Origin: a virus
Virus genome (UHGV): UHGV-0375936
Reading direction: 5' to 3' (one strand)
Length of the DNA stretch: 64,000 bases
Shown: positions 1 to 64,000 of the stretch, piece by piece
Position numbering within the stretch: the stretch's first letter is position 1
Layout of the letters: each line of letters opens with the position of its first letter
Position numbers and translations under genes: made by a program
The notes under the pieces: generated by a model
Databases searched by the model: none
What the model saw: only the letters and a program-made list of their open reading frames with translations
What the model was told of the DNA's origin: nothing

Positions 1-1
1 T

Positions 2-2770
2 AAAACTGCAACCCGTGTAAATGCTCAGTATCTGGATAACATGCGATTGGCACAGTACGGATTTAGAGATCATGACGAGTGGTCTTCCGATGATGGCGCA
101 AAAGCACGTTATTTAGAAGACAACTTGAAACCGTATATCTCTTATACAGAGAATGGTCAAGCACAGTTGCGTGGTTTGTCCGGTGACGACGTGAAGAAAC
201 TGGCCGAAGGGTTTGGTACTAACGTAGAAGACAAAGGCGAAATGCTGGCGTTTAGTGCGTTTATGCTACAACGTTTTGTGCCGATCTATTTACGTTGGAT
301 TACGGCACTGAAATCCATGGATAATGATATCGCGTTAGCAGATGTCGGTAATCCTGCGAAAGTGTCGAAAGCGGACATGCTGAGTATCTTCAACAAAATG
401 AAGATGTCGAAAGATGCACCTGCTTTCCGTGCTTTAGAAGACCCCCGTAAGGTTAACCAAGGTTGGTTCTCTAAAGCGTGGGATTTCGTAACGTTTACCC
501 CGGCCGAGTTTTTGTCAGGCGAAGAAGTCGTTGAAGCGCAAGAACGCGTGCTTCGTTCGATTAACATGCGTCGTGATGAAAAACGTAAGGATGTAAATGC
601 TACAGGCGGTGTGGCCGAAGGACACAAAGTTGCTTCTGTGGCAGAATCGACCCAAGCGTTGGCTCAAGCGGATGCGGAACGCAACAAAGAAGTTGCGAAA
701 GTTGAAGGTTGGGAAGACGGCACCGAACAAGTTCAGGTTCAAGTCGACTGGAGAAGTTTACCTAAAGAAACCGATCTTCGTGATTTAGAATCTGTAAGGT
801 TGAAAGCTTATGGCGCGGTGAGCATTACTCAAACAACCCGTAACCTCTATACGCTCTTGGAACGTCAAGTGTTGCAAGACACCGATGTGAAAAGCTGTAC
901 GTATAAAGGCGACTGGAAACGTGCGATTGCGGTGATTGCGCCTGACGCCATTGGTGGGCCAAAAGAAGATCGGTACAAGAACTGGTTCTATAACCGCTTC
1001 TTGCCTGTCTTCATGACGTACATCGTTGGGGTAAAACGTTATGTTCCTGCCGCCGATCCGATGGACCTACGCGTTACGGGTGGGTTCTTGTATGAAATCG
1101 CACTGATGATGCGTGGTGCATACAACCTGAAAGGGGGTATTCGTCAGTCAGTGTGGGAGGTACCGTTTAACCCGTTAGGGGGAGACGCTAACACCGACGC
1201 TGGTTCAGTTGCAACAGAGTTAGAGAACCTGAAAGAACTGTCTAAGGAAGCTGACTTGGCAGTACGTAAAACGCTGCGTGCTACGCCTTCTGCGGGTTTC
1301 CGTGTGAACTGGCAGCGAAAAGATCGTGCGACCCAGATGTTCTTGACTGACGATGAGAAGGAGCAACCGACTCGACCACAGATGAACACCTCCTCCTCTT
1401 ATCGTGACCTATTGCAACCGGCAGCGAACGACGGTGGGAATTACGGCACACCAAACGATTTGGCCGGTGCTTACGGTAAGATGGGAGCTAAGAATTACGC
1501 CGCATTTACTACCGGTAACTTCGGCGTGAAACTTGGCGATATGCAAGACGGTGACTATAAAACGTTAGCGGCTAAGTATCCAATTTCAACGTTGGGTGAC
1601 GGATTGAAGCCTAACTTGAATGCGGTTGCAGCACTGATTACAGACGTAGCGAAGATGATGGGTGTTCCTCCAGCGTTAGCACTGGGAATGGCACAAGCAG
1701 AATCTGGGCTTAGATACGGTATCAAAGCTAAAGGAAGTTCTGCGGCTGGCTTGTTCCAGTTCATCAACGATACCTGGGGTGCGCAGATGAAAGCTTATGC
1801 GAGACGTTATGGTATCCCGCAAACCAACCAGTATGACCCGTGGGCGAATGCTCTGCTTGGCGTCCGTCATATTCGTGATAATATCGAGAAAGCCAGAAAG
1901 GATTTAGGTGGTATCGATCCTCCAGGTGCAGCTGTTTACCTCTACCACTTCTTAGGACAAGGTGGCGGTAAGAAATTCCTGCAAGAATGGAAGCGTGATC
2001 CGAACGGCCCATCGTCGCGTGGTGCGTCGGCCGATCAAATCGCGGCAAACAGCACAATTTTCTACAAGAATGGAAAATTGCGTAGTTTGGATGAAGTGCT
2101 CAACATCATGGGTGGTAAGATTGGTGCCGTAGGAACAAACGCGATCGCGGCTAACCAGGCATCGCTGAAAGACTTGACGACAGGCGTAACGCCAATGCCG
2201 TCTTCCCCGGCTATCGCTGCAGGTGCCGCTAACGATCCGTCTATCACAGGCCCGGCAGATAACCTGCCAGCCGCGAACGAGGCGAATCGCGACTCCGCTT
2301 TAGCAGACAAAGGCGCGATGGGTGCTGAAGATATTAAAGCTGCAACGGGTGGTGGTCCGGCTGTGCCGAGTCCCGGTGGCGATGTCACGCCGAGCGATGC
2401 GTCAGTTGTTGTAGAGACGGTGGGTCAAAATGCACGTGCTGATGGCCTGGCCGAAGAGGAAGTTGCCAAAGTAAAAGAAGGTGCTAGACAGCAGATGGAG
2501 AAATCGACCCGCCCTGCACCAACGGTAACTTCCGATGCTCAGACCGCTTCTACAGTGAACAGTGGTGATCCGATTAGCGTACAACAGCTGGCGGTTGCAA
2601 AAGAGTCTGCGGGCTATCTGAGAGAGATTGTAACAATTCTTCGTCAGCGACCACAGGCTATGCAAAACGGTCCGGCTAACCCGGCGTCAACCGCTCCGGG
2701 TTCGGCGTCACGTAACGTGTCAATAACTCAACCCGCGCCGAAACTCGACGTTAGTCGTAAATCAGCGTAA
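2..2770 (+). CDS. Large virion-associated protein with soluble lytic transglycosylase (SLT-like) domain; 5' end probably outside window
   Basis: Frame is open from window edge (no in-frame stop before first ATG at 41); SLT motif AESGLRYG...AAGLFQF around aa 555-585; Ala/Pro/Gly/Ser-rich C-terminal tail; hairpin terminator follows. Confidence 0.7.
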   Translation, partial: KTATRVNAQYLDNMRLAQYGFRDHDEWSSDDGAKARYLEDNLKPYISYTENGQAQLRGLSGDDVKKLAEGFGTNVEDKGEMLAFSAFMLQRFVPIYLRWITALKSMDNDIALADVGNPAKVSKADMLSIFNKMKMSKDAPAFRALEDPRKVNQGWFSKAWDFVTFTPAEFLSGEEVVEAQERVLRSINMRRDEKRKDVNATGGVAEGHKVASVAESTQALAQADAERNKEVAKVEGWEDGTEQVQVQVDWRSLPKETDLRDLESVRLKAYGAVSITQTTRNLYTLLERQVLQDTDVKSCTYKGDWKRAIAVIAPDAIGGPKEDRYKNWFYNRFLPVFMTYIVGVKRYVPAADPMDLRVTGGFLYEIALMMRGAYNLKGGIRQSVWEVPFNPLGGDANTDAGSVATELENLKELSKEADLAVRKTLRATPSAGFRVNWQRKDRATQMFLTDDEKEQPTRPQMNTSSSYRDLLQPAANDGGNYGTPNDLAGAYGKMGAKNYAAFTTGNFGVKLGDMQDGDYKTLAAKYPISTLGDGLKPNLNAVAALITDVAKMMGVPPALALGMAQAESGLRYGIKAKGSSAAGLFQFINDTWGAQMKAYARRYGIPQTNQYDPWANALLGVRHIRDNIEKARKDLGGIDPPGAAVYLYHFLGQGGGKKFLQEWKRDPNGPSSRGASADQIAANSTIFYKNGKLRSLDEVLNIMGGKIGAVGTNAIAANQASLKDLTTGVTPMPSSPAIAAGAANDPSITGPADNLPAANEANRDSALADKGAMGAEDIKAATGGGPAVPSPGGDVTPSDASVVVETVGQNARADGLAEEEVAKVKEGARQQMEKSTRPAPTVTSDAQTASTVNSGDPISVQQLAVAKESAGYLREIVTILRQRPQAMQNGPANPASTAPGSASRNVSITQPAPKLDVSRKSA

Positions 2771-2779
2771 TAACAACAG

Positions 2780-2807
2780 GGGGGTAGGAAACTACCCCCG
2801 TTTTTTT
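2780..2807 (+). terminator. Rho-independent terminator
   Basis: GGGGGTAG-gaaa-CTACCCCC stem-loop followed by T7 run, directly after stop at 2770. Confidence 0.7.
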
Positions 2808-2818
2808 AGAGGTAAAAC

Positions 2819-4990
2819 GTGGACGCTAGATCAGCTAACGACTCAAGCTGGGTCAGAAATCTATTTAAGGGAGAGTTGGAAGGCCGAGATGAACGTTTTC
2901 TGGCCTTGCGACGCTACTCTAACGGTATGATGTCTTTTGAAGATACGACCATGGGCGGTAGTAAAGCGATTAATAGCCCTCCGCAGTTTACGTGGTTTGC
3001 AGACCCCCCATCAACTGGGGCATTTGCACGACCCGGTAATCGTGAGGCGGAGAAAAAGGCGTTGGCTAACGGTATGCCAACCGCTTCTTATCGCTTAGGG
3101 ACGTATTATTACGAAAGTATTAACCAAAATTCGTTTTACGTACATTGCCGTTTCGGCAAACCGAAATATCTGGGCATGGCCGCGTTCTTTGCGAATATGT
3201 ACGATTCCAACTTAGCATATTTAGCGCGTACGGGTGACTATCCGGGAATGATCCGTACGATAGCAAGTTATATCGGCGCGGCAGCGATATGGGCAACGGT
3301 GGGTACTGTCGCTTTTGCGGTAATTTTAATTACTCCACGCATTCTCGCGGCAGCGTTGAATAAAGAAACGTCGCGTTATTATTACGTTAAACCGACGATG
3401 CATCTGTATTTGCGTGCTGTACAGAACATCTTGAATACGCAACTTGTTTATCGTCGTTTGGTTCCTACGGGTATCTTAGGTACCTTCCAGGTCAGTCAAG
3501 ACGGAGATGGAAAAGGGAACAAAAAAGCACGCGATGAGGCTTTTGAAGCGTTACCGGAGGTTTGGAAAAAGGGCGGTGAATTCGATGTCTTTAAGATGAT
3601 CAACCGTTATCAAACTTTGGCGAACTATCAGAATCAACGTTTAAAAGAGCTTCGTAAGCAGTCCTCAAGTGACGACGAACTCGCCGAGCGGATACGAAAT
3701 TTCTATCTGGATAGCACGTATGGTGCAGCTTCGTATTCTGACGATGTGAGAAATTACGAAGTTTCTTTGCAAGACATGGAACGGTTAGCCGCTTCCGAAC
3801 GCGGTGGTTATGCGGCGAAAGACGCGTCGGGTAAAGATATTAACAGCGTTGATGAACTGGAGAAAGGGGTTCTCGATGCGTTTAGTTCCGGGTTACAAAC
3901 TGGGGGAACGGCAAGCGACCTAGAGGCGCAGGCGGCAGAAATCCAAAACAAAATGAATGAGGATTTGGAAAATGCCGATGCGAGTAACCTCACCGAGGGA
4001 CAACAGAATACGATACAGTCCTGGGCGGATAAAGGTAAAGAATCAACCATGGAGACGTTCTTCGGCGACTTTGTTAAAGTGGTTGGCGAACAGATTGAAG
4101 GGATTAAAGCACAGGCGCTGTCCGAAATCTACAATGGTTCTCAGTGGGTGACCTGGAGAATCGATGGGAAGGACACCGTCTCTCGTTCGTTCTCTAACTC
4201 CACAAAAGAGCCGGAGATTTCTAGTACAGTTAACTCAATGACGGCGAAAGCTCGTCAACTTGAAGTAAACTTGTCTGGCGGGCAAACCGGCTTCAACGCT
4301 GTCGATTCATTAATTACAGGCTTTAAGTCCGTAATGCGTGGGTTAGCAGATACGCTGCATTTAACGGGGATTATGTCGTTATATAACTCATCCGTCATCG
4401 ACTTCCCAGAGGTGTGGGACAGTTCAGATGCCTCGGGTGACGATATTAACTTGACAATACCTTTACGTGCGTGGTCGGGAAGTGACCTGGATATCTTCCA
4501 GGAGATTCTAGTGCCGCTGTCCTTTTGGATCGCCGCAGTATGTCCAATTGCGACGGGTAAACAATCATTCACACATCCGTTTTATTTGGAATGTTACTCA
4601 CAAGGCCGATTCTCGTTCCGTAATGCTATCGTGACTTCTTTGTCTTTACAATTCGGTGTTGGTGGTTTAGGTTGGCGACCAGGTGATTCTGTTCCACTGT
4701 CTTGTGATATCAATGTTACCATCCGCGATTTGTCCCGTGTGATGTATATGCCCATCGTTACAGACACTGGTGTTTGGGACGACGATAATAAATTCAGTGA
4801 GTTTATGGCGTGTTTGGGTGCAGCGACGTTGTACGAGCGTACGAACGGTATAGAGCGTGCCAAGATCCAGGGAAGCATTTGGGCACAGAACTGGGCATCT
4901 GCATGGTCACAAGGCAGCTTTATCAACTCTGCGTTTGATGTGCTTCCAGCACGCCAGATCGCGAACATCTTCTTGCCGCAAGCACGTTAA
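2819..4990 (+). CDS. Hypothetical membrane-associated protein (723 aa), GTG start
   Basis: GAGG 6 nt upstream of GTG; long ORF; hydrophobic helix IGAAAIWATVGTVAFAVILI; same strand/operon as SLT protein. Confidence 0.6.
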   Translation: MDARSANDSSWVRNLFKGELEGRDERFLALRRYSNGMMSFEDTTMGGSKAINSPPQFTWFADPPSTGAFARPGNREAEKKALANGMPTASYRLGTYYYESINQNSFYVHCRFGKPKYLGMAAFFANMYDSNLAYLARTGDYPGMIRTIASYIGAAAIWATVGTVAFAVILITPRILAAALNKETSRYYYVKPTMHLYLRAVQNILNTQLVYRRLVPTGILGTFQVSQDGDGKGNKKARDEAFEALPEVWKKGGEFDVFKMINRYQTLANYQNQRLKELRKQSSSDDELAERIRNFYLDSTYGAASYSDDVRNYEVSLQDMERLAASERGGYAAKDASGKDINSVDELEKGVLDAFSSGLQTGGTASDLEAQAAEIQNKMNEDLENADASNLTEGQQNTIQSWADKGKESTMETFFGDFVKVVGEQIEGIKAQALSEIYNGSQWVTWRIDGKDTVSRSFSNSTKEPEISSTVNSMTAKARQLEVNLSGGQTGFNAVDSLITGFKSVMRGLADTLHLTGIMSLYNSSVIDFPEVWDSSDASGDDINLTIPLRAWSGSDLDIFQEILVPLSFWIAAVCPIATGKQSFTHPFYLECYSQGRFSFRNAIVTSLSLQFGVGGLGWRPGDSVPLSCDINVTIRDLSRVMYMPIVTDTGVWDDDNKFSEFMACLGAATLYERTNGIERAKIQGSIWAQNWASAWSQGSFINSAFDVLPARQIANIFLPQAR

Positions 4991-5006
4991 TGTTTGAGAG
5001 GAAATA

Positions 5007-5570
5007 ATGGCTAATACGCTATTAGGTAAATCAGGAAAACAGCTGGTTTATGAGTTATTAGTAAAAAAGAATCCAGGTTTGGTAGAGAAAGGTATTACAA
5101 TCGATAAGTTGAATTTTGGCACACCGGCACTTATCCCTGCGGTAGAAACACCAGAAACTCAATTTACGCGATTAAATACCCAACTTAGCGTCCAGGGAAT
5201 TATTGAACAGAAAACGTTTGGTAAAATTGACGTTATTTATCGTCGATTGGATTTAGAACACCTCTTAGGTGACTTTGTAGTTTCTGTTGCGGGTATCAAT
5301 GCGGCTACGGTATCTGAGGTACTACAGCTTTTTCGCACTAAGTACAATTTGCAGATTACCGACGATGAAGTTGAGAACCCAACAGCTGCACCGGACAGCA
5401 AAGATAAAACCATCATTATCATGAATGGGAGATCTTTGGCGTGGACGGGGCGGTTGGAGGTGTACTTGACAGAGCTACCGTCCGACGGTAAGGATATTTC
5501 GAAGTTGATTAAAGTCACCGAACTTGACGGTTTGACGTATATCTCTTCTGGGATTGTTCCAGGCGCTTAA
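5007..5570 (+). CDS. Hypothetical protein (187 aa)
   Basis: ORF with GAGAGGAAATA-ATG spacing; 16 nt after previous stop; followed by terminator. Confidence 0.6.
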   Translation: MANTLLGKSGKQLVYELLVKKNPGLVEKGITIDKLNFGTPALIPAVETPETQFTRLNTQLSVQGIIEQKTFGKIDVIYRRLDLEHLLGDFVVSVAGINAATVSEVLQLFRTKYNLQITDDEVENPTAAPDSKDKTIIIMNGRSLAWTGRLEVYLTELPSDGKDISKLIKVTELDGLTYISSGIVPGA

Positions 5571-5596
5571 AAAAGAAAAAAAAATAAGAAAGTTAA

Positions 5597-5630
5597 CCTA
5601 CCTCCTTTCGGAGGTAGGTGCTTTTATTTA
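5597..5630. terminator. Bidirectional rho-independent terminator between convergent genes
   Basis: CCTACCTCC-tttcg-GAGGTAGG hairpin flanked by A-run upstream and T-rich run downstream. Confidence 0.6.
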
Positions 5631-6461
5631 TTTCGCCAAGTCTGCTTCTTTTACAAAGATACCGTCGGCATTCAGGTAACCTTTACGGTCTTTGATTTCG
5701 TGCCAGGCCAAAGAGAAACAATGGCGAATATCCAGTTTGTAATACAAGGCGATACGGGCAAGATGGGCTAAACCCAGGCTGACGAAATCGAAACCATGAT
5801 CTTTACCTTCCATAAAGGTTGTGGCAAAACTTTCAATAGCGTGAAGGTATTGTTGATGTGGGTATCCAGCGTTGTTTAAATTTTCTTCAACTTCAGCTAC
5901 ATCTTCCACGCCTAAGCGTAGACCAGACTCGATGCAGTCTTCTGCCACTGTAAGGTGACCAGAATACGCATCCCCTAATTCGATGATGTTTACCAGAACC
6001 ACCAACGCATCACCAATACCATCCATGATCAGTTCAGGTTTGTTTTTACTGATACCCGCCGCAATTTCACCTAACTCTTCAAAGAACTTCGTGATTTGGG
6101 TTTCCAGTTTGCCGTTATCGAGAATCCCACGTTCTTTAGACCAACCTTTAACGAGTTTTACACATTTTGCGATCGTGCAAACTAGAACAGATTCTGTATG
6201 CATTACCGTACCGTTATAAACGGCATCGGTAAGCTTAATAGGCGCTACAATCGTTTCAATATCCAGTTCTTGATTACCGGTGTGGCGTTTACCTTCTACA
6301 CGAATACGGTTAGTACCAGGATTTACCCCGATGGTGTAGATGGCATCAAATTGAATTGCTTTCTCATTCAGAGCACGCAGTTGTGCGTTAACTTCTTCCA
6401 GGTGCTGACCAGGATTAACTACGATGTTGTAAATAGCGTTGATGTCAAAACGTTCGCCCAT
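5628..6461 (-). CDS. MazG-like nucleoside triphosphate pyrophosphohydrolase domain protein (277 aa)
   Basis: Central segment ITKFFEELGEIAAGISKNKPELIMDGIGDALVVLVNIIELGD resembles MazG/all-alpha NTP-PPase EExxE...D motif; N-terminal part unassigned. Confidence 0.45.
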   Translation of the reverse strand: MGERFDINAIYNIVVNPGQHLEEVNAQLRALNEKAIQFDAIYTIGVNPGTNRIRVEGKRHTGNQELDIETIVAPIKLTDAVYNGTVMHTESVLVCTIAKCVKLVKGWSKERGILDNGKLETQITKFFEELGEIAAGISKNKPELIMDGIGDALVVLVNIIELGDAYSGHLTVAEDCIESGLRLGVEDVAEVEENLNNAGYPHQQYLHAIESFATTFMEGKDHGFDFVSLGLAHLARIALYYKLDIRHCFSLAWHEIKDRKGYLNADGIFVKEADLAK

Positions 6462-6480
6462 TCTAAAACTCCATTAGATT

Positions 6481-6524
6481 AACAAAAAAAGAATAAAGAT
6501 TAGGGGTGCTACATAAGCACCCCG
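6481..6524 (-). terminator. Rho-independent terminator (minus strand)
   Basis: GGGGTGCT-tatgtag-AGCACCCC hairpin followed on minus strand by T-rich run (revcomp of aacaaaaaaagaataaag). Confidence 0.55.
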
Positions 6525-6531
6525 TGAACTG

Positions 6532-6675
6532 TTAAATTTTGCAAGCCCCGCCTGAGCAGTTATCGTCTTCCGTAGTTGGGTCAGCACCCTTCTCTACGGT
6601 AGCTTCCGGGTCTAAGCCAGGGATTGCAAATTCGTCAGTTTCTTTAACGGTTTCTGCTTTAACTTCTTCAGTCAT
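6532..6675 (-). CDS. Small acidic peptide (47 aa) ending CSGGACKI
   Basis: ORF not in track (below size cutoff); ATG overlaps stop of upstream ORF as ATGA; translation MTEEVKAETVKETDEFAIPGLDPEATVEKGADPTTEDDNCSGGACKI. Confidence 0.35.
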   Translation of the reverse strand: MTEEVKAETVKETDEFAIPGLDPEATVEKGADPTTEDDNCSGGACKI

Positions 6676-6896
6676 TTTTTAGTTTCCAAATTTCTTACAA
6701 AGGGGTTAACAGTTTTGATATTAAGGTTAGCGAACGGCGACAGAAGTTTCGCCATCGGTGCTAGACCTGGCGGCGTCTCTTTATATCGCACGATGCGCAT
6801 CTTCGATTTACCAGGACCCTTACGTACACGGTTGTAGCCAATAAAATATAGAGTACCTGTAAAGTATCTCAGGCTGTGAAAGCGTGGCTTCTTCAT
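6672..6896 (-). CDS. Small basic protein (74 aa), translationally coupled to downstream acidic peptide
   Basis: ORF in track; stop TGA overlaps ATG of 6532-6675 ORF (ATGA); weak RBS. Confidence 0.4.
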   Translation of the reverse strand: MKKPRFHSLRYFTGTLYFIGYNRVRKGPGKSKMRIVRYKETPPGLAPMAKLLSPFANLNIKTVNPFVRNLETKK

Positions 6897-6927
6897 TAGA
6901 TTTCCACTCGAATGTGATAGGTTCTAA

Positions 6928-7374
6928 TTAACCCATTAAATGGATTACAACGTCTTTAGTTACTGAGTTTGCAAGTAAGCGGAAGAACTTCATGTAACGG
7001 AACATGCTAAAGAAAACCCCAGCGTCGTCTATAATGACAAGGCTGTATTTTTCTTTTTCTGTACCCATTTGGTAACCGCTGATTTGTGTGATGTTTTCCG
7101 GTAATTCTTCGAGACCCAAACGGAATAGCACATCGTCCTCTAAGAACCCTTTTGGGTTAACGAACAACACTTTCCCTTTATGGTTCTTAGCTAACTCGAC
7201 ACCGAAGTCTGTAAGCCCCATCTGCCTACCTGTACCGTAGCGGATAGTACGAAATTCAGATAAGGCATTGGGACCATAACGTTCGGTAAATGGGTTATCT
7301 TTAGAATCCAGATCAGTTAAACCTTTTGATAATTCTTCTACTACGATGTTATAGTTAACATGAGTTTTAGACAT
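6928..7374 (-). CDS. Hypothetical protein (148 aa)
   Basis: ORF on minus strand between td exon 2 and small ORF pair. Confidence 0.55.
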   Translation of the reverse strand: MSKTHVNYNIVVEELSKGLTDLDSKDNPFTERYGPNALSEFRTIRYGTGRQMGLTDFGVELAKNHKGKVLFVNPKGFLEDDVLFRLGLEELPENITQISGYQMGTEKEKYSLVIIDDAGVFFSMFRYMKFFRLLANSVTKDVVIHLMG

Positions 7375-7403
7375 TTCAATGTTCCTTTTAGTTAAGTGGC
7401 GGC

Positions 7404-7700
7404 TTACACCGCGACAGGCGCAGCAATATGTGGATGTGCTTGATAGCCGACTAATTCGAAGTCTTCGTATTTATAATCGAAGATAGAATCAGGTTTACGT
7501 TTGATATCCAGTTTAGGCAGCGGATAAGGCTCTCGCGTAAGCTGAAGTTTTGCTTGTTCCAGATGGTTAGAATACAGATGAACGTCTACACCACTATAAA
7601 CCAACTCGTCCGGAACCATATCCAATTGCTGTGCAATCATGTGGGTCAAGATCGCGTAGGAAGCGATGTTAAATGGCAAACCTAAGAATACGTCATTACT
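7404..7700 (-). CDS. thyA: Thymidylate synthase, exon 2
   Basis: Encodes [20 protein letters not shown]...[10 protein letters not shown], the conserved TS C-terminal half; in-frame stop 7 codons upstream of the annotated Met shows the exon must be joined by splicing. Confidence 0.85.
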
Positions 7701-8784
7701 CATTACGTTCAGATGCGGTCGTTAGTCGCATCCCGCGCCATTACGCGCAGCTGCATGTCACCATGCAGATCGGACTATATCACCCTCTACATTGTAGAGG
7801 CTCTCCCGTTTCGAGAACACTTGTTCCCTACGAACAGTCACGTTCTAGTCTCTGGGCATTTATCTGACCATTTCCATGTGGCATATTTTGGATTTTTACT
7901 GTTTACCCTCCAGAGGACAACGGTTGTGTGTTTACCTAGCTGTCTTCCGGCCTCTGTAATACTTTCGTATTCAATGCCGTCAATGTTTACTGGTCTGCTG
8001 TTTGTGGGCTTGGTACCCATCCTGCGTTCGGCAAGTTTACGTTTAGTCTCGTCAGAATGGTGTTTACCGTAAAAAGGATTTTTCTCTCCAACACGCTGCG
8101 CAGCAATGATGGATAGCTTTCTACGTGTTTCCTCACTGCGTTTTATCCCGAGACACGGTGAGGTATTATGTTTATACCATTCTGCTAACTTTTCACTCAT
8201 TTTCTTCCTGGATTCGGGAGTATGTGTGCGACCATACATGCCGTTTGCCTTGCCGAATTTACCGTAAATTTTTTGACGTTCTTCCTTTGACATTTTTGAG
8301 AATCTTCGATAGAGTGAGTTAGTCATTTTTTGAATAATCTCTGCCCTTCTTGGATTCCTGCTAATGCAATCGTAACCGCATTCGATGTTAACAAATCCTT
8401 TTTCACTACTAATCATTTTCTGTTCGAGCTCGCGCGCCTCCGCTTTAGATGTGCAAGGCACGATAGTTGGGTTACCGTCGTATCTATACCCTTCATTCCA
8501 GATTTTCTGGAGTGTAAAGTTATGATGCGTACCTTTCTCTAACAGATTTAAATGAATTTTGATACGCTCGTTGAAATCACGAGTCTCTCCGACGTAGCGA
8601 AAACGTTTTTCACCTTTTACGAAAGTAATAATGTAAACAACTGCCATAGGACCTCCTTTGTTTCATATTAAAAGGCTGTCCTAGAAATGGTTCGAATTTA
8701 GCAACGGGTTCTCTCCGTAGAGTTCTTCCCGTTTTAAGGAGAGTTTTTCGACTAAGGTCACCCTTAGAAGGCGCAGTTATGTTT
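7701..8784 (-). mobile_element. Group I self-splicing intron (1084 nt) interrupting thymidylate synthase, carrying a homing endonuclease ORF
   Basis: Lies between TS halves; exon 1 ends in U (CGU), intron ends in G (..GUAAUG); group I-like elements GAUAUAGUCC, GAUCUGCA and GACUA in 3' part; 5' part resembles the T4 td intron as recalled from memory. Confidence 0.7.
7838..8647 (-). CDS. Intron-encoded GIY-YIG homing endonuclease (I-TevI-like)
   Basis: N-terminal VVYIITF...RFRYVGET (GIY...YIG) with downstream R, E residues; repeated G..H..E.RRK.S linker motifs; own SD AAGGAGG before ATG. Confidence 0.85.
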   Translation of the reverse strand: MAVVYIITFVKGEKRFRYVGETRDFNERIKIHLNLLEKGTHHNFTLQKIWNEGYRYDGNPTIVPCTSKAEARELEQKMISSEKGFVNIECGYDCISRNPRRAEIIQKMTNSLYRRFSKMSKEERQKIYGKFGKANGMYGRTHTPESRKKMSEKLAEWYKHNTSPCLGIKRSEETRRKLSIIAAQRVGEKNPFYGKHHSDETKRKLAERRMGTKPTNSRPVNIDGIEYESITEAGRQLGKHTTVVLWRVNSKNPKYATWKWSDKCPETRT

Positions 8785-9528
8785 ACGCATCAGAAAGAAA
8801 CAAGAAAGCTTACGGCGTGGAATGCCCTCACGATCTAAAGTTTCATGAAGTCGTTCTTCATCATCAATATCTTCGTGATTAATAAGTGGCGCGTTCGCAA
8901 ATTTTTCCGGTTCATTTGCTTCGTACCAATCCAGTCGCTCAAGCAGTGTCATTTCTGTAGTGTAGAACTGGAAGTAGTTGTGACACGGATTAAGTGCCAT
9001 GTCGTCCAGGTCACTTACGTTCCAGGCACTAACAATAATGCGACGAGAATCAGGGTCTTCGCGAAGTTGCTGGATGACCTTACTGATCTGGTCGTGAGAT
9101 TTGCGATAAATAACGATACTTTCTTCAGGATTGTCTCTTGCAATAGTCCCAACGTAGTGATAGCCCCGTTTTCTCAACACGTCTTTACTACGCTCGTCCC
9201 AAAGATAAACCATTTTGGTATCCATCCAATCCCGCCACTGGTGTCCGTAGACAGGACCTAAATCCCCTTCTTCATTCGCCCACTCGTTCCAGATTTTTAC
9301 CCCATTCTCTTGCAGGTACTTCACGTTAGTGTCACCATTTAAGAACCACAGCAGTTCGTGAATGATACTTTTCAGGTGAACCTTCTTCGTAGTAACTAAT
9401 GGGAAACCTTCTTTCAGGTCAAAACGTAGTTGACGACCAAATACAGATAGTGTCCCTACACCTGTGCGGTCTTTCTTGACAACACCGTTATCCAGAATGT
9501 CTTTCATTAACGCTAAATACTGTTTCAT
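8785..9528 (-). CDS. thyA: Thymidylate synthase, exon 1
   Basis: [15 protein letters not shown]...DRTGVGT...HELLWFL...[10 protein letters not shown]...PCHNYFQFY catalytic Cys motif; ends KLSCFFLMR then runs into intron stop. Confidence 0.85.
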
Positions 9529-9845
9529 TTGTTATTATTCCCCATTCGTTTCGTTAAAATATCTAAATTACGTTGCGCTTGTTCAGGACTAAATATAATG
9601 TTTTCCTGGCTATACGTTACATGGAAATGTTTTTTGTTAACAATGTCAACCTTAAGGCCACGAACTTCGAATTGCCGTTTAGCCTCTTCAACCTTTTTTG
9701 GTGAGATTCTAAGAAGACCTGGAAATAGTTCGTCCGCAGGAACGTAATATTTGATCTCCTTAGTTTCGGGAATTAATTCGATTCTATCTAAACTGACGCT
9801 TATAATTTCGTCAATCTTTTTCTTGATATTGTCGTTCGTAACCAT
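9525..9845 (-). CDS. Hypothetical protein (106 aa)
   Basis: ORF, minus strand, abutting neighbours with 4-nt overlap. Confidence 0.55.
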
Positions 9846-10153
9846 CAGATTTTGTCCCTTTCGAGTTCAGTTAAAATTTCAAATAGGTCTGCGTTGGACT
9901 GCAGTACGATTTCACTGCCTTCTGCTACAACGGTAATTGTTGGCTTCTTACCACGTAGCAAGAACTCCCATCGCATTGTTCTTACGTGGTTGTCGAGTAA
10001 CTGCTTTAATTTGTGGTTAACTTCGACTTCCAATTTGCCCAGTAACTGCGGTGTAATAGCTTCGCCTGAATTTTTGTTATAAAGTGTACGCACTAAAGAA
10101 CGTAAAGAATAGCCAATGCACTGCGAAATTGCCCAACCCGAATAGTTTTCCAT
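9845..10153 (-). CDS. Hypothetical protein (102 aa)
   Basis: ORF, minus strand, 1-nt overlap with downstream gene. Confidence 0.55.
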   Translation of the reverse strand: MENYSGWAISQCIGYSLRSLVRTLYNKNSGEAITPQLLGKLEVEVNHKLKQLLDNHVRTMRWEFLLRGKKPTITVVAEGSEIVLQSNADLFEILTELERDKI

Positions 10154-10154
10154 G

Positions 10155-10700
10155 TTAATCCTTCAAAATGTCTTTAAGTTTTAGTTTTGTATAGAACGGA
10201 GAACTACTTAGTTCTTCTGTCCAACTTATACGTCCGTTCTGTAGAACCCGGTCGAAGATTAGGCCGTTCATCTTTACAATTCTAGCCAACTGATAAAAGA
10301 GCGTCGTGAGGTGTAGTCGACGCTCCATTTGTGCGCGTGCGGTACAACTGCGTACCGCTTTGATAGCAAGTACCGCTTCTGGCATCAACGTCACCGCGAT
10401 TGTCTCAGGATGTTCGTTTTTCCATTTCTTAATGGCCAGTAGTCTGTGTAACGATTTTTCAAGGGGGCGTAAATCCCCGTTATTCATCACGTAAACCAAG
10501 GCAGCAAGATCCCACAAGGCAATACCTACTGCTTTAGCAACAAACAACCCATCGTGTGTTGTTGTGGATTCACAGACTTTGCCAATACTTCCGTAAATAC
10601 GTGCAGTCCATGCGTCTGTCTGTTCGCCAGGTTTTATACCCGCGTTATCCAGAAAGTGTTTAAACGCATTAACGTGATCAGTTAACTGTATTTGTTTCAT
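10155..10700 (-). CDS. Hypothetical protein (181 aa)
   Basis: ORF, minus strand, compact spacing. Confidence 0.55.
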   Translation of the reverse strand: MKQIQLTDHVNAFKHFLDNAGIKPGEQTDAWTARIYGSIGKVCESTTTHDGLFVAKAVGIALWDLAALVYVMNNGDLRPLEKSLHRLLAIKKWKNEHPETIAVTLMPEAVLAIKAVRSCTARAQMERRLHLTTLFYQLARIVKMNGLIFDRVLQNGRISWTEELSSSPFYTKLKLKDILKD

Positions 10701-10714
10701 TTCCGATACCCGAT

Positions 10715-11179
10715 TTAGTCACGAGACTTTATTTTAAGGTACGCAACCGCAGCTCCCATGATTGCAATACCGGCACCCCAACCTATCTTTTCTATTACAC
10801 TCATATCGTCCCATCTTTTCTCTTCGTTACGTCGTTTGGCCTCTTCTGCCCGTTCTCTCCACATCGCTTCGCGTTCCAGACAGCTGGGATTTATTTCCTT
10901 TTCACAACGACGTTTCCGTTCTTCTTCCCCAATCAGTTCTTCTAAATAGAGCCTCGTTTCTTCCACAGCTTGTTCATAGACGTCTATGCGATCGGGAAGA
11001 ATTCTCCTGTGGTTGGATTTGTTGCGGACGGTGGCAATCATGTGGAGTTTCCGTTCGTATTTTGGTTCGAGAAGATAGGCTATGCTTTTGGTCTTCTCAT
11101 GAAGTCCACGACCAGTACCGCCGAGTTTTTCCACAAGTTCCTCTACGGAAATTGCAAGTTCGAGAATATATGTACGCAT
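10715..11179 (-). CDS. Hypothetical Glu/Arg-rich protein with C-terminal membrane anchor (154 aa)
   Basis: Charged coiled-coil-like middle (EERKRRCEKE..AEEAKRRNEEKR) and C-terminal hydrophobic IGWGAGIAIMGAAVAYL. Confidence 0.5.
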   Translation of the reverse strand: MRTYILELAISVEELVEKLGGTGRGLHEKTKSIAYLLEPKYERKLHMIATVRNKSNHRRILPDRIDVYEQAVEETRLYLEELIGEEERKRRCEKEINPSCLEREAMWRERAEEAKRRNEEKRWDDMSVIEKIGWGAGIAIMGAAVAYLKIKSRD

Positions 11180-11240
11180 AATCGTTTTCTCCGCTTGAAT
11201 GTAGTTCGGGGAGACATAAGTCTGTTCCCAACTGTAAAAA

Positions 11241-11609
11241 TCATTTCAACAAAACAAGATGAATTTGGTATTCGTCATCAGCAGGAGAAGAATAATCGTC
11301 GGTTTCAGGAAACGATAAATCTCCTAGTAGAGTGTGGAAGGATAATCCGTGTACAGCCTCAACTTTTCGTACAAGCGGAAAACCCGTTCTTTTAATCCAA
11401 TTGTAATCAACAAACATAACACCACCAGGACTTCCCGAACCTGACCACACACGAATTTCCACAGTCTTTCCCGAAAAGTTGGCAAGTACGGTGCGTAGCT
11501 TTAATAGCACACCACGTGTGAGTGGTACTTCAATAACTTGTTTTGGTAAAACAAATTCAGGGAATCTAAAACCGAACCCATTGGGGGTATTAAAAAACTG
11601 AGCTTGCAT
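11241..11609 (-). CDS. Hypothetical protein (122 aa)
   Basis: ORF, minus strand, follows terminator. Confidence 0.5.
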   Translation of the reverse strand: MQAQFFNTPNGFGFRFPEFVLPKQVIEVPLTRGVLLKLRTVLANFSGKTVEIRVWSGSGSPGGVMFVDYNWIKRTGFPLVRKVEAVHGLSFHTLLGDLSFPETDDYSSPADDEYQIHLVLLK

Positions 11610-11624
11610 GGTAAATTCTCCTTT

Positions 11625-11667
11625 AGGGTAAAAAATGAAAATACCCTACTCCCAGACAGGAGTAGGG
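11625..11667 (-). terminator. Rho-independent terminator (minus strand)
   Basis: CCCTACTCC-cagaca-GGAGTAGGG hairpin followed on minus strand by TATTTTCATTTTTT. Confidence 0.6.
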
Positions 11668-11673
11668 TAGGTG

Positions 11674-12333
11674 TTACATACGGGTAACTGAATCCCAGTA
11701 ATCACGAAGATATTCTTGGTCTTCAGGATCTTTTGGCGTAGCCGGAATATGGCCGTCAAACTCAAACGGAATTACAGATAGCACATCCGCAATCTCGTAA
11801 CGTTCGACTTCCAGTTCAACTTTCACCCAGTCACCGACGCTGGTACTGCTACGCATTTCAGTGAGGAGATCGTTAAAGTCACTCGAAAGTTCAATTGCAG
11901 GGTGTCCGGTGGTGATCGTGAAAATATCAATATCCCAATGCTTAGCACCCTTATCGGCTAATTCACCCGGTTCTAAGTGAATACGTTTCACCAGGTGTGC
12001 CAAATAACCGTCCTTGTAAAAAGAGAGTGCAGAACTAATCCCGATATCCGAATTCTCTTCAACCTTTCCGTCCAGGAATTTACGCTTAAGCGTTAGCTGT
12101 GCTGTACCGTCTTCTTTAATACGGATACGGCGACGCCCACCTTCTATCGGCATGAGAATGTCCATGAACATCTTAGTGGACTGTGCGTGCAGCCAATCCC
12201 ATCCCGCTTGCGTAGGTTTAACCCAGACGCAATATTCCTTTTCCACTTCACGTTTAATGGATTCGCCTGCAACGCGAATAACCTCTTCTTCCTGCGCTTT
12301 TTCCAATTGCGCAAGGGTATCGAATAATCCCAT
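11674..12333 (-). CDS. Hypothetical protein (219 aa); possible CYTH/triphosphate-tunnel-like fold
   Basis: N-terminal REVEKEY (ExExK-like), RRRIRI...LTLK, later ELEVERYEI acidic motifs; weak motif-level resemblance only. Confidence 0.5.
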   Translation of the reverse strand: MGLFDTLAQLEKAQEEEVIRVAGESIKREVEKEYCVWVKPTQAGWDWLHAQSTKMFMDILMPIEGGRRRIRIKEDGTAQLTLKRKFLDGKVEENSDIGISSALSFYKDGYLAHLVKRIHLEPGELADKGAKHWDIDIFTITTGHPAIELSSDFNDLLTEMRSSTSVGDWVKVELEVERYEIADVLSVIPFEFDGHIPATPKDPEDQEYLRDYWDSVTRM

Positions 12334-13175
12334 TAGATTAATCCCATACTTTCACTGACGCTCGTAATGTCGAACGTTGTGTCGTTAAAGTCGATGTTTT
12401 CTACAATAGAAACCACCAGATTAGGAAGCCATTCCGAATGGGGTGGTGTAATAACCCGGCCGTTCATAACGTAGTAATGCAAGAACGGTAATCCCATCGA
12501 ATGGCAGTACGATAACACATTACCTAAGCAGCTTCCGTCAAACTTCAAGAGTCGGAGTTTACGCAGTAATGCGTTTTGAAATGCACCGTTCGCGTAATCG
12601 CTAAACTCGCCAGGCCGATAATCCGTGCCCCCGTAAATACTCGCCTTTAATCGCCGACCGCGTTGTATACATTCAGCCCCAGTCAGGGTGCGTAATAAAC
12701 GGATGTCAGGATATTCAGTTTCCAAACGACCCAAAGCGTTTATTCCGTAGCCTTTGTAGAACAGATAGTCTACGATCCTTAAATAATGATAGTAGCCTTC
12801 TAGCGTTAGAAACTGACCGTGAATTGTGTCGAATTTCGCACCGTTAGGTTGTGCGTAGAAGTTACTGATCATTTTCCCTACGGTAGTACGACCGTTAGAG
12901 TAAAAGTTAACATGGTTGATACCATCGGTAAAAGGGAGTTTTTCGGGTAACGCACAAACGTAGCCTAAACGACGAAGGTATAGGACATAAACAAAGCGCT
13001 CATCAGGAGTAAGCACGATGTTTGACGCGTTAACGTATGTATTAGGATTATTTTGGCCAGGTTGATAACCCAGCGTTAATGCCAAAGCGTGATTGTCTTC
13101 GCTCTGACTTTTGATCTTCTTTAATACGGAACGCAGTAATTGTGGTTCGGACATAACCGGCCTCTTAAATTGCAA
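12333..13175 (-). CDS. Hypothetical protein (280 aa)
   Basis: ORF, minus strand. Confidence 0.55.
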   Translation of the reverse strand: MQFKRPVMSEPQLLRSVLKKIKSQSEDNHALALTLGYQPGQNNPNTYVNASNIVLTPDERFVYVLYLRRLGYVCALPEKLPFTDGINHVNFYSNGRTTVGKMISNFYAQPNGAKFDTIHGQFLTLEGYYHYLRIVDYLFYKGYGINALGRLETEYPDIRLLRTLTGAECIQRGRRLKASIYGGTDYRPGEFSDYANGAFQNALLRKLRLLKFDGSCLGNVLSYCHSMGLPFLHYYVMNGRVITPPHSEWLPNLVVSIVENIDFNDTTFDITSVSESMGLI

Positions 13176-14466
13176 AATAGTCTTCCACGATTTTATCGGT
13201 AGACTGGTAACTTACACTGCCTGCAGCAATCACGTAATTACGTTTCTCAGTGGTCAGTAGCGCCTGAATCGCATTTACGCCTGCATAGGTGTAAAGTTTA
13301 AGTTCAGTCATTTCCGGCGTGATGTTTTTCGCTTTGTCCCATTTTGCATCTAATCCTTTAAATAACGTTAATAGACGAGTGCCATACGTTTTGAAACTGA
13401 CACCGGGCTCAACCCGAAGGTTAGCCATAAGGTTTTGGATAACGGTGGTTGCGATCTGAGTCCCTTGCCCCGGTTGGAGTTTATCCAGATAGTATTCCGT
13501 TGAATCCAGATTACCTGTCGCTGCTGCCTGAATCATCAGCTCGCCGTACAGTACCTCTTTCGCTTGCGCATCGGTAATCGCTTGAAGCATCGGTTCGATT
13601 TTAGCCGGTAAACCATAACTGTTCAGTTTGGTAGACAGGCCATAAATCAACGCCGAAGAGGTATTAATATCTAACGTGGAGAAACTGTTGCTGCCTTTAA
13701 AGCTGTTAATCAGGTTATCGATGGCTAAGAAGTCGTCTAAGTCTTTGTAGCTGTCAAAAGTATGCTGTACGTCATCAACGATCGAGGTGATTTGATAACG
13801 CATACTGTTGACTTCGGACATAAACCCGTTGACTTCTTGACTAACTTCCGAGGGGAGTTTAGCCAGTTGCCCAGCAATGTTCATCGTCCCTTCGAGACGT
13901 TTTTTCACCGAGTTAAAGTCAGTACCGATACCTGATAAAACAGAGTCGGTTAAGCTGCCGATACTATCCCACCCTTTACCTAACAGCTTCCCCATCCCAC
14001 CTGGACTTAGGTAGTCTAGCGCTTTTAGGCCATCTTCATCCTTTTTCTTAAAGGGTTCAGAAACGTCACGCTTTTGTGGGTCGAGGACAGGAAGCGTTTC
14101 TTTGGTATTAGATGCAAAACCGGGAACCTTTTGTCCTGGCGACACCCCGGAGGCTGAACTCCCCGCAGTCTTAGTTCCCCCAACACTGGCGGTATCGCTA
14201 CCGCCAAAAAGGTTACCAATTTTGCTGGTCAGCTCGTTGCCGCCGCTAATGAGTTTGTTGAAAGTTTCACCAGCGCGGTCTGATAGTCGGCTGACGCTAT
14301 CGACCGTGTTCTTAATACCACGCTCCGCATTTTCCACTGTTGTTTGTACGCGGTTTGTGGCGCTCTTTGCCGTATTAACGGAATTATCGATTGCCGACTG
14401 ACCTTTATTTATCTGACTGGTTATTTGGTCGATTTTCATTCTGGTCTCCAATTTGGTATTCGTCAA
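13165..14466 (-). CDS. Hypothetical protein (433 aa), Ser/Thr/Gly-rich N-terminal half
   Basis: Long ORF; start may be internal because annotated start overlaps upstream gene by 62 nt. Confidence 0.55.
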   Translation of the reverse strand: MTNTKLETRMKIDQITSQINKGQSAIDNSVNTAKSATNRVQTTVENAERGIKNTVDSVSRLSDRAGETFNKLISGGNELTSKIGNLFGGSDTASVGGTKTAGSSASGVSPGQKVPGFASNTKETLPVLDPQKRDVSEPFKKKDEDGLKALDYLSPGGMGKLLGKGWDSIGSLTDSVLSGIGTDFNSVKKRLEGTMNIAGQLAKLPSEVSQEVNGFMSEVNSMRYQITSIVDDVQHTFDSYKDLDDFLAIDNLINSFKGSNSFSTLDINTSSALIYGLSTKLNSYGLPAKIEPMLQAITDAQAKEVLYGELMIQAAATGNLDSTEYYLDKLQPGQGTQIATTVIQNLMANLRVEPGVSFKTYGTRLLTLFKGLDAKWDKAKNITPEMTELKLYTYAGVNAIQALLTTEKRNYVIAAGSVSYQSTDKIVEDYFAI

Positions 14467-15250
14467 GGTTTACCGTGACCTGAACTTCGTAGATTTTATT
14501 GTCTTTTTGACGCTTTAAAGTCAAAAGGATTTCGAAACTACGAACATCAATTGCCTTGAGTACCCTCATAAACCATTTCCAGGAAAACTTCTTTTTTAAC
14601 CTTAGATTGTGCTGCATGTTGTGCCGCAAATCATTTCGTTTCGACGGCGTCTGCTCACAGTTAGCAGGTTCGTTAACGAAGTTTGTGGAAAGACGATACC
14701 ACCAGTCCGCATTCATTTTCATGTTTGCGAAGATAGTCCAAGTTAGCCGAGATAACGGATGTACCATCATCTTTGCGGTCTCACCACAGTTCTGGAAATA
14801 ACGGTTCAATTGCGCAGTTGCAGACTCTTTAGGTCGTTCGTCGTTATCTTCGAACAAATCCCGAGCGAGATCTTCACGCACGCGTGTGGTAATTTCAGAT
14901 ACGGTTTTTGTTTTGAAGTGTCCTCGGTAAGTGGTTACACAAATCCGCAGTGTCTCCACTCCGGTAATCACCAACCCTTCTGTAAAACCTCGCCAGGTAA
15001 GATCGACAGGTAGTGCAGGGATGTTACCTGAACTCAGCTTCGTGGAGATACGTTGTATTCGATCGTCCATCGTTGCTTTTGAACGTGTTTTAAATTCTGG
15101 AGACAGAATATGTTTGGCGACGGCGAGTTTATAATCCGAAGGCTTCCATCCGATCAATTCTTTATAATTCCAATATAGTGTTTGAAGTGGTCCGCCTGCA
15201 CGTTCGTCTTCAGCGTCCACGACCACACTTACTTTTTTGCTATCCATCAC
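14405..15250 (-). CDS. Hypothetical protein (281 aa)
   Basis: ORF, minus strand. Confidence 0.55.
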   Translation of the reverse strand: MMDSKKVSVVVDAEDERAGGPLQTLYWNYKELIGWKPSDYKLAVAKHILSPEFKTRSKATMDDRIQRISTKLSSGNIPALPVDLTWRGFTEGLVITGVETLRICVTTYRGHFKTKTVSEITTRVREDLARDLFEDNDERPKESATAQLNRYFQNCGETAKMMVHPLSRLTWTIFANMKMNADWWYRLSTNFVNEPANCEQTPSKRNDLRHNMQHNLRLKKKFSWKWFMRVLKAIDVRSFEILLTLKRQKDNKIYEVQVTVNLDEYQIGDQNENRPNNQSDK

Positions 15251-15281
15251 ATCACCTTGTTACAAGGGGGTTACTGGTTTA

Positions 15282-15830
15282 TTAAATAGGACGTTCTAAA
15301 AGGTAGTGCTCAATCAACGTTTCCAGTTCCCGGAATAAATGCGCTGTTTGATTTACCAGCGCTTTGTCTTCGTCGGACTCCGGTTTAAGGAACGCTGATT
15401 CATAGGGTTGAATTAGCGCGAGTAATTTACCCAGCTTATAAGCGGCAACCTCAGGACTGGACGTCCCAAAATAAGTGTCTAGCCATCGGTATTCCGCCAA
15501 GTCGTTTCGTTTATTTAAAGCGTCAGGTAATGGTAGCCATTCGATTGAACTCCTGTTAATTGCTCGTTGGTATTCATTAATGAGGAATGCCAAACGTTGA
15601 TAAACGAGGTCAATGTTATTAATACGCAATTCGAGGAAACCGCGAAGGCTGGGACGAAAGGGTTCTTCGTTTATGTTTAAAGGCAACGTAAGCAATTGTA
15701 AGCCGGTAAAGACTCTGACATAGGGGTTGTGGGTGTTCTTATGGAACTCCTGCTTCAGAGACTCTCTGAGGGCTTTTAAACGATTATTCTCTAACCGTTG
15801 TTTAAAACGAGTTATTATTCCTGTTAACAT
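15282..15830 (-). CDS. Hypothetical protein (182 aa)
   Basis: ORF, minus strand. Confidence 0.55.
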   Translation of the reverse strand: MLTGIITRFKQRLENNRLKALRESLKQEFHKNTHNPYVRVFTGLQLLTLPLNINEEPFRPSLRGFLELRINNIDLVYQRLAFLINEYQRAINRSSIEWLPLPDALNKRNDLAEYRWLDTYFGTSSPEVAAYKLGKLLALIQPYESAFLKPESDEDKALVNQTAHLFRELETLIEHYLLERPI

Positions 15831-15901
15831 AATTCACTCCTAAAGAATGTCTCACGTAGATAATATCTGTCTGACTTCTTTTTGAAATTGAGGTAGTAAG
15901 A

Positions 15902-16366
15902 ATGGCTGACGAAGAAGTGAAATATCAGGCGTTTGATGGAGATGTGGACGACGAAGAATCGCTTCTCCGCCAAACGCAACAAGCCCGTGTACGGATTGTG
16001 AACCTCATCTTAGACGATCCACAAGCACACAAAGACTTGAAAACGGTAGACCGATTAGGGTCTTTGCTTAACGACGTTGACAAACAAATCATTTCCAAAC
16101 GTCGCGTCGCCGCTGCACAGAAAAACAGCGAAGCTAACCAAGATTTGGCGAATGCACTTAATAGCATCCTCATGCAACGCGGTAATATCAAAATACGTCG
16201 TCACGATGAGGAAATCGAAGAAACCCAGGGCTACCAGCCCCCCGTTCCTGTTATTCCTGATGTTGAAGTAACAGAAGGGGAGCTGGCACCAGTAGGCGAA
16301 CAAATCGATGTTAGGTCCATTATGACGGCGGCGTTTGCACGTCCTGAGCAGGGCGAGCAAGACTAA
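15902..16366 (+). CDS. Hypothetical acidic protein (154 aa)
   Basis: Plus-strand ORF with GAGGTAGTAAGA-ATG; 3' end overlaps convergent minus-strand gene by 47 nt. Confidence 0.5.
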   Translation: MADEEVKYQAFDGDVDDEESLLRQTQQARVRIVNLILDDPQAHKDLKTVDRLGSLLNDVDKQIISKRRVAAAQKNSEANQDLANALNSILMQRGNIKIRRHDEEIEETQGYQPPVPVIPDVEVTEGELAPVGEQIDVRSIMTAAFARPEQGEQD

Positions 16367-17042
16367 ATAAAGCGGCATCTCGTGGGTCGACACCGACCCA
16401 CTCTGCCATAAACCGGATATGTTCCTTAAACGGGTTAACGCCGTCTTGTTTGATTTGTTCAACCAATACTCCGGTCAGTTCTGGTGTGAGCATGGCAGGG
16501 TGTGTGATGGTAAAGCTCGGAATCGGTTTTTTCAAGTGTGTGGCGTTAAGCTTAATCCACTCGAACCAATCGTACATTATCCAGCAATCCCACGCCAATG
16601 ACAATCTCCCCGGTGTGAGATCTTCTAACGACCAAGACACCAATTCAACTTGTACGTTATTGTAGTACATCCGAAACAGATTCAAAAAGGCTTGAAGTTC
16701 TTCGCCCGTTAAATCCGTATAAGGCCACGTATTGATGGTCAGAGTGGGTTTTTCAATCGGCGAATGCATTTCGATTTCAAGCAACATACACTCGAATTCG
16801 TTTTTCATTGTTGCCAATAATTCAGTAGGCTGTGCATTAATCAACGCGCGCTTATCCCGCTTCCGCCACTCTTCATCCCATTTTTCAAATCCGAGTACGC
16901 CAGCCCAAGCTTCTGTATAGCGACGACGATAAACATCGTAGTCTAGCAATGCTAAGCTTTCAGGCTTAACGGCTTTTACCCAACCTAAACGCGTATCAAA
17001 TAACGTATCAATATCGATTAAGAAACGCCGAGATAATCTCAT
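16320..17042 (-). CDS. Hypothetical protein (240 aa)
   Basis: ORF, minus strand; 4-nt overlap with upstream gene. Confidence 0.55.
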   Translation of the reverse strand: MRLSRRFLIDIDTLFDTRLGWVKAVKPESLALLDYDVYRRRYTEAWAGVLGFEKWDEEWRKRDKRALINAQPTELLATMKNEFECMLLEIEMHSPIEKPTLTINTWPYTDLTGEELQAFLNLFRMYYNNVQVELVSWSLEDLTPGRLSLAWDCWIMYDWFEWIKLNATHLKKPIPSFTITHPAMLTPELTGVLVEQIKQDGVNPFKEHIRFMAEWVGVDPRDAALFSLARPAQDVQTPPS

Positions 17043-17707
17043 GACGGATGGCCTATGTTGTTACCGATATGCATCGCTTTTAGGTACGCCGACCACGTAC
17101 GCGTTGCTTTAGAACTCGTTCGCTCCGCTCCAGGCAAATCAATACGCCCTTTACCGGTTTGGCGCAGAGATTGATAGAAAGCACGTTGTAGTGCGTCGTT
17201 ACCACCACGCGCCCACAGGAACTCTTTCAGTGTCCAGTCGTGGCCATCGGAATACATGATGTATGCCTCTGGGAAGGACACCCCGGATGCTTTGGAAGGT
17301 CCGACGACTTGACCGGAGAGTTTATCGCGAACTTTGTCGTTTTTCGCAACCGCCATTTTCTTTTCTTGCATCTGTGTCTGACGACGGACAGGCAAGCGTA
17401 AGACTAAGTGAGGGTAACGAGTACGGTGATAGACACCCGTTTTTGGTTCTGTTAACCAGAGTCGTTGCTCCAGGTTTACCCCGAGAATTTTGCACACCTC
17501 GATATTGCGCAGGTGGTCAATTTCGACTTTACTTCCCACCGGGTTGTAAATAGGCAAACCGTTACGAAGTCGGTTAAACTGTTCGTCGGTCATTCGTGCG
17601 AAGGCTTTCTTCGCGGCTTCGGCATTAATGCCAGAAGGGTCTACCAACTTTAAGATTTGTAAGGCGTAGGCTTCCGCCTTTTTACGCCGCGCTGGTTCGA
17701 GTTTCAT
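17039..17707 (-). CDS. Hypothetical protein (222 aa)
   Basis: ORF, minus strand. Confidence 0.55.
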   Translation of the reverse strand: MKLEPARRKKAEAYALQILKLVDPSGINAEAAKKAFARMTDEQFNRLRNGLPIYNPVGSKVEIDHLRNIEVCKILGVNLEQRLWLTEPKTGVYHRTRYPHLVLRLPVRRQTQMQEKKMAVAKNDKVRDKLSGQVVGPSKASGVSFPEAYIMYSDGHDWTLKEFLWARGGNDALQRAFYQSLRQTGKGRIDLPGAERTSSKATRTWSAYLKAMHIGNNIGHPS

Positions 17708-17981
17708 TGTCTACCGCCTTACGTAAATTGGATAACGTTTCTGCTTCAAGCAGGTCAATCCAGTAGCTGATAGCTTCCGTGTTTTCAGGAAGTTCGGAAT
17801 GTACTGGCGCATACCCGTAACGTACTAATAGATTCGAGTAATACTCAGCGACCTTTAAACAAAAGGATTCCAGATCGGGAAACGGGTGAGTGAAGGCTTC
17901 ACGAAATTCGGCCGCTGTTTCTAAATTAACACTTGCCAATCCTTCACTTAAGCGTTCCACAATCTCCGTTTGATAACGCAT
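17682..17981 (-). CDS. Hypothetical protein (99 aa)
   Basis: ORF with AAGGAG before ATG at 17981. Confidence 0.5.
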   Translation of the reverse strand: MRYQTEIVERLSEGLASVNLETAAEFREAFTHPFPDLESFCLKVAEYYSNLLVRYGYAPVHSELPENTEAISYWIDLLEAETLSNLRKAVDNETRTSAA

Positions 17982-18025
17982 GATGACTCCTTAGGTCGGG
18001 TAGGGTTTACCCCACCCGAGCCTAT

Positions 18026-19522
18026 TTATTTCTTTTTCGTCAGGAACTTCGGTTCTAGTCCATCAACAGCCATACCCAGAATGGTACGTGCAGTCAGTGT
18101 ACGTTTACCGCCTTTGGTTTCCTGGTCTTTAAACATCCAGTATTCTACCGTGTTGTCCAGAATTTCATTCCAGTCCCACTTCTCGTCAATCAGTTTGTAA
18201 ATCTCACCCATGCTGAGATGATACTTCATTTCAAGACGATGGTAGTTGTTTTGCATATACGCAATTGCCGCAGTGATTTCTAAAGCGCGACGTAAGCGGG
18301 CGTTATCAGAAATCATATCACGGATTGTCGTGCGTTGGAATTTCACACCAGGCAGAATGTCCAGTTCTTTGATGGAGCCGCCACTACCGCTTGATGTGAA
18401 ACCAAAGTCTGATTTTTTCAGTGTGTCACTTAAATAGTGCCACAGGCTCAGGTGATATAACAGACCCATTTCCTGAGAGAAGATCATCTGAAATTTCACA
18501 CCGGTATGACCACCCTTCGCACGATACTGGGTAAAGGTGATAATCTTCAAGTCGTTTACCGACGCATTCATCGCCTTAGAACGTGACGTCGGATAAAGTT
18601 CTTCGTTAACACCGGTCTGTGCGTTATAGCTCTGGTCTTTCTTCAGTTCCCCTGATTTCGTCGCGACGATAAAAGAGTTTGTTAAAAAGCTAAGCTGACG
18701 GCGAGGAATACCTGCGAATTTTAAATCGTCGTTGGCGTCGTCGAGAATTTTCGCATTTGCTTTTTGAGCCTGTCGGCCACCCGCCATCGCTTTCCCAGAG
18801 TCATCGGCCATCTGTGCCACGAAGCCCATGTAAAAACCACCGCGTGCAAACGCAGACGGCCAGCGGCTCATCATATTCGATTTTTGCAGCGCATCGTGGG
18901 CGTTCAGGATGTTCTGATCAGAATCCCCGATATCCGTTTTTGCGTGCTTGTCTTCCAGCGAACTGGAATGCCACTCTGACAGGGAGTCGATAGAATAAAG
19001 CCAGGGGTCCAGGATTTCTTTTAACTTACGACGAACCGGATCGGGGAACGGTGTTACGCGGGTCTTACCAGACATATACTGCTTGAAGCGTTTTTCAACT
19101 TCATCACGAATATAATCACTGTAATACTGTTCCCCAGGCATTACGTCAGAACCGACCAGGTTATAACGACCTTCGTGGATAAGTTCCAGTACGGATGTTC
19201 CGTCGTCGATACCGTTGGCGTTCATGGCAGAGATGTACCCAGTTTCTAAACGATCGAGGGCAGCGGACACTTCTGTATCGTACTTAGAACCCCACTCTGC
19301 TTTATAACGTTGCAGGATTTGGAAGATACAGAAATCTAACAAGGTGGATTTAAAGGTGTTACCGCGACCTGCGAAACCCATGATGTGGGCAAAACCACCG
19401 TTAAGGTAGTACAAACCATCTTCACCTTTTTCGTAGTTACCTAAGGCATGATCCATGATGGTGTAAACGTTAAAACGTGGACGAATTACTTCACCGATAA
19501 CTTGCTTAGTTGGGCCTGCCAT
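18026..19522 (-). CDS. Hypothetical protein (498 aa)
   Basis: Long ORF with GGAG before ATG; no motif I can assign with confidence. Confidence 0.6.
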   Translation of the reverse strand: MAGPTKQVIGEVIRPRFNVYTIMDHALGNYEKGEDGLYYLNGGFAHIMGFAGRGNTFKSTLLDFCIFQILQRYKAEWGSKYDTEVSAALDRLETGYISAMNANGIDDGTSVLELIHEGRYNLVGSDVMPGEQYYSDYIRDEVEKRFKQYMSGKTRVTPFPDPVRRKLKEILDPWLYSIDSLSEWHSSSLEDKHAKTDIGDSDQNILNAHDALQKSNMMSRWPSAFARGGFYMGFVAQMADDSGKAMAGGRQAQKANAKILDDANDDLKFAGIPRRQLSFLTNSFIVATKSGELKKDQSYNAQTGVNEELYPTSRSKAMNASVNDLKIITFTQYRAKGGHTGVKFQMIFSQEMGLLYHLSLWHYLSDTLKKSDFGFTSSGSGGSIKELDILPGVKFQRTTIRDMISDNARLRRALEITAAIAYMQNNYHRLEMKYHLSMGEIYKLIDEKWDWNEILDNTVEYWMFKDQETKGGKRTLTARTILGMAVDGLEPKFLTKKK

Positions 19523-19537
19523 TTAGCGCTCCGATAA

Positions 19538-19837
19538 TTAACGATTCTTGGTCGGAAGAAGGAGACGGCGGTTGTGCCAGAATTCAAAGTAGGTCTCTAC
19601 CCACTCAGTAACTTCTTCCGCATTTTCAGGATAAGGGTTTTCAATAGACTCGAAACGGCGTTTATTACGCTCGTCAATTTCCAGTTCCATAACACGTTTA
19701 CCGCTCGGGCACGACGTTACGCTCAAGACTTTTCCAACTTGAATAGGTTTACCGTTCTGACCTTTTTTAACAGGGGTCAGATAAATTTCCGGTTCTAAAC
19801 GCGGTGTGGTGTTTCGAGTCAGTAATTTGATTTTCAT
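19538..19837 (-). CDS. Hypothetical protein (99 aa)
   Basis: ORF, minus strand. Confidence 0.5.
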   Translation of the reverse strand: MKIKLLTRNTTPRLEPEIYLTPVKKGQNGKPIQVGKVLSVTSCPSGKRVMELEIDERNKRRFESIENPYPENAEEVTEWVETYFEFWHNRRLLLPTKNR

Positions 19838-19935
19838 CGAGCTTTACCTTTATGGAAGAGTCTCGGTCATAAGGTTTGGGTGAACTGTAAAAAGACTTTA
19901 CTATGTAACCCTGACTTATAATCCGAGGTTTTAGA

Positions 19936-20691
19936 ATGAATGTAAATCCACTTGCAGCGTTATCTAGCTTCGCCGCTAAAGCGTCTGCAATCTTACCGAA
20001 AGGGTTTAGTGGCCCTCAACAAGAGATTGCATTAACCACTTATGACGAGATGTCGGACGTTTCCAAGTGGATGCAACAAGAAAAATTCCTTCACTTTGCG
20101 GGAATGTTGGTTATCGTTCCACCTGGGTTTAATACCTACGTGATGGATCATTTGAACCGCTTAGAATCCGTATGGAGTTCACTGCAAAACATTTATACGG
20201 GTATTCTGTTGCCGGTCGATAAACAACTTTCGGCCCTTACACATGATGTGGGTGTACTGTCATTACCGATTGGTTTCCGTTACAAAAATGTTAATATACC
20301 TTTACGTAACGTTAACCCGAAAGATCTGGTTAACTTGTTAGCGAAATCGTACACTAACAACGTTATTGATCAGCGACCGATTGAGAAGACGTACCACAGC
20401 GCGTCTGAGATTGACGTTGCGTTCAATCGTGCTAAAGCCCTGAACGTTGAAATTACGAAACGTTTACGGACGAATATCGACAAGTCAATCGAGTCCATTC
20501 GCACTACGTCAGAAATCTTGTCCGAACAAAACATTCATCCGAATGTAGCAAAAGAACTGACGATGATGTTAGATTTTGCATCCGATTGGGTGGAGCTGTT
20601 TGGTCTGTTTATGAAACAGGTTAACGAGTTAATCGAATGCCTGAACGTTACTGCCGAACGCTTAAAAGCGCTTAAGGCAAACAAAAAATAA
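19936..20691 (+). CDS. Hypothetical protein (251 aa)
   Basis: Isolated plus-strand ORF, followed by bidirectional terminator. Confidence 0.55.
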   Translation: MNVNPLAALSSFAAKASAILPKGFSGPQQEIALTTYDEMSDVSKWMQQEKFLHFAGMLVIVPPGFNTYVMDHLNRLESVWSSLQNIYTGILLPVDKQLSALTHDVGVLSLPIGFRYKNVNIPLRNVNPKDLVNLLAKSYTNNVIDQRPIEKTYHSASEIDVAFNRAKALNVEITKRLRTNIDKSIESIRTTSEILSEQNIHPNVAKELTMMLDFASDWVELFGLFMKQVNELIECLNVTAERLKALKANKK

Positions 20692-20702
20692 AAAAGTAAA
20701 GT

Positions 20703-20745
20703 TACCCCTAGACCGCATGGTCTAGGGGTAAACTATTTATTTCCC
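20703..20745. terminator. Bidirectional rho-independent terminator
   Basis: TACCCCTAGACC-gcat-GGTCTAGGGGTA hairpin with A-run upstream and T-rich run downstream. Confidence 0.6.
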
Positions 20746-21636
20746 ACGATAAAATCCAGAAATGTAACTCGGCGCTATCCATCGCCATTCGCGCCAGCGC
20801 ATTTCTGACATTTTACCACACCATACACGCTTCCAATGCGCACGACGGATATGTGCGGCGCAATAAATCGCCAAACAAACCTCGTGTCCTTCCTTGCGTT
20901 GCTGCTCTATATCTTCCCATTGTACCGGACTTACATCTAAAACGACCGCTTCACTACGTGGGCGAATTTCTGTATCAGGAACATAACGAATGGACCTTCC
21001 GCGAAATTCTTTTTTCTCGCGCTCAGTTCGTTTAATTCGTGACGAAAGATATAGCCCGATGTAGACCGCGTCGAGTAGTCGCTGATTCTCCTTAACCGAA
21101 GTAAGGAGCGGCTTTAACTCCACGAAATCATCTTTACTTTTATCGATCGTGTAAATCTCAAACTCCATGTATACCGACTCGTCATGTTCTTCGCATGACA
21201 TCACAAAGAGAACTTCTTCACCTTCGTAAAGACGTCTTCCGATAAATAACGTGATTGGGGTTTCGTCGAGATTTACTGTAACCGAGAAAGTAAATGAAGG
21301 GATGGTTTCTATCCAGAAGTACGGGATATTTTTTAGTCTCTCAGTTTTTGCTAAGAGCGCCATCAGTTCTTCATCCGAGATGATTTCAACAGCAGCGTAT
21401 TGCCATCCTAGTCCCAGGGACTGCTTAATCAGTCTGGGGATCTGTTCGGTAACGCCATACTCACGATAGGTCGGATCTTTAACTGGCATAAACGTTACGG
21501 GTATTTGACGTTTATGCTCGTTAATGAACCGAATAAAGCGACACTGATCTAATCCGTGAATTGTTTGGTGTGCCTTTTCTATTTGTTCACTCATGCGTCT
21601 TAGCGCTTTCCCGTAAAGTCTATTATTCGTTGTCAT
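20737..21636 (-). CDS. Hypothetical protein, paralog A of a pair with conserved Arg/Trp-rich C-terminus (300 aa)
   Basis: Track ORF trimmed to ATG at 21636 preceded by TTTAGGAGTATTAAA; C-terminus AAHIRRAHWKRVWCG...WIAPSYISGFY matches neighbour. Confidence 0.55.
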   Translation of the reverse strand: MTTNNRLYGKALRRMSEQIEKAHQTIHGLDQCRFIRFINEHKRQIPVTFMPVKDPTYREYGVTEQIPRLIKQSLGLGWQYAAVEIISDEELMALLAKTERLKNIPYFWIETIPSFTFSVTVNLDETPITLFIGRRLYEGEEVLFVMSCEEHDESVYMEFEIYTIDKSKDDFVELKPLLTSVKENQRLLDAVYIGLYLSSRIKRTEREKKEFRGRSIRYVPDTEIRPRSEAVVLDVSPVQWEDIEQQRKEGHEVCLAIYCAAHIRRAHWKRVWCGKMSEMRWREWRWIAPSYISGFYRGK

Positions 21637-21661
21637 TTTAATACTCCTAAACACTTTTAGC

Positions 21662-22588
21662 TTAATTGTGGGGTACGTAGCCACGGACAAATGTAGGTGG
21701 AATCCAACAAAGTTTTCTCTTTCTTTCACCATTTCTAGGGCCGACCCAATATCTGCGCCAGTGTGCGCGACGGATGTGGGCAGCCTTAGCATGTTTGATA
21801 CCTTGCATGGTTTTCAAGTCAGTGTTAAACCCTTTTAGATAATTCACTTGTCCTGGCGTGATATCTATCTTAACATCGCGTTCACGAGGTTTAACGTCGT
21901 AACTAATACTACCGTTCTTTTTGATTTCCTTGAACTTAATATCATTAAAAGACCCCCTGTAATTAGGCGGGATTAGCGTACACAGAAAAATCATCGAAGT
22001 AGCGGCTTTGGCCAGAGATAACCATAGCATCTTTTCTTGTTCGGTCCGTACGCCAGTTGTATAATCGATTTCAACAAGCCCGTTTCCAACACTACATATC
22101 TCTAACGAGCAGGTGGCGATTGTGGTAACGCCTTCTGTTAACCCGTAATCAGTATTTGTAGCGATTATAATAAACCTTCTTTTCCCATTTTTTCGATAGC
22201 CGAGAAAGAAAGTCTCATCCTCTTTACCTACGTCGATTGCTACAGTCCATGTGGGTATAAAGTCCAACCATTCTTCAGGGAATTTACTGGGCATCTCAGT
22301 CTCGAAAACAAGTTCTCTAAGTGCTTGGTTGGATATTAAGGAAGCACCACCGTATAGCCATCCAATTGCCAATGTTTGAGCGTGAAGGGAACGGGGTTCT
22401 TTGAGACCTAACTCGGCGTCGTAGGGTATAAAGGCATTGGTTAAATGGTTACGATTCTTTTTTATCCATTTCGAGACAGGATTTTCCTTTATTCGGTTTT
22501 CTTCCATGACATTTTCAAGATGCTGAGACCCCATTTGTCTAAGGCAGTCTTTAATACCTTTTACTTTTTTACTTTTGTACAAATACAT
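21662..22588 (-). CDS. Hypothetical protein, paralog B (308 aa)
   Basis: C-terminus AAHIRRAHWRRYWVG...WIPPTFVRGYV; internal GW and IPxWT motifs shared with paralog A. Confidence 0.55.
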   Translation of the reverse strand: MYLYKSKKVKGIKDCLRQMGSQHLENVMEENRIKENPVSKWIKKNRNHLTNAFIPYDAELGLKEPRSLHAQTLAIGWLYGGASLISNQALRELVFETEMPSKFPEEWLDFIPTWTVAIDVGKEDETFFLGYRKNGKRRFIIIATNTDYGLTEGVTTIATCSLEICSVGNGLVEIDYTTGVRTEQEKMLWLSLAKAATSMIFLCTLIPPNYRGSFNDIKFKEIKKNGSISYDVKPRERDVKIDITPGQVNYLKGFNTDLKTMQGIKHAKAAHIRRAHWRRYWVGPRNGERKRKLCWIPPTFVRGYVPHN

Positions 22589-22599
22589 GGTTTATTCTC

Positions 22600-22643
22600 C
22601 TAAAATGGTTAAAAATAAAGTAACCCTAGCCGAAGCTAGGGTG
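22600..22643 (-). terminator. Rho-independent terminator (minus strand)
   Basis: ACCCTAGC-cgaa-GCTAGGGT hairpin then T-rich run on minus strand. Confidence 0.55.
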
Positions 22644-22647
22644 TCTA

Positions 22648-23136
22648 TTAGTCGATTTTGACGTAATCAGGATAATTAGCTTTTAGCCACTCCCATAGTT
22701 GCAGAGCAAGTTGGTTTTCGTTACGCTTGATGATTTCTACGATTTCGTTCAAGAGAGAGTCTTCAACCCAAATCCGGGTATAAAATTTTTCCCATTCCGG
22801 TTCTGTATAAGGGACTAGCGGAGTAGGGAATCGACCCATGTGGTACGCATCAGAAACTTTCTTTAAGAACTCGTTGCGACCATGGCGTAGACGTTGCCGA
22901 ACGTCTGTTTCTGTCATGCGCTTGCTTGATGGATCGAAGAAGTCAAGTATGATAAATATGTATCCAAATAAGCTCTGAGAAGAAAAGTAGGACGCGGCGT
23001 AGTCCGCCATCCAGGGAGTGTCTACAACCAACGGAGTCAACTTTTCTTCAATTTCTTTTCGTACACGTGTTTCGTTATTGAGAAATTCATGTACGAAATC
23101 GGTGTCACGAATATCGAAGTTATGATTTAAGTTCAT
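22648..23136 (-). CDS. Hypothetical protein (162 aa)
   Basis: ORF, minus strand. Confidence 0.55.
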   Translation of the reverse strand: MNLNHNFDIRDTDFVHEFLNNETRVRKEIEEKLTPLVVDTPWMADYAASYFSSQSLFGYIFIILDFFDPSSKRMTETDVRQRLRHGRNEFLKKVSDAYHMGRFPTPLVPYTEPEWEKFYTRIWVEDSLLNEIVEIIKRNENQLALQLWEWLKANYPDYVKID

Positions 23137-23137
23137 T

Positions 23138-23662
23138 TTATTGTCCTAAAATTGGGGTGAGTTTGTCTGCGGTGTTTAACAACGCTTTTGTAATTTCGTG
23201 GTTGGTCTCTTTTAGGATGGCGCAGCAGAGAGTGGTATAAACCTCAATTGCTAACGTGATTTCTTGTTCGGTCAGACACGGTTCGGTACCGCCAACCCCA
23301 TAACGTTGCGCTGCATATTCAATTTCAAGTTTCAAACGTTTTCGTAGTGCCTCGTCATCAGTTAAACGCGCACACGCCCGATCGAAACGTCTATTGTAAG
23401 CCTCGATCTTGTGGACAATTTCGCGTCGCAGTTGGTCGACATTTACGTTATCATCAAGAGTGATGGTGACGTTGTCAACTAAACAGTAATGTACTGTGTG
23501 TCGTAAGTTGTGTAATGTGGCGACAGTAACGACCCGCTCCTGATGGTCGCTAAAGCCGTGAGCACCACAGAGCTTGCGTGCAACTGCGCCGGAGATTTTC
23601 TCCTCTAGCGCTATCGGTGTGGCAATGGTTGTTTTCTTACGAAGCTGAATTAAAATATCCAC
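23138..23662 (-). CDS. Hypothetical protein (174 aa)
   Basis: ORF, minus strand, 1-nt spacing. Confidence 0.55.
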   Translation of the reverse strand: MDILIQLRKKTTIATPIALEEKISGAVARKLCGAHGFSDHQERVVTVATLHNLRHTVHYCLVDNVTITLDDNVNVDQLRREIVHKIEAYNRRFDRACARLTDDEALRKRLKLEIEYAAQRYGVGGTEPCLTEQEITLAIEVYTTLCCAILKETNHEITKALLNTADKLTPILGQ

Positions 23663-23664
23663 GA

Positions 23665-24237
23665 TTATACTCCTTTAGGTTGACCGTATTTTGATGACAG
23701 GTAGATGAGCTCAGCATGGCAGATTTTCTCAACTAACCCGAGTGTCTCAAGGAAAATATCCCGGATACGGGACATTGTTTCGTTGGTAAGAATATCGCTC
23801 CAACACGTTGTGTCTATTATATCCGTCGTTGAAGATTGTCGCTGCAGTATGGCGACATACACTTCGTCGAGGGTATCTGGAGCATTATTCTGTAAGTAAT
23901 GCGCGGCATGTAGAAAGGCTTTCTCAAGAATCAGGTGAATATCCGTATCGGGATCAGTTACCCGCACTAAATGTGGGTATGTCATAGCCGAATGGATTTT
24001 TCGCTCTAACTGTTCAATGAGATTATTCACCATCGCTTCTGAATCCAGGATAGTAATTTCGACCCCACTGTGTTCTTCAGAAATCTTGTTCTCATGTACT
24101 GCTATCGCGTCGTGCAGTTCAAACGCAACGCGGCTACGCATCTCACTTAACAGTTTGTTTAATTTGCCCCGTGACTCGCTGAGTGAGAAATCGATAAGTA
24201 TTTTCATGTTAATAGCCCTGATAAATGATGTCGTCAC
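23665..24237 (-). CDS. Hypothetical protein (190 aa)
   Basis: ORF, minus strand. Confidence 0.55.
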   Translation of the reverse strand: MTTSFIRAINMKILIDFSLSESRGKLNKLLSEMRSRVAFELHDAIAVHENKISEEHSGVEITILDSEAMVNNLIEQLERKIHSAMTYPHLVRVTDPDTDIHLILEKAFLHAAHYLQNNAPDTLDEVYVAILQRQSSTTDIIDTTCWSDILTNETMSRIRDIFLETLGLVEKICHAELIYLSSKYGQPKGV

Positions 24238-24946
24238 GGTCTTTACGTAACTGGCAGTATGTTACGTCAGCACCGTTAGGGATTTGTACGCCAGCGTCTT
24301 CAAGATAAATAACACCAGTCTGATTACAGAAATAAAAAGACCACAAGTACGGATTGCCTTGACAACTGTTTTCACGATGATCGAAGGGCCAATAGCCTCG
24401 ATACAATTCGTCGTAATCACCGCGCTCGATACCAAAAGCAATCATTTCTTTTTCCCACAATCTGCTTTCGGCGTCGTAAATCGAAAACCAGAAACCGACG
24501 AGGTTCTTTGTCCGTTTAACGTTCATTAAGTCGTTATAAATGGGGAAGAGTGCTTTATTGAAACTTTCTAACATCCCTGGAGAGAGTAGAAAGTTCACGT
24601 AATATTCTAGCCATTGATAAACGGCTTCCCAGACATCCTCAGAAGAGAAATGCTCGAATACGGCGTCATCACAATCGTAGTTATCGAAGACCCCTGAGAG
24701 ATCTATTATGACGTCGCGAAGGTCAAAGTTTCGGTTGGTATTGACACCCTCAATAACTTCAGCGATGAGACGAGTAAAGACGTTTGTGCAGGCAGTCTGT
24801 GCGGTATAAAAGAATTCTCCTTGTACGGTTGACCACTTTGGGTCCTTCAAATGTTCATTGAAGTATTGTGGCCAAATTTTATAAAAGATTCCCTCGAACA
24901 ACGAGGGATTGATACGTTGTAATTGAGGGACATAAACTTTTAGCAT
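24209..24946 (-). CDS. Hypothetical protein (245 aa)
   Basis: ORF, minus strand. Confidence 0.55.
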   Translation of the reverse strand: MLKVYVPQLQRINPSLFEGIFYKIWPQYFNEHLKDPKWSTVQGEFFYTAQTACTNVFTRLIAEVIEGVNTNRNFDLRDVIIDLSGVFDNYDCDDAVFEHFSSEDVWEAVYQWLEYYVNFLLSPGMLESFNKALFPIYNDLMNVKRTKNLVGFWFSIYDAESRLWEKEMIAFGIERGDYDELYRGYWPFDHRENSCQGNPYLWSFYFCNQTGVIYLEDAGVQIPNGADVTYCQLRKDRDDIIYQGY

Positions 24947-24982
24947 TTTAATAACTCCAATGGTGTTACACCTGGATAATAT

Positions 24983-25651
24983 CTATCTAAGAATATTTTT
25001 AGCGAAAAAAGGATCGACTATAAACTCCTTCACCTGTGAGTCATAACCCGAATGTATTTGATCGCTACTGAGCAAATACCCGTCTAAATCGTGTGGAAGA
25101 ATCCAAGAATCCCCCTGTTTAAAAATACCATAATCTGTTGTTCCAGAGGAAAAAACGATTTCCTCTGGAGAGGGATAGATGTGGCGTAAGGCAAGATCAG
25201 ACGGCTTTAGCACGATTAATCGAACGGGATGTTGACTGACTGCCTCTTTAATAAACTGTTCACGATTAAACCAAATTATTTTTTCGGGGTAAGTTTCGAA
25301 TTCAGCCCATGTCCGCGTGATAACTAATTTGGAAATCTTTCTCAATTCTTCAGAATGCTCTGCGTAGCCGATACACTCCTTGCGTACTTCATGATTTTCT
25401 ACCGATGCTGTGAATTTTTGGAATAGGTGTTGTTGGAAAAAGCCGTTCTCCGGGATATCACAACCCGCGTTGTATAGTGCAACGATCTCCCACAACAACG
25501 AAAGAGAAAACACAAATGCTAACTTTTCCACAACTTCCCAATCTTCGGAGTAAGGGGCTTTAAAGCCCCAATACTGCCGTGCGTTATACATAAAGTGAGT
25601 TTGTAAAAACCGAGGGGCTTTTGACAAGACCTCACTATAAACGATCAGCAT
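24983..25651 (-). CDS. Hypothetical protein (222 aa)
   Basis: ORF, minus strand. Confidence 0.55.
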   Translation of the reverse strand: MLIVYSEVLSKAPRFLQTHFMYNARQYWGFKAPYSEDWEVVEKLAFVFSLSLLWEIVALYNAGCDIPENGFFQQHLFQKFTASVENHEVRKECIGYAEHSEELRKISKLVITRTWAEFETYPEKIIWFNREQFIKEAVSQHPVRLIVLKPSDLALRHIYPSPEEIVFSSGTTDYGIFKQGDSWILPHDLDGYLLSSDQIHSGYDSQVKEFIVDPFFAKNILR

Positions 25652-27165
25652 TCAAGCTCCTTATCCGTCAATATTCGTTTGTTTGAATAATAGCCGCACC
25701 ACAACCCATGATATTTTTCCCCGATATAAACCAACGCGTACTCGATATACTGCCGTTCTGGACGCCGTACCGCCACGTAGAATCGTCCTTCTGGTTCTTT
25801 CATACGGTTGATTTCCGTACGCGTCGGTATGTCGATACCTCGAGTAAGGATGGTTTTAACCTTGTTTTTGCTACCTGGGATATGGATGGTTACGTCAAAA
25901 CCTTTATCTACGTTACGATAAAAGTCTTTCTTCGGCTTACCTTTCTCATCGTAAAGCAGGTCAGTAATGTCGTTCATTACGACTGAGTTTTTCCCCTCCA
26001 TGGCATCGCGTAACCAACCTGCAAGCTCATCACGAATCGTAATGCAGCGATAAGACAATAACGCGGGACGAAGAATTCGTGTAATCGAAAGATCTTCAAA
26101 CATCCACAGGTTTTTGTCTTCGCTAAAATGCATCCGTTCGATAGGAATACCGTTAGCTGCGGCTTCTGCGAACTTCTTACGTTTTACGAATAAGTTAAAT
26201 ACAACGGCGATGGGATCAAATTGACGTAAACGGGGCACCCCTTCCCACGCTTTCGCAGAGTGGGTATTTACCAACTCGTATACGTTATCCCACGGTTCTT
26301 TGGTAAACATTACGCAGAATTGTGCGTCTGGAATGTACTTACCAACGAAGACGATATCGTCCTTCTGTTTTGCATGGTTCCCACCGAACATGTAATAAAG
26401 TTTATTACCGTTAACCGTAACCGTGGGATGCGGTTCGTTCACCATCGGGTAACAGAACTTCGTAACACAGATATCAGGAAAGGCAGACAAATTGACACCC
26501 TCGCCAACAACTTCTGGTTGCTGTTCTTCCTCAGGCATCTCGTCTTTTGACCAATACGGTGTATAGTCTAACCCATCACCTCGAGCCGAAATACTTGAAC
26601 CTTTCCGTGCTAACTCGTCGGCACGTTCGTTTCCATAACGTCCTGAATGCCCTTTAATTTTAAGGACACGAACACCTTTCCCTTCTTTCTTTAACCGCTG
26701 TTTAACCTCCCACATCCGTTGGATTAATTCCAAGTTCGCAATAGGTGTACCGTCTGCACGACGCCAACCGCGTGCAGCCCAACCATCAATCCAATCGTTA
26801 TACGTGTTGACAACGTAAGAGGCATCGATATAGATAACATAGTTTTTGGCAACGAAAGGTGCGTGTTCGAAGACGGTCAGGAAAGCCACGAGTTCTGCAA
26901 CGTCAGAGTGTGACATTTTTGGTACAGGCACAACGCCGTCAATAAACTCCACAGTTTCTGGTAAAGGTGGAAGTTTTTCATCCTTGTTTATCTGGCGGTA
27001 TCCTGACGACGTAATCCCCTCTGGAATAGAGGGATGGCGGTAAACCCGACCATCCTCAATCGCTTCACGATTAAATAAGTATCCATGAATCCCCGCTCCT
27101 GTACCGAGCGGGGAGGTCAAATGGCTACCATCCGTGTAAATTACTGCAACATCAACGTTCTTCAT
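25645..27165 (-). CDS. RNase HI domain protein fused to ~300-aa uncharacterized C-terminal region (506 aa)
   Basis: N-terminal VAVIYTDGSHL...GTGAGIHGY and later IKGHSGRYGNERADELARKG match RNase H type 1 signature; C-terminal half unassigned. Confidence 0.65.
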   Translation of the reverse strand: MKNVDVAVIYTDGSHLTSPLGTGAGIHGYLFNREAIEDGRVYRHPSIPEGITSSGYRQINKDEKLPPLPETVEFIDGVVPVPKMSHSDVAELVAFLTVFEHAPFVAKNYVIYIDASYVVNTYNDWIDGWAARGWRRADGTPIANLELIQRMWEVKQRLKKEGKGVRVLKIKGHSGRYGNERADELARKGSSISARGDGLDYTPYWSKDEMPEEEQQPEVVGEGVNLSAFPDICVTKFCYPMVNEPHPTVTVNGNKLYYMFGGNHAKQKDDIVFVGKYIPDAQFCVMFTKEPWDNVYELVNTHSAKAWEGVPRLRQFDPIAVVFNLFVKRKKFAEAAANGIPIERMHFSEDKNLWMFEDLSITRILRPALLSYRCITIRDELAGWLRDAMEGKNSVVMNDITDLLYDEKGKPKKDFYRNVDKGFDVTIHIPGSKNKVKTILTRGIDIPTRTEINRMKEPEGRFYVAVRRPERQYIEYALVYIGEKYHGLWCGYYSNKRILTDKELEC

Positions 27166-27167
27166 TC

Positions 27168-27902
27168 TTAATCCCTGGTTAATTGATCACGAATCTGTGG
27201 CGCAACATACTCGCCTGTTTTCAGTTCTTCGTGACAGGCTTTGGCGCGTTCAAACCCGTATTGGCGTGTGACCAAAGCGAGGTGGTAAATACGTGCCGTG
27301 GTGTAGGCTTCTTTTGCTGCATCCCACATTGCGTGGTGCTCAAAAGCGGGCTTACCGCGTGTCCAGTAAATTTGCTCTACGGTTAAGTCAGGCTCGAAAC
27401 CAAATGCAAAGGCTAAACGTTCTGCAGTACGATCGCTATCCAGTGCACTAAATTTACGGAACTTCCCTGGCGGAATATCACATTGTGCGAACGCGTTCAT
27501 GAAAATCGGTGCATCAAAGTCAGGACCACGCATGGTAATAACAAATTCATGTTTTGCGGTAATCTCCCCGAGCCATTTTTGCATCGCCCACAGTGCGTCC
27601 GGCAATGCTGTCGTCCCACCCCATGCTTCCGCATAGGCTTCACGAGACGGTGCGTATTCGGGTTCGCCTTTACCTTCCCACCAACCAACAGTTTGTGGGT
27701 CTTCGTGGAAAATGGCTTTTGCTTTAGGATCGTTAGGATCAATACGGATGTATGAGGAACCGACCATTTTCAATGTAGGGACGTCAAAGGCCACTAAACC
27801 TGCACTTAACAGATAAGCATCGGGACGTAATGATTTGGTTTCAGCATCAGCGCCAATAACCAGCGTCGGTGTGTACGGGGTGACAATTTTTGGGTAGGTC
27901 AT
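27168..27902 (-). CDS. DEDDh-type 3'-5' exonuclease (DnaQ/RNase T-like)
   Basis: Exo motifs: VIGADAET (DxE), GPDFDAPIF, HHAMWDA (H-x4-D). Confidence 0.65.
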   Translation of the reverse strand: MTYPKIVTPYTPTLVIGADAETKSLRPDAYLLSAGLVAFDVPTLKMVGSSYIRIDPNDPKAKAIFHEDPQTVGWWEGKGEPEYAPSREAYAEAWGGTTALPDALWAMQKWLGEITAKHEFVITMRGPDFDAPIFMNAFAQCDIPPGKFRKFSALDSDRTAERLAFAFGFEPDLTVEQIYWTRGKPAFEHHAMWDAAKEAYTTARIYHLALVTRQYGFERAKACHEELKTGEYVAPQIRDQLTRD

Positions 27903-27944
27903 GTTGAATTCTCCTGTTAGTCTACATTAAAATAGTCGTAAACG

Positions 27945-27988
27945 TTAAAAAGAAAGACCCTCCTGTACCACGAAAGGGTACAGGAGGG
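27945..27988 (-). terminator. Rho-independent terminator (minus strand)
   Basis: CCCTCCTGTACC-acgaaa-GGGTACAGGAGGG hairpin then T-run on minus strand. Confidence 0.6.
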
Positions 27989-27993
27989 GGGTG

Positions 27994-28452
27994 TCAGTAC
28001 AAACACGATGTCAAGTATTGGTTATACGAATCGAGCAGTGTCTGACGGTCGGAACGGTAATTCCACAACAAATTATTGAGTTTACGCGATAAGTCACGGC
28101 TAATCTCCTGGGGCGTTAAAGAGCTTTCATCAAGAGATAAGCGTTCAGGTACAACATGTAACTTCGGTAACTCATAACGTTCACAAAGTGGAGCCAGCAT
28201 TGGTGGGCTCCAGCCACGTTTAACGGCTTGTTGGTTTAAATTTCGGGTGTAGACATAAACGTAGTAAGCATAGGTGTTGACATCCGCAACATACTCACGC
28301 ATTGCATTATTGTCAATTTTCCAATTCACCATTATTGGCGGTGTAGGAGGAAGTTCCAGTGGCCTATAAGCTGGACGTTTAACTTCGTCGCCGTAGCTAT
28401 TACTCACCAACCCCACGAACACCATCATGATGAATAACAGCATTTTCATCAA
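27994..28452 (-). CDS. Secreted Pro-rich protein (152 aa)
   Basis: N-terminal signal-like MMKMLLFIMMVFVGLVSNSYG; RPAYRPLELPPTPPI; start abuts stop of upstream membrane protein. Confidence 0.55.
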   Translation of the reverse strand: MMKMLLFIMMVFVGLVSNSYGDEVKRPAYRPLELPPTPPIMVNWKIDNNAMREYVADVNTYAYYVYVYTRNLNQQAVKRGWSPPMLAPLCERYELPKLHVVPERLSLDESSLTPQEISRDLSRKLNNLLWNYRSDRQTLLDSYNQYLTSCLY

Positions 28453-28956
28453 TCACTCCTTAGAAGACGTTAGCGTCTTTATGATCTCCTGTCGAAAACT
28501 GTTCGCATTTAAATTGCCAACAGGTCTCGCCGAAGCCTCTTTACGTTGTTCTGGTGTTGAAGCTGGATTAACAGGAGTTTCTGGTTTTGTCGAAGACAGA
28601 TCCTTCGCCGTACCGCTCGCTTTCGATGAATTAAACGTGCTTTCATATGGCGGTTTCTGGCCGAGGCAAACGAAGAGCCTGTCGTATAACTTCCCATTAT
28701 CTTCTTTTAGTTTATCTCGATCTTGTTTCATCTCTTGGTAAGACTGCGACATATACGTGTCATGAGACTGCACTGCAACGAGCGCGTGAAACTGTTGTAC
28801 ATAGGCGTAGGAGACGAAGCCAGAATACGACAACAAGATCGTGATGATTAAAGTCATTATCTTGCTTGCTCTTGATACGTTTTCTCCTTCTCCTGGTTTA
28901 AATGCTTCCATTAACATCTGAAGGAAGAACGGAAGCACTTTAAAAAATGAACCCAT
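28453..28956 (-). CDS. Membrane protein with charged periplasmic-type segment (167 aa), i-spanin-like architecture
   Basis: Single TM IMTLIITILLSYSGFVSYAYV then QEMKQDRDKLKEDNGKLYDRL and Pro/Ser/Thr-rich tail. Confidence 0.45.
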   Translation of the reverse strand: MGSFFKVLPFFLQMLMEAFKPGEGENVSRASKIMTLIITILLSYSGFVSYAYVQQFHALVAVQSHDTYMSQSYQEMKQDRDKLKEDNGKLYDRLFVCLGQKPPYESTFNSSKASGTAKDLSSTKPETPVNPASTPEQRKEASARPVGNLNANSFRQEIIKTLTSSKE

Positions 28957-28981
28957 TGCTCACCTCGGAGTATTTTTAATT

Positions 28982-30355
28982 ATGTTAGACTTACAAGGTT
29001 TTATTCAGATACCGGCACTGTTTGACAATCAGGACGGCGTCACCGCTCCGGTGGGCGAGCTGTCGGATTTGACACTCTCGTACGCGAAGAGTAAACAGAC
29101 GTTTACTAAAACCAATTTGCAAGTTCAATTGGTGACTTTTACGTCTAAACGAGAAAAACAGACGGTTGTTGTACCAGCCGAATTTTCTGATCATATTCTA
29201 ACCGTTTCTCAATGGATTTACCAGCAAGCCATCTTGGGGAATCTGAGAAATGACGAACTTGAATTCCAGCGCCTGTTACTAGGACAATTCCAATCAACCA
29301 TTTCTGGCGTTCAGTCCGGTGCGATGATCCAGACGAACAGTAACTGGTTCCCACGCTGGGTGAGCTGGAAATATGAAGCAACAGCAGATCAAGTACAAGA
29401 TGACACCGATGTAGATAATCAGATCATTGTTTGGTTCTCGGATGAAGACTTCGATCAAGATTACACAGGGTTCGAAATCGAAGTGCAGATGCCGATTTCA
29501 CCAATCGACACATTTTTGTCGACCAAGTCAGTCGTTGAAAAGGCGATGGAAGGGTTTAACCTTACCGAACACCATAAGAAAATCAATGAGTTAATGGCAG
29601 GGTTTCCTTACACCGCTATCCAAACCAACTACTATACTTGGCACGATAAAGAAAACTACGAGTCCACCCTAGTTGTCCCAATGTCGGTTATTATTTACGG
29701 CCGCGCGGGAAAAAACCCAACGAAAATAAAGCAAGCGTTGCGAGAACATATTCTCGCCAATTCTAGCTTTACTGTCCCCGTCGGGGTAAAGGTATTTCCT
29801 GAAATTTTCACTACCACGAAATTTACAATTGTTCCTGGATGGAAAATTCGTGGAATACCTAATGAGGAAGACGTAGCGGCGCTTTATTCCCCTATCCTTC
29901 CATATGATTTCTGGGTCAAAGCTATCAGTCGGTTTGGAGAATGGGCAGACCTGACGGTAGCAGAAAGAAATACTAAAACGATCAGTAAGCCTACGACAGA
30001 TGTAACTGACTTACCAACCGTTTATAAATCATTAAACTGTGTTGTAATCAGTGGGCCAGAAAATGATACGCGGAAAGCGACCTTACACGAAACTATCCCG
30101 GATTATGCGTTAATTGCGACGACTAACCCTGATATTGCGCGTATGTCGAAAACAACGACCGAATGGTTGGCGTTATTTTTCCAGGCACTTATTGCTGCGG
30201 AAGAATACCACCCGTATCAAACCAGCTTGGATATTGTAAAACTGGTCGATGAGGCTGACCCTGATAACTACTTCTGGGTGTTTGAATACGACAACGTAGA
30301 ATATCGTATCCTGTCTCGGAAAGCGAAATGGTACACCGAGTTAGACAAGGAGTAA
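28982..30355 (+). CDS. Hypothetical protein (457 aa), plus-strand island
   Basis: Long plus-strand ORF inside minus-strand block. Confidence 0.6.
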   Translation: MLDLQGFIQIPALFDNQDGVTAPVGELSDLTLSYAKSKQTFTKTNLQVQLVTFTSKREKQTVVVPAEFSDHILTVSQWIYQQAILGNLRNDELEFQRLLLGQFQSTISGVQSGAMIQTNSNWFPRWVSWKYEATADQVQDDTDVDNQIIVWFSDEDFDQDYTGFEIEVQMPISPIDTFLSTKSVVEKAMEGFNLTEHHKKINELMAGFPYTAIQTNYYTWHDKENYESTLVVPMSVIIYGRAGKNPTKIKQALREHILANSSFTVPVGVKVFPEIFTTTKFTIVPGWKIRGIPNEEDVAALYSPILPYDFWVKAISRFGEWADLTVAERNTKTISKPTTDVTDLPTVYKSLNCVVISGPENDTRKATLHETIPDYALIATTNPDIARMSKTTTEWLALFFQALIAAEEYHPYQTSLDIVKLVDEADPDNYFWVFEYDNVEYRILSRKAKWYTELDKE

Positions 30356-30358
30356 TGA

Positions 30359-30982
30359 ATGGCTACGCGTTTACCACTCCAGGTACCAGTCAACACCACG
30401 GGACTGTTCAAAGTAAAAACACCATTTACTTTGGCCGAGACGGTCATTTATACGGTAGAAGCGTCACGTACCTTCCCAGATTTAGTACGTCAGAATATTG
30501 ACGTTTATAACTCGTATTACCAGCCAGTAGGGCTAGGACGTGAAGAATATTTAGCAGATGCGAATGTTAGTGCGTCGATTTTAACATTTAAATCTCGGGA
30601 CGGTCAAGTTGTATACATACCTGACACCTACCTGGAATCATACCCAGGTTTATCCGGGATCACGTATCAACGAAATGTGTTAGTAGTAGATTTGGCACTG
30701 GTACCGGATTACGTGAAAGTGTCGTCTATAACAAAAGACGTTTCAGATATTCTCACGCATACACTAGGGATTGAGCCGAAAGTTGAAATTACAACGCTCG
30801 AGTATGAGGGGAAGGTAACGGAGGAACAGCACTTGCAGATGGAAGCGGCACGAAAAAATAAAATTCGTGAATCTATTCCATTAGGTGAGAAAGTTGCTGC
30901 GTTGACAGAAGAGAACAAAAAATTAAAAGAGTTAAACAACCAAATGTTAGAGATTCTTAAAGCTAACGGGTTAGTTAACTAA
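30359..30982 (+). CDS. Hypothetical protein with C-terminal coiled coil (207 aa)
   Basis: GGAG before ATG; C-terminus EENKKLKELNNQMLEILKANG; followed by terminator. Confidence 0.55.
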   Translation: MATRLPLQVPVNTTGLFKVKTPFTLAETVIYTVEASRTFPDLVRQNIDVYNSYYQPVGLGREEYLADANVSASILTFKSRDGQVVYIPDTYLESYPGLSGITYQRNVLVVDLALVPDYVKVSSITKDVSDILTHTLGIEPKVEITTLEYEGKVTEEQHLQMEAARKNKIRESIPLGEKVAALTEENKKLKELNNQMLEILKANGLVN

Positions 30983-30984
30983 AA

Positions 30985-31020
30985 AGATTACCCTACTCCT
31001 TCGGGAGTAGGGTAGCTTTT
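30985..31020. terminator. Bidirectional rho-independent terminator
   Basis: ACCCTACTCC-ttcg-GGAGTAGGGT hairpin, A-run upstream, T-rich downstream. Confidence 0.65.
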
Positions 31021-31023
31021 ATT

Positions 31024-31575
31024 TTAAATGTCGACTTCTAGTTTACGGTAATCGATGACGCCTTGAGCAATCATAGCAGCAACATCGTTCCAGGTACGAA
31101 AAATGAAGTAAACTGTGTCTCCGTTTAAAAAGATGTTAGATTCTTTATCCGGGAAATCATCTTCACTGAGGTAGTAGTAAGGTTTGTCGAAAGGGAAGTC
31201 GCGCTCATCAGAGGAACCAAGTACCGCATAACGATTGCCACAATCAAACAGAATCTTCCAACCAGACAATTCACTATTAGCGTCAATACGATCGTCGATT
31301 TCAACGGTAATAGGAGAATGATCAAGAAAGCTGATTGTAACCTCTCCGTTATGCTGTCGTTTAAATCGACGAATATCTGTAGGCACAATTTCAGATGCTG
31401 CTATAAGGGAATAAAGTTGTGTTACGGTGATCTTTTTGTAAACACTATCGCCATCCCACAAACGATCAAATAAGAAATTAGCCAGGAAATTTATATCCTT
31501 TAAACGTGAACGGAAAACAGAACCACGACGAATACCGTAAGCCAGATGAGTTAAATATTCAGACGATGGAAACAT
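31024..31575 (-). CDS. Hypothetical protein (183 aa)
   Basis: ORF, minus strand. Confidence 0.55.
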   Translation of the reverse strand: MFPSSEYLTHLAYGIRRGSVFRSRLKDINFLANFLFDRLWDGDSVYKKITVTQLYSLIAASEIVPTDIRRFKRQHNGEVTISFLDHSPITVEIDDRIDANSELSGWKILFDCGNRYAVLGSSDERDFPFDKPYYYLSEDDFPDKESNIFLNGDTVYFIFRTWNDVAAMIAQGVIDYRKLEVDI

Positions 31576-31594
31576 TTTAATACTCCTAAGGTGG

Positions 31595-31629
31595 GAAAAA
31601 GAATTAACCCTACTCCCGGAGGAGTAGGG
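31595..31629 (-). terminator. Rho-independent terminator (minus strand)
   Basis: CCCTACTCC-cgga-GGAGTAGGG hairpin then TTAATTCTTTTT on minus strand. Confidence 0.55.
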
Positions 31630-31637
31630 GATTTAAA

Positions 31638-32573
31638 TTACTTTTTGGTTTGACCCAGGTTTTCAAGAACCAGCTCACGAATATACTTCTGAGTTCGTTT
31701 CTTCGGCGGTAGAGCCATAAGAGTGTCAACGATTCCCTGGCCGCCGATAACCTTGCTGACGAGTTGTTGAACTTGGAAGAGTTCTGCTTCTTCGTCACTG
31801 ATCTCATTAGCTTGGTCTTTCTGACACAACGCTTCTACCAGGTCAGCTACGGATATTTCATTTTCGTCACCGGGGAAATCCAGGTTTAACGATTCGAAAA
31901 CATCACGCTTAACGAGTACAGATTTCAGATCATCGTAGTCTTCACAAACGGCGACTTCTGTGCCAGGTACCGTTTCTTCTTCGTCATGATCTCCTTCCTC
32001 AGGGTTATGGTATTTTACCAACGGTGAGTTGAACAACGGTCCTTTTTTCATCAGCACAAAACCTACATGTGACCAACTGCTCAGGATGAAATAGACAGCA
32101 GACCCACTTAATCCGATATTACCTTGACGTAGGTCAAACGCAATTTCTTGACGGCGATAAATCTGCCCTAAATCAAAGAAAGCTTCGTCACGAGCTGCAA
32201 CAACATCATACTGATTCGCACCTTGTTCTACCACAACGAACCAATTACCGTGATCCGTTGTATGTTGGTAAGGCACGAAAGATGGGTCATCTCTCATGAT
32301 GGGATTAATGGCGATGGTCGAATACAGCATTCCCATAGAGAAGTTGAACGTATTCCTTTCTTGAAACGCAGTGAAATTATCAATTGGAAGGATTAAGGAG
32401 GTACGTTCGATAGAGAAAACCGTTTCCTGTGTAATCGACGTTGGATTTCTGCCCAGGAAATAACCACGTAAAAAGTCGGCGGTCGCACCCACATTGGTTT
32501 GCATCGTCTTGCTGCTATGGTAACGACGTAGCGTGTTAGCCAGTTCGTGAATTACTTCAGATGGAAAAGTCAT
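31638..32573 (-). CDS. Hypothetical protein (311 aa)
   Basis: ORF, minus strand. Confidence 0.55.
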   Translation of the reverse strand: MTFPSEVIHELANTLRRYHSSKTMQTNVGATADFLRGYFLGRNPTSITQETVFSIERTSLILPIDNFTAFQERNTFNFSMGMLYSTIAINPIMRDDPSFVPYQHTTDHGNWFVVVEQGANQYDVVAARDEAFFDLGQIYRRQEIAFDLRQGNIGLSGSAVYFILSSWSHVGFVLMKKGPLFNSPLVKYHNPEEGDHDEEETVPGTEVAVCEDYDDLKSVLVKRDVFESLNLDFPGDENEISVADLVEALCQKDQANEISDEEAELFQVQQLVSKVIGGQGIVDTLMALPPKKRTQKYIRELVLENLGQTKK

Positions 32574-32627
32574 TTTAATAGTCCTCTTTTAGGTTTGTTC
32601 AAATCAACTAAGGGTTATGTAAAAAAG

Positions 32628-33107
32628 TTAAAATAATGGCAAGTTACGCCATTGTCCTACCGAGTAAAAAGCTTTTGGATGTTTACGGATATACGCTTTC
32701 GCTTCTTCTGGCAACCAACGGTCACCCGCCAGTTTTTGTTGTGCAACAATTACCGCCATCAACAAATACGGGTTTTTCGCACCGGGGAACTTTGCATTGG
32801 TTTCTAGCGCAATATCCAACATTGACGACCAGCCCAGTAATTTATGTTGCGCCGGTAAACGTTCTTCAATATACATCAGCCATTTCATGATTTGTTTAGG
32901 CTTATACGGACAGGTATAATTCGCCCAACACACCATGACGAACTTAATAGCCTTCGCAATCACCCATACAGGGACAGTCACGAAAAGGCAGAAAATGGCC
33001 AACTGCGAGGCGGGCGCTTCGACAAAAGTAACCGCTACAAGAACCATACACAGTTCAAGTACCACAAACCAAAAACGCGTTGGATAACGCCAAATGAATT
33101 TTATCAT
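32628..33107 (-). CDS. Small integral membrane protein (159 aa), holin-like candidate
   Basis: Two or more hydrophobic helices in N-terminal half (FWFVVLELCMVLVAVTFV; LAIFCLFVTVPVWVIAKAIKFVMV). Confidence 0.45.
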   Translation of the reverse strand: MIKFIWRYPTRFWFVVLELCMVLVAVTFVEAPASQLAIFCLFVTVPVWVIAKAIKFVMVCWANYTCPYKPKQIMKWLMYIEERLPAQHKLLGWSSMLDIALETNAKFPGAKNPYLLMAVIVAQQKLAGDRWLPEEAKAYIRKHPKAFYSVGQWRNLPLF

Positions 33108-33124
33108 AACTCTGTTCCTTTAGG

Positions 33125-33168
33125 GAATGAAAATAAAAGTACCCCTTACTCCGTATAGGGTAAGGGGT
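33125..33168 (-). terminator. Rho-independent terminator (minus strand)
   Basis: ACCCCTTAC...GTAAGGGGT hairpin then T-rich run on minus strand. Confidence 0.5.
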
Positions 33169-33173
33169 AGAAG

Positions 33174-33683
33174 TTAGAAGAACGGCTGATTTGGAATGAC
33201 AGCGTACTCTAAAATGAACATATGTTCCGGGGCGTCTTCTTTACGCCAGACTTTGTGTGTCGACACAAGTTTTTCCAGAATCGTTAAGAAACTACGTTGG
33301 CAGTATGTGTTTTCACCAAGCAGTAGATTTTGAAGTTCTACAGTAGCGTCCATATACGCCTGTTTAAAGACTAAACTACGGTTATACTGCCCGGTAAAAT
33401 TCCAAAGCAAGACCTTCCCTTCTTCGGTTTCTTTTACCGTTGGCCGTAAACCACAAATCCACAGTAAGGCAAGGTTGACGTTCCAGTCAAACTCTAAACC
33501 TTCTTCTTCGTCAACACCGAATGCTGTGGGTAAAGCATCGTAAAATTCGTGTTTCTCTGCGAATTCTTCATCCGACTTAATCTCGTCTTCGATACTGCTT
33601 CGGACAATACTGTAAACGTCTTTCGCGGTCAATTGTGCGGCTTTTGTAATGCCTTTATACCAATCGGTTACTACGATGCTCAA
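33174..33683 (-). CDS. Hypothetical protein (169 aa)
   Basis: ORF, 4-nt overlap with upstream SLT gene. Confidence 0.55.
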   Translation of the reverse strand: MSIVVTDWYKGITKAAQLTAKDVYSIVRSSIEDEIKSDEEFAEKHEFYDALPTAFGVDEEEGLEFDWNVNLALLWICGLRPTVKETEEGKVLLWNFTGQYNRSLVFKQAYMDATVELQNLLLGENTYCQRSFLTILEKLVSTHKVWRKEDAPEHMFILEYAVIPNQPFF

Positions 33684-34405
33684 AGGGTAACTCCTCTATT
33701 GATTGGAAAACTCGTGTTTATCGTATCCCAAATTCTACTAACTTCCGCCAGTTGAATCTGACGTGGTGTTTTCTTCGCAAACGCAAGCTGACGTGGGGCC
33801 GAGCCCACAACAACAGGCACATCGATTTTCGCGCTATAGAACGAGGCGTCTTTCATAAAGCCTGCCATTTCTCGTTGTGCTGCTCGAGATTTGCTTTTGA
33901 TTCGCGTGTGAGCGCCACTTTCACCCCAGTGGTAAGCTAACGCAACTTCAGCCATGGTGGGCTTGCGTTTGAGTCGTTTGGTTAACCCCTTCTCAAGATG
34001 TTTAACATACGCGGTAGCCAGCAAAACAGCATTACGCGGATTATACAAATCGGCGTTCTGACTAAGACCTAATTCTTTTCCATAAAGCTTTAGCAGATTA
34101 CGCTTGGTACTTGGAAGCATTTGTACCAGGCTGTGTGCTCGTGAGCTTTTGTTGTAAGCCTTGGGATCAAAACGCGATTCACGATAAATCAGCGTAATCA
34201 TCAGCTTGGGATCAACGCCCTGCTTTCGTGAGATTTCCACAATTAACGGGCTGACTTTTTCGAACCGATGTTGGATTTGTGCAAACTCTCGCTGATGCTT
34301 AGAATGTGGCGTTGACGTTGACGCCTGTGCGTTAAACGCGAAAAGTGTTACCAGTAAAAGAAAGAAGATACGAAACATTTTGTTTCTCCAGTTGGATTTA
34401 TACAT
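33680..34405 (-). CDS. Secreted lytic transglycosylase (SLT domain); candidate endolysin
   Basis: Signal-like MFRIFFLLLVTLFAFNAQA; SLT motif YRESRFDPKAY...SLVQMLPST...AYHWGE. Confidence 0.7.
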   Translation of the reverse strand: MYKSNWRNKMFRIFFLLLVTLFAFNAQASTSTPHSKHQREFAQIQHRFEKVSPLIVEISRKQGVDPKLMITLIYRESRFDPKAYNKSSRAHSLVQMLPSTKRNLLKLYGKELGLSQNADLYNPRNAVLLATAYVKHLEKGLTKRLKRKPTMAEVALAYHWGESGAHTRIKSKSRAAQREMAGFMKDASFYSAKIDVPVVVGSAPRQLAFAKKTPRQIQLAEVSRIWDTINTSFPINRGVTL

Positions 34406-34478
34406 TTCCGTATTCCGTAAGACGAAATGACGGCGCGGACAGCTAATACTCCTTTGTTGTGTGCCCTAATGATAATAT

Positions 34479-34976
34479 CTATTTAAAAGAGTTTGGAATT
34501 AATGACTCTGCTTCTTGGTACAGCTTATCAGGTAAATATAACGTGTAGCGCTGCCTCCTCGGTTCAAGTTTTTTGTAAAGCCACAAAAAGATTTCTTGTC
34601 TTTCCCAGGAATCTAACCACCCATTTGCCATCCCCAGTGGAGGGATAGCAACGCTGGTATCCAGATCCTCAGCACAGTCTGCTAATGCGGTAATGCCCGC
34701 AGTAACATAAGAAACCTGGGATTTTAAACGCCAATGTGTTTTCGTGGGGAGCAAGATACACTTTTCGTCAGAGTAAACGTAAACGCTTCCAATCTTAATT
34801 TCGTCTTCACGACACCGCTTACGATAATCCTGATAAAGGTTGGGGTAGCGTTCACGACACGCGAGTGCAATACCGCGACCCATCGCTCCTACGCAGTTAA
34901 TGGTAACGACTTTATAGTCTTCGGGCGCATTAAAAAGATCGTTACCAATTTCAGATTCTTTACGTACCGTTAACAT
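34479..34976 (-). CDS. Macro domain protein, TARG1/OARD1/DarG-like (ADP-ribose processing)
   Basis: NDLF...KVVTINCVGAMGRGIALACRERYP and LGMANGWLDSWERQ resemble my recollection of the TARG1-type motifs; track start at 35039 is TTG, ATG at 34976 used. Confidence 0.6.
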   Translation of the reverse strand: MLTVRKESEIGNDLFNAPEDYKVVTINCVGAMGRGIALACRERYPNLYQDYRKRCREDEIKIGSVYVYSDEKCILLPTKTHWRLKSQVSYVTAGITALADCAEDLDTSVAIPPLGMANGWLDSWERQEIFLWLYKKLEPRRQRYTLYLPDKLYQEAESLIPNSFK

Positions 34977-35063
34977 AACGAAACGCCCGGAGTTGATGTG
35001 TAGTATTAAAACGTGTACCGCCGATTGATAGCTCGACAAGTATAGCGATATATGTTTTACCCA

Positions 35064-35432
35064 TTATCGATTTTTCGTAATCCATTGCTTGACCGCTGCT
35101 TCTAAACCTTCGTGTTGTAAGCCCAGGCGCTGCATAGTCAGTGACAAGTTAAGCGTGTGGACGACCTGCTCACGGAACTGATGATCGTTCATACGGTCCC
35201 AGACCTTCTCTACTGAAATATTGTGTTTCCAGAGCAAATAAGCTTCACGACACGATGCGCGACGAACTAAACTGGGTTTAACAAAAGGCAACTCGATTTC
35301 AGGCAAGTAACCTAAAAGCTTAACTAACGGCGTTACCTGCGTCTTACCGAAGTCACCACATTGATAACAAATTTGCAGAATATCAATTTCATTCAACGGT
35401 ATGCCGTAAATTGATGGGTTCTCTGTGAACAT
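35064..35432 (-). CDS. Hypothetical protein (122 aa)
   Basis: GAGGAGAA before ATG. Confidence 0.5.
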   Translation of the reverse strand: MFTENPSIYGIPLNEIDILQICYQCGDFGKTQVTPLVKLLGYLPEIELPFVKPSLVRRASCREAYLLWKHNISVEKVWDRMNDHQFREQVVHTLNLSLTMQRLGLQHEGLEAAVKQWITKNR

Positions 35433-35634
35433 TCATATTCTCCTCAGGCTCGAAATGTGATTCGGGTGGCAACGTCCCTAAAGCCCCTTGGATACAAGCC
35501 GTCAGTGAAGGTTTGCCGAAACAGACCTTACCTATCGTCCCCACATTGGGATGCTGTAAGAACGCTTTCGCACGTTCGTATTCTTTCCAACAAATACTCG
35601 TATCCAAACCACCCACTCCGTACGATTTTAACAT
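35389..35634 (-). CDS. Hypothetical protein (81 aa)
   Basis: CAGGAGAG 8 nt before ATG; overlaps downstream gene by 44 nt in another frame. Confidence 0.4.
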   Translation of the reverse strand: MLKSYGVGGLDTSICWKEYERAKAFLQHPNVGTIGKVCFGKPSLTACIQGALGTLPPESHFEPEENMNVHREPINLRHTVE

Positions 35635-35700
35635 AATTAGCTCTCCTGACGTAAATTTCTCACACTCATAGTGAGGTACGCCAAGAGAGCTTTATTGTTT

Positions 35701-36144
35701 TTAGAATGTTTTGCTAAAATCGACCCACTCACGATCGTGTGAGTAAACCGCTTGATAGCCGCGTCGGATGAAATACTCTTTTGCTTCTTTACATTTCGCA
35801 TACATGCCAGTAACAATCTCGCCGAAAACTTCATCAGCTGCAATTGCTTTGAAAATCTCTTTCATTACACCCCGTTGACGATAGTCTGGGAGCACGTATA
35901 CCGAACGTATCTTAAGTGAACCGTTACGATTCCGATAACTACAGTATCCTACCGCGACATCATCCTGATACACCAGAACTATGCAGTTACCTTCGATCAG
36001 CTGTCGCGCATTTAACTTCGGCACCGACATTTTGATTTTCAGTAACGTGGCCTGGTGGTCTAAGTAACGGTAGTGTAGTTTGAGTAAATCGGCAGCTTGT
36101 CGCTCGCCAACTTTAGAAGATGCGTTCAACAAATAAATTTCCAT
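35701..36144 (-). CDS. GNAT-family N-acetyltransferase
   Basis: VLPDYRQRGVMKEIFKAIA (acetyl-CoA binding R/Q-x-x-G-x-G/A type motif); track start is TTG, ATG at 36144 used. Confidence 0.55.
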   Translation of the reverse strand: MEIYLLNASSKVGERQAADLLKLHYRYLDHQATLLKIKMSVPKLNARQLIEGNCIVLVYQDDVAVGYCSYRNRNGSLKIRSVYVLPDYRQRGVMKEIFKAIAADEVFGEIVTGMYAKCKEAKEYFIRRGYQAVYSHDREWVDFSKTF

Positions 36145-36175
36145 TTGCAAACCTTAGAGACGCAAAAAAGTAAAA

Positions 36176-36304
36176 TTAAAACCAACGCGCGATGACGAAA
36201 GCCGCAGCGGCTAATATGGCTGTGGTGATTATCAATCCACCCCATGAAAGTTCCGCGTCGTATAGTGCGGATATCGCTACATTCGTAGCGTTTATCGTGG
36301 TCAT
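36176..36304 (-). CDS. Micro membrane protein (42 aa)
   Basis: ORF below track cutoff; CAGGAGCAGAAA-ATG; MTTINATNVAISALYDAELSWGGLIITTAILAAAAFVIARWF. Confidence 0.4.
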   Translation of the reverse strand: MTTINATNVAISALYDAELSWGGLIITTAILAAAAFVIARWF

Positions 36305-36361
36305 TTTCTGCTCCTGTCAATACCCTCACACCGGAGGGTATCTTCTGGACTATTTGGGTGG

Positions 36362-36460
36362 TTAATCTTCGAACGCCCAACGGTGACGTTTAATCAGCCA
36401 GTTTAAACCTTTACCAATTAACCACAACGAGCCAAGTGTTAACAGAACCCCTACAACCAT
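36362..36460 (-). CDS. Micro membrane protein (32 aa)
   Basis: ORF below track cutoff; AGGAGAGGGAAT-ATG; MVVGVLLTLGSLWLIGKGLNWLIKRHRWAFED. Confidence 0.4.
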   Translation of the reverse strand: MVVGVLLTLGSLWLIGKGLNWLIKRHRWAFED

Positions 36461-36470
36461 ATTCCCTCTC

Positions 36471-36650
36471 CTAATTCCGCCATTCGCATTCGCGTTGACG
36501 CCAAATTGAACCCCACGATAGTTTAATCAGATAAGATGAAACTACCCATAAAATCATCACCACACAAAACATGACATAAAGAACCGCTAGAATGGACATG
36601 AAGCCAAACCCTGCCGCATCCACAATACGACGGAACCAATCAGTTTGCAT
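36471..36650 (-). CDS. Small membrane protein (59 aa)
   Basis: AAGGAG upstream of ATG at 36650; hydrophobic FGFMSILAVLYVMFCVVMILWVV; overlaps 3' end of SbcC-like gene. Confidence 0.45.
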   Translation of the reverse strand: MQTDWFRRIVDAAGFGFMSILAVLYVMFCVVMILWVVSSYLIKLSWGSIWRQRECEWRN

Positions 36651-39144
36651 AAACAATTTTTACTCCTTCGTTATACACCGCAGGCAATGTCACCCCTTCC
36701 GGTTCGATGACACAGTACGATGCTTCATTAAGTTTAGAATGAACCTCGGCTTCGTGGGAGACTACCAACAGTTGGGAAAATTCTCCCGAGTTTGCTAACG
36801 TTTTAATAAAACCGACCAGGTTGTTACGGTGCTCCTCATCCATGCCTTCCGAAGGCTCATCCAAAAGCAACGGAAACTGATGCAACTTCAGCGCTTTGTA
36901 CGCAGTCAGCCTGAACATCAGATTAAATATCGCACGCTGCGCCTTAGACCCTTTACGCACGTCAGGAACAGGCTCAGGATGCGTTTTTAGCTGGACAGGA
37001 AAAGTATAATCCAAATCGCCGTCAGTGAGGTCACAAGGCATAACGCGCATGGGGTACGTCCAGACCTGTTCGATATAACGCGTCATTAACTCTGTGATTC
37101 TAACGATAGCGTTGTAAAAATACTTTCTAAGTACACCCTTTTCTGGCGAGAAGGCTTGAATCATCAGTTTGTTATTGAACTGCTGGGCTTGTAAGTCAGC
37201 AAGTTCGCGTTCCAAACTGTTGAGCTGATTCAATTCATTTTCCATCTGACGATAACGTTCGCGTGCGGTTGTAAAAGCATCCAGCTTCCCTTCTCGAGCA
37301 CGTAAGAGTTCCTCGACGACCGTATTTGTCAACGTAACCTTAACATCACTCTCTAACCGTTCGAATAACGCACTGAAATCATCTACAGCACGTTTAACAT
37401 TCACCAGATAGGTAAGTGTCGTGTTAGCCAGTTCGTGCTCTCTACGACGCATTGAGAGCATCTCTGTGGCTTTACCTAATCGTGACTGTTGAAAAGCAAT
37501 TTTCTGTTGTAAAGCACCATCGACGTTACCAACGGCCGCTACGGCATCCTGCCATTCTTTTTCCGCCTTCACTAACCGTTGTCGGGTTTCATGGTACTCA
37601 ATAGCAGAGTACAACTCACTGTCAAACGCTGCGCATAGACTACCGAACTGTTCACGTGATTCTGTGAAAACGTTACGTTCTTGCAAACGCTTAAAGAACA
37701 TGCTCAATACCGGGTCCTTTGAATACGTCAGCACAATCTCACGAACCTGCCGCATATAAGTTACATCAGATTCTAACTCAACACGATCGCGTAATAGGGC
37801 CTCTAACTGCGTTTGCAGTTCCGTGCGCTGCTGCTGTTGTCCACGAATCGAAGACTCAAGTTCAGGTAAAGAACGTGTAACACCAGGCCGAAACTTAAAC
37901 CGGCACTGCGGACAATCCACTTCCGCTGTTTCTAAGTAGTGATTACGTTCGTGATTTAAATTCTGTAAAACGTTCTCCACTCGCTGGAGTCTATCCCGCA
38001 ACCCTGCGGTTTTTTGATCCATCACCAGAAGCCGTTCTTCCAAAACATTGAGTTTTTCAGTTGAATGAATTGCGTCCAGTGTTGTTCCTAACCGTTGCCC
38101 CCAAACACGCGCATCGGTAGCCGCACGAAGTTGGTCTAAATTGACGTTGTCGTTAAATAGACCCGGAAAGAGATGCTCGGTGTCCCATTTGGTAAGTAAC
38201 TCACGTAAACGCGCCAATGTATTCTTGAGACCTTCGTGATTCCGCATCAGGTAGTCTTGTCGTGTTGACTCATCCATCAATAACGACAAGTCTTTATTCA
38301 ACATCGATACCTCTGTTTCAGTAGACACGACAGCTTCGCGGGCCGTCGCTTCGTTTTGTCGCGCGACCAGTATCTGTTCATCGGTAGGCAGGCCACCACG
38401 ATGTTGTAATATTGCGTCGATGGTTGGGCCCAAGCTGTTTAATAACGCTTGGATTGTTTCGATGGTGACGGCACGATTTAATCCTGGCAACTGTTCGATT
38501 TCTCGGTTCAATTCACGTAAATCCGATTCCAAACCTTTTAATCTCGTCGCTAACTGCTGCCGTTCTTCCTCGTTCTCAATAACACGCGTCCGTAATTCGG
38601 CGATCTTGCGGCTGGTGATTTCAATACCCCCATTTAAGGCAGTAAGGTTTTTACGTAAACGTTGATAAAACCCTAACGCGTAAGTGAGGTCAGAGGTACT
38701 TAAACGGTAAAACCATTTGCGGCGTAATTCGGTTCCCGCATCGGTTAACAACACCTCACCATTTAATAGTTCTTTAATCTCTTTCGTAATACCCGTGATT
38801 TCTTCAACACGGGAGTTGTAGACTTTCGCATTACCTTGCTCGACGATCTTTGTCCCCGTGGTCAGGTTCTCAATATCGCAAACCAAAGAGTTGCCTTTAC
38901 GGGCAACTTTGAATCGATAGCGTTGATCGCCAACTAAACAGTAGTTCGTGTAAGAACCGCCGTCCCTGAATTCAGTTTTAGCTGGTGCTAAGGGTAAGAA
39001 CACAGACAGTAGACTGGTTTTCCCGCAGCCGTTCCCACCCAGGATAATTGTTGTCGGAGACTGGATAGTGAAATCGAAGGTTTCAATTTCATGTAACCCC
39101 ATCCCCGTAAAACCTTTGAGTATAATGCGTTCAACTTTTAGCAT
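36640..39144 (-). CDS. SbcC/Rad50-like SMC-family ATPase with CxxC zinc hook
   Basis: Walker A ILGGNGCGKTSLL; long coiled-coil middle; CPQC hook; Walker B/D-loop LLLDEPSEGMDEE; start set to ATG 39144 preceded by GGAGGTGGG. Confidence 0.7.
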   Translation of the reverse strand: MLKVERIILKGFTGMGLHEIETFDFTIQSPTTIILGGNGCGKTSLLSVFLPLAPAKTEFRDGGSYTNYCLVGDQRYRFKVARKGNSLVCDIENLTTGTKIVEQGNAKVYNSRVEEITGITKEIKELLNGEVLLTDAGTELRRKWFYRLSTSDLTYALGFYQRLRKNLTALNGGIEITSRKIAELRTRVIENEEERQQLATRLKGLESDLRELNREIEQLPGLNRAVTIETIQALLNSLGPTIDAILQHRGGLPTDEQILVARQNEATAREAVVSTETEVSMLNKDLSLLMDESTRQDYLMRNHEGLKNTLARLRELLTKWDTEHLFPGLFNDNVNLDQLRAATDARVWGQRLGTTLDAIHSTEKLNVLEERLLVMDQKTAGLRDRLQRVENVLQNLNHERNHYLETAEVDCPQCRFKFRPGVTRSLPELESSIRGQQQQRTELQTQLEALLRDRVELESDVTYMRQVREIVLTYSKDPVLSMFFKRLQERNVFTESREQFGSLCAAFDSELYSAIEYHETRQRLVKAEKEWQDAVAAVGNVDGALQQKIAFQQSRLGKATEMLSMRRREHELANTTLTYLVNVKRAVDDFSALFERLESDVKVTLTNTVVEELLRAREGKLDAFTTARERYRQMENELNQLNSLERELADLQAQQFNNKLMIQAFSPEKGVLRKYFYNAIVRITELMTRYIEQVWTYPMRVMPCDLTDGDLDYTFPVQLKTHPEPVPDVRKGSKAQRAIFNLMFRLTAYKALKLHQFPLLLDEPSEGMDEEHRNNLVGFIKTLANSGEFSQLLVVSHEAEVHSKLNEASYCVIEPEGVTLPAVYNEGVKIVYAN

Positions 39145-39164
39145 ACCCACCTCCATAAAGACGG

Positions 39165-39217
39165 AGTGTGGTGTAAAAAGAAAAAAATAAAGAAAGGGAG
39201 AACCCGAAGGTTCTCCC
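39165..39217 (-). terminator. Rho-independent terminator (minus strand)
   Basis: GGGAGAACC-cgaa-GGTTCTCCC hairpin then long T-run on minus strand. Confidence 0.65.
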
Positions 39218-39222
39218 TAACG

Positions 39223-39831
39223 TTATTTGGTATACAGCTGATAACCCATTGAAGCCCAATAATCAATGTTCTTCGCGTTTTCTACCCAAACCTGTCCCGC
39301 CTTTGTGGCTAAGACTTCCATTGTCAATGTACAGATCAGATTTGTTACCTGGATACAATTTCCAGGTGTAACATCATCCAGATAAACCGGATATAAAAAC
39401 GGCGATTTAATGGATTGGTACGGGTAAGAATAGTGGCTACCGACTTTCCACCCTTCTTCTACAGGGCAGAGATTATAAGTGCGTGTTTCAGGAACTGCGT
39501 TTTCAGAGATCCAGTTAACAACATCGGCTTTAATTCGATCGTGGTCGATATAGTAGAACACAACACGCTGTGGGATACTTGTGGTACCAGCCGGGTCTAA
39601 AGCCTCCAACGCCTTAAAAGGCGACGTTAACAATGTTGTACTGTTCTCAAGCGCGTAAACCAACTTTTCGTAAGCAGTCGGTGTTTTGCGTTTAAAATAT
39701 TCCCGTAAGCGAGGGTAAGCCAGGAAGCCCTCTACTTCTTCTTCCATTAAGTCAATGAATAAAGGCGTATGCGAAAACCGCTCTGCATTTTGCATCGCTT
39801 CAAGAAAACGAACTAATGTAATTTCGTTCAT
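39223..39831 (-). CDS. Hypothetical protein (202 aa)
   Basis: ORF, minus strand; no metallophosphatase motifs seen. Confidence 0.55.
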   Translation of the reverse strand: MNEITLVRFLEAMQNAERFSHTPLFIDLMEEEVEGFLAYPRLREYFKRKTPTAYEKLVYALENSTTLLTSPFKALEALDPAGTTSIPQRVVFYYIDHDRIKADVVNWISENAVPETRTYNLCPVEEGWKVGSHYSYPYQSIKSPFLYPVYLDDVTPGNCIQVTNLICTLTMEVLATKAGQVWVENAKNIDYWASMGYQLYTK

Positions 39832-39844
39832 CTGGTCTTTCCTT

Positions 39845-39879
39845 TTAGATCAAAAAAAGAAGCCCCGAGTAAACGGGGC
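39845..39879 (-). terminator. Rho-independent terminator (minus strand)
   Basis: GCCCCG-agtaaa-CGGGGC hairpin then TTCTTTTTTTGATC on minus strand. Confidence 0.55.
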
Positions 39880-39887
39880 CGGGCTAA

Positions 39888-40364
39888 TTACAGCCCTAAG
39901 TGCGTGAGTGATAAAATAGGTTGTGTTTCACCTTTAATCGTCGCGTAGGAACGATACATTTCTGCGTTACTTGAAAAAACTTCGTTAGCAACGATACATT
40001 CACCCGTCTCTAAAGAAAGGAGATAAATGTAGTCGCTCCATACGCTTTGTACCAATACCCACTCAAGTGCGGTATCATTTTCGCGTGTTGTTCGCAGGTG
40101 ATGAAAGTAAGGACGGATTGCATCAACCGCCGCATTAAAACGACGGTGATAGATTCGGGTTAAATCAAAGGTCCAGATTGTTTCCAGGTCGACTGGATGT
40201 AATGTGCGCACCGTTTCGATAATCGTCGACTGATCGTTAAGGCGCGAGGCTTCGGCGATACGTAGCAGTTTCCAGGCTACCGTTAAGTTGTGGCGAATTT
40301 GTTCAGGTTTAGCCGACAGGTCATGATGAAATTGCGCAGCTTGGTAAACGTTAGATAATTGCAT
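39888..40364 (-). CDS. Hypothetical protein (158 aa)
   Basis: ORF, minus strand. Confidence 0.55.
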   Translation of the reverse strand: MQLSNVYQAAQFHHDLSAKPEQIRHNLTVAWKLLRIAEASRLNDQSTIIETVRTLHPVDLETIWTFDLTRIYHRRFNAAVDAIRPYFHHLRTTRENDTALEWVLVQSVWSDYIYLLSLETGECIVANEVFSSNAEMYRSYATIKGETQPILSLTHLGL

Positions 40365-40384
40365 TTTAATACTCCTTTAGGTAA

Positions 40385-40420
40385 ATATGTCGTAAAAAGG
40401 ACCCCGGACGTACCGGGGCC
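40385..40420 (-). terminator. Rho-independent terminator (minus strand), end of secreted-protein operon
   Basis: CCCCGG-acgta-CCGGGG hairpin then TCCTTTTTACG on minus strand. Confidence 0.55.
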
Positions 40421-40430
40421 AAGACTACAC

Positions 40431-40820
40431 TCAAAGATCTAATTCGATAGCACCAGCCATCTTGCCCCGTTCTTCTATAACGATCAGATAACGGTCGCGA
40501 GATTTGCTTTTAGCGAGAGTTAAGACAACGGTAGGGTCGCACGTTTTCGTGGTGATAGGAAGAACCTCTCTTGCGACGGAATCGAGCAGAAAGTAATAAC
40601 CTGCGGGACACATTGTGCCGCCATCAGCTTTTACCAGAATATAGCGCCCGTCTGCGCCGACTTCTTGGCAGATTGTTTCACCGACTTCGCAAACTTCAAA
40701 CCCCGGAGGATTGTACTGGTAATCGGTATTGTTGTTTGGGGTTAGCAGTAAATCGTTAACTTGAGTAGATGCTGCTACACTCAGGGAGAAGAAGAATGCT
40801 AAAACGCAGACGAGACGCAT
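40431..40820 (-). CDS. Secreted small Cys-containing protein 1 (129 aa)
   Basis: Signal-like MRLVCVLAFFFSLSVAAS; AAGGAG RBS; CEVGETICQ...GRYILV motif shared with next gene. Confidence 0.6.
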   Translation of the reverse strand: MRLVCVLAFFFSLSVAASTQVNDLLLTPNNNTDYQYNPPGFEVCEVGETICQEVGADGRYILVKADGGTMCPAGYYFLLDSVAREVLPITTKTCDPTVVLTLAKSKSRDRYLIVIEERGKMAGAIELDL

Positions 40821-40830
40821 GAGTTACTCC

Positions 40831-41241
40831 TTAAATTTTAAGTTTATCCATAGCTACAACGATAGGTTTTTCCGAAGTGTCTAATATCCCTACCATTGGC
40901 ACACCATCTACGACTTCGAAGAATGGTTTGTTATTACCAGAGCATAGACGTTTGTCGTTGTATTCGAGACGCTGAGCCTTCCACGTTTCGAGGTTGAGTA
41001 CGGACATTGGGCTGTCGTAGCACCAGGCACCACCTTGCTCAACGATGAATACGTATCTGCTACCTTTGTATTTAAACAGGCTCTTTGCCTGGCAGTACAA
41101 CCCGTCTATTTCCGTACAATAGAAATCATCGGTGCTATTGACGTACTTAATATTGTCTGGCAACTGTATTGTCTTTGCTGTAGCGTTGACAGAGAACAGA
41201 ACAGCCATTGCAATGAGAAGAGTATTAATGATAGTTTTCAT
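40831..41241 (-). CDS. Secreted small Cys-containing protein 2 (136 aa), paralog of protein 1
   Basis: Signal-like MKTIINTLLIAMAVLFSVNATA; CTEIDGLYCQ...SRYVFIV. Confidence 0.6.
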   Translation of the reverse strand: MKTIINTLLIAMAVLFSVNATAKTIQLPDNIKYVNSTDDFYCTEIDGLYCQAKSLFKYKGSRYVFIVEQGGAWCYDSPMSVLNLETWKAQRLEYNDKRLCSGNNKPFFEVVDGVPMVGILDTSEKPIVVAMDKLKI

Positions 41242-41252
41242 GATAAAAGTCC

Positions 41253-41738
41253 TTAGTATTTAGATTGTTCTACGTACTTCTTAACCAGGTAAGCGAATTC
41301 GGCAACACCGATATCACCGAACCAAATCAGGTAACCGGGGTCGATGTTGTAGTAATAACCGACGAGTTTCTTGGTGTGTGGGTTGTATAGCGTTACGATG
41401 TATTCCCAACCACAAGCGTTAGCTTTACAACCGCCACTTTCAATCCAGATTTTGTTGTTGATGTTTACCGGATACATGTTACCGCCAGGGCCATCCATGT
41501 AACCTTTAGAGCCGAACATACCATCCAGTCCCACAGGGTCTAGTGTTTTATCAACAACGGCTTTAAACGACTTATCGGTATCGTACAAGTCGTTGATGTT
41601 TGGGCACGCATTTGGCTGGCCTTCCCAAGCGTTTCCATCACAGGTAAGCAATTCGTCTACGGAGGCCGCATCTACAGTTGGCGTGGCACCGATAAACAAG
41701 AAAACCAGAAAGAACATCAGTGTATGTAAACGTTTCAT
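41253..41738 (-). CDS. Secreted small protein 3 (161 aa)
   Basis: Signal-like MKRLHTLMFFLVFLFIGATPTVDAA; Cys pairs CDGNAWEGQPNACPN, CKANAC. Confidence 0.6.
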   Translation of the reverse strand: MKRLHTLMFFLVFLFIGATPTVDAASVDELLTCDGNAWEGQPNACPNINDLYDTDKSFKAVVDKTLDPVGLDGMFGSKGYMDGPGGNMYPVNINNKIWIESGGCKANACGWEYIVTLYNPHTKKLVGYYYNIDPGYLIWFGDIGVAEFAYLVKKYVEQSKY

Positions 41739-41756
41739 TGTAACTACTCCTTTAGA

Positions 41757-42149
41757 TTATTCGGCAGGACGATTTAAGGTAACGCGTCCGATTAATTCAG
41801 CGTTGTGAAAGAAGTCCACAGCGGTATAGTTACCAACTGATAGCGGATGGATACTAACTGACATTACTTTTGGTTGTTCGCAGGCGATATCCGTCAGGCG
41901 TTGGTAGACTTGTGCACGAGTGTCAGCAATGAGTAATCCCGTACACGTTTCACCACGCACTAAACGATAAACTTGCAGTTTACCGAAACTGCGCATTAAC
42001 GTAGGCGTCTCATCCGGGTTGATAATCGGTGACTCAGGAGCCGGTTCGTAATAGCGGACATCCGAATCACCGAAAGCATAAGTGCCAGTAATTCCGACCG
42101 CACAGAAAACAATGATAGTATAAAGTATAGTTCTGATATTCATTTTCAC
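41757..42149 (-). CDS. Secreted small protein 4 (130 aa)
   Basis: Signal-like MKMNIRTILYTIIVFCAVGITGTYAF. Confidence 0.6.
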   Translation of the reverse strand: MKMNIRTILYTIIVFCAVGITGTYAFGDSDVRYYEPAPESPIINPDETPTLMRSFGKLQVYRLVRGETCTGLLIADTRAQVYQRLTDIACEQPKVMSVSIHPLSVGNYTAVDFFHNAELIGRVTLNRPAE

Positions 42150-42171
42150 GCACTCTAAAAAAGATTAATAC

Positions 42172-42633
42172 TTATTTGTTAGGACGGGTGTGTCCACAGT
42201 TCTGGAAGAAAGTTTCAGATAAACGATCGCCTTCTACGGTAAAGTTAGCGGCATCGTTACCATTGATACTCACACTGAAAGTTTTGGCATTACCGATAGC
42301 ATTAACGAAAGCAACCCAAGCGTGTTCTGCCTTGTCGCTACCGTCCACGGTAGGGATGTTATAGGTTTTGCCGTTTACGACAATATCCATCATGTTATCT
42401 TCAGCGTTAGTTGCACCTACGGGTTCCCCGTAATACCAAACCATGCGACCGTAAAATTTGCGATTCACAGTTTCTGTGTCACAGTTGATAGACAGTCCGT
42501 TTCCGGCGGTGTCTTCGATTTCGTAAACTGCCTGGCCAGGGTTTTGTATTTGTTCCCAACTATTGATTGCAGCGTATGCGCTATTGAGGCCGAAAGTTAA
42601 AATGGTTATTAAGAATGTGATAAAGGTTTTCAT
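42172..42633 (-). CDS. Secreted small protein 5 (153 aa)
   Basis: Signal-like MKTFITFLITILTFGLNSAYA. Confidence 0.6.
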   Translation of the reverse strand: MKTFITFLITILTFGLNSAYAAINSWEQIQNPGQAVYEIEDTAGNGLSINCDTETVNRKFYGRMVWYYGEPVGATNAEDNMMDIVVNGKTYNIPTVDGSDKAEHAWVAFVNAIGNAKTFSVSINGNDAANFTVEGDRLSETFFQNCGHTRPNK

Positions 42634-42679
42634 TGAAATGCTCCTTCGAGTTATGGGGAAGCTCCCACAAATTATGAAA

Positions 42680-43051
42680 TTAAATAACTGTGTTGGGTAA
42701 TGCTTTAATCTGTGTATAACTATCTCCGATACCTCTTATCATTTCCAGACGCTCTTCTGTAGAAAGGCTTTGGTTAATGTCTTTGTCAAGATTGAACAGT
42801 GTCAAGAGTTTTGCAATTGCAACCGTCAAGTTGTCGGACAGCTCGTTGTTTTTACGCCATTCTTCGTTACGGAAAATAGAGATAAGGTCTTTCGCCTGGC
42901 CTTCAGCGTGCGGTTTGGCTAACTGCGCGTCACGCTGTTCGATAAGGTATGCTTCGTTAGTAAGTAAACGTTTCAGGTTTTCTGGGTTAGTGGCAGCGCG
43001 AGTAACGATCATTAATACAACAAACGGGTCTTTAAATAATTCGTTTTTCAT
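42680..43051 (-). CDS. Hypothetical protein (123 aa), first gene of secreted-protein operon
   Basis: TTTTAGGAGAACTAAAG-ATG; no signal peptide. Confidence 0.55.
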   Translation of the reverse strand: MKNELFKDPFVVLMIVTRAATNPENLKRLLTNEAYLIEQRDAQLAKPHAEGQAKDLISIFRNEEWRKNNELSDNLTVAIAKLLTLFNLDKDINQSLSTEERLEMIRGIGDSYTQIKALPNTVI

Positions 43052-43081
43052 CTTTAGTTCTCCTAAAATGGTTTTCGTTAA

Positions 43082-43125
43082 GTGAGAGCTTTTGTACTCT
43101 CACCTAAGTAATATATATCTGAAAT
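43082..43125 (-). promoter_or_regulatory. Conserved 25-nt motif plus leader hairpin (copy 1); candidate promoter
   Basis: Minus-sense ATTTCAGATATATATTACTTAGGTG followed by GTGAGAG...CTCTCAC hairpin, then RBS/ATG of 42680-43051; 23 of 25 nt identical to copy at 47484-47508. Confidence 0.35.
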
Positions 43126-43141
43126 TATTTTTAATATTAAC

Positions 43142-43178
43142 GAACAAAAAAATAAAAGGTGGGGGTAAACCCCCCACC
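43142..43178 (-). terminator. Rho-independent terminator (minus strand)
   Basis: GGTGGGGG-taaac-CCCCCACC hairpin then TTTTATTTTTTTGTT on minus strand. Confidence 0.65.
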
Positions 43179-43182
43179 GATG

Positions 43183-43761
43183 TTATACATCGAACCGATA
43201 CTGCCGGGAGTTAATGAGGAATTCGGTATTCAGCTCAATCCATTCGAGTAAATCACCCAACGGTAATCGGTTTGGGTTTTCTAACTCAATAGACGCTACC
43301 GGATAAGAGTTTACTAATTCCGTAATTGTATCAATACCCTCTTGCGTTCCATCGTCTTCTAAGGTGATTGTAAACGGCATATCGGTACGATCCGCATTAG
43401 GATTGTACAAACTGACTTTTGTTGCTTGGACAAACGCAGACAGGTCGTCACGTATAATGCGTGTATCAGGCGATAGAACTACCCAGAGATGCTGCCCTGG
43501 CTGGAGTTTACGTTTTGCGTAGTTTAAGAAAGGACTTGCCATCAAGTTTTCCAAACCACAACAGATGCTACGTAACTGTATTCCGCGCGGATCTCGGTAA
43601 TCCACATCGAAAATTCCCACAGGTTCATTCGCTGCCTGTTTTATCAGAAAGGCCAATACCGTGTCCGCTCTTTCTGGTAAGGAAAGCTCTATTCCCTCAA
43701 GCTCCCCATCGACGAGATTTTCTAACCAAACGTCTTTTCGCATTTCTATTAATCGGTACAC
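43183..43761 (-). CDS. Hypothetical protein (192 aa)
   Basis: ORF, last gene of operon downstream of paralog family. Confidence 0.55.
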   Translation of the reverse strand: MYRLIEMRKDVWLENLVDGELEGIELSLPERADTVLAFLIKQAANEPVGIFDVDYRDPRGIQLRSICCGLENLMASPFLNYAKRKLQPGQHLWVVLSPDTRIIRDDLSAFVQATKVSLYNPNADRTDMPFTITLEDDGTQEGIDTITELVNSYPVASIELENPNRLPLGDLLEWIELNTEFLINSRQYRFDV

Positions 43762-43773
43762 GGTTCCACCTCA

Positions 43774-44547
43774 CTAATAATTAAGTTTTACATCGGCAAT
43801 AAACAGCAATTGTTTACCATGTTGCTGCACTTCTTTCCAACCTAGTTTCATAGCAGCGTCAACAACATCTAACATGCTGTAACGGGACATCAAAGATTCT
43901 GATTTTGTTCCTGACATTAAGTAAAGTGGCTCATTAGGGCTACGGTCACGTGCGTCAGGAAGTTCCCGAGAGACTGCTGATCCTTCGGGTACGGTAACAA
44001 CATGAATCACGGTAAATGGTCTCTTGTGCGTCAGATAGATACGAAACCCAACGTGTTCAGATTCATGAAAGACTTTCTTCACAACCACATCTTTTAGTGT
44101 CGTCTGAACATCAGCCCCAGGTAATATCGTGGTTTCACGTGAAACGAAACAACGGCTATTTTCAATCGTGGAGAAATAATTACGTATCGGCAAACTAGCG
44201 TTATGATCGCGCAGTTTTTTGCTCAGTAGATCGAAGTTCAGTTCTTTAACTTTCTCTAGCCATTCTTTGGCTTGTTGAATGTAATAACTACCGACAGTGC
44301 GATAAGTTAATACCTTACCTGTGCTTACTTTCCAAAGTTTAACGCTTAGTGAATTTGGCTTATAGCGACGATACTCACCCCGCGTATAGTTGATGCGCTC
44401 GTAACGCTCTACATCGTCAACGGGTGCAGATTCGATCGATTGTAATTGCAGCGTACGATCTAATCTATCGGCGAATAGTAGTGATGTTAGCGGACCTTCG
44501 ATCAAATACGGTTCGGTTTTAAAGATATCATCTAGATGGATTTTCAT
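43774..44547 (-). CDS. Paralog-family protein 4 (257 aa), shared C-terminal module
   Basis: C-terminus DVVDAAMKLGWKEVQQHGKQLLFIADV. Confidence 0.6.
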   Translation of the reverse strand: MKIHLDDIFKTEPYLIEGPLTSLLFADRLDRTLQLQSIESAPVDDVERYERINYTRGEYRRYKPNSLSVKLWKVSTGKVLTYRTVGSYYIQQAKEWLEKVKELNFDLLSKKLRDHNASLPIRNYFSTIENSRCFVSRETTILPGADVQTTLKDVVVKKVFHESEHVGFRIYLTHKRPFTVIHVVTVPEGSAVSRELPDARDRSPNEPLYLMSGTKSESLMSRYSMLDVVDAAMKLGWKEVQQHGKQLLFIADVKLNY

Positions 44548-44614
44548 TTCTATTTCCTTCTTAACAAAAGCCGCGACTAAAGCGCGGCAGTTAGAGAAAG
44601 TCTATTTTTACTTA

Positions 44615-45766
44615 TTAGAGGTCAGCAACAAACAACAGCTGGCAGCCGTACTTTTGTACGTCCGCCCAACCGTAGTCTTTTCCGATTATAGGTAGATGTA
44701 AAATATCCAGCTTCTCGTCTTTCGCTTTTAGTTTCGCCATTAACGCATTGGACTCCTCAGCACTGAGGAGTAATGCTGGCTCTTTTTCAGTACGTCCTTC
44801 TGCGGTTGGGAAGAAATTGTAATAGCTGCGAGTAGGTAAATCGACAGAAAAACTACGATTGCCTATTCTGGCGATGAACGCAACTCCTTCACAGTTAGCA
44901 TCTACACTACACGACCATCCCGCCTCCGTTAAAAGGTCTTTTAACAGACACCACACTTTAAGTTGGTTCTTAGAAACTGTACGGTAAATAGCAAGATGTT
45001 CAGGAAGTAAATGTACGCCCATAACCACGTTTTCAGATTTCTCGTCAAGCAACTCTGGATGCTGTATCGGGAACAATAATTCACTGATACCCACGTTATC
45101 AATTTTGTTAACAAAATCAGTTAATTCATCTTTTAAGGTAGACACTTGATTTTCTCCTTTGTCTTCAATAATCAGGTGGGGTTCGCCGCTAATTAAAATG
45201 TGGTAAACGAGATCGTCAGTAGAACGGTAAGTGAGCTTGATTGCTTTATCACTTAATATTTCGTAGCGGAAGAAACTTTCGTACCAACTTGAGCCGAAAT
45301 CGTTTTGTGTAAGCTCCTGCTCAACTTTGATGGTTTTTGCTTCAAAGCCGATTAACTCGCTTAATAACGCGAGTTCTTGTTTAGTTAAAATAGCTACACC
45401 GTGAAAGGGCACTTGTTCAAGCTGAAAACATAACTTAGTGACTTCACCATTTGGGAAGACCTTAAACATAATCTTCCGGTTGCTACTCTTTTCCCTAACA
45501 ACGAGTTTACGGTAATTTAGTCCACAATTTGTGTAAGCCGCGAACTGGTAACCTTCAATTTCTTCATCGGAAGTACAGACATCGACAGGCGCGATAATCT
45601 CATCGTATTCACTAAGTACACAGCAGCCCAATTTATAACCAAACAACGTATGTTGTAAAAAATAGTCGAGGGTTAAGCTTGGTAGTGGCCAAGCCCGATT
45701 ATAGCATCTGTCCATCAGTTCTTTTAGGTACTTGGCATGTCTTGGTTTAGAAATAATATTTCGCAT
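44615..45766 (-). CDS. Paralog-family protein 3 (383 aa), shared C-terminal module
   Basis: C-terminus FFPTAEGRT...LLL...GKDYGWADVQKYGCQLLFVADL. Confidence 0.6.
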   Translation of the reverse strand: MRNIISKPRHAKYLKELMDRCYNRAWPLPSLTLDYFLQHTLFGYKLGCCVLSEYDEIIAPVDVCTSDEEIEGYQFAAYTNCGLNYRKLVVREKSSNRKIMFKVFPNGEVTKLCFQLEQVPFHGVAILTKQELALLSELIGFEAKTIKVEQELTQNDFGSSWYESFFRYEILSDKAIKLTYRSTDDLVYHILISGEPHLIIEDKGENQVSTLKDELTDFVNKIDNVGISELLFPIQHPELLDEKSENVVMGVHLLPEHLAIYRTVSKNQLKVWCLLKDLLTEAGWSCSVDANCEGVAFIARIGNRSFSVDLPTRSYYNFFPTAEGRTEKEPALLLSAEESNALMAKLKAKDEKLDILHLPIIGKDYGWADVQKYGCQLLFVADL

Positions 45767-45797
45767 TTTTACTCTCCTTTAGGGGTTTTTTCGTTAC

Positions 45798-46352
45798 TTA
45801 AGCAGGGCAAGCTAAGAACAACAACTGCTGACCGATTTTACGTACGGTATACCAACCGTGGGCTTTAGCGACCGCGATCAACGTTTCCCAGTCATCAACA
45901 TCACATTGCTCGTTCCGAAGTTTTGTAAAGAGTGCTTCGGCTTCGTCTTGGTTTAATAACTTACCTGGATTATCAGGGGTGGTGCCAGAAGGGGTTGGAA
46001 AGAAATCGTATTGACGCGCTAAGAGAAAATCAACCAGATACTTGGTGTTCTCTTTATAAACCAGTGTGGAAGTCTTCCCTTCGTGGAAGAAGCTGCCTGT
46101 TTTCCAAACGCTATCTTTCAGTAAGCTCTGAAGGTAATCTGTAAAGCCCGTTCTAAATGGGATATGCGTTTTACGCGTGATGTTGCGACGCAGCGGGGTT
46201 TCCTCCACAGCTTGTACACTCACCCCTACTATCATCGCACCTGGCTGAATAATGGTATTGGTCAGTACGGTATAGGGACAGTTAAAGAAATGTTCACCTA
46301 CACCTTTTTCAAGGGATTGGATAATTTCATTTTTCAGTTTAGTCAGATACAT
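45798..46352 (-). CDS. Paralog-family protein 2 (184 aa), shared C-terminal module
   Basis: C-terminus FFPTPSGTT...LL...AKAHGWYTVRKIGQQLLFLA; 3' DNA similar to that of 44615-45766. Confidence 0.6.
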   Translation of the reverse strand: MYLTKLKNEIIQSLEKGVGEHFFNCPYTVLTNTIIQPGAMIVGVSVQAVEETPLRRNITRKTHIPFRTGFTDYLQSLLKDSVWKTGSFFHEGKTSTLVYKENTKYLVDFLLARQYDFFPTPSGTTPDNPGKLLNQDEAEALFTKLRNEQCDVDDWETLIAVAKAHGWYTVRKIGQQLLFLACPA

Positions 46353-46378
46353 GATATATTCTCCTTTTAGGTTTTTAC

Positions 46379-47113
46379 TTACGCGGTTTTAATTAGCAGC
46401 AGATAGCCCTTCGTAATCTCAGCACAACTCCACCCTTTTACGGCAGCGACACCACGAAGGTAATTTTCTGTGTGATACTGTAAAAACGGATCGTCTGGAT
46501 TAATCTCAACTAGGTGAGTGGCTTTAGAAATCGTTTCCGCCTCTGGGATTTGTTTTGTTAAGCCTGATGCAATCAGTTCAATAACGCGGTATCCCTCTAA
46601 CCAAGAAACATAGATACGTAAACCGTATAACTTACCGTTATCTTTTAAGGGATAAAGACTGATGTCCCGGCCGAGCAACGTTAATTCTACATCAGTGGGA
46701 AGGTTTTCTACATGCTTGATTAACCCTACCCCATGTCTAAACAGTGGGAAGTAAGAGTATAGCGTCAGCATACTGCTTCCTCCAATAAACGTAACATCGG
46801 AAACGGTAGGCGTGCTGGCAATGAGGCGAACATGTTCCGCTACGACTTCAAGTTCGGCGTCACTGATCAATTTATAGAATAAAATGACGCTGGTTTCGGT
46901 ATTAAGAACAAAGAAGAACCGGTTGGCGTGACTGCTTATCGTGTATTCGTCAACCATGCTGTCGATAACGTCACTGTCTGGATAATCTTCGGGTTTAATT
47001 GTTTCAGCAGAGACTAACTTAGCAGGTTGGGATTGCCCTATTAGTTCATTAACCACCGTAGAAGAAAGTTCTAAACTGGTGTTAGTAAAGATATCGTCTA
47101 ATAATTCTCTCAT
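46379..47113 (-). CDS. Paralog-family protein 1 (244 aa), divergent member
   Basis: C-terminus GVAAVKGWSCAEITKGYLLLIKTA; LKD..G segment as in other members. Confidence 0.5.
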   Translation of the reverse strand: MRELLDDIFTNTSLELSSTVVNELIGQSQPAKLVSAETIKPEDYPDSDVIDSMVDEYTISSHANRFFFVLNTETSVILFYKLISDAELEVVAEHVRLIASTPTVSDVTFIGGSSMLTLYSYFPLFRHGVGLIKHVENLPTDVELTLLGRDISLYPLKDNGKLYGLRIYVSWLEGYRVIELIASGLTKQIPEAETISKATHLVEINPDDPFLQYHTENYLRGVAAVKGWSCAEITKGYLLLIKTA

Positions 47114-47453
47114 GATTTACTCGCTAATCTCAATAAAGGGGAGTCTATTATTATGGATTGTAAAAGAGGTATAAGGAAGTCACTACGTTCCTCTGGGAAG
47201 AGTATGTCGGTATACTACGTATACCTCCGCTATTTATATCCGTATACATAATGCCCCCTACCCCCTACCGGTATCCCGAGTAGCAGAATAAAGGGACATA
47301 ATGTAATTTTTAGTACCTGTTATCGGAAGGTACTAAATGGAGTGTAGTCTTTAAGCCGTTTGAGCAGCTCATTGAGACTTTCTTTCTTTTTAGTAGACAT
47401 GATCTGTCTCTCCAAATGGTTTAATCAATCCGTTTCGAATGAAACGTGCTCGT

Positions 47454-47508
47454 AGGGACTGAACTGGTACTTCAGTCCCTATTCACTTAAGTAAAATATA
47501 TCTGAAAT
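47454..47508 (-). promoter_or_regulatory. Conserved 25-nt motif plus leader hairpin (copy 2); candidate promoter
   Basis: Minus-sense ATTTCAGATATATTTTACTTAAGTG followed by AGGGACTGAA...TTCAGTCCCT hairpin; 23 of 25 nt identical to copy at 43101-43125. Confidence 0.35.
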
Positions 47509-47533
47509 CAATTCCGATCTAAGGAACGTCCCG

Positions 47534-48499
47534 ATGGAGAAATCCAGTGTTGATTTTTTCTCAATTGGTATCGTCGCGGAAGACAAACCCCGTGGTACAG
47601 ATCGGGTAAAAGTGATACCAATTGAAACCAACTTTGCTAACCCTACCGTGGTGCAATCTGTTTCTTCAGCAACTGAAAAGACGCATGAAACGTCCGGTGC
47701 AACAGATAACCTAACCATTAAGACGGGTAACACGATAACCGCAAAGTGGTGGAAGTTTAACTCCAACCGAATTAATTCCCCTGACGTTAAACGAGAAGAC
47801 TACGTTATCTTGTTGCGTTTGGGGAAAACCGATATTTATTTTTGGATTGATCTGAACTTCGCTAACGTTAAGCGATTAGAAGATGCGGTTTATGCGTGGT
47901 CGGCTGACCCTGAAAACCAAATGGCGGATGACTTGTCCAATGCGTATGTGTTGAACGTTTCGACGATTGACAAACATATCACGCTAAGAACGAGTATGGT
48001 GAATGGCGAGAAAGCGGCGTGGTTGTTTCAGTTTGATAATGCAAACGGTACGTGGCAGTGCGTTGACCATAAAGGAAACAAGTATTACATTAACTCGGTT
48101 GAAGATGATCTCGGGTTTGAGAATGCGATGCTTTCAAAAGTGAACATCAACAAAGAAGATGCGTTCATTTATTCAAAGCGTTCTATTAACCTGGAAACGA
48201 AAACGATTAATGAAAAATGTGAAGTCCGCAATACGGAAGCAGCGAATTCCGTTACGTTTAAAACACAAACCTGGTTAACAGAAGCGGGCAGTTCGACAAC
48301 GTTTAAAACGCCGAACTTTAAACAAGAAGGGAAGGAAGCGATGTTCACCGGTAATTTGGAAATCGCTAAGAACTTCAAATACGGTGGTACGGGTGAAGGC
48401 GTGGGTGTCTTTACGGTTAAAGATGCCATTATTTCCGGTATTACCTTTAGCGTTCACATTCACCAAGGTAAACATGGCCCGACATCACCTCCACAGTAA
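47534..48499 (+). CDS. Hypothetical structural protein (321 aa) with His-rich C-terminus
   Basis: First gene of plus-strand late block; C-terminus SVHIHQGKHGPTSPPQ; function not established. Confidence 0.55.
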   Translation: MEKSSVDFFSIGIVAEDKPRGTDRVKVIPIETNFANPTVVQSVSSATEKTHETSGATDNLTIKTGNTITAKWWKFNSNRINSPDVKREDYVILLRLGKTDIYFWIDLNFANVKRLEDAVYAWSADPENQMADDLSNAYVLNVSTIDKHITLRTSMVNGEKAAWLFQFDNANGTWQCVDHKGNKYYINSVEDDLGFENAMLSKVNINKEDAFIYSKRSINLETKTINEKCEVRNTEAANSVTFKTQTWLTEAGSSTTFKTPNFKQEGKEAMFTGNLEIAKNFKYGGTGEGVGVFTVKDAIISGITFSVHIHQGKHGPTSPPQ

Positions 48500-48706
48500 T
48501 TCCCCTTTTTCTTACGTTGTTTTTATATATTGTGACCTGACGTTGGTAAAACTTTTTATCAACACTTTTCTTAAACCCATCGTTTAGTTAAGCAGGCCAC
48601 TTTTTTTCGCGCACTCTACTCCTCCCTACGGGGAGGAGCTATCTTATGCTTCGGTTGTAACACACGTCGGTCTTAGACCACTAACCTTTTGAAATGGAGA
48701 GCTGTT

Positions 48707-48916
48707 ATGTCTATTAAAGAGTTCTCTTCTGCTGAGCATATTCCAGAAGAGTTTAAGAAAATCGGTAACGTTAGCGCTTTCGGCGATACCGTTGATCATG
48801 TAACTGGTAAACTGGCTGCTGAAGCTGAAAAAATTGGCGGCGACGCATTCAAAGTTATCGGTATTTCCGGCAACAACAAACTGCACGGTAACGCGATTGT
48901 CTACAAAAAAGACTAA
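48707..48916 (+). CDS. DUF1471 (YdgH/BhsA/McbA-like) small protein without signal peptide; probable host-derived moron
   Basis: ATG at 48707 preceded by GGAGAG; mature-domain-like sequence KIGNVSA...GDAFKVIGISGNNKLHGNAIVYKK; codon usage (CTG, GGT, AAA) resembles enterobacterial highly expressed genes. Confidence 0.55.
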   Translation: MSIKEFSSAEHIPEEFKKIGNVSAFGDTVDHVTGKLAAEAEKIGGDAFKVIGISGNNKLHGNAIVYKKD

Positions 48917-48920
48917 GCGA

Positions 48921-48977
48921 AAAAAAAAACGTGCTACTCCTACCCTCTAAGAGGGTAGGAGGTTACTTTATTTTTTT
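48921..48977. terminator. Bidirectional rho-independent terminator
   Basis: CTCCTACCCTC-taa-GAGGGTAGGAG hairpin with A10 upstream and T7 downstream. Confidence 0.7.
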
Positions 48978-50230
48978 CGTGCTCTAAAGCGATGCATTTC
49001 TAAATACACTTTTTCCCAGGGACCGAATGGACCGACGATTGCTTGCGCGTCGTTAATCTTCTTCTGATTATACCACCGGGCTTCACGAAAGACGTAGTTT
49101 TGACTGTCGAACTCTGTGGTGTTAAATACCCACTCACCCTCCTCCCATGTAGGCCAATAGCCCACCGTCTTTCCGAAGCGGTTGTTTAAGTACCCTAACG
49201 GTTTTTCAGAATCAGGATCGTTAGGGTCCTTGAGATAACAACGTCCCCAAACTGCGTTATGCGATACACCCACAACCTCTTCTTCTAAATACGGATTATC
49301 TACCGTAAAGATAAACGAAGACTCGTGGAGTAAAAGCGCCTTTAATGTTTCGGGGTTGCGAATACGTTGGACATTAGTAGGTGTTGATAAATCCCCCACA
49401 CCGATGGCGTCCCAGTCGTAATAGCGACGGGTTTCCAGAACGGTCCGCGCAAGATCAAAATTCGGTAAAGAAATCATGATCGCACGGTCGGAGAAATAAC
49501 CGCCCGGAGGCAACCAACGTAACAGTCCACCGATGACGAAACCCACCGTTTTTCCCGTAATAGATTCGGGTAGCGAAATCATTAACGTGGAGTAATAGTC
49601 ACGTGTGGTGTCGAGCTTGTTTAGGGTAAGGTTGGCAATGGGGTAAGTTTTAACATTCCCTAACTGACCAAAAACCATACAGCCGATATCTGGCGTACAG
49701 GCCCTTCGTACAATTTTACCGGCCCCGGGTAATCGGACACCTACGGTATCTGTCTGATGCGCTACCCATTGACCGTTAATGTTGTACAGTACACTATTAC
49801 GGTATTTGTCCTTCCACTTGTCCTCACAAACGATGACAACGTCATCAGCATCATCTAAGCTGAAATCTTGACTGTGGTGGTACCCCGGCGGACACAGGTA
49901 CGTTTCAACGGGCACGTCAGCATTAATCGATTGGTAATGTGCCCAACTGAATTCGAGTTTCGGCAATCCGGCCTTTAGAGTGGGGATGACGTTTCCGGCT
50001 TTTTCATTTAACCAATCTTGTAAAGTGTCTGTTCGGTTTTGTAGTTCGGCAAGATGGTATTGGCTGACTAACGTATAGTCTTTACCAAGTGCACTTAAAC
50101 CGATCTCAAAGGTGTGGTAGTCTGAACACAACGTATTTAAGGGTTGCGTGACATCGATGGCTCCCCAGGTACGGGACTCTCGAGAGAAGCCAAAAGCGCT
50201 GTCGGGCCGCACTTGATAAGCAGTAGTCAC
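48968..50230 (-). CDS. Hypothetical protein (420 aa), minus-strand gene within late block
   Basis: Long ORF convergent with DUF1471 gene. Confidence 0.6.
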   Translation of the reverse strand: MTTAYQVRPDSAFGFSRESRTWGAIDVTQPLNTLCSDYHTFEIGLSALGKDYTLVSQYHLAELQNRTDTLQDWLNEKAGNVIPTLKAGLPKLEFSWAHYQSINADVPVETYLCPPGYHHSQDFSLDDADDVVIVCEDKWKDKYRNSVLYNINGQWVAHQTDTVGVRLPGAGKIVRRACTPDIGCMVFGQLGNVKTYPIANLTLNKLDTTRDYYSTLMISLPESITGKTVGFVIGGLLRWLPPGGYFSDRAIMISLPNFDLARTVLETRRYYDWDAIGVGDLSTPTNVQRIRNPETLKALLLHESSFIFTVDNPYLEEEVVGVSHNAVWGRCYLKDPNDPDSEKPLGYLNNRFGKTVGYWPTWEEGEWVFNTTEFDSQNYVFREARWYNQKKINDAQAIVGPFGPWEKVYLEMHRFRARKK

Positions 50231-50298
50231 AGCTCTTTTCCTCTATAGATTCAAGTCATAGTATGAACTTCGACGCCCACGGACTATAGGAGTAGAGA

Positions 50299-53200
50299 AT
50301 GGCTGTCGTCCTAGACCCACACTTCAAAAAACCGGGGAATAAAATAACCGGTGAAGCGGTCGCCGTCATTGGTACGAAATACCGAATGTTGGTACCTGCC
50401 CACGCCCCTTTTTTCACCACATCCCTGGTGGTCAAGAGCGGCGGCAAAACACTGACCTTAGGCGACGATTACATTATTACACACCCGTACGAGACCGGTA
50501 TGTTGCGCACAGCCTATCTCATTCACGGGATGATTTGGATTGTTAATGACAAATACAAATCGAATTTTACGGTAGATTACCACGCCGTTGGTTGTGGTCA
50601 GGCTACCCAACAACAGATTACCGCAGAACGCGAACTCAATAAAGATAAATACCCGACTACGTGTCAGTGGGACACCGTCATCGGGGACGTTTACTTTCCG
50701 CCGGTCGATATCCAGTTCGATTGGGAGAATTGGAAAGGTGAACTGGAATTAATGCAGGCTATTGCTGGATTAGGCGATTCGTTAGGGGAAGTCGTGAGTC
50801 GACTTAACCCCATCGCACGCAATACCCTGGATTTAGAATACCGTGCTAACAGCAAGGTTATCACTTCCGAGCAGTATGCCGCATACGACAATAAAGGTGG
50901 GTTCACCTACAACACTACCCGTCATCGTTATAGCTTGAGTTATAAAACTGCAACCTTTAACGACTACGCCCTGTCAGTGAAACATAGAATTCCTGCTATT
51001 CTGCCAGACATGACGAAATTGAATCCAAACGAACAGATCGATTGGATGCTCTGTTATGCTAACGGCGGGGCAAGTATTCTACGGCTGCAGCTAAAACAGC
51101 GCAAAATCTCACTGGTCTTAACGGTCGCTATTGGTAGCGGTTCAACAAACTACGATTATACGTTAATCAACGGTTTAACTGACGATGAGTTAAAAAACGA
51201 TATCGATTTTAGTGTAACCCGTCAACCCGGAAACGGTGTTTACGTCATCGTAGTAAAAACAAATAAACAGACCATGGATTACACATTCAACGTCGATACG
51301 CCGCCTGATGAGTTCTCGGCAGGGTATTCGAAAACGGATGTTGCTAAATGGTTGAAGTCTAAAACGAACATTAACCTGAACTGGTATGCTGGACAAAAAG
51401 ATTATGTTCAAATTCGTTCTTTACCCGGCGCACCAGAACCTGACGTCGACAACGATGTTTACCAGTTAATAGTTAAATACCATCAATTAGTTGAGCAGCT
51501 GTATCGTAACGCGCCTGCACACGAACACGTTACACGTAAGGACAACCCGCACACCGATACGTGGGGCCCGATCCGTGCGTTACAGCTGAATGGTATTGCG
51601 TCGGATGCCGCGTTAGCTTACGGGAAAACGAAACAACAGTTAACGGATTATGTTAATGCTAAGTACCCAACACAAGCAACGTTAACCGCACAGAAAAAAC
51701 TGCTTCGTGAATCGGCGAACAAGAACGTTAACGGCACGATTACCACACTTCCGGGTTTTACTTCGTTCACGACGGAAGTTGATCCGGTTTCGATGTCGAA
51801 ATACGTGAGTCCTAGTTTTAGCGAAAGCTACGTTAGTAATGGTCACAGGTATCACGGTGCGCTTCGTTACACAGGAACGAAAAGCGGTTTCAGTGCTAAC
51901 TTTAATGCGGTGCCTGCCAACCTGCAAGATATTGACTTTATTGTTACCGGACGTAAAACAGCGTCTGGTAACGAAGCTGTCGGTGCAGTTGGTTTGCGTT
52001 TCTACGAAAACCCCGGTAGTAACTCCGGTAAGTTTGTAGAGATTAACGGACAAATCTGGGCTGGTACCCTTACTATCAGTCTGACATTGAACGGTTACGG
52101 GAGTCCGTTACCGTCGGTGCGTTATATTTCTCAAGCCCCTAATCCGGCAATACCGGATGGAGATTTTACGCTACGTTTTCAACTGAAGCGTACAGGGAAC
52201 GTGTTTGACGTCGTTATTACCGTAAACGGTAAAACGTATAGCGCCCGGATTAACTTCAATAACATGGACGCTGCGTTAGAAGCATTAGAGAATCAGCACC
52301 ACTTTAAATCGCTGATCAATAATGTTGCCGATGGCGTCAAAATTAGTTCGCAAAACAAAGGTAACACGGTTACCATTAAGAAAGCACCGGATGTCGTTGA
52401 CGGAACTCGTTTAGGTGCCCAGTTTGTCGTTGATCCGAAATCCATTAAGTTTATTGGCCAAGGTTCAACTGATGTTAACGTAGGAAATAACCCCGTAACG
52501 TTCCAAGCAGGTACTAACCAGCTTATGTTGTATCCTGACGATCGTGGGTTACAGTGGCGTGGTAAAAAACTCTTAGACCCTACCACCGTGGCCCCGTATC
52601 TGCCAGGTAATACCGCAGGTGGTACCGGTTTATTCTACGCAAGCTCGACAACAACAGTTACGATCACTGGTAGCGGGATAAAAGCTTCGCCGTTCGTAGC
52701 GACCTTTATTCTCCCTACCGCGACCGATACAACGGCTCTGGCAGCTTGGCAGTTGACCGATGAGTTCGGTACTGCTGAAAACCTTGCAGCAACGCCAGCA
52801 CTGATTGAAAAACTGGATGCGGAGTTCACCGGTAAGTTAGTTGCAGTTAAATCGTACATTAACGACATGCAGCTTACCAGCTCGGTTACTATCGATAAGA
52901 TTACCTTCGGTTTAGGTAATGTTGCGAATACGCCCGATGTCAATTTACCGATTTCTACAGCACAGCGTGCGGAGTTAGATAAATACTCGCCTAAGGTTCA
53001 CCAACACCCGTTTACCGCTTTTGGTACCGGGAACGCAACCACAGCGAAACGCGGTCTGATTAAATTTGGTCTGGATGTGGATGATGCGACTTTAGCACTC
53101 GATGGGAGTGTGGTAATGGCGCAGACTTCCCAGATTGAAAAATTGGAGAGTGCTGTCGGCGGCGTTGACTCGGAGGCACGTCTTGATATCATACGTTTTG

Positions 53201-54621
53201 GTGAGTCTGGTAACGACTTAATAGACGTTACGGTCAAAGACAAAATTCTGGTCACGCTTCCAGCTTCAACGTATTTTATCGGTGGCGAAACGTACACCGT
53301 ACCGTTGATGACGATTAACGTTAGTGAACGTTTTCCGAAATTGAATACAGAGATCTACGCGGGGATTTTTGTTGATATTGTTGATAACAAAGCGAAGTAT
53401 ATTATCCACGACAGCTACAGTCAGGCCGAAACGGATACCATGACGCGTGTGGGGTTGATCGGCGTCAACGACCTTTCTGAGGTGTTCGTTACAGAGATGC
53501 GTAATGTCACACGGTTGGGTGATTTCCGTGAACTGAAAGATCATAAAGCCGATGACAACGCACACATTCAGCGCTCCGCATCACGTGCAGCGCTTGGGTT
53601 AGCTAACTTAACCGTAGGTGCGCCTTGCTGGGCTTCTGGACTCCAGGCAGTAGTACGCGGTGAAGCAGATTGGCGTTATGTTGCCGGTGGACAGTATAAA
53701 GCTTTAGACGGGGTGAAATACGACCAGCTCGCATCCAAGTGGATTTTTGACGCGAAAGGGGTAAGCGATAACCTACACGGGTTTATCCACAACATGTTCC
53801 CAGCTTTTAAGAACGCAGGAATGCGGGTAAGTTGGGAAACAGAAAGCAACGCAAAAACCGGCACGGTGTTAGAAACTGTTTTAGGTTGTTGGAAAAACAC
53901 CGACGGCGAGTTTATGCGGTTGTCGTTACTTATCACTCGTGGTTATCGTTTAACTGACAGCAACGGTGAGTATTGTTACGCAGGGTTCGGTTTGAACTTC
54001 GGTAGCGGGAAATCGGTAGTGTTAGGTTTCACACCAACGAAGCGTGTTACGCCTGCACCGTGGAATACGTTACAACCTGACGTAACGTTTACCCACACCC
54101 GTGCTGCAAATAACGCATTAACGTTTAACGCAACACTGACCTTAGCGGGCACTACGTATACCGTCGTGGTGTTTTTATCTGCGACAGATAAATACGTAAG
54201 CTGCACGGCAGCAGGGGGAGCTACGCAGAAAATCCCTCTAACTGACCGTTTAACAGGGTTCAACCTCGCACCTATCGTTAACGATCCGTATACCCCTATT
54301 TACTACGGTTTAGGGGGACTTTATGAGGATGAGGTTCGTGCCAACATCCGTTCTACGGCAGACAGCGCAACCGCGAATAAAGTCTACGGTACGTTGTTAG
54401 ACTATATTAGCAACTATTCCTCATTAAATCGTGTGCGCGTTATGGAATTGAGCGGTGTCAGTTCAGACCCCGAAACGCTTAATGCGTTAGTGGCAACTGA
54501 ATTTAATAACAACCTGGCGGATTACGCCGCGTTACCGATACCTTCTTATCTTAACAAGGAGCGCGTAATGTCGTTTATCGACACCAACAATAAAGTGCAG
54601 GCGGTAATCATTCGCGATTAA
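50299..54621 (+). CDS. Giant tail fiber protein A (1440 aa)
   Basis: Tail-fiber motif FGLGNVANTPDVNLPISTAQRAELD...HQH; ATTAKRGLIKF repeat; N-terminal module VPAHAPFF..LVV...LGDDYI shared with next two ORFs. Confidence 0.75.
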   Translation: MAVVLDPHFKKPGNKITGEAVAVIGTKYRMLVPAHAPFFTTSLVVKSGGKTLTLGDDYIITHPYETGMLRTAYLIHGMIWIVNDKYKSNFTVDYHAVGCGQATQQQITAERELNKDKYPTTCQWDTVIGDVYFPPVDIQFDWENWKGELELMQAIAGLGDSLGEVVSRLNPIARNTLDLEYRANSKVITSEQYAAYDNKGGFTYNTTRHRYSLSYKTATFNDYALSVKHRIPAILPDMTKLNPNEQIDWMLCYANGGASILRLQLKQRKISLVLTVAIGSGSTNYDYTLINGLTDDELKNDIDFSVTRQPGNGVYVIVVKTNKQTMDYTFNVDTPPDEFSAGYSKTDVAKWLKSKTNINLNWYAGQKDYVQIRSLPGAPEPDVDNDVYQLIVKYHQLVEQLYRNAPAHEHVTRKDNPHTDTWGPIRALQLNGIASDAALAYGKTKQQLTDYVNAKYPTQATLTAQKKLLRESANKNVNGTITTLPGFTSFTTEVDPVSMSKYVSPSFSESYVSNGHRYHGALRYTGTKSGFSANFNAVPANLQDIDFIVTGRKTASGNEAVGAVGLRFYENPGSNSGKFVEINGQIWAGTLTISLTLNGYGSPLPSVRYISQAPNPAIPDGDFTLRFQLKRTGNVFDVVITVNGKTYSARINFNNMDAALEALENQHHFKSLINNVADGVKISSQNKGNTVTIKKAPDVVDGTRLGAQFVVDPKSIKFIGQGSTDVNVGNNPVTFQAGTNQLMLYPDDRGLQWRGKKLLDPTTVAPYLPGNTAGGTGLFYASSTTTVTITGSGIKASPFVATFILPTATDTTALAAWQLTDEFGTAENLAATPALIEKLDAEFTGKLVAVKSYINDMQLTSSVTIDKITFGLGNVANTPDVNLPISTAQRAELDKYSPKVHQHPFTAFGTGNATTAKRGLIKFGLDVDDATLALDGSVVMAQTSQIEKLESAVGGVDSEARLDIIRFGESGNDLIDVTVKDKILVTLPASTYFIGGETYTVPLMTINVSERFPKLNTEIYAGIFVDIVDNKAKYIIHDSYSQAETDTMTRVGLIGVNDLSEVFVTEMRNVTRLGDFRELKDHKADDNAHIQRSASRAALGLANLTVGAPCWASGLQAVVRGEADWRYVAGGQYKALDGVKYDQLASKWIFDAKGVSDNLHGFIHNMFPAFKNAGMRVSWETESNAKTGTVLETVLGCWKNTDGEFMRLSLLITRGYRLTDSNGEYCYAGFGLNFGSGKSVVLGFTPTKRVTPAPWNTLQPDVTFTHTRAANNALTFNATLTLAGTTYTVVVFLSATDKYVSCTAAGGATQKIPLTDRLTGFNLAPIVNDPYTPIYYGLGGLYEDEVRANIRSTADSATANKVYGTLLDYISNYSSLNRVRVMELSGVSSDPETLNALVATEFNNNLADYAALPIPSYLNKERVMSFIDTNNKVQAVIIRD

Positions 54622-54631
54622 GGAGAATTTT

Positions 54632-57600
54632 TTGATGAAAGCGTATCCTTACGATCCTCGGGGGACGAAAGCCGAGAATCACTTCTTAGAGGAGCGTATC
54701 ATCGGGTCAGAGAACAACAACGATCGGGTGGTGATTTTAGACCACCGCCCGTTCTTTGAAGATTTGGTCGTCAGACAACCAGGTTCAACCACCCCACTGA
54801 GTCGTGGGGTGGACTACGAACTGCAATATCAGCTGACGGAACTGGATGACTCGGTAGCAGCCAACGTGTATTGTGGGGTACACCTTATCAACCCATCCAT
54901 CAAAGGCATCGTAACCTTTGAAGGACAAATGCTCGGCGGTACGTTCTACGACCCGTTTGTTGATATTCTCGATGAACTGGTGAAATATTTGAATAACCCT
55001 GTCAGTGCTGACTGGTTGTTATTAGACGGTAGACCATCGTTATATCCAGCGACGCCAGCAGCAACGTCCTGGGCGGATTTGCTGAACAAAAAATATTTAG
55101 CGTCGGCAGTTCACGATATTGAATTGAAAACCGACGACGCTAACCAGTTAATTAAAGACAAATTAGCTGAAGTTAAAGCGTTAGTGACTGCGTTGGGTAA
55201 AGAAATCGAAGCATTTAACTACCCGGCACATATCGCGGAAACCAACCCACACAAAACCACATCCGCGCAGATTAACGCGCATCCTGTTAACTTGAAAACA
55301 CCCGACACCTTTATGGCGTACGGGTTAAAGTTGAAAGCGCTGACGGATGAGCTGAAAGCGTTTCGTTTACCCCAGTCAGTTATCGACACGTATATCTCTC
55401 ACTGGATTTCTTCGGAAGTACGTGGCGTGTTTAACTGTACGGTGTCAGGAAACCGCGCACAGTTCCGTTCGAAAAACGGTGAGTCAGAAATCATTTTTGC
55501 CAACGATGGTTTTACGTTAAAATCCAACGGTTCTGTGGTATTAGCGGTAGGGCATCTGGAAGGTACGGGTGCAGGACGTTACATTAATTGGCGTGCCGGT
55601 AAAAACACATTACGCATCGAGTCAACAGGCGATGCTTTAGGGATGAACAAACTCACCCTGAACGGTAACCCGTTACTGACTACCACGGCGTTGATGGAAT
55701 ACCAACAAGATCCAGATGCGGGTTCTGGTGGCGGTGGCGACCCTGATGACTCGAAGGTGTACATTGAAGGCCGTAATGGGATTAGCTTTACCGGTAAAGG
55801 TTCTCGCGCCGACCCTATCGTGGGGACTATCGACCCAACAAAAGCGACAACCGCCGAAAAAGGCGTCGCTAAACTTAAAACAGGTAAAGGTACAGAAACG
55901 ACTGGGGTTGCTGCAACTCCGGCTTCGTTAGCACCATACTCGACTGACCTATCGGGGTATGTGGCTAAAACGACCATGATTAACGGTAAGCCGATGAACG
56001 ACGGCTCCAGGACAATCACGAAAGCTGATCTGGGGTTAGGGCAAGCGAATAACACCGCAGACGTTGACAAACCGTTGTCTACCGAGTTAAATGCGGCGCT
56101 TAGCGGCTTAGCGGATGCAGGCCACCACCACGATTGGTCGGAACTCGGCATTTATAAAGCCTCGCAATCCGTTTACGGTATCGGTCGTTACGCAACTAAC
56201 CAGAACGGTTTGGTTGAAAACCGTGCGGTAGTACCGAACATCTTAAAAGAACTTTCGGCGCGTTTAGATGTGGTTGCTGCGGCGATTGCAAACGCGAAAG
56301 AAGGATCGGTAACGGATTTCGCTGCGGTAAAAGGCGCAGAGTGGCGCTTTAATAGTCAGGGTACGGCAATCTCCGTTCAAGATTTGAAGTATTTCTATTT
56401 GCTGAACGGTACGAAAGCTGATAGCACCGTTACAGGTTCGATTGACCTGCAAACTACGCCGATGTTTAACTGGTTCTCACCGAACAACCAAATTGAGACG
56501 ACTTGGCCTACGGGGAAAGTGAGCGCTGGTAAGGGTATTAACTGGACAGGTATTGAAGAACCACCACTAATGGGTTTCCAATCTGTTCCGGTAGGTAAAA
56601 CTGCCTCACAGATGGGTGACCAGTCAGTTGTTACTGTGTTGGCCAAAACGCGGGTAAGGGCACACCAGTCGAAGCTTTGGGTTTATGCCGCAGGGGGTGG
56701 TCCGGTTACAGTTTACATTAACGGTATCCAGGCAGCCACAGGCCAGTCTCCACTCGTTGCAGTGCATGAAACATCAGCAGACGTTGAAAACTACACCGTA
56801 GCGGTTAAAGCTGAGTGTAGCGACACAGCTAAATCCGCAGCGGTGCAATTCGAAATTTACGACGGTGACTACCCCGTTTATTTCAGTGGCCCTGAAACGC
56901 GCGTAGAGCTTCTCCAAGAGTTTGTTACAACACACGTAGGGATTCGTCATTATCTGTACGTTAACATGCTCACAAGCTCTCTGTATTCGCGTACTGAGCC
57001 AATTCAGAGTGTTGCAGTTGATCCTGAGCGCGGTTATATCGGCTACGTTGATATTGTTGCCGGTGAGTCTTACGCGAATAAGAGCGTGAGTTTTGAAACC
57101 ACGTTTGATTTCGGGAAAAGTGCCGAGGTTAGTGAACACATTGACACACGCAAAGCACACGGACTCAGCTCTGTAGACTGGACGTTAACGGATAACCCAC
57201 GTTTCCCGTTATTAAATCGTGCGATTGCAGAGCCGAGAACGTGTATTTTTAGAAAAACGTTAACGGCCGGTACTGGTGACGTTTTTCATCTCGTGAGTCG
57301 TGGTCTTTATACTTACGCACATAACCAAAACGTGAAGTCCAGTCTTCAATACGTTGTGATACCTGAAGGTGCTACACCGTATTGCTGGTTTACGCCGTTT
57401 AACCCGAAAGAAAACAACGCACCGACGTTCGAAGGTTCGTTTGTGTTCGACGTTGACGACGTCGGTGGAACACAAGCGCTCACGGCTGCACCGGATTTGG
57501 TGCTGTGTACGTCAACACAAGGTAGCAGCGTTAAACGTCGTTACGTACGTATTGACCTAACTGCCAAAGCGTGTAAGCTGGGGATTGGTTCTCGTTCAGA

Positions 57601-58816
57601 TTCTGCGGTTACGGATATCCCGTTAGTGATGGAGGAATCTGGGGAAACGGCGGTGGCGGCAACGTTTAAGGATGTGTTGTTCAACGGCGAGGAAACCAAC
57701 GCAGCGATACTCGACTTGATAGGCTGGGGTCCAAATAAAGACAAAATCTCTGCAAACCACGCGCCACGAGGTATGATTCGTTATCGTTACAACGTAAACA
57801 CTCGGGTATTACGTTTAGCACTATCGTTCTCACAGTTCGGAACGACAACAGTTAAGCACCGCCAGTTGGAAATTGAATTTCCGTTTGATTTGGTGGATTA
57901 CTTCACCGGTGACGGTGTAGGATTGTCGTTTAAAGAACTGTCTGCGAAATGCCGTGTAACGATTAGCCACGCACTGATTGATCCGGTTACGACTAAAATC
58001 GATATTGATAAGTATCATTACCTACGCTCGTTATTTGAGTCGTATTTGGATGCATCTGTTGGTTATTTGGCTGATACCAAAGACGCCGACTTTAACCAGT
58101 CTGTGATTGACCCTGCGACTTATGAGATTAATCAGAAATACCGCGTTACCGAAAGCATTGCGCTGCCGACCGGTCAGGGAAGTGTTGCTGTTTCCCATGA
58201 CGGTCAGTTACCTGCACAGTTCTTTGACCGTAAGCTGTCTCGCGGTGCTTTGATGGCCAAGAAAGGTGAACTTCATACTTCCTGGAACAATGAGTGGAGT
58301 ACATCCAAAGCTGCCGCAAACCGGTATCGACATAAACTCATTCTGCGCTTTGCACAAGGTGCTGATAAACAACAGTACCGTGTTGCAAAAGTGACAGGAA
58401 CGGTGAAGTGTAACTGGCCGGGCAAGGTGATTATCGGTGATGCTGGGAAGGACGCGTATGTATCAGCTATCGATAGCGTGCCGTTTGCGCTTTCGACCAG
58501 CGCGGACACAGGTAAAGCAGTTACCCTTACGCCAAAGGATCTACGTGTAGGGCAGGACATTTATATTGTCTTAGAACCACCAGGCAATAATCCAGAAGGC
58601 TACGAGCTTAACTTTACCTGTTCGTTAGATGTCACTGACGAGAAAGGTGTCCGTCAAGACCAGCTCAATGCGCAGAGTTTCGAACTCCGTAGCGGCGAAA
58701 GTCAGTTCTTAATGGAGAAACGCAATCCGTACCACATCACGAGTAAAGCGTGGAAGTGGATTCTGGCTGTACTGAAACGAGAACTTAACGGGAAGCAGTT
58801 AGGGGATCGTACTTAG
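54632..58816 (+). CDS. Giant tail fiber protein B (1394 aa)
   Basis: LGLGQANNTADVDKPLSTELNAAL...HHHDW; KATTAEKGVAKLKTG repeat; Gly-rich GSGGGGDPDD; AAGGAG RBS. Confidence 0.75.
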   Translation: MMKAYPYDPRGTKAENHFLEERIIGSENNNDRVVILDHRPFFEDLVVRQPGSTTPLSRGVDYELQYQLTELDDSVAANVYCGVHLINPSIKGIVTFEGQMLGGTFYDPFVDILDELVKYLNNPVSADWLLLDGRPSLYPATPAATSWADLLNKKYLASAVHDIELKTDDANQLIKDKLAEVKALVTALGKEIEAFNYPAHIAETNPHKTTSAQINAHPVNLKTPDTFMAYGLKLKALTDELKAFRLPQSVIDTYISHWISSEVRGVFNCTVSGNRAQFRSKNGESEIIFANDGFTLKSNGSVVLAVGHLEGTGAGRYINWRAGKNTLRIESTGDALGMNKLTLNGNPLLTTTALMEYQQDPDAGSGGGGDPDDSKVYIEGRNGISFTGKGSRADPIVGTIDPTKATTAEKGVAKLKTGKGTETTGVAATPASLAPYSTDLSGYVAKTTMINGKPMNDGSRTITKADLGLGQANNTADVDKPLSTELNAALSGLADAGHHHDWSELGIYKASQSVYGIGRYATNQNGLVENRAVVPNILKELSARLDVVAAAIANAKEGSVTDFAAVKGAEWRFNSQGTAISVQDLKYFYLLNGTKADSTVTGSIDLQTTPMFNWFSPNNQIETTWPTGKVSAGKGINWTGIEEPPLMGFQSVPVGKTASQMGDQSVVTVLAKTRVRAHQSKLWVYAAGGGPVTVYINGIQAATGQSPLVAVHETSADVENYTVAVKAECSDTAKSAAVQFEIYDGDYPVYFSGPETRVELLQEFVTTHVGIRHYLYVNMLTSSLYSRTEPIQSVAVDPERGYIGYVDIVAGESYANKSVSFETTFDFGKSAEVSEHIDTRKAHGLSSVDWTLTDNPRFPLLNRAIAEPRTCIFRKTLTAGTGDVFHLVSRGLYTYAHNQNVKSSLQYVVIPEGATPYCWFTPFNPKENNAPTFEGSFVFDVDDVGGTQALTAAPDLVLCTSTQGSSVKRRYVRIDLTAKACKLGIGSRSDSAVTDIPLVMEESGETAVAATFKDVLFNGEETNAAILDLIGWGPNKDKISANHAPRGMIRYRYNVNTRVLRLALSFSQFGTTTVKHRQLEIEFPFDLVDYFTGDGVGLSFKELSAKCRVTISHALIDPVTTKIDIDKYHYLRSLFESYLDASVGYLADTKDADFNQSVIDPATYEINQKYRVTESIALPTGQGSVAVSHDGQLPAQFFDRKLSRGALMAKKGELHTSWNNEWSTSKAAANRYRHKLILRFAQGADKQQYRVAKVTGTVKCNWPGKVIIGDAGKDAYVSAIDSVPFALSTSADTGKAVTLTPKDLRVGQDIYIVLEPPGNNPEGYELNFTCSLDVTDEKGVRQDQLNAQSFELRSGESQFLMEKRNPYHITSKAWKWILAVLKRELNGKQLGDRT

Positions 58817-58852
58817 GACAGACTGCCTGCGGGCAGTTGTGTGTCCGTAGGT

Positions 58853-58892
58853 AACCCCTCCCTGTAATGGGGAGGGGTATCCATTTTATTTA
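58853..58892 (+). terminator. Rho-independent terminator/attenuator between tail fiber genes
   Basis: ACCCCTCCC-tgtaatg-GGGAGGGGT hairpin followed by ATCCATTTTATTT. Confidence 0.55.
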
Positions 58893-58910
58893 AAAGTAGG
58901 AGTCTTTACG

Positions 58911-61900
58911 ATGCCGAGAGAAGACGCGGCGCAGTTTAACGGTACGCTAAGCACAACGACGTACCCTAACCGATTTAACGTGGTCATTCCGCCTGAAGGA
59001 CCTTTTTATCGTATCGGATTAAAACTCACAGTAGCCGACGATACCGCGCCTAACGGACGTCGTACTCTGATTGAGGGGTTGGACTACTATTTAGGCTATT
59101 ACTTTAAAGAACTCGCAGAAGCTGAACAAGATCAGATTTATGGCGGGTTTATGTTGCTTACTGCAACAGAAATCGAATATGAGATTTTAGGGGTAGCACG
59201 TCAATACCGTGTACCGCAATCTGAAATCGGGAAGTTCTTAGTTCGTACTGACCTGAAAGACCCACGTAACGTGGACTGGTCAGAGTTAATGGCGTATGCG
59301 CCAGTTATTCAACCTATCGATCCCCCTGCTAACTTAGAAGAAGCTATCCTGAGGGATGAGGTTGTTAAAGCGTTAAACGATATCCGTAAGAAAATCATTC
59401 AACGTTCAACAGAGTTAGATGCAGCGTTTACCGAAGTCACTAACCTGATTTACGAGAACGGTAAAAAGATTTTCGATGAAGAACTATACCAACACCACCT
59501 TAATCCTAACGCTCACCAGTATACGACCACTGATGTTGGTGCTCTTCCGGTTTTGGGACGTGCTGTTGACGCGACAAAAGCGTTTGGACTGACGATTGAC
59601 CAGCTGGCTACGCTGATGGGTTCGGCGGGTATTGAGCAATCAGACGTTGATCAGTTAATAGGTGAAGCCCTCGGCACTGTTTACGGTCGTTGGGGCAGCA
59701 CGAACGGTAACGAACTGACGTTTAAAACCGCAGGCGGACACATCATCAGTATCCGTGGTGATAAGTGGTTAATTACCTCACCGCAACCGTTGGTGATTAA
59801 AGCAGACCAGGACAACAACGAATCGGGTTTGGCGGTTGAATTTAGTGCGGGGCTGAATACGCTTTGGGTACACTCTGGGACAGAACAAGATGTATTAGCG
59901 CCGGTTTACAACTCTGTGTATTTGGTTACACCAGAAATGGTGAACATGTACCTTACGTCTGTAACGTTACTTGAAGCAAATGCCTATTTCAAACCATCAG
60001 ACACCGTAAAACCATACGGTACAGCGAAGCAGTCTAATCCGCTAACGTTGAACGCGAATATCCCCACAGCAACCGAGTCGGTTTATGGGGTGTTTTCGAT
60101 TACGAATATCGCAACCTCCGTAGCACTAGGCACTGCTATTTCCCAAAAGGCGGTGACCGAATTAAAAGACCGGTTAGACTTGTACGTTGACGATGACTAC
60201 ACGGTTAACGGTAAAGGGTTTGTTAAGACAGGCGATAAAATGGTGTTAACCTTAACGAAAACCGATTTCGGTATCGATAAGATGGATAACACCACGCCGA
60301 TCGCTAAACCGGTAACAAAAGCGTTAGCGAATGTGCTGAAAAATAAAAGTTTGAAGGTGCATACGCACACTACCGCCGATTTGGATAATGTCCCGATTGG
60401 TAGTGCGACCGTGGATGGTATCTTACAGCTGTGGGATGCGATTGATACCACGAATGATAAAGCCGTCACATCACGCCAAGGGTGGTTGTTCGCAAAAGAG
60501 ATTAAGAAGGTCTCTGATAAACTGAATACCCTCTTGCCCGCATGGACAACGTCCGGGAGCAAATACACCAATAATTCGATATTGCCGATCTTGTCGATGG
60601 GTAATTACGAAGGTTATGGTAAAAACATGGATGCGCTCCAGATGGTTATAGGGGTACAACAAGGTAAGCTTTATGCTTTAATTAGTTCTAAATCTGCCCT
60701 TCCGGGAACTGAGGGTATTTATTACGCTGTTGCTGGGTTAAAAAACGACAAAAGTCTCGGTGAAATTTACAAAACAACTTTCCGTTATAAGCCGAAAGGG
60801 TTAGAGACGAATTATCCGGGGGTGGAACTAAAAGAAATTACCGTTACTGGCACCGAAGCATTTATAGCGAAGGGCAGCGACGATAATTATTATTTAGTTA
60901 AACTGAACGGTTCAATGGATTACACCAAACATACCGATGTCAGGTTGGTAACTTTCTCAGAATTTGTTTCAGAAACAACATGGGAATTTGTGCCGAATAT
61001 GTTCATGGATCGTGTGGTCATAGCCGATAACGGCGTCTATGTTTTGCGTACGATGCTAATGGCCGATCTGAAAAACAATAGTCTGGTGGACTACATTAAG
61101 GATACTCCGCAACCTATGTTCCGTGTTGGGTTATTGCGACTTAATAAAACCGATCGGTTTGAACAGGTTGATTTAAGCTCTACACGAAAAATCGGTAAGT
61201 GTGCCGATTTGGTTGAACCTGGCGCGTTCGATGTAGATAATCCGAATACGAAGCGTCTTGCCTACTTCACTGCGGAAGGCAAAGCGTTGTGGACAGTGAA
61301 TTTACAATTAACTAGAGGGGTGTCAAGATGGATAACGCCCGTTGTTAAGGACGGTCACTTGTTAACCGTCGGCGTGTCTGGCGTTTGTCTTGGTTTTTCT
61401 TCAACGAAAGGTACCACATTCGGGCCATGGAATGGTGCTTATCGTCTCGACCTATTAACCGGGGAGGTTGGGTTAGAGACAACTAACATCTTCCCAATCA
61501 AAATCGATACTACAGGTTGCTACTTAAAAGACGGAACAAAAATAGAGCTGAAATGGAAATGGGCTACTCGAAGTTCTGGCTATATGGCCGACAATAGAAT
61601 CTGTGTCGGTGATATGGTTTATTCTTGCTGCTGTTCGACAGAAAAACAACTTGCACCGTCTCTCCATTACCAGAAACTCCCAGAAGGAGTTAGTTATCTG
61701 GACTATGTTAAGTTGAGTGCGGGGTATGAGGGGCAATCTACGTTTGAAAATCGGATAAACCCTGTGGTGGGTTCGGTGTGGAAACCGTCTATGACCTTCC
61801 CATTGTTCTTCCCAGGAACAAACAAAGTATGGCTTAAACATCAAAAAACGGCTTATTTCATTGAAGCCGAATATGATAAAGATACGACTTATGGTTATCC

Positions 61901-64000
61901 TGGATACGGCGGGTTTGGACCAACATCCCGCCGTGTTGAAAAAAAAGCGAACGAATACGGCGTATTGACAAATATACCGCTGGTTGTTACGCCAGACATA
62001 CCGAAAGGTCTACTAGATGGGGCTTACTTTATCGGTGCTGAAAGTAAACCATGTAAAGTTGTTTACGGTACCACTACGGTGGCTAGTGATCGGTTGTCTA
62101 TCGATGCGGCAGAATGGGCGAAGTTGACTAATATTGTTCAGTCCAGCCAGTTCTCTGGGGCTTCTAACGGCAACGCCTATGAGCGGATTAGCGTAGCTAA
62201 GACCAAAAAGAACAACTACAGTTTGTCCTTTTGGGTGCTTGGTCAAACGATGTCTGGTGGTCCGCTTTGTATCGCGATAGTGAGTCTTATCTATAAAGAC
62301 ACTGACGGGGTAAATAAGTTTGCTTTTTACTTCTTTCAGGTAAAACCGACTATAACCAACGGGGTCATAAGGTTCGTTAGTTCGGAAGCGAGAATGATGA
62401 CGTTCAGGGAAAAAGTGGCCAGTAACGCCATTAATCTCTCACCCACAGCTTTTAATGGTGAACTTAAACAACGCTCCGGTCAAGTTTTCCTTTATTCGCA
62501 AGACGGACAAAAGTTCAGATTCTCAATACATAACCTGGTTGGCGGGAATCTTGTAGGATCAGAGATTTCTTTTGCTTTTGGGATAAACTTGACTAAAAAA
62601 GGAGAATGGTTTACCGGCGAAATTCATCGGGCGTGGGGCTATACGTATACGCTGAATAATACATCTGAAGTCTATATACCCGATCTCTCGGGCATCGCGC
62701 TATTGACTTGTAACTCGGAAGATTTAAACGAGTTGTATCTCGGTGGCGAACAGTATAGAATCTCTGATTTGTTTAACAAAAAATATACTGTTATCGATAA
62801 GATTATTATTGGCGGCGTACAAACACAGAGCGGTTGGAATTTCTATCTGACGGAGGAAACCGAGTTAAGTTTTGGAAATAAAAGATATACCGTTCCAAGA
62901 TGGTCCGTTGATTTAAGCGATGAATTCCCGACTAATCACGCTAACCAGACATTCTACGTTTATGCTGAAGTGGTCGGTTCTACTGCCCAATACCGCATCG
63001 GTTTAGAGCAGTTAGCTGATACCTCGTCGAGACTGTTTGTTGGGACAGTAACCACTGATTCGAACCGTATTACGGATATCAGTATCGATAAAGTAAAACG
63101 GTTAGGTCGTGTAAAAGAGCTGGAAAATCATGCCTCGGTTGTTGATCAGCACGATGTGGCGCAGGCGTTCGACAGGAAAACTGGTCCACTATTAACAGTG
63201 GTTAATAAACCCGTTAAAGCCATTACAGCATCTGCGAGCAAGGGTGCTGGGTATGTCGATGGCCAGAAATGGAATACGTTGTCCGGGATTGCAACGCGGC
63301 CCAGGTTGCCGGTACAGGAAACCTATTCAGGTTATAAAAGTATCAGCAGGGTGGCGTATGAGAACTGCGCTGACCAGTTCTGGCAGAAAGCGGTTGCTGC
63401 GAACGTTGCAGCGGCTACTGCTTCTGAGAACAAACAAGCAGCAACCGCGAACATGAAGTGGTTGGGTGCGTATACGAAACCGACTACCGGCGAGTATGCA
63501 TATCTGGCATTGAGTCTGCGTGTTAAAGTACCTGGCGATCCTGGTACTACTAATCGTCGACTGAAAATCAGGCTTGCGGCCCCGACAGGTATAACTCAAG
63601 TTCGTTACGGGCTAAATCAGTCTGGCGGTACGATGACTGAACAGACAGTAACGCTAACTGCTAACAGTTACCTGGAAAAAGAACACGCGGGATTTAAGCC
63701 AGCCGCCGAAGTCCGCCTTCATGCTACGTTTGTCATTCCAAAAAATGAATACGATAGCTACCGGACCAAATTTGGTGCTGTTCAGCTGATTGACGTTGAG
63801 ACGAACACTGTCATTAAACAGACAGATATCGACACACCGTTTATCGTGTACACCGCCACAGAGCAAGCGGCACAATCTGGTTTGGTGTATAAAGCGGTTA
63901 AGAGTCAGTTTCGTCAACTCCCGGCTCAACCTGTCGTCATTGTAACTGATGGACAGACAGGGACTACACCACCGGTGAAAACCGCATATTCTGACGGCAC
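58911..64000 (+). CDS. Giant tail fiber protein C, 3'-truncated by window (more than 1690 aa)
   Basis: AGGAG before ATG 58911; frame open to window end (no ORF stop listed); N-terminal module VVIPPEGPFY...GLDYYLGY; DNTTPIAKPVTKALANVL...HTHT motif. Confidence 0.7.
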   Translation, partial: MPREDAAQFNGTLSTTTYPNRFNVVIPPEGPFYRIGLKLTVADDTAPNGRRTLIEGLDYYLGYYFKELAEAEQDQIYGGFMLLTATEIEYEILGVARQYRVPQSEIGKFLVRTDLKDPRNVDWSELMAYAPVIQPIDPPANLEEAILRDEVVKALNDIRKKIIQRSTELDAAFTEVTNLIYENGKKIFDEELYQHHLNPNAHQYTTTDVGALPVLGRAVDATKAFGLTIDQLATLMGSAGIEQSDVDQLIGEALGTVYGRWGSTNGNELTFKTAGGHIISIRGDKWLITSPQPLVIKADQDNNESGLAVEFSAGLNTLWVHSGTEQDVLAPVYNSVYLVTPEMVNMYLTSVTLLEANAYFKPSDTVKPYGTAKQSNPLTLNANIPTATESVYGVFSITNIATSVALGTAISQKAVTELKDRLDLYVDDDYTVNGKGFVKTGDKMVLTLTKTDFGIDKMDNTTPIAKPVTKALANVLKNKSLKVHTHTTADLDNVPIGSATVDGILQLWDAIDTTNDKAVTSRQGWLFAKEIKKVSDKLNTLLPAWTTSGSKYTNNSILPILSMGNYEGYGKNMDALQMVIGVQQGKLYALISSKSALPGTEGIYYAVAGLKNDKSLGEIYKTTFRYKPKGLETNYPGVELKEITVTGTEAFIAKGSDDNYYLVKLNGSMDYTKHTDVRLVTFSEFVSETTWEFVPNMFMDRVVIADNGVYVLRTMLMADLKNNSLVDYIKDTPQPMFRVGLLRLNKTDRFEQVDLSSTRKIGKCADLVEPGAFDVDNPNTKRLAYFTAEGKALWTVNLQLTRGVSRWITPVVKDGHLLTVGVSGVCLGFSSTKGTTFGPWNGAYRLDLLTGEVGLETTNIFPIKIDTTGCYLKDGTKIELKWKWATRSSGYMADNRICVGDMVYSCCCSTEKQLAPSLHYQKLPEGVSYLDYVKLSAGYEGQSTFENRINPVVGSVWKPSMTFPLFFPGTNKVWLKHQKTAYFIEAEYDKDTTYGYPGYGGFGPTSRRVEKKANEYGVLTNIPLVVTPDIPKGLLDGAYFIGAESKPCKVVYGTTTVASDRLSIDAAEWAKLTNIVQSSQFSGASNGNAYERISVAKTKKNNYSLSFWVLGQTMSGGPLCIAIVSLIYKDTDGVNKFAFYFFQVKPTITNGVIRFVSSEARMMTFREKVASNAINLSPTAFNGELKQRSGQVFLYSQDGQKFRFSIHNLVGGNLVGSEISFAFGINLTKKGEWFTGEIHRAWGYTYTLNNTSEVYIPDLSGIALLTCNSEDLNELYLGGEQYRISDLFNKKYTVIDKIIIGGVQTQSGWNFYLTEETELSFGNKRYTVPRWSVDLSDEFPTNHANQTFYVYAEVVGSTAQYRIGLEQLADTSSRLFVGTVTTDSNRITDISIDKVKRLGRVKELENHASVVDQHDVAQAFDRKTGPLLTVVNKPVKAITASASKGAGYVDGQKWNTLSGIATRPRLPVQETYSGYKSISRVAYENCADQFWQKAVAANVAAATASENKQAATANMKWLGAYTKPTTGEYAYLALSLRVKVPGDPGTTNRRLKIRLAAPTGITQVRYGLNQSGGTMTEQTVTLTANSYLEKEHAGFKPAAEVRLHATFVIPKNEYDSYRTKFGAVQLIDVETNTVIKQTDIDTPFIVYTATEQAAQSGLVYKAVKSQFRQLPAQPVVIVTDGQTGTTPPVKTAYSDG

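Follow-up and report, generated by a model that had tools for sequence, protein, structure and literature searches.

The SbcC locus and its gene product

The window, that is, the whole 64-kb stretch of viral DNA that was analysed, contains a gene for an SbcC/Rad50-like ATPase on its minus strand. The gene is preceded by one for a 202-aa protein and followed by small membrane-protein genes. The features of this locus are listed below in the direction of transcription.

39223..39831, minus strand: upstream gene for a 202-aa protein (phrog_9964, unknown function)
39195..39218, minus strand: terminator-like hairpin with a 10-bp stem and a TTCG loop, then a T-rich tail, in the gap that separates the SbcC gene from the 202-aa gene
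39145..39156, minus strand: extension from an alternative upstream ATG (39156-39154) that overlaps a GGAGG Shine-Dalgarno sequence
36640..39144, minus strand: SbcC/Rad50-like ATPase gene, 834 aa (open reading frame, phrog_77, homologues, profile and fold)
36471..36656, minus strand: gene for a single-pass membrane protein of 59-61 aa, its start overlapping the stop of SbcC (phrog_16515, E 9.4e-5)

Hairpins similar to the one ahead of SbcC also follow two upstream genes (40420-40400 and 39880-39861).

The first-pass annotation gave the length of the ATPase as 834-838 aa, and both lengths can be read from the sequence. The frame encodes 838 aa if the in-frame ATG at 39156 is used (36640..39156, minus strand) and 834 aa from the second ATG at 39144. 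The 834-aa product, with ATG 39144 as the true start, is likely because the Shine-Dalgarno sequence (39154-39150) lies 5 nt ahead of this ATG, SbcC homologues start with MLKVERI, and the database protein P0121, which is 99% identical to the window SbcC, is 834 aa long.

Sequence motifs and predicted architecture of SbcC

Motifs were numbered on the 834-aa product, and invariance was judged across an alignment of 13 SbcC homologues that reaches down to 19% identity and includes phiKZ gp165 and EL gp118.

39016..39039, minus strand: Walker A (P-loop) GGNGCGKT, residues 36-43; N38, G39, G41 and K42 invariant in the 13 homologues
37930..38685, minus strand: outbound coiled-coil arm, residues 154-405 (AlphaFold2 model)
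37903..37914, minus strand: CPQC zinc-hook motif, residues 411-414; C411, P412 and C414 invariant in 13 of 13 homologues
37150..37869, minus strand: return coiled-coil arm, residues 426-665 (AlphaFold2 model)
36937..36948, minus strand: ABC signature-motif equivalent SKAQ, residues 733-736 (HMMER alignment); S733 invariant
36838..36870, minus strand: Walker B and D-loop LLLDEPSEGMD, residues 759-769; D762, E763 and D769 invariant
36754..36759, minus strand: H-loop SH, residues 796-797; S796 and H797 invariant, opposite the "SH" of Rad50

The AlphaFold2 model of SbcC (pLDDT 81.9) follows the order head, coiled coil, hook, coiled coil, head, with two predicted helical arms of equal length. The outbound arm comprises helices 154-188, 192-218, 228-247, 255-319 and 365-405, and the return arm helices 426-474, 478-489, 499-535 and 545-665. 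CPQC occupies the exact midpoint between them, within a short beta-turn, and presumably serves to bind zinc. The model contains no globular hinge between the arms, which are joined instead by a 20-residue turn carrying CPxC. In a profile search, both head lobes align to Rad50 from P. furiosus and M. jannaschii, and in the HMMER alignment SKAQ stands opposite SGGE, the signature motif in the P. furiosus protein. By sequence alignment alone, the region around residues 130-145 shows no conserved Q-loop glutamine, R141 being its only invariant residue.

SbcC belongs to the Rad50/SbcC family

A megablast search with the SbcC gene against a phage collection returned no match. The window phage is absent from that collection, which made it necessary to search at the protein level. 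SbcC matches phrog_77, annotated as "SbcC-like subunit", with an E value of 1.3e-91 (310 bits), and shares 71% amino acid identity with Erwinia phage Asesino gp207 and 58%, over the full length, with Salmonella phage SPN3US gp186. The window is part of the genome of a phiKZ-like (Chimalliviridae) jumbo phage, with these two phages as relatives.

When the SbcC family profile was searched against the PDB, the best 11 matches were all Rad50 (heads, 3.5e-12), and the top Foldseek match of the SbcC model was the Rad50 chain 7zr1_C (2.8e-18). Whole-chain TM-scores were low, about 0.3, owing to the long coiled coils. On the single protein, Pfam SMC_N scored 34.5 bits, below its gathering score of 40, and the NCBIfam Rad50 model PRK01156 scored 40 bits against a cut-off of 847. 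Both models derive from cellular sequences, and phrog_77 is phage-specific; the sub-threshold scores mark the divergence of SbcC and not its exclusion from the Rad50/SbcC family. The original description of the gene as an SbcC/Rad50-like ATPase with a zinc hook therefore holds, on the strength of the ATPase motifs, CPQC, the coiled coils, phrog_77 and the top rank of Rad50 by both profile and fold.

The nuclease gene probably lies outside the window

The first-pass annotation had noted that no Mre11/SbcD-type nuclease gene adjoins SbcC, and the same is true of the entire window. A regular-expression scan found no metallophosphatase pattern in the 187 window open reading frames of at least 60 aa, and the family SbcD used as a query against the 64 kb returned nothing (best E values of 0.9 with tblastn and 0.45 with phmmer). 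The annotation had left two explanations, a partner encoded outside the window or a different partner altogether, and had proposed a search for a calcineurin-like phosphoesterase in the rest of the genome.

Beyond the window, a 382-aa SbcD is encoded by each of two near-identical IMG/VR contigs, UViG_3300045988_113438 and UViG_3300029126_000001, both of which also encode a 99%-identical SbcC. Measured over 8.5 kb around SbcC (window 33.6-42.2 kb), their DNA identity to the window is 94.9% and 97.6%, respectively. SbcC and SbcD are 86.9 kb apart in UViG_3300029126_000001; in UViG_3300045988_113438 the distance is 130.6 kb as assembled, or 86.5 kb the other way if the map is circular. In these relatives SbcD shares the strand of SbcC and lies about 87 kb further downstream. 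From genomes 95-98% identical in DNA, we infer that the window phage also carries SbcD, at a position outside the 64-kb window, in line with the first of the two explanations. For the second we found no evidence. The annotation had named as counter-evidence a canonical SbcD/Mre11 gene encoded elsewhere and co-varying with the ATPase gene in related phages, and the SbcD described here is such a gene, co-occurring with SbcC.

The distant partner is a Mre11 homologue

Single-sequence tests of the partner were weak, and its identity was settled through a 41-sequence profile and structure prediction. SPN3US gp27, taken alone, matched Pfam Metallophos with an E value of 0.032 and NCBIfam sbcd with 0.0012, and phmmer against the PDB gave only noise; a narrow 12-sequence SbcD profile also found no match in the PDB. 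The family SbcD matches phrog_100, "SbcD-like" (E 8.5e-64), and its metallophosphatase motifs are all invariant, with GTPSHD in place of GNHD as motif III. Across the 41 sequences, the invariant residues are D22, H24, G57, D58, G97, T98, S100, H101, H180, H212 and H214. The 41-sequence profile retrieved T. maritima Mre11 from the PDB (9.2e-12), as well as P. furiosus Mre11 and E. coli SbcD.

The AlphaFold2 model of SbcD has a pLDDT of 91.4. In the PDB, Mre11/SbcD structures take all of its 17 best fold matches (2.2e-14 to 3.4e-8), and the first non-Mre11 metallophosphatases appear at 1.4e-5. E. coli SbcD chain 7yzo_A was matched at 1.2e-13, and the Foldseek alignment with T. maritima Mre11 chain 3tho_B spans the full length. 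After a flexible linker, the model shows C-terminal helices at 331-342, 356-363 and 371-381, which would bind Rad50. Profile and predicted fold together confirm the distant partner as a genuine Mre11 homologue.

SbcC and SbcD co-occur and are far apart in phiKZ-like phages

Co-occurrence was compared through record counts, 40 listed SbcC rows and 11 phages with coordinates for both genes. The number of phage records is 290 for SbcC-like and likewise 290 for SbcD-like proteins, their breakdowns by host genus are nearly the same, and 40 of 40 SbcC records among the matches listed are also in the SbcD list. In the 11 phages, the two genes are separated by 74-148 kb. The phiKZ proteins ORF165 (SbcC-like) and ORF065 (SbcD-like) form the orthologous pair, 113 kb apart. 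Throughout the phiKZ-like jumbo lineage the two genes always lie far from each other, at about 75-165 kb, which accounts for the lack of SbcD beside SbcC. Adjacency of the two genes, taken as the rule in the first-pass annotation, is correct for T4 and T5 but fails for the phiKZ-like family.

This split arrangement in phiKZ-like phages is already known, having been described for SPN3US and phiKZ in 2016 (PMC5105663). SPN3US gp186 was identified as the "SbcC subunit", its essentiality shown by an amber mutant, and its partner gp27 as SbcD, "drastically separated within the genome" from gp186 (Thomas et al. 2016, J Virol, PMC5105663). SbcC and SbcD have been called "practically universally conserved" in jumbo phages (PMC7824862), and phiKZ 065 and 165 are core-genome genes, antisense knock-down of either of which gives a phenotype (PMC12571901). 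The value of the present case is mainly correct annotation; public labels of related SbcC genes are inconsistent and include "SMC domain-containing protein", "hypothetical protein" and "nuclease SbcCD subunit D". Linked genes are routinely scattered in phiKZ-like jumbo phages, as with SbcC/SbcD and the RNA polymerase subunits, so that a neighbour absent from a 64-kb window is no evidence of an absent partner. This calls for caution in scans that judge completeness by gene adjacency.

Neighbouring genes and alternative readings

We consider it very probable that this phage makes its own Mre11-Rad50 (SbcCD) complex, for which the gene supplies an ordinary Rad50/SbcC subunit and a distant gene supplies SbcD. 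Were it instead an orphan Rad50-like ATPase that had lost Mre11 and works with an adjacent protein other than a metallophosphatase, the 202-aa protein or the micro-membrane proteins would be the candidates; no nuclease adjoins SbcC or occurs within the window, and both the gene for the 202-aa protein and the membrane reading frame of 59-61 aa that overlaps SbcC hold their positions in Asesino and SPN3US. Such a reading is highly improbable and has already been largely refuted, given that a Mre11 homologue is encoded elsewhere in the near-identical genomes and occurs with SbcC in every related phage record examined. The 202-aa protein lacks a metallophosphatase motif, as first annotated, and matches nothing in Pfam, NCBIfam or PADLOC and no nuclease family. 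Its gene is confined to a minor subset of these phages, 35 records compared with 290 for SbcC and SbcD, and does not stand beside SbcC in six distant relatives (phiKZ, EL, RSF1, RTH11, phiKT1019 and Deimos-Minion). It also diverges faster, with 48% identity to its Asesino counterpart versus 71% for SbcC, and the terminator-like hairpin separates the two genes. On the record count, the hairpin and the lack of a nuclease signature, we rejected this neighbour as an alternative partner. A role in defence or counter-defence, with the protein an SMC-like ATPase akin to Lamassu LmuB, Wadjet JetC or PtuA, is extremely unlikely, although the PADLOC LmuB model matches over the full length (E 1.9e-18) and LmuB structures appear among the fold matches at about 3e-12. 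The title of PMC12663957 describes Lamassu as having evolved from DNA repair machinery, and cross-matches to LmuB are expected from such a descent. The comparison of Rad50/SbcC with defence-type SMC models, suggested at the outset, came out in favour of Rad50/SbcC: LmuB scores 65 bits against 310 for the phage SbcC family, and Rad50 ranks first by profile and fold. The neighbours include no LmuA- or LmuC-like gene and have no PADLOC match, and SbcC is a conserved, essential core gene of the phage lineage that co-occurs with Mre11. A defence-type identity was rejected on score, gene context and this co-occurrence. We give equally little credence to a true SMC or condensin-type organiser that would serve, without a nuclease, in the compaction or segregation of phage DNA within the phage nucleus. 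The GenBank label "putative SMC domain-containing protein", SMC_N as the best Pfam match, and Smc5/6 and condensin at ranks 3-9 of the fold search point in this direction. SMC_N, however, is a generic head-domain model that includes Rad50 and SbcC, the hinge-less turn with its invariant CPxC is a Rad50 hallmark, the neighbours include no kleisin-like partner, and co-occurrence with Mre11/SbcD is strict.

The downstream genes were originally described as micro membrane proteins, and each of the three small reading frames (59-61, 32 and 42 aa) does contain a strongly hydrophobic segment. The 59-61-aa frame, with a highest 19-residue Kyte-Doolittle hydropathy of 2.82, is the counterpart of SPN3US gp187 and Asesino gp208 and keeps the same position in these relatives. 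A tblastn search with its 59-aa form found nothing, the query probably being too short and hydrophobic, and only the weak PHROG match was obtained. A small membrane reading frame by SPN3US SbcC has been noted by analogy with T4 gp47.1 (PMC5105663). Along this analogy, the membrane protein of SPN3US/Asesino-like phages might be translationally coupled to SbcC and tether Mre11-Rad50, with the 202-aa protein as an accessory factor peculiar to these phages, but we regard this as unlikely; neither gene is conserved across the wider phiKZ-like family. Such tethering, an idea put forward earlier for T4 gp47.1, would be to a membrane or to the boundary of the phage nucleus.

Proposed mechanism of the SbcCD complex

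Family membership, co-occurrence and separation of SbcC and SbcD are shown by the present analysis; the steps of the mechanism were inferred from T4 gp46/gp47, E. coli SbcCD and archaeal Mre11-Rad50 systems. By analogy with these, two SbcC ATPase heads would dimerise upon ATP, and their antiparallel coiled coils of about 250 residues would be joined at the tips via a zinc ion shared by the CPQC hooks. The SbcD/Mre11 dimer would dock at the coiled-coil base via its C-terminal helices. The resulting physical complex, probably acting inside the phage nucleus, a structure that phages of the Asesino type do form, would have DNA ends as its substrates, recognising and resecting them and so feeding recombination-dependent replication and repair. 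A UvsX-like recombinase, whose gene lies 17 kb from SbcC in the same window, may act alongside the complex in these processes.

Comparison with known systems

E. coli SbcCD and archaeal and eukaryotic Mre11-Rad50 have in common with the window SbcC a CxxC hook at the coiled-coil apex, and cellular Mre11-Rad50 provides the best PDB profile (Rad50 heads) and fold matches for SbcC and SbcD. The sequence identity to these cellular systems is only 10-18%, scores fall short of the curated cut-offs of the cellular family models, and the phage genes, unlike the cellular ones, are not in an operon. Lamassu LmuB likewise combines a Rad50-like head with a coiled coil; the window SbcC differs from it in its stronger match to phage SbcC, in its gene surroundings and in being a core phage gene that occurs with Mre11.

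T4 gp46/gp47 and T5 D13/D12 have the same two-subunit architecture and belong to the same PHROG families, phrog_77 and phrog_100. The two genes lie side by side, or almost, in T4 and T5, whereas tens of kilobases separate them in the phiKZ-like phages, where motif III of SbcD also reads GTPSHD in place of GNHD. T4 gp46/gp47 carries out end resection for recombination-dependent replication, a role that the window SbcC presumably shares. T4 also encodes a small membrane protein, gp47.1, nearby, as is the case at the window SbcC. The SPN3US proteins have no BLASTP-level similarity to those of T4, and the SbcC coiled coil exceeds that of T4 gp46 by about 300 residues (PMC5105663).

Within the phiKZ-like phages, phiKZ ORF165 is a full-length homologue of SbcC (E 5e-62) and ORF065 of SbcD (E 1e-31). 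ORF165 has the invariant CPxC hook and the ATPase motifs, but identity is only 22%, and the immediate neighbours differ: a baseplate or structural gene stands back-to-back with the phiKZ SbcC gene, and the inserted block of small genes is missing. SPN3US is closer, its gp186 being orthologous to the window SbcC and its gp186/gp27 pair likewise split, about 147 kb apart in the record. The flanking order is the same in both phages: the 202-aa gene, SbcC, the overlapping small membrane reading frame, an acetyltransferase, a macro domain protein and a transglycosylase. SPN3US and the window phage differ only by sequence divergence, the window SbcC being nearer to Asesino gp207.

SbcC is a Rad50-type ATPase

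The window SbcC gene is an uninterrupted minus-strand ORF of 838 codons (36640..39156). Because a GGAGG Shine-Dalgarno sequence (39154-39150) is followed 5 nt later by a second ATG at 39144, all homologues share the start MLKVERI, and a database protein with 99% identity, P0121, has 834 aa, the product is most likely 834 aa long. The size of 834-838 aa and the motifs named in the first-pass annotation are all present. The AlphaFold2 model has a mean pLDDT of 81.9.

Motifs of SbcC and segments of its AlphaFold2 model (residues)
1-150: N-terminal lobe, beta-rich (model)
36-43: Walker A, GGNGCGKT
154-405: first helical arm (model)
411-414: CPQC hook; both cysteines lie in a short beta-turn between the arms (model)
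426-665: return helical arm (model)
672-834: C-terminal lobe (model)
733-736: SKAQ, signature-motif equivalent
759-769: Walker B and D-loop, LLLDEPSEGMD
796-797: H-loop, SH

A 13-sequence alignment extends to phiKZ, EL, RSF1, RTH11, phiKT1019 and Deimos-Minion (19-23% identity). Unchanged throughout it are the Walker A residues, D762, E763, D769, S796, H797 and the C-P-x-C hook. The profile built from it has a Rad50 head as each of its top 11 PDB matches and covers both lobes (best E 3.5e-12), and SKAQ aligns with the Rad50 signature SGGE. The protein matches phrog_77, "SbcC-like subunit of palindrome specific endonuclease" (E 1.3e-91, 310 bits). Curated cellular models respond weakly, with Pfam SMC_N giving 34.5 bits against a gathering score of 40 and NCBIfam Rad50 giving 1.1e-10, far under its cut-off. 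Foldseek ranks Chaetomium Rad50 first (2.8e-18), followed by Smc5/6, condensin, Lamassu LmuB, MukB and JetC. TM-scores come out low, which a long and flexible coiled coil would predict. SbcC is set apart from true SMCs by the hook that replaces the hinge.

A very unlikely alternative is a defense-type ATPase like LmuB of Lamassu: the PADLOC LmuB model matches SbcC at 65 bits, and LmuB structures appear among the Foldseek matches at about 3e-12. The PADLOC score is, however, much weaker than that of the phage SbcC family, and Foldseek places Rad50 ahead of LmuB. Going by the title of PMC12663957, Lamassu has its evolutionary origin in DNA repair machinery, so a match of this kind is to be expected. 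The phrog_77 match, the PDB profile and Foldseek ranks and the invariant hook thus bear out the first-pass reading of an SbcC/Rad50-like ATPase with a zinc hook.

The partner gene most likely lies outside the window

Metallophosphatase motifs are absent from all 187 window ORFs of at least 60 aa, which extends to its whole length the earlier observation on the genes flanking SbcC, and tblastn and phmmer searches of the window with family SbcD returned nothing (best E 0.9 and 0.45). Two related IMG/VR contigs, 94.9% and 97.6% identical in DNA to the 8.5 kb around SbcC (window 33.6-42.2 kb), encode both a 99% identical SbcC and a 382-aa SbcD.

SbcC and SbcD in the two contigs
UViG_3300045988_113438 (220,786 bp): SbcC 150,910-153,423; SbcD 19,128-20,276
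UViG_3300029126_000001 (225,000 bp): SbcC 53,672-56,185; SbcD 143,104-144,252

In both, the two genes share a strand, with SbcD about 87 kb downstream, or about 131 kb the other way. Downstream of SbcC the window has just 36.6 kb, and upstream 24.8 kb; at the distances seen in the contigs the partner necessarily falls outside it, the first of two options that had been proposed.

SbcD belongs to the Mre11 family

In Salmonella phage SPN3US, gp186, the orthologue of the window SbcC, is essential by amber mutation; gp186 and gp27 were named as the SbcC and SbcD subunits, and gp27 as "drastically separated within the genome" (Thomas et al. 2016, PMC5105663). SPN3US_0027 (21020-22168) carries the annotation "nuclease SbcCD D subunit". 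It is about 147 kb away from SbcC and matches phrog_100 "SbcD-like" at 8.5e-64. As a single sequence, it gave thin evidence for Mre11 homology (Pfam Metallophos, E 0.032; no phmmer match in the PDB), and a narrow SbcD profile gave no matches. We therefore gathered 250 SbcD homologues and aligned 41. The resulting profile detects T. maritima Mre11 at 9.2e-12 over almost its full length, as well as P. furiosus Mre11 and E. coli SbcD. In this alignment the catalytic residues do not vary. Motif III, canonically GNHD, reads GTPSHD in 41/41 jumbo-phage sequences (no variation at G, T, S and H; at least 90% conservation of P and D), and HMMER aligns it with "G--NHD" of T. maritima Mre11. An AlphaFold2 model of the homologue P0001 (pLDDT 91.4; 93% identical to SbcD of UViG_3300045988_113438) has Mre11/SbcD proteins as its best 17 PDB matches (2.2e-14 to 3.4e-8), other metallophosphatases following from 1.4e-5. 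Jumbo-phage SbcD thus belongs to the Mre11 family.

Separated SbcC and SbcD genes are the rule in phiKZ-like phages

Megablast of the window gene against the phage collection gave no match. By tblastn, the closest SbcC proteins are those of Erwinia phages Asesino, Stratton and phiEaH2 (70-71% aa), then the Salmonella SPN3US group (58%), with a tail of phiKZ, EL, 201phi2-1 and further phiKZ-like jumbo phages. A canonical SbcD elsewhere that co-varies with SbcC in relatives had been named beforehand as what would refute a missing nuclease partner, and we found such co-occurrence: in tblastn, SbcC, SPN3US SbcD and SbcD of UViG_3300045988_113438 each retrieve 290 phage records. SbcC and SbcD agree almost exactly in their genus counts (Pseudomonas 81, Erwinia 62, Salmonella 25 or 24, Vibrio 22 or 23, Serratia 21, Aeromonas 19, Klebsiella 16, Ralstonia 13), and 40/40 SbcC records among the matches listed recur in the SPN3US SbcD list. 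The genes lie about 74 to 148 kb apart in the 11 phages with both coordinates (SPN3US, Asesino, phiKZ, RTH11, Aeromonas D6, AH04, C-ZP2022, Yong MS31, MJ359, GXNNE2 and sp. 30-1). The phiKZ homologues, ORF065 (SbcD, E 1e-31) and ORF165 (SbcC, E 5e-62), are listed as core-genome genes, each with an antisense knock-down phenotype (PMC12571901), and Iyer et al. 2021 call SbcC plus SbcD "practically universally conserved" in jumbo phages (PMC7824862). An SbcC without adjacent SbcD is the normal, already published gene arrangement of this family; the feature is real and correctly identified, and the anomaly only apparent.

Public annotation of these orthologues is inconsistent. For SbcC, Proteus phage 7 and Salmonella phage MET_P1_082_240 have "nuclease SbcCD subunit D", SPFM2 has "Chromosome partition protein Smc" and Aeromonas phage ZPAH34 has "recF"; for SbcD, pEa_SNUABM_8 has "RNA polymerase beta prime subunit" and a single JGI record has "LpxH".

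Neighboring genes

Genes around SbcC and elsewhere in the window
34479..35039 (-): macro-domain protein (Pfam Macro, 6.5e-6)
35701..36150 (-): GNAT-type acetyltransferase (phrog_3810, 1e-25)
36176..36656 (-): three micro-ORFs (59-61, 32 and 42 aa) directly downstream of SbcC
39223..39831 (-): 202-aa protein; sole match a PHROG of unknown function
40431..42633 (-): five consecutive small ORFs (129, 136, 161, 130 and 153 aa)
50299..54621 (1440 aa) and 54632..58816 (1394 aa) (+): adjacent giant virion structural paralogues

The other option raised was that SbcC works with a different partner, for which the adjacent 202-aa protein would be a candidate. Asesino and SPN3US do share the window order of 202-aa gene, SbcC, overlapping small membrane ORF, acetyltransferase, macro-domain protein and transglycosylase. 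Yet the 202-aa protein is limited to 35 phage records, has changed more quickly than SbcC (48% versus 71% identity to Asesino), is missing beside SbcC in distant relatives, has no nuclease signature and no Pfam, NCBIfam or PADLOC family, and is separated from SbcC by a GC-rich 10-bp hairpin and its T-rich tail (39218-39195), which together argue against this option and leave the distant SbcD as the preferred partner. Six distant relatives likewise have no nuclease adjoining SbcC, which usually stands back-to-back with a baseplate gene.

Three successive genes (129-, 158- and 202-aa ORFs) are each followed by a GC-rich hairpin and T-rich tail, at 40400-40420, 39861-39880 and 39195-39218 (-). 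These hairpins suggest that the genes upstream of SbcC are transcribed one by one; the regional hairpin count (8 versus 5.1 +/- 2.3 expected from shuffling) is not clearly higher.

Downstream, each of the three micro-ORFs has one strongly hydrophobic segment, in keeping with their description as micro membrane proteins, and the first (59-61 aa) overlaps the SbcC stop codon. This ORF is common to Asesino and SPN3US, whereas the six distant relatives have no such ORF next to SbcC. Annotations include tiny counterparts of the micro-ORFs in Asesino (gp208-211) and SPN3US, where Thomas et al. 2016 noted the small transmembrane gp187 directly following gp186, with T4 gp47.1 as analogy (PMC5105663). 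The macro-domain and GNAT genes, just downstream of the SbcC block and kept in Asesino and SPN3US, are possible ADP-ribose/acetylation-related host-interaction genes. Each of the five small ORFs at 40431..42633 has a signal-peptide-like hydrophobic N-terminus and no Pfam match; together they resemble a family of phage proteins that are secreted or periplasmic. The giant paralogues cross-match the same PHROGs (phrog_7557, 8078, 7449 and 2163) and probably belong to the paralogue family mentioned by Thomas et al. for SPN3US gp168.

Proposed mechanism

SbcC is in the Rad50 family, SbcD is in the Mre11 family, and the two co-occur. The model systems for their mechanism are T4 gp46/gp47, E. coli SbcCD and archaeal Mre11-Rad50. 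By analogy, SbcC and SbcD would form an M2R2 complex in which ATP drives head engagement, the coiled coils of two Rad50 subunits are joined by the zinc hook, and Mre11 docks by its C-terminal helices. Such a complex would resect DNA ends to feed recombination-dependent replication, presumably in the phage nucleus, because Asesino-type phages replicate inside one (PMC11724907).

Two further window genes fit this pathway:
18026..19522 (-): UvsX-like recombinase, 498 aa (phrog_97, E 1.1e-55), 17 kb from SbcC
25645..27165 (-): RNase H-like nuclease, 506 aa (phrog_3265 "ribonuclease", 6e-170; RNase H-like region phrog_531)

The latter, which is not a metallophosphatase, is the one other nuclease-type gene that the ORF scan revealed. 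In T4-type recombination-dependent replication, a UvsX-like recombinase would be expected as the partner acting downstream of Mre11-Rad50.

What the first reader, a model, noticed from the sequence alone, without database searches (positions are those of the whole stretch)
40431..43051. Operon of five tandem small signal-peptide proteins behind a leader gene
Five consecutive minus-strand genes (129-161 aa) each begin with a classical signal-peptide-like hydrophobic N-terminus and several carry paired cysteines; proteins 1 and 2 are clear paralogs (C.E.G..ICQ......RY.I.V). They follow a 123-aa cytoplasmic-type gene and sit between a promoter-like motif (43101-43125) and a terminator (40385-40420). 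A block of five exported proteins in a lytic phage suggests periplasmic functions such as superinfection exclusion, inhibition of host envelope enzymes or receptor masking; none matches a family I can name.
Basis: partly seen in the sequence, partly recalled or inferred. Interest (0 to 1): 0.65.

Follow-up and report, generated by a model that had tools for sequence, protein, structure and literature searches.

The report
Jumbo-phage operon of exported periplasmic proteins
A giant Salmonella/E. coli-type phage has a self-contained operon that sends five small proteins into the host periplasm; one is a relative of the bacterial lysozyme and cell-wall-enzyme inhibitor Ivy, and E. coli chromosomal islands have copied part of this same operon.

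Summary
Six minus-strand genes lie between two intrinsic terminators, behind a 40-nt promoter element. Five consecutive products have signal-peptide-like N-termini and an even number of mature cysteines. The window comes from an unsequenced relative of the SPN3US and phiEaH2 jumbo phages. The unit promoter–[variable first slot]–P4–[slot 3]–P2–P1–terminator is conserved across that clade.

P3 is a divergent Ivy-family protein:
- its eight best PDB fold matches are all Ivy;
- hhalign gives 99.2% to a Pfam-validated Ivy domain;
- its C-KANA-C loop aligns on Ivy's CKPHDC but lacks the His and Asp.

P5 belongs to the YfjT family. P1 and P2 are paralogs in a very small 4-Cys all-beta family. P4 has no assigned family. 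The SPN3US orthologs gp180–183 are not virion proteins.

138 of 5,426 complete E. coli genomes hold sequence matching a captured fragment of such an operon: a promoter relic, a broken P4 and an intact P3.

My best reading (inferred, about 0.4) is an early periplasmic cassette whose Ivy-like member blocks SLT-type wall-cleaving enzymes of incoming phages, much as T4 Spackle does. No function has been shown for any of these proteins.

The parts
43158..43178 (-). Intrinsic terminator of the upstream operon; it marks the 5' boundary of the unit
   Evidence: 8-bp GC-rich stem followed by TTTTATTTTT.
43096..43135 (-). Conserved 40-nt promoter element ATTAAAAATAATTTCAGATATATATTACTTAGGTGAGAGT, probably an early promoter read by the virion RNA polymerase (class inferred)
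   Evidence: 100% identical to a non-orthologous intergenic site in phiEaH2. Recurs 4-7 times per genome in SPN3US-like and Erwinia relatives, mostly in unannotated DNA. Lies directly upstream of the orthologous block in all seven relatives examined. Not sigma-70-like. A review states that such conserved AT-rich motifs mark early operons in RNAP-encoding jumbo phages (PMC7598289).
43078..43107 (-). 12-bp hairpin in the 5' leader that begins inside the conserved element
   Evidence: RNA fold -18.5 kcal/mol, z = -5.4, 0 of 200 shuffles as stable. L010 keeps the same 12-bp stem with a different loop; L013 and SPN3US form a shorter hairpin there with other downstream partners, though the L013 stretch as a whole folds no better than its shuffles (z = -0.78).
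42680..43051 (-). Leader: 123-aa protein with no signal peptide and no cysteines; a variable first-slot gene of unknown function
   Evidence: phrog_27024, unknown function. Only 46% identical in L010 and absent from L013, SPN3US and phiEaH2. dN/dS 0.38. Relatives at 29-36% identity at other loci, one of them also directly behind a copy of the promoter element.
42172..42633 (-). P5: exported 153-aa YfjT-family protein (2 mature Cys); a variable-slot gene
   Evidence: 24% identity over 133 aa, E 2e-14, to E. coli K-12 YfjT of the CP4-57 island. Its 87%-identical ortholog in L013 carries a precomputed Pfam PF27224 YfjT hit. Absent from L010-L012 and from all 50,697 phage records. Likely cleavage after AYA at residue 21.
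41757..42149 (-). P4: exported 128/130-aa protein (2 mature Cys); clade-conserved, family unassigned
   Evidence: phrog_9424. 45-52% identical to SPN3US gp180 and phiEaH2 gp104. Not demonstrably related to P1 or P2. dN/dS 0.05-0.075. A pseudogene copy exists in E. coli islands.
41253..41738 (-). P3: exported 161-aa divergent Ivy-family protein with a disulfide-type loop C104-KANA-C109
   Evidence: AF2 model pLDDT 80.7. Top 8 Foldseek PDB hits are all Ivy, probability 1.00, target-normalised TM 0.60-0.69. tblastn E 2e-10 to Klebsiella genes annotated as Ivy family, one of which passes the Pfam Ivy threshold. hhalign 99.2%, E 1.6e-19. The loop aligns on Ivy's CKPHDC.
40831..41241 (-). P2: exported 136-aa member of the 4-Cys all-beta family
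40431..40820 (-). P1: exported 129-aa member of the 4-Cys family; paralog of P2
   Evidence: phrog_5248. 48-52% identical to SPN3US gp183 and phiEaH2 gp107. hhalign to the P2 family 90%, E 1.8e-6.
40393..40420 (-). Intrinsic terminator that closes the operon
   Evidence: 8-bp stem with 7 GC pairs plus CTTTTT. Fold -19.4 kcal/mol, z = -3.6.
33680..34405 (-). Context (candidate target): 241-aa SLT-domain muralytic protein with a signal-peptide or SAR-like N-terminus
   Evidence: Pfam SLT PF01464, 55.6 bits. PHROG transglycosylase and endolysin families. N-terminus passes the signal-peptide rule.
41..2770 (+). Context (candidate target class): C-terminal part of a giant tail protein carrying an SLT domain
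   Evidence: phrog_3201 tail fiber protein, E 2.5e-227, plus a transglycosylase family. Pfam SLT, 31.5 bits.

Best explanation
This is a self-contained transcription unit of a SPN3US-like jumbo phage. It runs from a clade-specific promoter element to an intrinsic terminator, and its products are exported by the Sec pathway into the host periplasm.

The unit has a conserved core (P4, slot 3, P2, P1) and a variable front slot, which here holds the leader and the YfjT-like P5. In this lineage slot 3 holds an Ivy-family protein (P3) instead of the third 4-Cys paralog found in SPN3US and phiEaH2.

Proposed mechanism:
1. The operon is transcribed early from the conserved promoter.
2. P3 accumulates in the periplasm and uses its disulfide-closed beta-hairpin loop to block peptidoglycan-cleaving enzymes of the lysozyme or lytic-transglycosylase type.
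3. The most likely target is the SLT domain on the tail of incoming related phages. That would give superinfection exclusion and protection from lysis from without, as T4 Spackle does against the gp5 lysozyme.
4. The 4-Cys proteins probably act with P3. P4 and P5 are accessory periplasmic factors of unknown role.

Shown: the operon anatomy and its conservation, export-type N-termini, Ivy fold and homology for P3, YfjT homology for P5, P1/P2 paralogy, non-virion status of the SPN3US orthologs, and capture of the module by E. coli islands.

Inferred: the early timing, the inhibitory activity, the identity of the target, and any cooperation among the five proteins.
For: Anatomy and conservation:
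- The ORFs, terminators and promoter element are as described.
- The same element lies upstream of the orthologous block in SPN3US, phiEaH2, Asesino, SPAsTU, pEa_SNUABM_29, L010 and L013.
- The first slot varies between close relatives.

Export:
- The five proteins account for 5 of the 8 signal-peptide-like ORFs among 66 in the window.
- Mature cysteine counts are all even.

P3 is Ivy family:
- NCBIfam Ivy hit, E 1.3e-3.
- 9 of 14 family members hit Pfam Ivy weakly.
- hhalign against E. coli Ivy places CKANAC on CKPHDC.
- The top 8 Foldseek hits are all Ivy.
- tblastn E 2e-10 to genes annotated as Ivy family; that Klebsiella protein passes the Pfam Ivy threshold; hhalign 99.2%, E 1.6e-19.

What Ivy does: it inhibits C-type lysozyme through the CKPHDC loop (PMC4262234) and, at least weakly, lytic transglycosylases (PMC3660660; PMC10139938).

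Candidate targets: the window itself encodes two SLT-domain proteins, one on the tail.

Precedent: T4 Spackle is an early, periplasmic, disulfide-bonded inhibitor of the tail lysozyme that gives superinfection exclusion (PMC7677548).

Host capture: E. coli CP4-type islands carry a relic of the phage promoter, a P4 pseudogene and an intact P3. Matching sequence is in 138 of 5,426 complete genomes, 31 of them covering at least 80% of the fragment. This shows that P3 alone is worth keeping to a bacterium.

Functional coupling: a Klebsiella gene probably fuses an Ivy domain to a 4-Cys domain.

Selection: dN/dS is 0.05-0.20.
Against: - P3 lacks the His and Asp of the CKPHDC loop that is essential for lysozyme inhibition.
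- P3 itself scores far below the curated Ivy thresholds: 18.6 bits against 180 for NCBIfam, and no Pfam hit.
- E. coli Ivy is only a weak inhibitor of lytic transglycosylases in vitro, with no detectable binding (PMC10139938).
- No activity, binding partner or expression time has been measured for any of these proteins.
- The early class of the promoter rests on analogy with phiKZ and AR9. The SPN3US time-course paper could not be read.
- P1, P2, P4 and P5 show no similarity to any known inhibitor fold or family.
- Signal peptides were judged with a home-made rule, not a trained predictor.
Confidence: 0.4

Rival explanations
1. Control of the phage's own lysis. P3, possibly with the other proteins, holds the phage's own Sec-exported SLT-type endolysin (33680-34405) inactive in the periplasm until lysis time, or contributes to lysis inhibition.
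For: The 241-aa SLT protein has a signal-peptide or SAR-like N-terminus, so a muralytic enzyme may reach the periplasm before lysis. Ivy-type proteins inhibit lytic transglycosylases. phiKZ shows multiplicity-dependent slowing of lysis (PMC12894885 abstract).
Against: SPN3US and phiEaH2 lack P3 and carry a 4-Cys paralog in that slot, so P3 cannot be a core lysis regulator for the clade. E. coli islands keep P3 without any phage endolysin. The operon is about 6 kb from the SLT gene and in a different transcription unit.
Confidence: 0.2
2. Manipulation of the host envelope. The exported proteins inhibit or redirect the host's own lytic transglycosylases and other envelope enzymes, stabilising the wall during the long jumbo-phage cycle or after tail penetration.
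For: Ivy has been proposed to control bacterial autolytic lytic transglycosylases and is induced by peptidoglycan damage. Five different exported proteins suggest several envelope targets.
Against: Inhibition of E. coli MltA and MltB by Ivy is weak and not protective in vivo. This does not readily explain why host islands would retain a phage-derived P3.
Confidence: 0.15
3. A non-inhibitory periplasmic role. P3 acts as a chaperone or binding protein, or the set masks or modifies a surface receptor, and the Ivy fold is only a scaffold.
For: The catalytic-site-binding His and Asp of the Ivy loop are missing. RefSeq also names E. coli Ivy a 'periplasmic chaperone'. P1, P2, P4 and P5 have no inhibitor-like fold.
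Against: The disulfide-closed six-residue loop with an invariant Lys and the following Gly-Trp is the most conserved feature of the P3 family, which argues for a functional protruding loop. There is no positive evidence for receptor masking.
Confidence: 0.2
4. The proteins are virion components or canonical lysis proteins (holin, spanin, endolysin).
For: Small proteins with hydrophobic N-termini can be spanins or holins. Virion structural genes lie nearby.
Against: SPN3US gp180-183 are absent from the 83-protein virion proteome; nothing is listed between gp173 and gp193. The P4 family has no conserved lipobox cysteine. Each protein has a single N-terminal hydrophobic segment followed by an AXA-type site. 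None has a muralytic domain.
Confidence: 0.03

Closest known systems
Ivy (inhibitor of vertebrate lysozyme; E. coli YkfE, P. aeruginosa Ivyp1/p2; Pfam PF08816; PDB 1GPQ, 1XS0, 1UUZ, 4PS6)
   Same: P3 has the same fold. It is homologous to a Pfam-validated Ivy domain. It carries a Sec-type signal peptide. Its disulfide-closed six-residue loop sits at the homologous position and starts with C-K.
   Different: The loop is CKANAC, not CKPHDC, so the essential His and Asp are missing. P3 has an extra conserved N-terminal Cys pair (C33/C45). It scores below the curated thresholds on its own. It is encoded by a lytic jumbo phage and by phage-derived island DNA rather than a housekeeping locus. Its target is unknown and is probably not C-type lysozyme.
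T4 Spackle (gp61.3), a superinfection-exclusion protein
   Same: It is phage-encoded, early, exported through a signal peptide, periplasmic, small and disulfide-bonded. It inhibits the tail-associated muralytic enzyme of incoming phage (PMC7677548). This is the functional model proposed here.
   Different: Spackle is an alpha-helical bundle that acts allosterically, and its authors consider it evolutionarily independent of Ivy, MliC and the Pli inhibitors. P3 has the alpha/beta Ivy fold. Spackle is a single gene, not part of a five-protein cassette. P3 is not a member of the Spackle family.
E. coli CP4-57 island cargo YfjS-YfjT and related cargo slots of CP4-type islands
   Same: P5 is a YfjT homolog. 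A 4-Cys family member lies next to yfjT in a Yersinia rohdei island. P3 homologs and an Ivy plus probable 4-Cys fusion occupy the same GTPase-WYL-cargo slot in E. coli and Klebsiella.
   Different: The island genes are uncharacterised. In E. coli the P3 segment clearly derives from phage (promoter relic and P4 pseudogene). Homology of YfjS to the 4-Cys family rests only on a motif (8.2 bits against a shuffle maximum of 6.0).
SPN3US gp180-gp183 and phiEaH2 gp104-gp107 (annotated 'hypothetical protein')
   Same: These are the orthologous operon, with the same promoter element, gene order and sizes.
   Different: Slot 3 there holds a third 4-Cys paralog instead of an Ivy-like gene. They have no leader or YfjT-like gene. 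phiEaH2 has 434-aa and 79-aa genes in the front slot.

Membership tests
Ivy family (Pfam PF08816), for P3 | Ivy three-dimensional fold (five-stranded antiparallel sheet flanked by helices) | tested here: met
   The AF2 model (pLDDT 80.7, pTM 0.74) has all eight top Foldseek PDB hits as Ivy structures, probability 1.00, target-normalised TM 0.60-0.69. The next hit has probability 0.14.
Ivy family (Pfam PF08816), for P3 | Significant sequence homology to family members that pass the curated threshold | tested here: met
   The link is indirect. P3 itself gets no Pfam hit, and 9 of 14 relatives hit only weakly. However, P3 matches a Klebsiella Ivy-annotated protein at E 2e-10, that protein scores 23.9 bits against a cutoff of 21, and hhalign between the P3 family and it gives 99.2%, E 1.6e-19.
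Ivy family (Pfam PF08816), for P3 | Disulfide-closed protruding loop at the homologous position | tested here: met
   C104-x4-C109 aligns column for column on Ivy's C-KPHD-C. Both cysteines and Lys105 are invariant in the 14-sequence family alignment. Disulfide formation itself was not tested.
Ivy family (Pfam PF08816), for P3 | CKPHDC motif (or CExxDxC) with the His that enters the lysozyme active site | tested here: not met
   P3 has CKANAC. Relatives have CKAHAC, CKSNAC or CKANTC. The bridging Klebsiella protein has CEQGNC. The motif requirement comes from PMC4262234.
Ivy family (Pfam PF08816), for P3 | Periplasmic location through a cleavable signal peptide | tested here: inconclusive
   The N-terminus passes a rule-based test, with likely cleavage after VDA at residue 24. 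No trained predictor or experiment was available.
Ivy family (Pfam PF08816), for P3 | Inhibition of C-type lysozyme or lytic transglycosylase | not testable with these tools
   This needs a biochemical assay.
NCBIfam NF007443 (Ivy equivalog), for P3 | Score at or above the curated cutoff of 180 bits | tested here: not met
   18.6 bits, against 278 bits for E. coli Ivy. P3 is not an ortholog of E. coli Ivy.
YfjT family (Pfam PF27224), for P5 | Sequence homology to YfjT | tested here: met
   BLASTP against K-12 YfjT: 24% identity over 133 aa, E 2e-14. The 87%-identical L013 ortholog has a precomputed PF27224 hit. The local Pfam scans returned no PF27224 hit for P5 or its L013 ortholog.
T4 Spackle family, for P3 and the operon | Alpha-helical bundle fold and sequence homology to gp61.3 | tested here: not met
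   P3 is an alpha/beta Ivy fold. The PHROG scan assigned five of the six proteins only to families of unknown function and gave P3 no hit at all. The resemblance is functional only.
MliC/PliC, PliI and PliG lysozyme inhibitors, for P1 and P2 | The characteristic beta-barrel or beta-sandwich inhibitor folds, or their Pfam families | tested here: not met
Lysis cassette proteins (holin, i-/o-spanin, endolysin) | Two or more transmembrane domains (holin), a lipobox cysteine (o-spanin) or a muralytic domain (endolysin) | tested here: not met
   Each protein has one N-terminal hydrophobic segment. The cysteine in P4's signal region is not conserved in orthologs. None has a muralytic domain.
Virion proteins of SPN3US-like phages | Detection in purified virions | tested here: not met
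   Table S4 of PMC5105663 lists 83 virion proteins and none between gp173 and gp193. This applies to the orthologs gp180, gp182 and gp183, not directly to P3 and P5.

The most novel reading that the evidence does not exclude
SPN3US-like jumbo phages carry a conserved early 'periplasmic arsenal' operon whose members cooperate to disarm the cell-wall-piercing enzymes of competing phages. On this reading the Ivy-like inhibitor works with 4-Cys two-blade proteins that assemble into a propeller-like complex. Enterobacterial CP4-type islands have repeatedly taken pieces of this operon (P3, YfjT-like and 4-Cys genes) and use them as a new class of envelope-level anti-phage defence. That would make the uncharacterised YfjS/YfjT-type island cargo a phage-derived defence system.
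Probability: 0.15. Interest if true: 0.85.

Novelty: new variant of a known kind. Interest (0 to 1): 0.62.

Why it matters
Periplasmic superinfection exclusion by inhibiting a tail lysozyme is understood for one protein, T4 Spackle. A phage-borne member of the bacterial Ivy inhibitor family would be a second, independent solution to the same problem. No match was found in 50,697 phage genomes or in the BFVD viral structure library.

It would also suggest a natural role for Ivy-type proteins (phage against phage, and host against phage), a question debated since Ivy was found to inhibit an enzyme that periplasmic proteins normally never meet.

The capture of a fragment of this lytic-phage operon by E. 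coli islands, with the phage promoter and a dead neighbouring gene still recognisable, is a clear case of a host domesticating a gene from a virulent jumbo phage. It also gives a direct experiment: does the island gene protect E. coli from SPN3US-like phages?

The work assigns a first functional context to SPN3US gp180-183 and to the YfjT-type island genes, all currently annotated as hypothetical or uncharacterised proteins.

Tried and rejected
- Sigma-70 promoter: the scan finds no site at the proposed position, so this was rejected in favour of the clade-specific element.
- Exact TATATTAC as a repeated window motif: only one copy in 64 kb. Looser matching finds a second, weaker copy of the element at 47480-47507.
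- Pfam, NCBIfam, PADLOC and PDB sequence searches on single proteins gave nothing above threshold. A P3 family profile against PDB sequences did not reach Ivy.
- P4 as a paralog of P1/P2: not supported (hhalign 0.8%; HMM scores no better than shuffles), despite a weak PHROG cross-hit.
- YfjS, and the E. coli 180-aa island protein, as members of the 4-Cys family: only a short C-x-GG-YY-L-D...C motif. hhalign E 0.008-0.065. HMM scores are marginal: 8.2 against a shuffle maximum of 6.0, and 4.7 against 4.6. Left as unproven.
- Multi-stretch hits of the 4-Cys profile in very long proteins are HYR, PKD or Ig-type repeats and are probably spurious.
- AFDB50 fold search: the library was not available.
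- BFVD: no viral Ivy-fold match.
- The SPN3US infection time-course proteomics (PMC6384053) and the Ivy family paper (PMC1847508) are not held. Expression timing and the exact family definition therefore come from secondary sources.
- My first assumption was that the phage acquired P3 from E. coli islands. For the E. coli copies I reversed this after finding the promoter relic and the P4 pseudogene in the island. The ultimate origin of P3 is still open; it may lie among Klebsiella-type Ivy plus 4-Cys genes.


Full report
**1. What is there.**

| Gene | Coordinates | Length |
|---|---|---|
| leader | 42680-43051 | 123 aa |
| P5 | 42172-42633 | 153 aa |
| P4 | 41757-42149 | 130 aa from GTG; 128 aa from the ATG used in relatives |
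| P3 | 41253-41738 | 161 aa |
| P2 | 40831-41241 | 136 aa |
| P1 | 40431-40820 | 129 aa |

Gene gaps are 10-46 nt. The unit is bracketed by two clean intrinsic terminators, at 43178-43158 and 40420-40400.

I applied a rule-based signal-peptide test (charged n-region, uncharged hydrophobic core, -3/-1 rule) to all 66 non-overlapping ORFs of at least 90 aa in the window. Eight pass, and five of them are this contiguous block. Mature-region cysteine counts are 4, 4, 4, 2 and 2, while the leader has none. That pattern fits oxidised periplasmic proteins. All five genes are under purifying selection (dN/dS 0.05-0.20), and the leader evolves faster (0.38).

**2. Which genome.**
There is no near-identical DNA in 50,697 phage records. 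The proteins are 45-52% identical to Erwinia phages phiEaH2, Stratton and Asesino and to Salmonella phage SPN3US. Neighbouring genes fit that placement: an SbcC-like protein, a baseplate protein, giant virion proteins and a tail protein with an SLT domain. Closer relatives exist only as metagenomic contigs of 128-228 kb and as phage-sized contigs in Salmonella and E. coli assemblies. The host is probably an enterobacterium.

**3. The promoter.**
The only DNA-level match to known phages is a 40-nt stretch at 43096-43135, ATTAAAAATAATTTCAGATATATATTACTTAGGTGAGAGT. It is 100% identical to an intergenic site at a different locus of phiEaH2.
- It recurs 4-7 times per genome in all relatives, mostly in unannotated DNA.
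- It has a second, weaker copy in the window at 47480-47507 that heads the upstream operon.
- It lies directly upstream of the orthologous gene block in SPN3US, phiEaH2, Asesino, SPAsTU, pEa_SNUABM_29 and two metagenomic relatives.
- It is not sigma-70-like.

A review of RNAP-encoding jumbo phages states that a phage-specific, highly conserved AT-rich motif near -10 marks early operons read by the virion RNA polymerase, whereas middle and late promoters are not detectable bioinformatically (PMC7598289; PMC8244752). I therefore infer an early promoter with roughly 0.7 confidence. No transcript data exist for this clade, and the SPN3US time-course paper is not held.

The transcript would begin with a 12-bp hairpin (-18.5 kcal/mol, z = -5.4). 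Relatives can form a hairpin at the same place with different 3' arms, clearly so in L010 and only weakly in L013, whose fold is no better than its shuffles.

**4. Conserved core and variable slots.**
SPN3US gp180, gp182 and gp183 (phiEaH2 gp104, gp106 and gp107) are orthologs of P4, P2 and P1. The front slot differs between genomes:

| Genome | Front slot |
|---|---|
| SPN3US | empty |
| SPAsTU, pEa_SNUABM_29 | 79-aa gene |
| phiEaH2 | 434-aa and 79-aa genes |
| L010-L012 | a 46%-identical leader only |
| L013 | P5 only |
| this window | leader and P5 |

A distant leader relative in SEGD1 also sits directly behind a terminator plus a promoter copy.

Slot 3 in SPN3US-type phages holds a same-sized exported protein (gp181 type). 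Profile comparison shows it is a paralog of P2 (97.8%, E 7.5e-13) and of P1 (86.6%). P4 is not demonstrably related to them.

**5. P3 is an Ivy-family protein.**
In this lineage slot 3 holds P3 instead of a 4-Cys paralog. The evidence builds up in steps:
- a weak NCBIfam Ivy hit, E 1.3e-3, far below the cutoff;
- 9 of 14 family members hit Pfam Ivy weakly;
- hhalign against E. coli Ivy (E 3.3e-4) puts P3's C-KANA-C exactly on Ivy's C-KPHD-C;
- an AlphaFold model (pLDDT 80.7, pTM 0.74) has all eight top Foldseek PDB hits as Ivy structures (1UUZ, 4PS6, 1GPQ, 1XS0), with probability 1.00 and target-normalised TM 0.60-0.69, and nothing else above probability 0.30;
- tblastn gives E 2e-10 over 95% of P3 to Klebsiella plasmid genes that NCBI names 'Ivy family c-type lysozyme inhibitor';
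- the N-domain of that protein passes Pfam's curated Ivy threshold (23.9 bits against 21) and matches the P3 family profile at 99.2%, E 1.6e-19.

P3 is therefore a divergent member of the Ivy family. It is not an ortholog of E. coli Ivy (18.6 bits against a 180-bit equivalog cutoff).

The defining inhibitory loop is kept in architecture but not in chemistry. Both cysteines, Lys105 and the following Gly-Trp are invariant in the family. The His and Asp of CKPHDC, which are essential for lysozyme inhibition (PMC4262234), are replaced. Some E. coli relatives have CKAHAC.

**6. The other proteins.**
- P5 is a YfjT-family protein: E 2e-14 to K-12 YfjT of the CP4-57 island, with a precomputed PF27224 hit on its L013 ortholog.
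- The 4-Cys family (P1, P2, gp181 type) is very small, with 47 clusters at E of 1e-3 or better among 1.84 billion representatives.
- P3 and P5 have no tblastn match in 50,697 phage genomes, and P3 has no match in the BFVD viral structure library.

**7. Links to enterobacterial islands.**
- In Yersinia rohdei, a gp181-type 4-Cys gene lies next to yfjT in a CP4-57-like island, in the order GTPase, WYL, 4-Cys, YfjT, DUF932, RadC, CbeA/CbtA.
- In Klebsiella, the Ivy-domain gene occupies the same GTPase-WYL cargo slot.
- The C-terminal half of the Klebsiella protein aligns all four cysteines with the P1 family: hhalign E 5.4e-4, and 12.0 bits against a maximum of 5.3 in 500 shuffles. This is a probable Ivy plus 4-Cys fusion, which argues that the two protein types work together.
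- In E. coli, P3 homologs (59-66% identical) sit in the same slot.

The E. coli case shows the direction of transfer. A 39-nt relic of the phage promoter (85% identical) precedes an exported 180-aa gene. A frameshifted, internally deleted P4 pseudogene follows (C-terminal 54 residues 78% identical), and then the intact P3 homolog. DNA identity to the window is 73% over 656 nt. Matching sequence is present on the chromosome of 138 of 5,426 complete E. coli genomes, and 31 of them cover at least 80% of the fragment.

So E. coli islands captured a piece of this kind of jumbo-phage operon and kept P3 intact while P4 decayed. The phage lineage itself carries two P3 alleles that are only 63% identical. 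Each is about as close to E. coli versions as to the other, which suggests repeated exchange.

**8. Mechanism.**
The anatomy, export signals, homologies and host capture are shown. The function is inferred.

Ivy proteins block C-type lysozyme with their loop, and they inhibit lytic transglycosylases at least weakly. This phage encodes two SLT-domain enzymes, one on a giant tail protein and one in a 241-aa protein with its own export-type N-terminus. T4 Spackle provides the precedent: it is early, periplasmic and disulfide-bonded, and it inhibits the tail lysozyme of superinfecting phage (PMC7677548).

A bacterium's retention of P3 alone is most easily explained if P3 protects cells from phage. 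I therefore favour superinfection exclusion, or protection from lysis from without, by inhibition of tail SLT domains (about 0.4). Restraint of the phage's own exported endolysin (0.2), modulation of host wall enzymes (0.15) and a non-inhibitory role (0.2) remain open.

Virion or canonical lysis roles are unlikely. SPN3US gp180-183 are absent from the 83-protein virion proteome, and no holin, spanin or endolysin features are present.

**9. Novelty and verdict.**
The operon is real, conserved and annotated everywhere as hypothetical. Its general nature (phage-encoded periplasmic proteins, one from a known inhibitor family) is a variant of known biology rather than a new category.

Three things are new:
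- an Ivy-family protein in a phage;
- a small 4-Cys family that is probably coupled to it;
- clear evidence that host islands domesticated part of a virulent jumbo phage's operon.

Weaknesses:
- The inhibitory loop lacks the canonical His and Asp.
- No activity or timing data exist.
- Signal peptides were judged by rule, not by a trained predictor.
- Three of the five proteins remain without any functional clue.

Noticed in passing
window 33680-34405 (-): A 241-aa SLT-domain (lytic transglycosylase or endolysin-type) protein has a signal-peptide or SAR-like N-terminus (MYKSNWRNKMFRIFFLLLVTLFAFNAQA|STS). This suggests a Sec-exported endolysin in this jumbo phage.
   Followed up: partly
window 27994-28452 (-) and 28453-28956 (-): Two adjacent small genes (phrog_8165 and phrog_8719, both of unknown function) have hydrophobic N-termini. 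The first has a good signal-peptide-like start (MKMLLFIMMVFVGLVSNSYG|DE). They could be a spanin or holin-type pair; this was not examined.
   Followed up: no
L005-L008 (E. coli chromosomes), locus coordinates 5019-6483: E. coli CP4-type islands hold a captured fragment of a jumbo-phage operon: a 39-nt relic of the phage promoter, an exported 180-aa gene, a frameshifted P4 pseudogene and an intact Ivy-like P3 homolog. Matching sequence is in 138 of 5,426 complete E. coli genomes (31 covering at least 80% of the fragment), always on the chromosome.
   Followed up: yes
L022:2998-3936 (Klebsiella sp. LTGPAF-6F plasmid, NZ_CP017451): A 312-aa gene annotated as Ivy family appears to be a fusion of an Ivy domain (loop CEQGNC), a Pro/Ala-rich linker and a C-terminal domain with the 4-Cys pattern of P1/P2. 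It sits in a GTPase-WYL-cargo-DUF905 island slot.
   Followed up: partly
L001:3554-3653 (SPN3US), L017:1802-1897, L018:1809-1902: In SPN3US, SPAsTU and pEa_SNUABM_29 the promoter element and its hairpin are followed by a strong terminator-like hairpin (GGCTACCTTCGGGTAGCC plus a T-run) before the first gene. This could be an attenuator or a short non-coding RNA. The window has no equivalent.
   Followed up: no
L010:3615-3677: In the closest relative, the leader gene is followed by its own terminator-like hairpin (GAGGGGACTCTGTCCCCTTTTATTTTTT) before P4. The leader may therefore be transcriptionally separable from the exported genes in that phage. The window has only a weak stem without a T-run at the equivalent place.
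   Followed up: no
window 47480-47507 (-): A second, diverged copy of the promoter element (5 mismatches in 28) lies in the divergent intergenic region upstream of the 47113-43183 minus-strand operon, opposite a plus-strand baseplate gene.
   Followed up: partly
L013:4082-4564 compared with window 41253-41738: The P3 gene is mosaic between close relatives: 97.5% identical to L010 but only 65% to L013, although the flanking P4 is 94.5% identical to L013. This indicates allele replacement at slot 3 within the lineage.
   Followed up: partly
P0062-P0067 (Salmonella phages SPFM1, 6, 8, 12, 14, 20; gp181-type genes): Several SPFM phage records contain scrambled or permuted versions of the gp181-type protein sequence. 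These look like assembly or annotation artefacts, and I excluded them from the alignments.
   Followed up: no

Follow-up and report, generated by a model that had tools for sequence, protein, structure and literature searches.

A pair of 25-nucleotide elements in an unannotated segment of jumbo-phage DNA are very probably (at roughly 0.85) early promoters of an SPN3US-like jumbo phage, read by its virion RNA polymerase (vRNAP) and belonging to a strong variant, class A, in which a 5′ hairpin is predicted at the head of the transcripts. The segment, referred to here as the window, is the whole 64,000-nucleotide stretch of the virus genome UHGV-0375936 that was analyzed. The kind of element is already known, namely, the early promoter of the phiKZ/SPN3US type; what goes beyond the literature is the 5′-hairpin subclass, the covariation at the second site, and an insertion bounded by the promoter.

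By its gene content, the window is that of an SPN3US-like (phiKZ-related) jumbo phage: the best protein identities are 63-64%, to SPAsTU, phiEaH2, and SPN3US, and synteny aligns the window with SPN3US 146-208 kb. By this synteny, the large vRNAP beta genes fall immediately past the left end of the window. Within it, a 222-aa ORF (Table 1) has its counterpart in an SPN3US region that carries the label "RNA polymerase beta subunit" and that, judging from size and the reversed numbering, we infer to be gp218, the 25-kDa vRNAP betaC ejection protein of SPN3US. The product of this ORF would belong to the polymerase that is predicted to use the promoters described below.

Table 1. Coordinates of promoters, hairpins, genes, and the inserted block in the window
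Feature	Position	Strand	Details
Class-B early-promoter-like site, AGTCAGACAGATATTATCTACGTG, 5′ of ORF 15282-15830	15853..15876	-	33.1 bits; SPN3US orthologous site 191598
222-aa ORF, sharing 83% identity with the "RNA polymerase beta subunit" region of SPN3US	17039..17707	-	
Class-B early-promoter-like site, TCTTAGATAGATATTATCCAGGTG, 5′ of ORF 24209-24946	24969..24992	-	29.9 bits; SPN3US orthologous site 184040
Weaker class-B site, TTTTAAATAGATATTATCATTAGG, 5′ of SLT-transglycosylase ORF 33680-34405	34465..34488	-	15.8 bits; SPN3US orthologous site 174950
Inserted block: hairpin, leader, 123-aa gene, and spacer	42647..43095	-	
Site 1 hairpin, inverted repeat GTGAGAGT..GCTCTCAC (GTGAGAG/CTCTCAC)	43082..43103	-	
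Site 1, predicted class-A early promoter, reaching from about -35 to +1	43101..43136	-	48.4 bits, SPN3US-only matrix
Intrinsic-terminator-like hairpin GGTGGGGGG..CCCCCACC with T-run	43147..43178	-	Terminator scan
26-aa ORF MSTKKKESLNELLKRLKDYTPFSTFR with SD, first ORF of the predicted site-2 transcript	47320..47400	-	
Second small hairpin of the site-2 leader, CGTTTC-loop-GAAACG	47431..47446	-	Kept in 4/5 relatives
Site 2 hairpin, predicted RNA +4 to +32 (stem of 11 bp, loop of 7 nt)	47453..47481	-	dG -17.3, z -5.8
Site 2, predicted class-A early promoter, variant TATTTTAC..TAAGTG	47484..47508	-	31.1 bits, SPN3US-only matrix

The two strong copies of the motif

Site 1 (CACCTAAGTAATATATATCTGAAAT, 43101-43125) and site 2 (CACTTAAGTAAAATATATCTGAAAT, 47484-47508) agree at 23 of 25 positions, and sequence comparison bears out both this figure and the coordinates given in the initial annotation of this DNA. 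The exhaustive motif search that it had called for, run over the window with up to three mismatches allowed, returned just these two strong copies, versus none in each of 100 dinucleotide-preserving shuffles. Both sites contain GATATAT(A/T)TTAC, which fits the A/T-rich element of ~10 nucleotides near -10 of phiKZ-type promoters, and both place a conserved G 6 nucleotides past this core (TTAC-TTAGGT-G and TTAC-TTAAGT-G); this G, at the predicted +1, is invariant across 50 class-A sites. The further claim that flanking DNA is not conserved holds between sites 1 and 2 but fails across the family, whose consensus takes in another ~12 A/T-rich nucleotides upstream, ending near -35, and also runs 4-5 nucleotides into the transcript (GAGAG). 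The predicted 5′ UTRs measure 46-65 nucleotides, and the motif keeps a fixed spacing both to the conserved G and to the start codon.

The exact 24-mer of site 1 is also present in SPN3US, phiEaH2, and metagenomic jumbo contigs. The site 2 promoter is kept in the five closest relatives (L052-L055, L062), whereas SPN3US, phiEaH2, and other more distant phages lack it at this position. When positions 42000-48500 of the window were compared by megablast with 50,697 phage records, no similarity emerged except in the promoter region, where the matches are intergenic DNA of Erwinia jumbo phages. Bar two fragments of 7-8 kb, the exact class-A 19-mer is confined to contigs of 107-246 kb, with at most seven copies per contig.

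Correspondence to virion RNA polymerase promoters

Published early-promoter consensus sequences of phiKZ-related phages read TATATTAC in phiKZ, TTTCARRYAKATATTATYWAAGTG in N1M2/OBP, and AAATATATATTAT-6N-G+1 in AR9, and the motif fits the early-promoter strings of N1M2, OBP, 201phi2-1, phiKZ, and AR9. According to reviews, an AT-rich motif centered near -10 marks the vRNAP promoters of every RNAP-encoding jumbo phage. The spacing of 6 nucleotides from consensus to G is common to AR9, phiKZ, and phiR1-37, and because of this 6N-G rule the starts are predicted at 43101(-) and 47484(-), the last G of each 25-mer. Each promoter would consist of an A/T-rich core GATATATWTTAC at about -18 to -7 with the start 6 nucleotides past it, where the polymerase, the exact start site, and the early timing are assigned by motif homology only.

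The initial annotation had favored a phage-specific promoter over a generic sigma-70 one, a preference supported by the match to the published consensus, the kinship with SPN3US, and a sigma-70 scan (-35 and -10 hexamers each matching at at least 4/6 positions, spacer of 16-18 bp) that found no minus-strand match at either site. A T4-like reading, in which host sigma-70 would drive strong early transcription with TATATT (5/6 of TATAAT) serving as the -10 element and the A/T-rich DNA upstream of the motif as a UP-like element, is accordingly very unlikely. Site 2 has no -35-like hexamer, the -35 position reading TAGATC; the strongest conservation falls outside the sigma-70 contacts, in the spacer TTTCAGA and in ACYTAGGTG from -8 to +1; the motif equals the mapped vRNAP consensus; and transcription in related phages is independent of host RNAP. 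Some use by host RNA polymerase is possible, since in some relatives' class-A copies a TTGATT box lies exactly 17 bp before TATATT.

A processing site had been offered as the alternative to a phage-specific promoter; the promoter half of that proposal has stood, and the processing half is not needed. An RNA processing or stability site, where an endonuclease cuts the AU-rich motif and leaves the hairpin to guard the new 5′ end in place of any promoter, would suit the position of the motif directly 5′ of a stable hairpin and the favored folding of the sense strand. We regard it as highly improbable: site 1 comes directly after the intrinsic-terminator-like hairpin and its T-run, which would leave little read-through RNA to process; site 2, back-to-back with a plus-strand baseplate gene (ATG 47534), heads a divergent region with no co-oriented gene upstream; and primary 5′ ends are found downstream of this same motif in AR9, phiKZ, and 201phi2-1.

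Further copies and two promoter subclasses

A matrix trained on SPN3US sites alone and then applied to the window yields exactly five sites, where 0.2 are expected at random. SPN3US itself holds ~20 motif sites, nearly all 5′ of and co-oriented with annotated genes, and has a counterpart at the orthologous position for four of the five window sites. All five lie on the minus strand, 22-90 nucleotides 5′ of a co-oriented start codon, and a dispersed repeat bearing no relation to genes is rejected on this ground; among these five sites, none precedes a plus-strand virion or structural gene. Counting matches to the consensus with a cut-off of at least 17/24 was uninformative (19 observed vs. ~29 in shuffles) and was therefore replaced by cut-offs of at least 19-21 together with the independent SPN3US matrix. 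The impression that there are only two copies is thus correct for the near-perfect form and wrong overall, and the accompanying suspicion that more may exist was well placed, three degenerate minus-strand copies having been found with the SPN3US matrix. On sequence grounds, sites 1 and 2 form a strong "TTAC" subclass (class A) and the three weaker copies a "GATATTATC" subclass (class B). One of the latter precedes an ORF in which an SLT domain is detected (Table 1).

The class-B core GATAGATATTATC is partly palindromic, and one SPN3US site scores on both strands, as might be expected of an operator for a phage DNA-binding regulator with the promoter located elsewhere. Such an operator is scarcely credible given that conservation is asymmetric and strictly oriented to the downstream genes, that the distances to the conserved G and to the start codon do not vary, and that these short intergenic regions contain no other conserved promoter-like element.

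Hairpins at the predicted 5′ ends

A stable hairpin adjoins each of the two strong motifs, overlapping the last 3 nucleotides of the motif at site 1 and standing 2 nucleotides away at site 2. As the initial annotation had described, the two hairpins are of unrelated sequence, and the minus-sense order at both sites is motif, hairpin, RBS, and ATG. In the predicted RNA, the site 1 hairpin spans +1 to +18 (43084-43101) with 0 unpaired 5′ nucleotides; its dG is -12.1 (z -5.0) when the 35 nucleotides from GTG are folded and -8.3 when folding begins at +1. At site 2, every position of the stem is paired in six sequences, three pairs show compensatory double changes, and the loop is variable.

Class-A promoters regularly combine the motif with a hairpin, and the combination is more than a coincidence of these two sites. 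Across 50 unique class-A sites from about a dozen jumbo-phage genomes, which include orthologous sites of related phages and so are not fully independent, the 5′ folds have a mean dG of -7.1 and a mean z of -2.2, and nucleotide +1 itself, as placed by the inferred start, is paired in 34. Class-A folds are more stable than those of class B (p = 6e-5), and sense folds more stable than antisense (p = 6e-6), with 40 G.U pairs in the sense folds. Random 35-mers, 30% of which pass the hairpin criterion, have a G+C content above that of these leaders, and the main reliance is therefore on per-sequence shuffles and on the comparisons of class A with class B and of sense with antisense. A convincing 5′ hairpin is missing from about one quarter of class-A sites and from most class-B sites, so the hairpin is not needed for promoter function. 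No description of dual subclasses in one genome, or of GAGAG or a hairpin flush with +1, was found in the open-access texts searched.

In a further alternative, the elements are promoters and the hairpin acts on transcription, either as an attenuator or premature terminator that yields short 5′ RNAs or as a nascent-RNA hairpin in promoter escape. Premature termination in 5′ UTRs yielding sRNAs is reported for 201phi2-1, and between the SPN3US orthologue of site 1 and its gene lies a second hairpin that resembles a terminator and has a T-run. However, at least five T in the next 7 nucleotides were found 3′ of 0/38 class-A hairpins; directly 3′ of the two window hairpins the RNA reads ACUUAAC and CGAGCAC. 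Intrinsic terminators or attenuators are rejected for want of these U-tracts, and an action of the hairpin on transcription is, as a whole, unlikely. An Rfam search of the whole window at gathering thresholds, and of 42900-47600 at E<=1, gave nothing relevant, the sole match (rli47, 14.9 bits) being dismissed as noise.

In E. coli, a 5′-terminal hairpin with 0-3 unpaired nucleotides blocks RppH and 5′-end-dependent entry of RNase E. A class-A transcript, predicted to open with GAGAG and to have its 5′ end folded straight into a hairpin, may likewise be shielded, such that the stem-loop would protect very early mRNAs from 5′-end-dependent decay (RppH/RNase E).

Operons and a promoter-bounded insertion

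Each strong copy lies upstream of, and in the same direction as, a run of minus-strand genes and hence heads an operon, as originally proposed. Transcription from each promoter would run through a minus-strand operon coding for small proteins of unknown function; Pfam and PHROGs searches of the operon genes returned "unknown function" families only. Behind site 2, the first ORF is the 26-aa one (ATG 47400) and not the 244-aa ORF (ATG 47113), from which ~200 nucleotides of conserved non-coding sequence separate it. A peptide equal in length and alike in character occurs in L062, L053, L054, and L055 despite DNA divergence and is missing in L052. The site-2 operon is ended, by the look of its sequence, at the terminator-like hairpin 43147-43178, just 5′ of promoter 1.

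A gene insertion of 420 nucleotides starts exactly at the site-1 promoter. The block (Table 1) is absent from the closest relatives L005, L023, and L039; on the left it is joined directly after the promoter's GGTGAGAGT, and on the right its junction coincides with the following gene's SD. It contains an SD (AGGAG, 43060-43064) and the 123-aa gene (42680-43051), homologues of which in L031, L045, and SPN3US (223349) likewise stand behind class-A promoters. Its hairpin and leader share 96% identity with their counterparts in L003, which stand ahead of another gene. As a short patch of homology, the conserved unit made up of promoter, GAGAG, and SD would also serve for the insertion or swapping of genes.

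A broader reading is possible but doubtful when its parts are taken jointly: at the strongest early promoters of SPN3US-like phages, a mobile cassette of ~90 bp would combine a dedicated mRNA-survival hairpin with a gene-swap handle. Besides the A/T tract, the vRNAP promoter, and the SD, it would include the conserved GAGAG start, locked into a hairpin flush with +1. That hairpin might help the first mRNAs survive host RNases or RNA-targeting defenses, or might serve some special handling as they leave the injection vesicle, and the cassette would act as a recombination handle with which early "host-takeover" genes are acquired or swapped.

Significance and comparison with known systems

Five transcription units of an unannotated jumbo-phage segment are hereby assigned to the predicted early, vRNAP-driven class, with start sites predicted to the nucleotide (43101, 47484, 24969, 15853, and 34465, all on the minus strand). 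The stretch from -34 to +5 that is invariant over the 50 sites provides a ready in vitro substrate for the study of promoter recognition by vRNAP. If functional, the 5′-hairpin regularity bears on how the earliest phage mRNAs are protected, and the insertion bounded by the promoter points to a way in which early accessory genes are shuffled.

The closest known relatives are the phiKZ-type early promoters, which share the core sequence, the G 6 nucleotides past the core, the A/T-rich upstream extension, the tens of copies per genome before operons of small hypothetical genes, and the presence in the genome of genes for a split multisubunit vRNAP. In contrast to these, two subclasses (TATATATTACYTAGGTG and GATAGATATTATCnnnGTG) occur here together in one genome, and the class-A GAGAG start is predicted to fold into a hairpin flush with +1. 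The N4-type promoters likewise couple an injected virion polymerase with an inverted repeat at the promoter. In the N4/LUZ7 layout, however, a DNA hairpin with a 3-nucleotide loop is centered 13-14 bp upstream of the start and is used by a single-subunit enzyme, whereas the hairpins here begin at +1 to +4 with loops of 6-7 or, more broadly, 4-8 nucleotides, which sets them outside the N4 pattern, and the class-B sites would work without a hairpin. The stabilizing 5′-terminal stem-loops of the ompA type are similar in that the stem begins at +1 (site 1) or +4 (site 2) of the inferred start, and differ in that the transcripts here would come from a phage polymerase during infection.

A final parallel is the T4-type PeSL (promoter-early stem-loop) cassettes (Arbiol et al., 2010, PMC2839356; Comeau et al., 2014, PMC4122927). 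PeSLs are likewise conserved intergenic composites of ~90 bp made of an A/T-rich region, an early promoter, a stem-loop, and an SD; they flank small genes of unknown function and have indel or swap junctions inside the cassette, to be set beside the one bounded indel examined here. PeSL promoters are of the sigma-70 type, as opposed to the phage-RNAP type here, and their stem-loop is described as lying between -35 and -10 or over -10 and acts as a terminator, whereas here the hairpin comes after the predicted +1 and no U-tract follows it. If true, the mobile-cassette reading would make these elements a jumbo-phage counterpart of the T4 PeSLs, built on a different polymerase.

Promoter identity and phage context

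The two 25-mers lie exactly where the initial annotation had placed them, are identical at 23 of 25 positions, and read ATTTCAGATATAT(A/T)TTACTTA(G/A)GTG on the minus strand; a search allowing up to 3 mismatches returned 2 matches in the window and 0 in 100 dinucleotide-preserving shuffles. Reviews and transcriptome papers describe an AT-rich element near -10 that heads early operons in every jumbo phage encoding an RNA polymerase (RNAP), that lies, where tested, upstream of primary 5′ ends, and that must be read by the injected virion RNA polymerase (vRNAP). Early-promoter consensus strings, predicted or mapped, have been published for N1M2 (TBYAWWWWWTTTCARRYAKATATTATYWAAGTGWA), OBP (BSHAWWWWWTTTYARRYAKATATTATYWWADTG), 201phi2-1 (...TTTRARR_BTATATTACDWHDGTG), and phiKZ (TATATTAC; all PMC7058600), while the AR9 early promoter is AAATATATATTAT-(6N)-G+1, with transcription likewise starting 6 nt downstream of the element in phiKZ and phiR1-37 (PMC5312081). 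The window motif, TTTCAGATATATATTAC-TTAGGT-G, agrees with all five strings. Applying the 6N-G rule, the predicted +1 is the last base of each 25-mer, at 43101 and 47484 on the minus strand. The initial suggestion of a phage-specific promoter is supported, and we consider it highly probable (about 85%) that both sites are new members of an established class, the vRNAP early promoters of jumbo phages. A scan for sigma-70 promoters gave no match at either site.

At the protein level, the window is that of an SPN3US-like jumbo phage. Its 723-aa ORF is 63-64% identical to the SPAsTU, phiEaH2, and SPN3US homologues, its ORFs correspond to SPN3US 146-208 kb in inverted order, and its PHROGs matches are to the virion and replication families expected of a jumbo phage. 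One ORF is 83% identical to an SPN3US ORF annotated "RNA polymerase beta subunit", whose size and numbering suggest gp218, the betaC subunit (25 kDa) of the ejected vRNAP. At the DNA level, 42000-48500 has no near match in 50,697 phage records except in the promoter region, which matches intergenic stretches in three Erwinia jumbo phages (phiEaH2, Stratton, and Asesino) with the same layout: terminator, A/T-rich tract, identical motif, GTGAGAG hairpin, Shine-Dalgarno sequence (SD), and ATG.

Copy number and promoter subclasses

The initial annotation had allowed for copies beyond two, and a weight matrix trained only on 17 SPN3US sites indeed recovers exactly five in the window, against 0.2 per window in random sequence. 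Counting with a degenerate consensus gives 5 sites at a threshold of at least 19/24 (0.65 expected) and 4 at a threshold of at least 21/24 (0 expected). All five matrix sites are on the minus strand, each followed at 22-90 nt by a start codon in the same orientation, and none precedes any of the plus-strand virion genes of the window. SPN3US itself carries about 20 sites, almost every one directly ahead of an annotated gene on the plus strand, and has counterparts at orthologous positions for four of the five; conservation of site 2 is limited to the closest clade of the window.

Coordinates of the promoter sites and associated features in the window
Feature	Position	Strand	Matrix score (bits)	SPN3US counterpart	Remark
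Site 1 (class A)	43101	-	48.4	165683	
Class-B site	15853	-	33.1	191598	
Site 2 (class A)	47484	-	31.1		
Class-B site	24969	-	29.9	184040	
Class-B site	34465	-	15.8	174950	
Site 1 hairpin	43082-43103	-			Inverted repeat; shares last three bases of motif
Site 2 hairpin	47453-47481	-			Begins 2 nt past motif
Second small hairpin, site 2	47431-47446	-			
26-codon ORF	47320-47400	-			Good SD; first ORF behind site 2
Conserved non-coding element	47190-47270	-		161480-161555	One copy each in window and SPN3US
Putative betaC ORF	17039-17707				
Terminator-like hairpin	39195-39218	both			Perfect 10-bp stem

The sites fall into class A, GATATATATTACYTAGGTG, and class B, GATAGATATTATCnnnGTG, with a few hybrids. 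Exact copies of the class-A 19-mer are present in 44 IMG/VR stretches, with at most 7 copies per contig, on contigs of 107-246 kb except for two short (7-8 kb) fragments. Over 50 unique sites, the class-A consensus is AtTaaAAAt.aTTTCAGATATATATTACtTAGGTG(+1)Agagt, with 5′ UTR lengths concentrated at 46-65 nt. Beyond placing both sites in a known class, the present analysis adds modestly: the class-A/class-B split, the regularity of the 5′-terminal hairpin, and a promoter-bounded indel.

Leader motifs were also observed. Thirteen of the 50 class-A sites carry (A)ATCGACYAT(Y)A between 5′ hairpin and SD (e.g., loci L010, L011, L020, L022, and L025, and Erwinia L001/L002), and the site 1 leader has a diverged version, TAACGAAAACCATTTTAGGAG; this motif may be a translation-related element. 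Several class-B promoters (L006, L007, L010, SPN3US 109889) share another leader, with GAAATTTACG within a small hairpin.

A predicted hairpin at the 5′ end of class-A transcripts

The minus-sense order of motif, hairpin, SD, and ATG holds at both sites, as initially described. At site 2, this downstream order stands and the first gene does not: the 26-codon ORF (ATG 47400) precedes the 244-codon ORF, which starts about 200 nt beyond it, at 47113. When 35 nt are folded from the GTG, the hairpins reach -12.1 kcal/mol (z -5.0) at site 1 and -17.3 kcal/mol (z -5.8) at site 2.

The remark that each copy abuts a hairpin of unrelated sequence turns out to describe a regular property of class-A promoters, of which we found no description in open-access literature text. 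With the predicted RNA folded from +1 and z computed against shuffles of the same sequence, the 50 class-A sites have a mean dG of -7.1 kcal/mol and a mean z of -2.2, and nucleotide +1 is the first paired base in 34 of them. Class A is more stable than class B (Mann-Whitney p = 6e-5). Stem sequences vary by site: the 5′ arm is always the GAGAG/GAGAT start, which is conserved, and the 3′ arm simply provides its complement. Sense folds are more stable than antisense folds (-7.3 vs -5.7; Wilcoxon p = 6e-6) and contain 40 G.U pairs, which together point to RNA structure on the transcribed strand. At site 2, all 11 pairs are kept in six related phages, with compensatory double changes in three pairs and a loop free to vary. 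A terminator role was rejected, as at least 5 T in the next 7 nt follow 0 of 38 class-A hairpins.

By homology, a vRNAP entering with the DNA would initiate at these promoters and generate two early operons, one from 47484 to a terminator at 43158-43178 and one from 43101 onward. In E. coli, 5′ stem-loops slow the 5′-end-dependent decay initiated by RppH and RNase E. A stem-loop flush with the 5′ end could likewise hide the triphosphate end from this pathway, and we tentatively propose, at somewhat less than even odds, that the hairpin stabilizes the mRNA. Less likely than mRNA stabilization is that it acts in promoter escape or as an attenuator.

Separately, the SPN3US orthologue of site 1 (165683-165790; L018/L047) combines a class-A promoter and 5′ hairpin with a second, terminator-like hairpin (GGCTACC..GGTAGCC plus T-run) before the gene, which could yield an RNA of ~55 nt or act as an attenuator of the operon.

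Surroundings of site 2

The 26-codon ORF probably encodes a real micro-protein. The close relatives L062, L053, L054, and L055 keep a 25-26-codon ORF whose peptide is similar even though the DNA has diverged, and L052 has lost it. Promoter 2 stands back-to-back with a plus-strand baseplate gene, only 25 nt (within 47508-47534) separating motif and ATG, and its usual A/T-rich upstream part is replaced by the 5′ leader of that gene. Distant relatives conserve ..TAGTATGA.. before the baseplate gene (the reverse-complement reading of the minus-sense sequence), which contains TATG, the late-promoter core reported for phiKZ.

The conserved non-coding element, also present in loci L052-L063, consists of GGGGG-TA-GGGGG, a variable segment, CGGAGG, a small hairpin, and CCGACATcCTT. 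In 13 of 13 SPN3US-like sequences examined, it is located in the gap separating the baseplate gene from the first gene of the divergent operon, even where the early promoter is absent at that position. Its hairpin covaries (GGTATAC/GTATACC, GGTATCC/GGATACC, GGTGAC/GTCACC), and the element, which has no Rfam match, may act as a DNA site or as a leader element in the RNA. Elsewhere, a hairpin (AGGGAGAACC..GGTTCTCCCT) scoring as a terminator on both strands separates ORF 39223-39831 from the SbcC-like gene 36640-39156.

A promoter-bounded insertion and its parallel in T4-type phages

L005, the closest relative, matches the window at 93% identity over 36002-42646 and at 85% over 43096-44824, and lacks 42647-43095, a gap shared by L023 and L039. 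By alignment, the additional segment in the window spans about 420 nt and comprises hairpin, leader, 123-aa gene, and spacer; on the left it joins immediately behind GGTGAGAGT, and on the right at the SD of the following gene. Its hairpin and leader match, at 96% identity, a cassette before a different gene in L003, L008, L038, and L043, and homologues of the inserted gene (L031, L045, SPN3US 223349) lie behind class-A promoters with other hairpins.

This pattern, from the one indel case examined, resembles the shuffling of modules at the promoter-early stem-loop (PeSL) cassettes of T4-type phages (PMC2839356, PMC4122927). The two differ in promoter type, sigma-70 in the PeSL cassettes and vRNAP-class here, and in that the stem-loop here lies downstream of the predicted transcription start.
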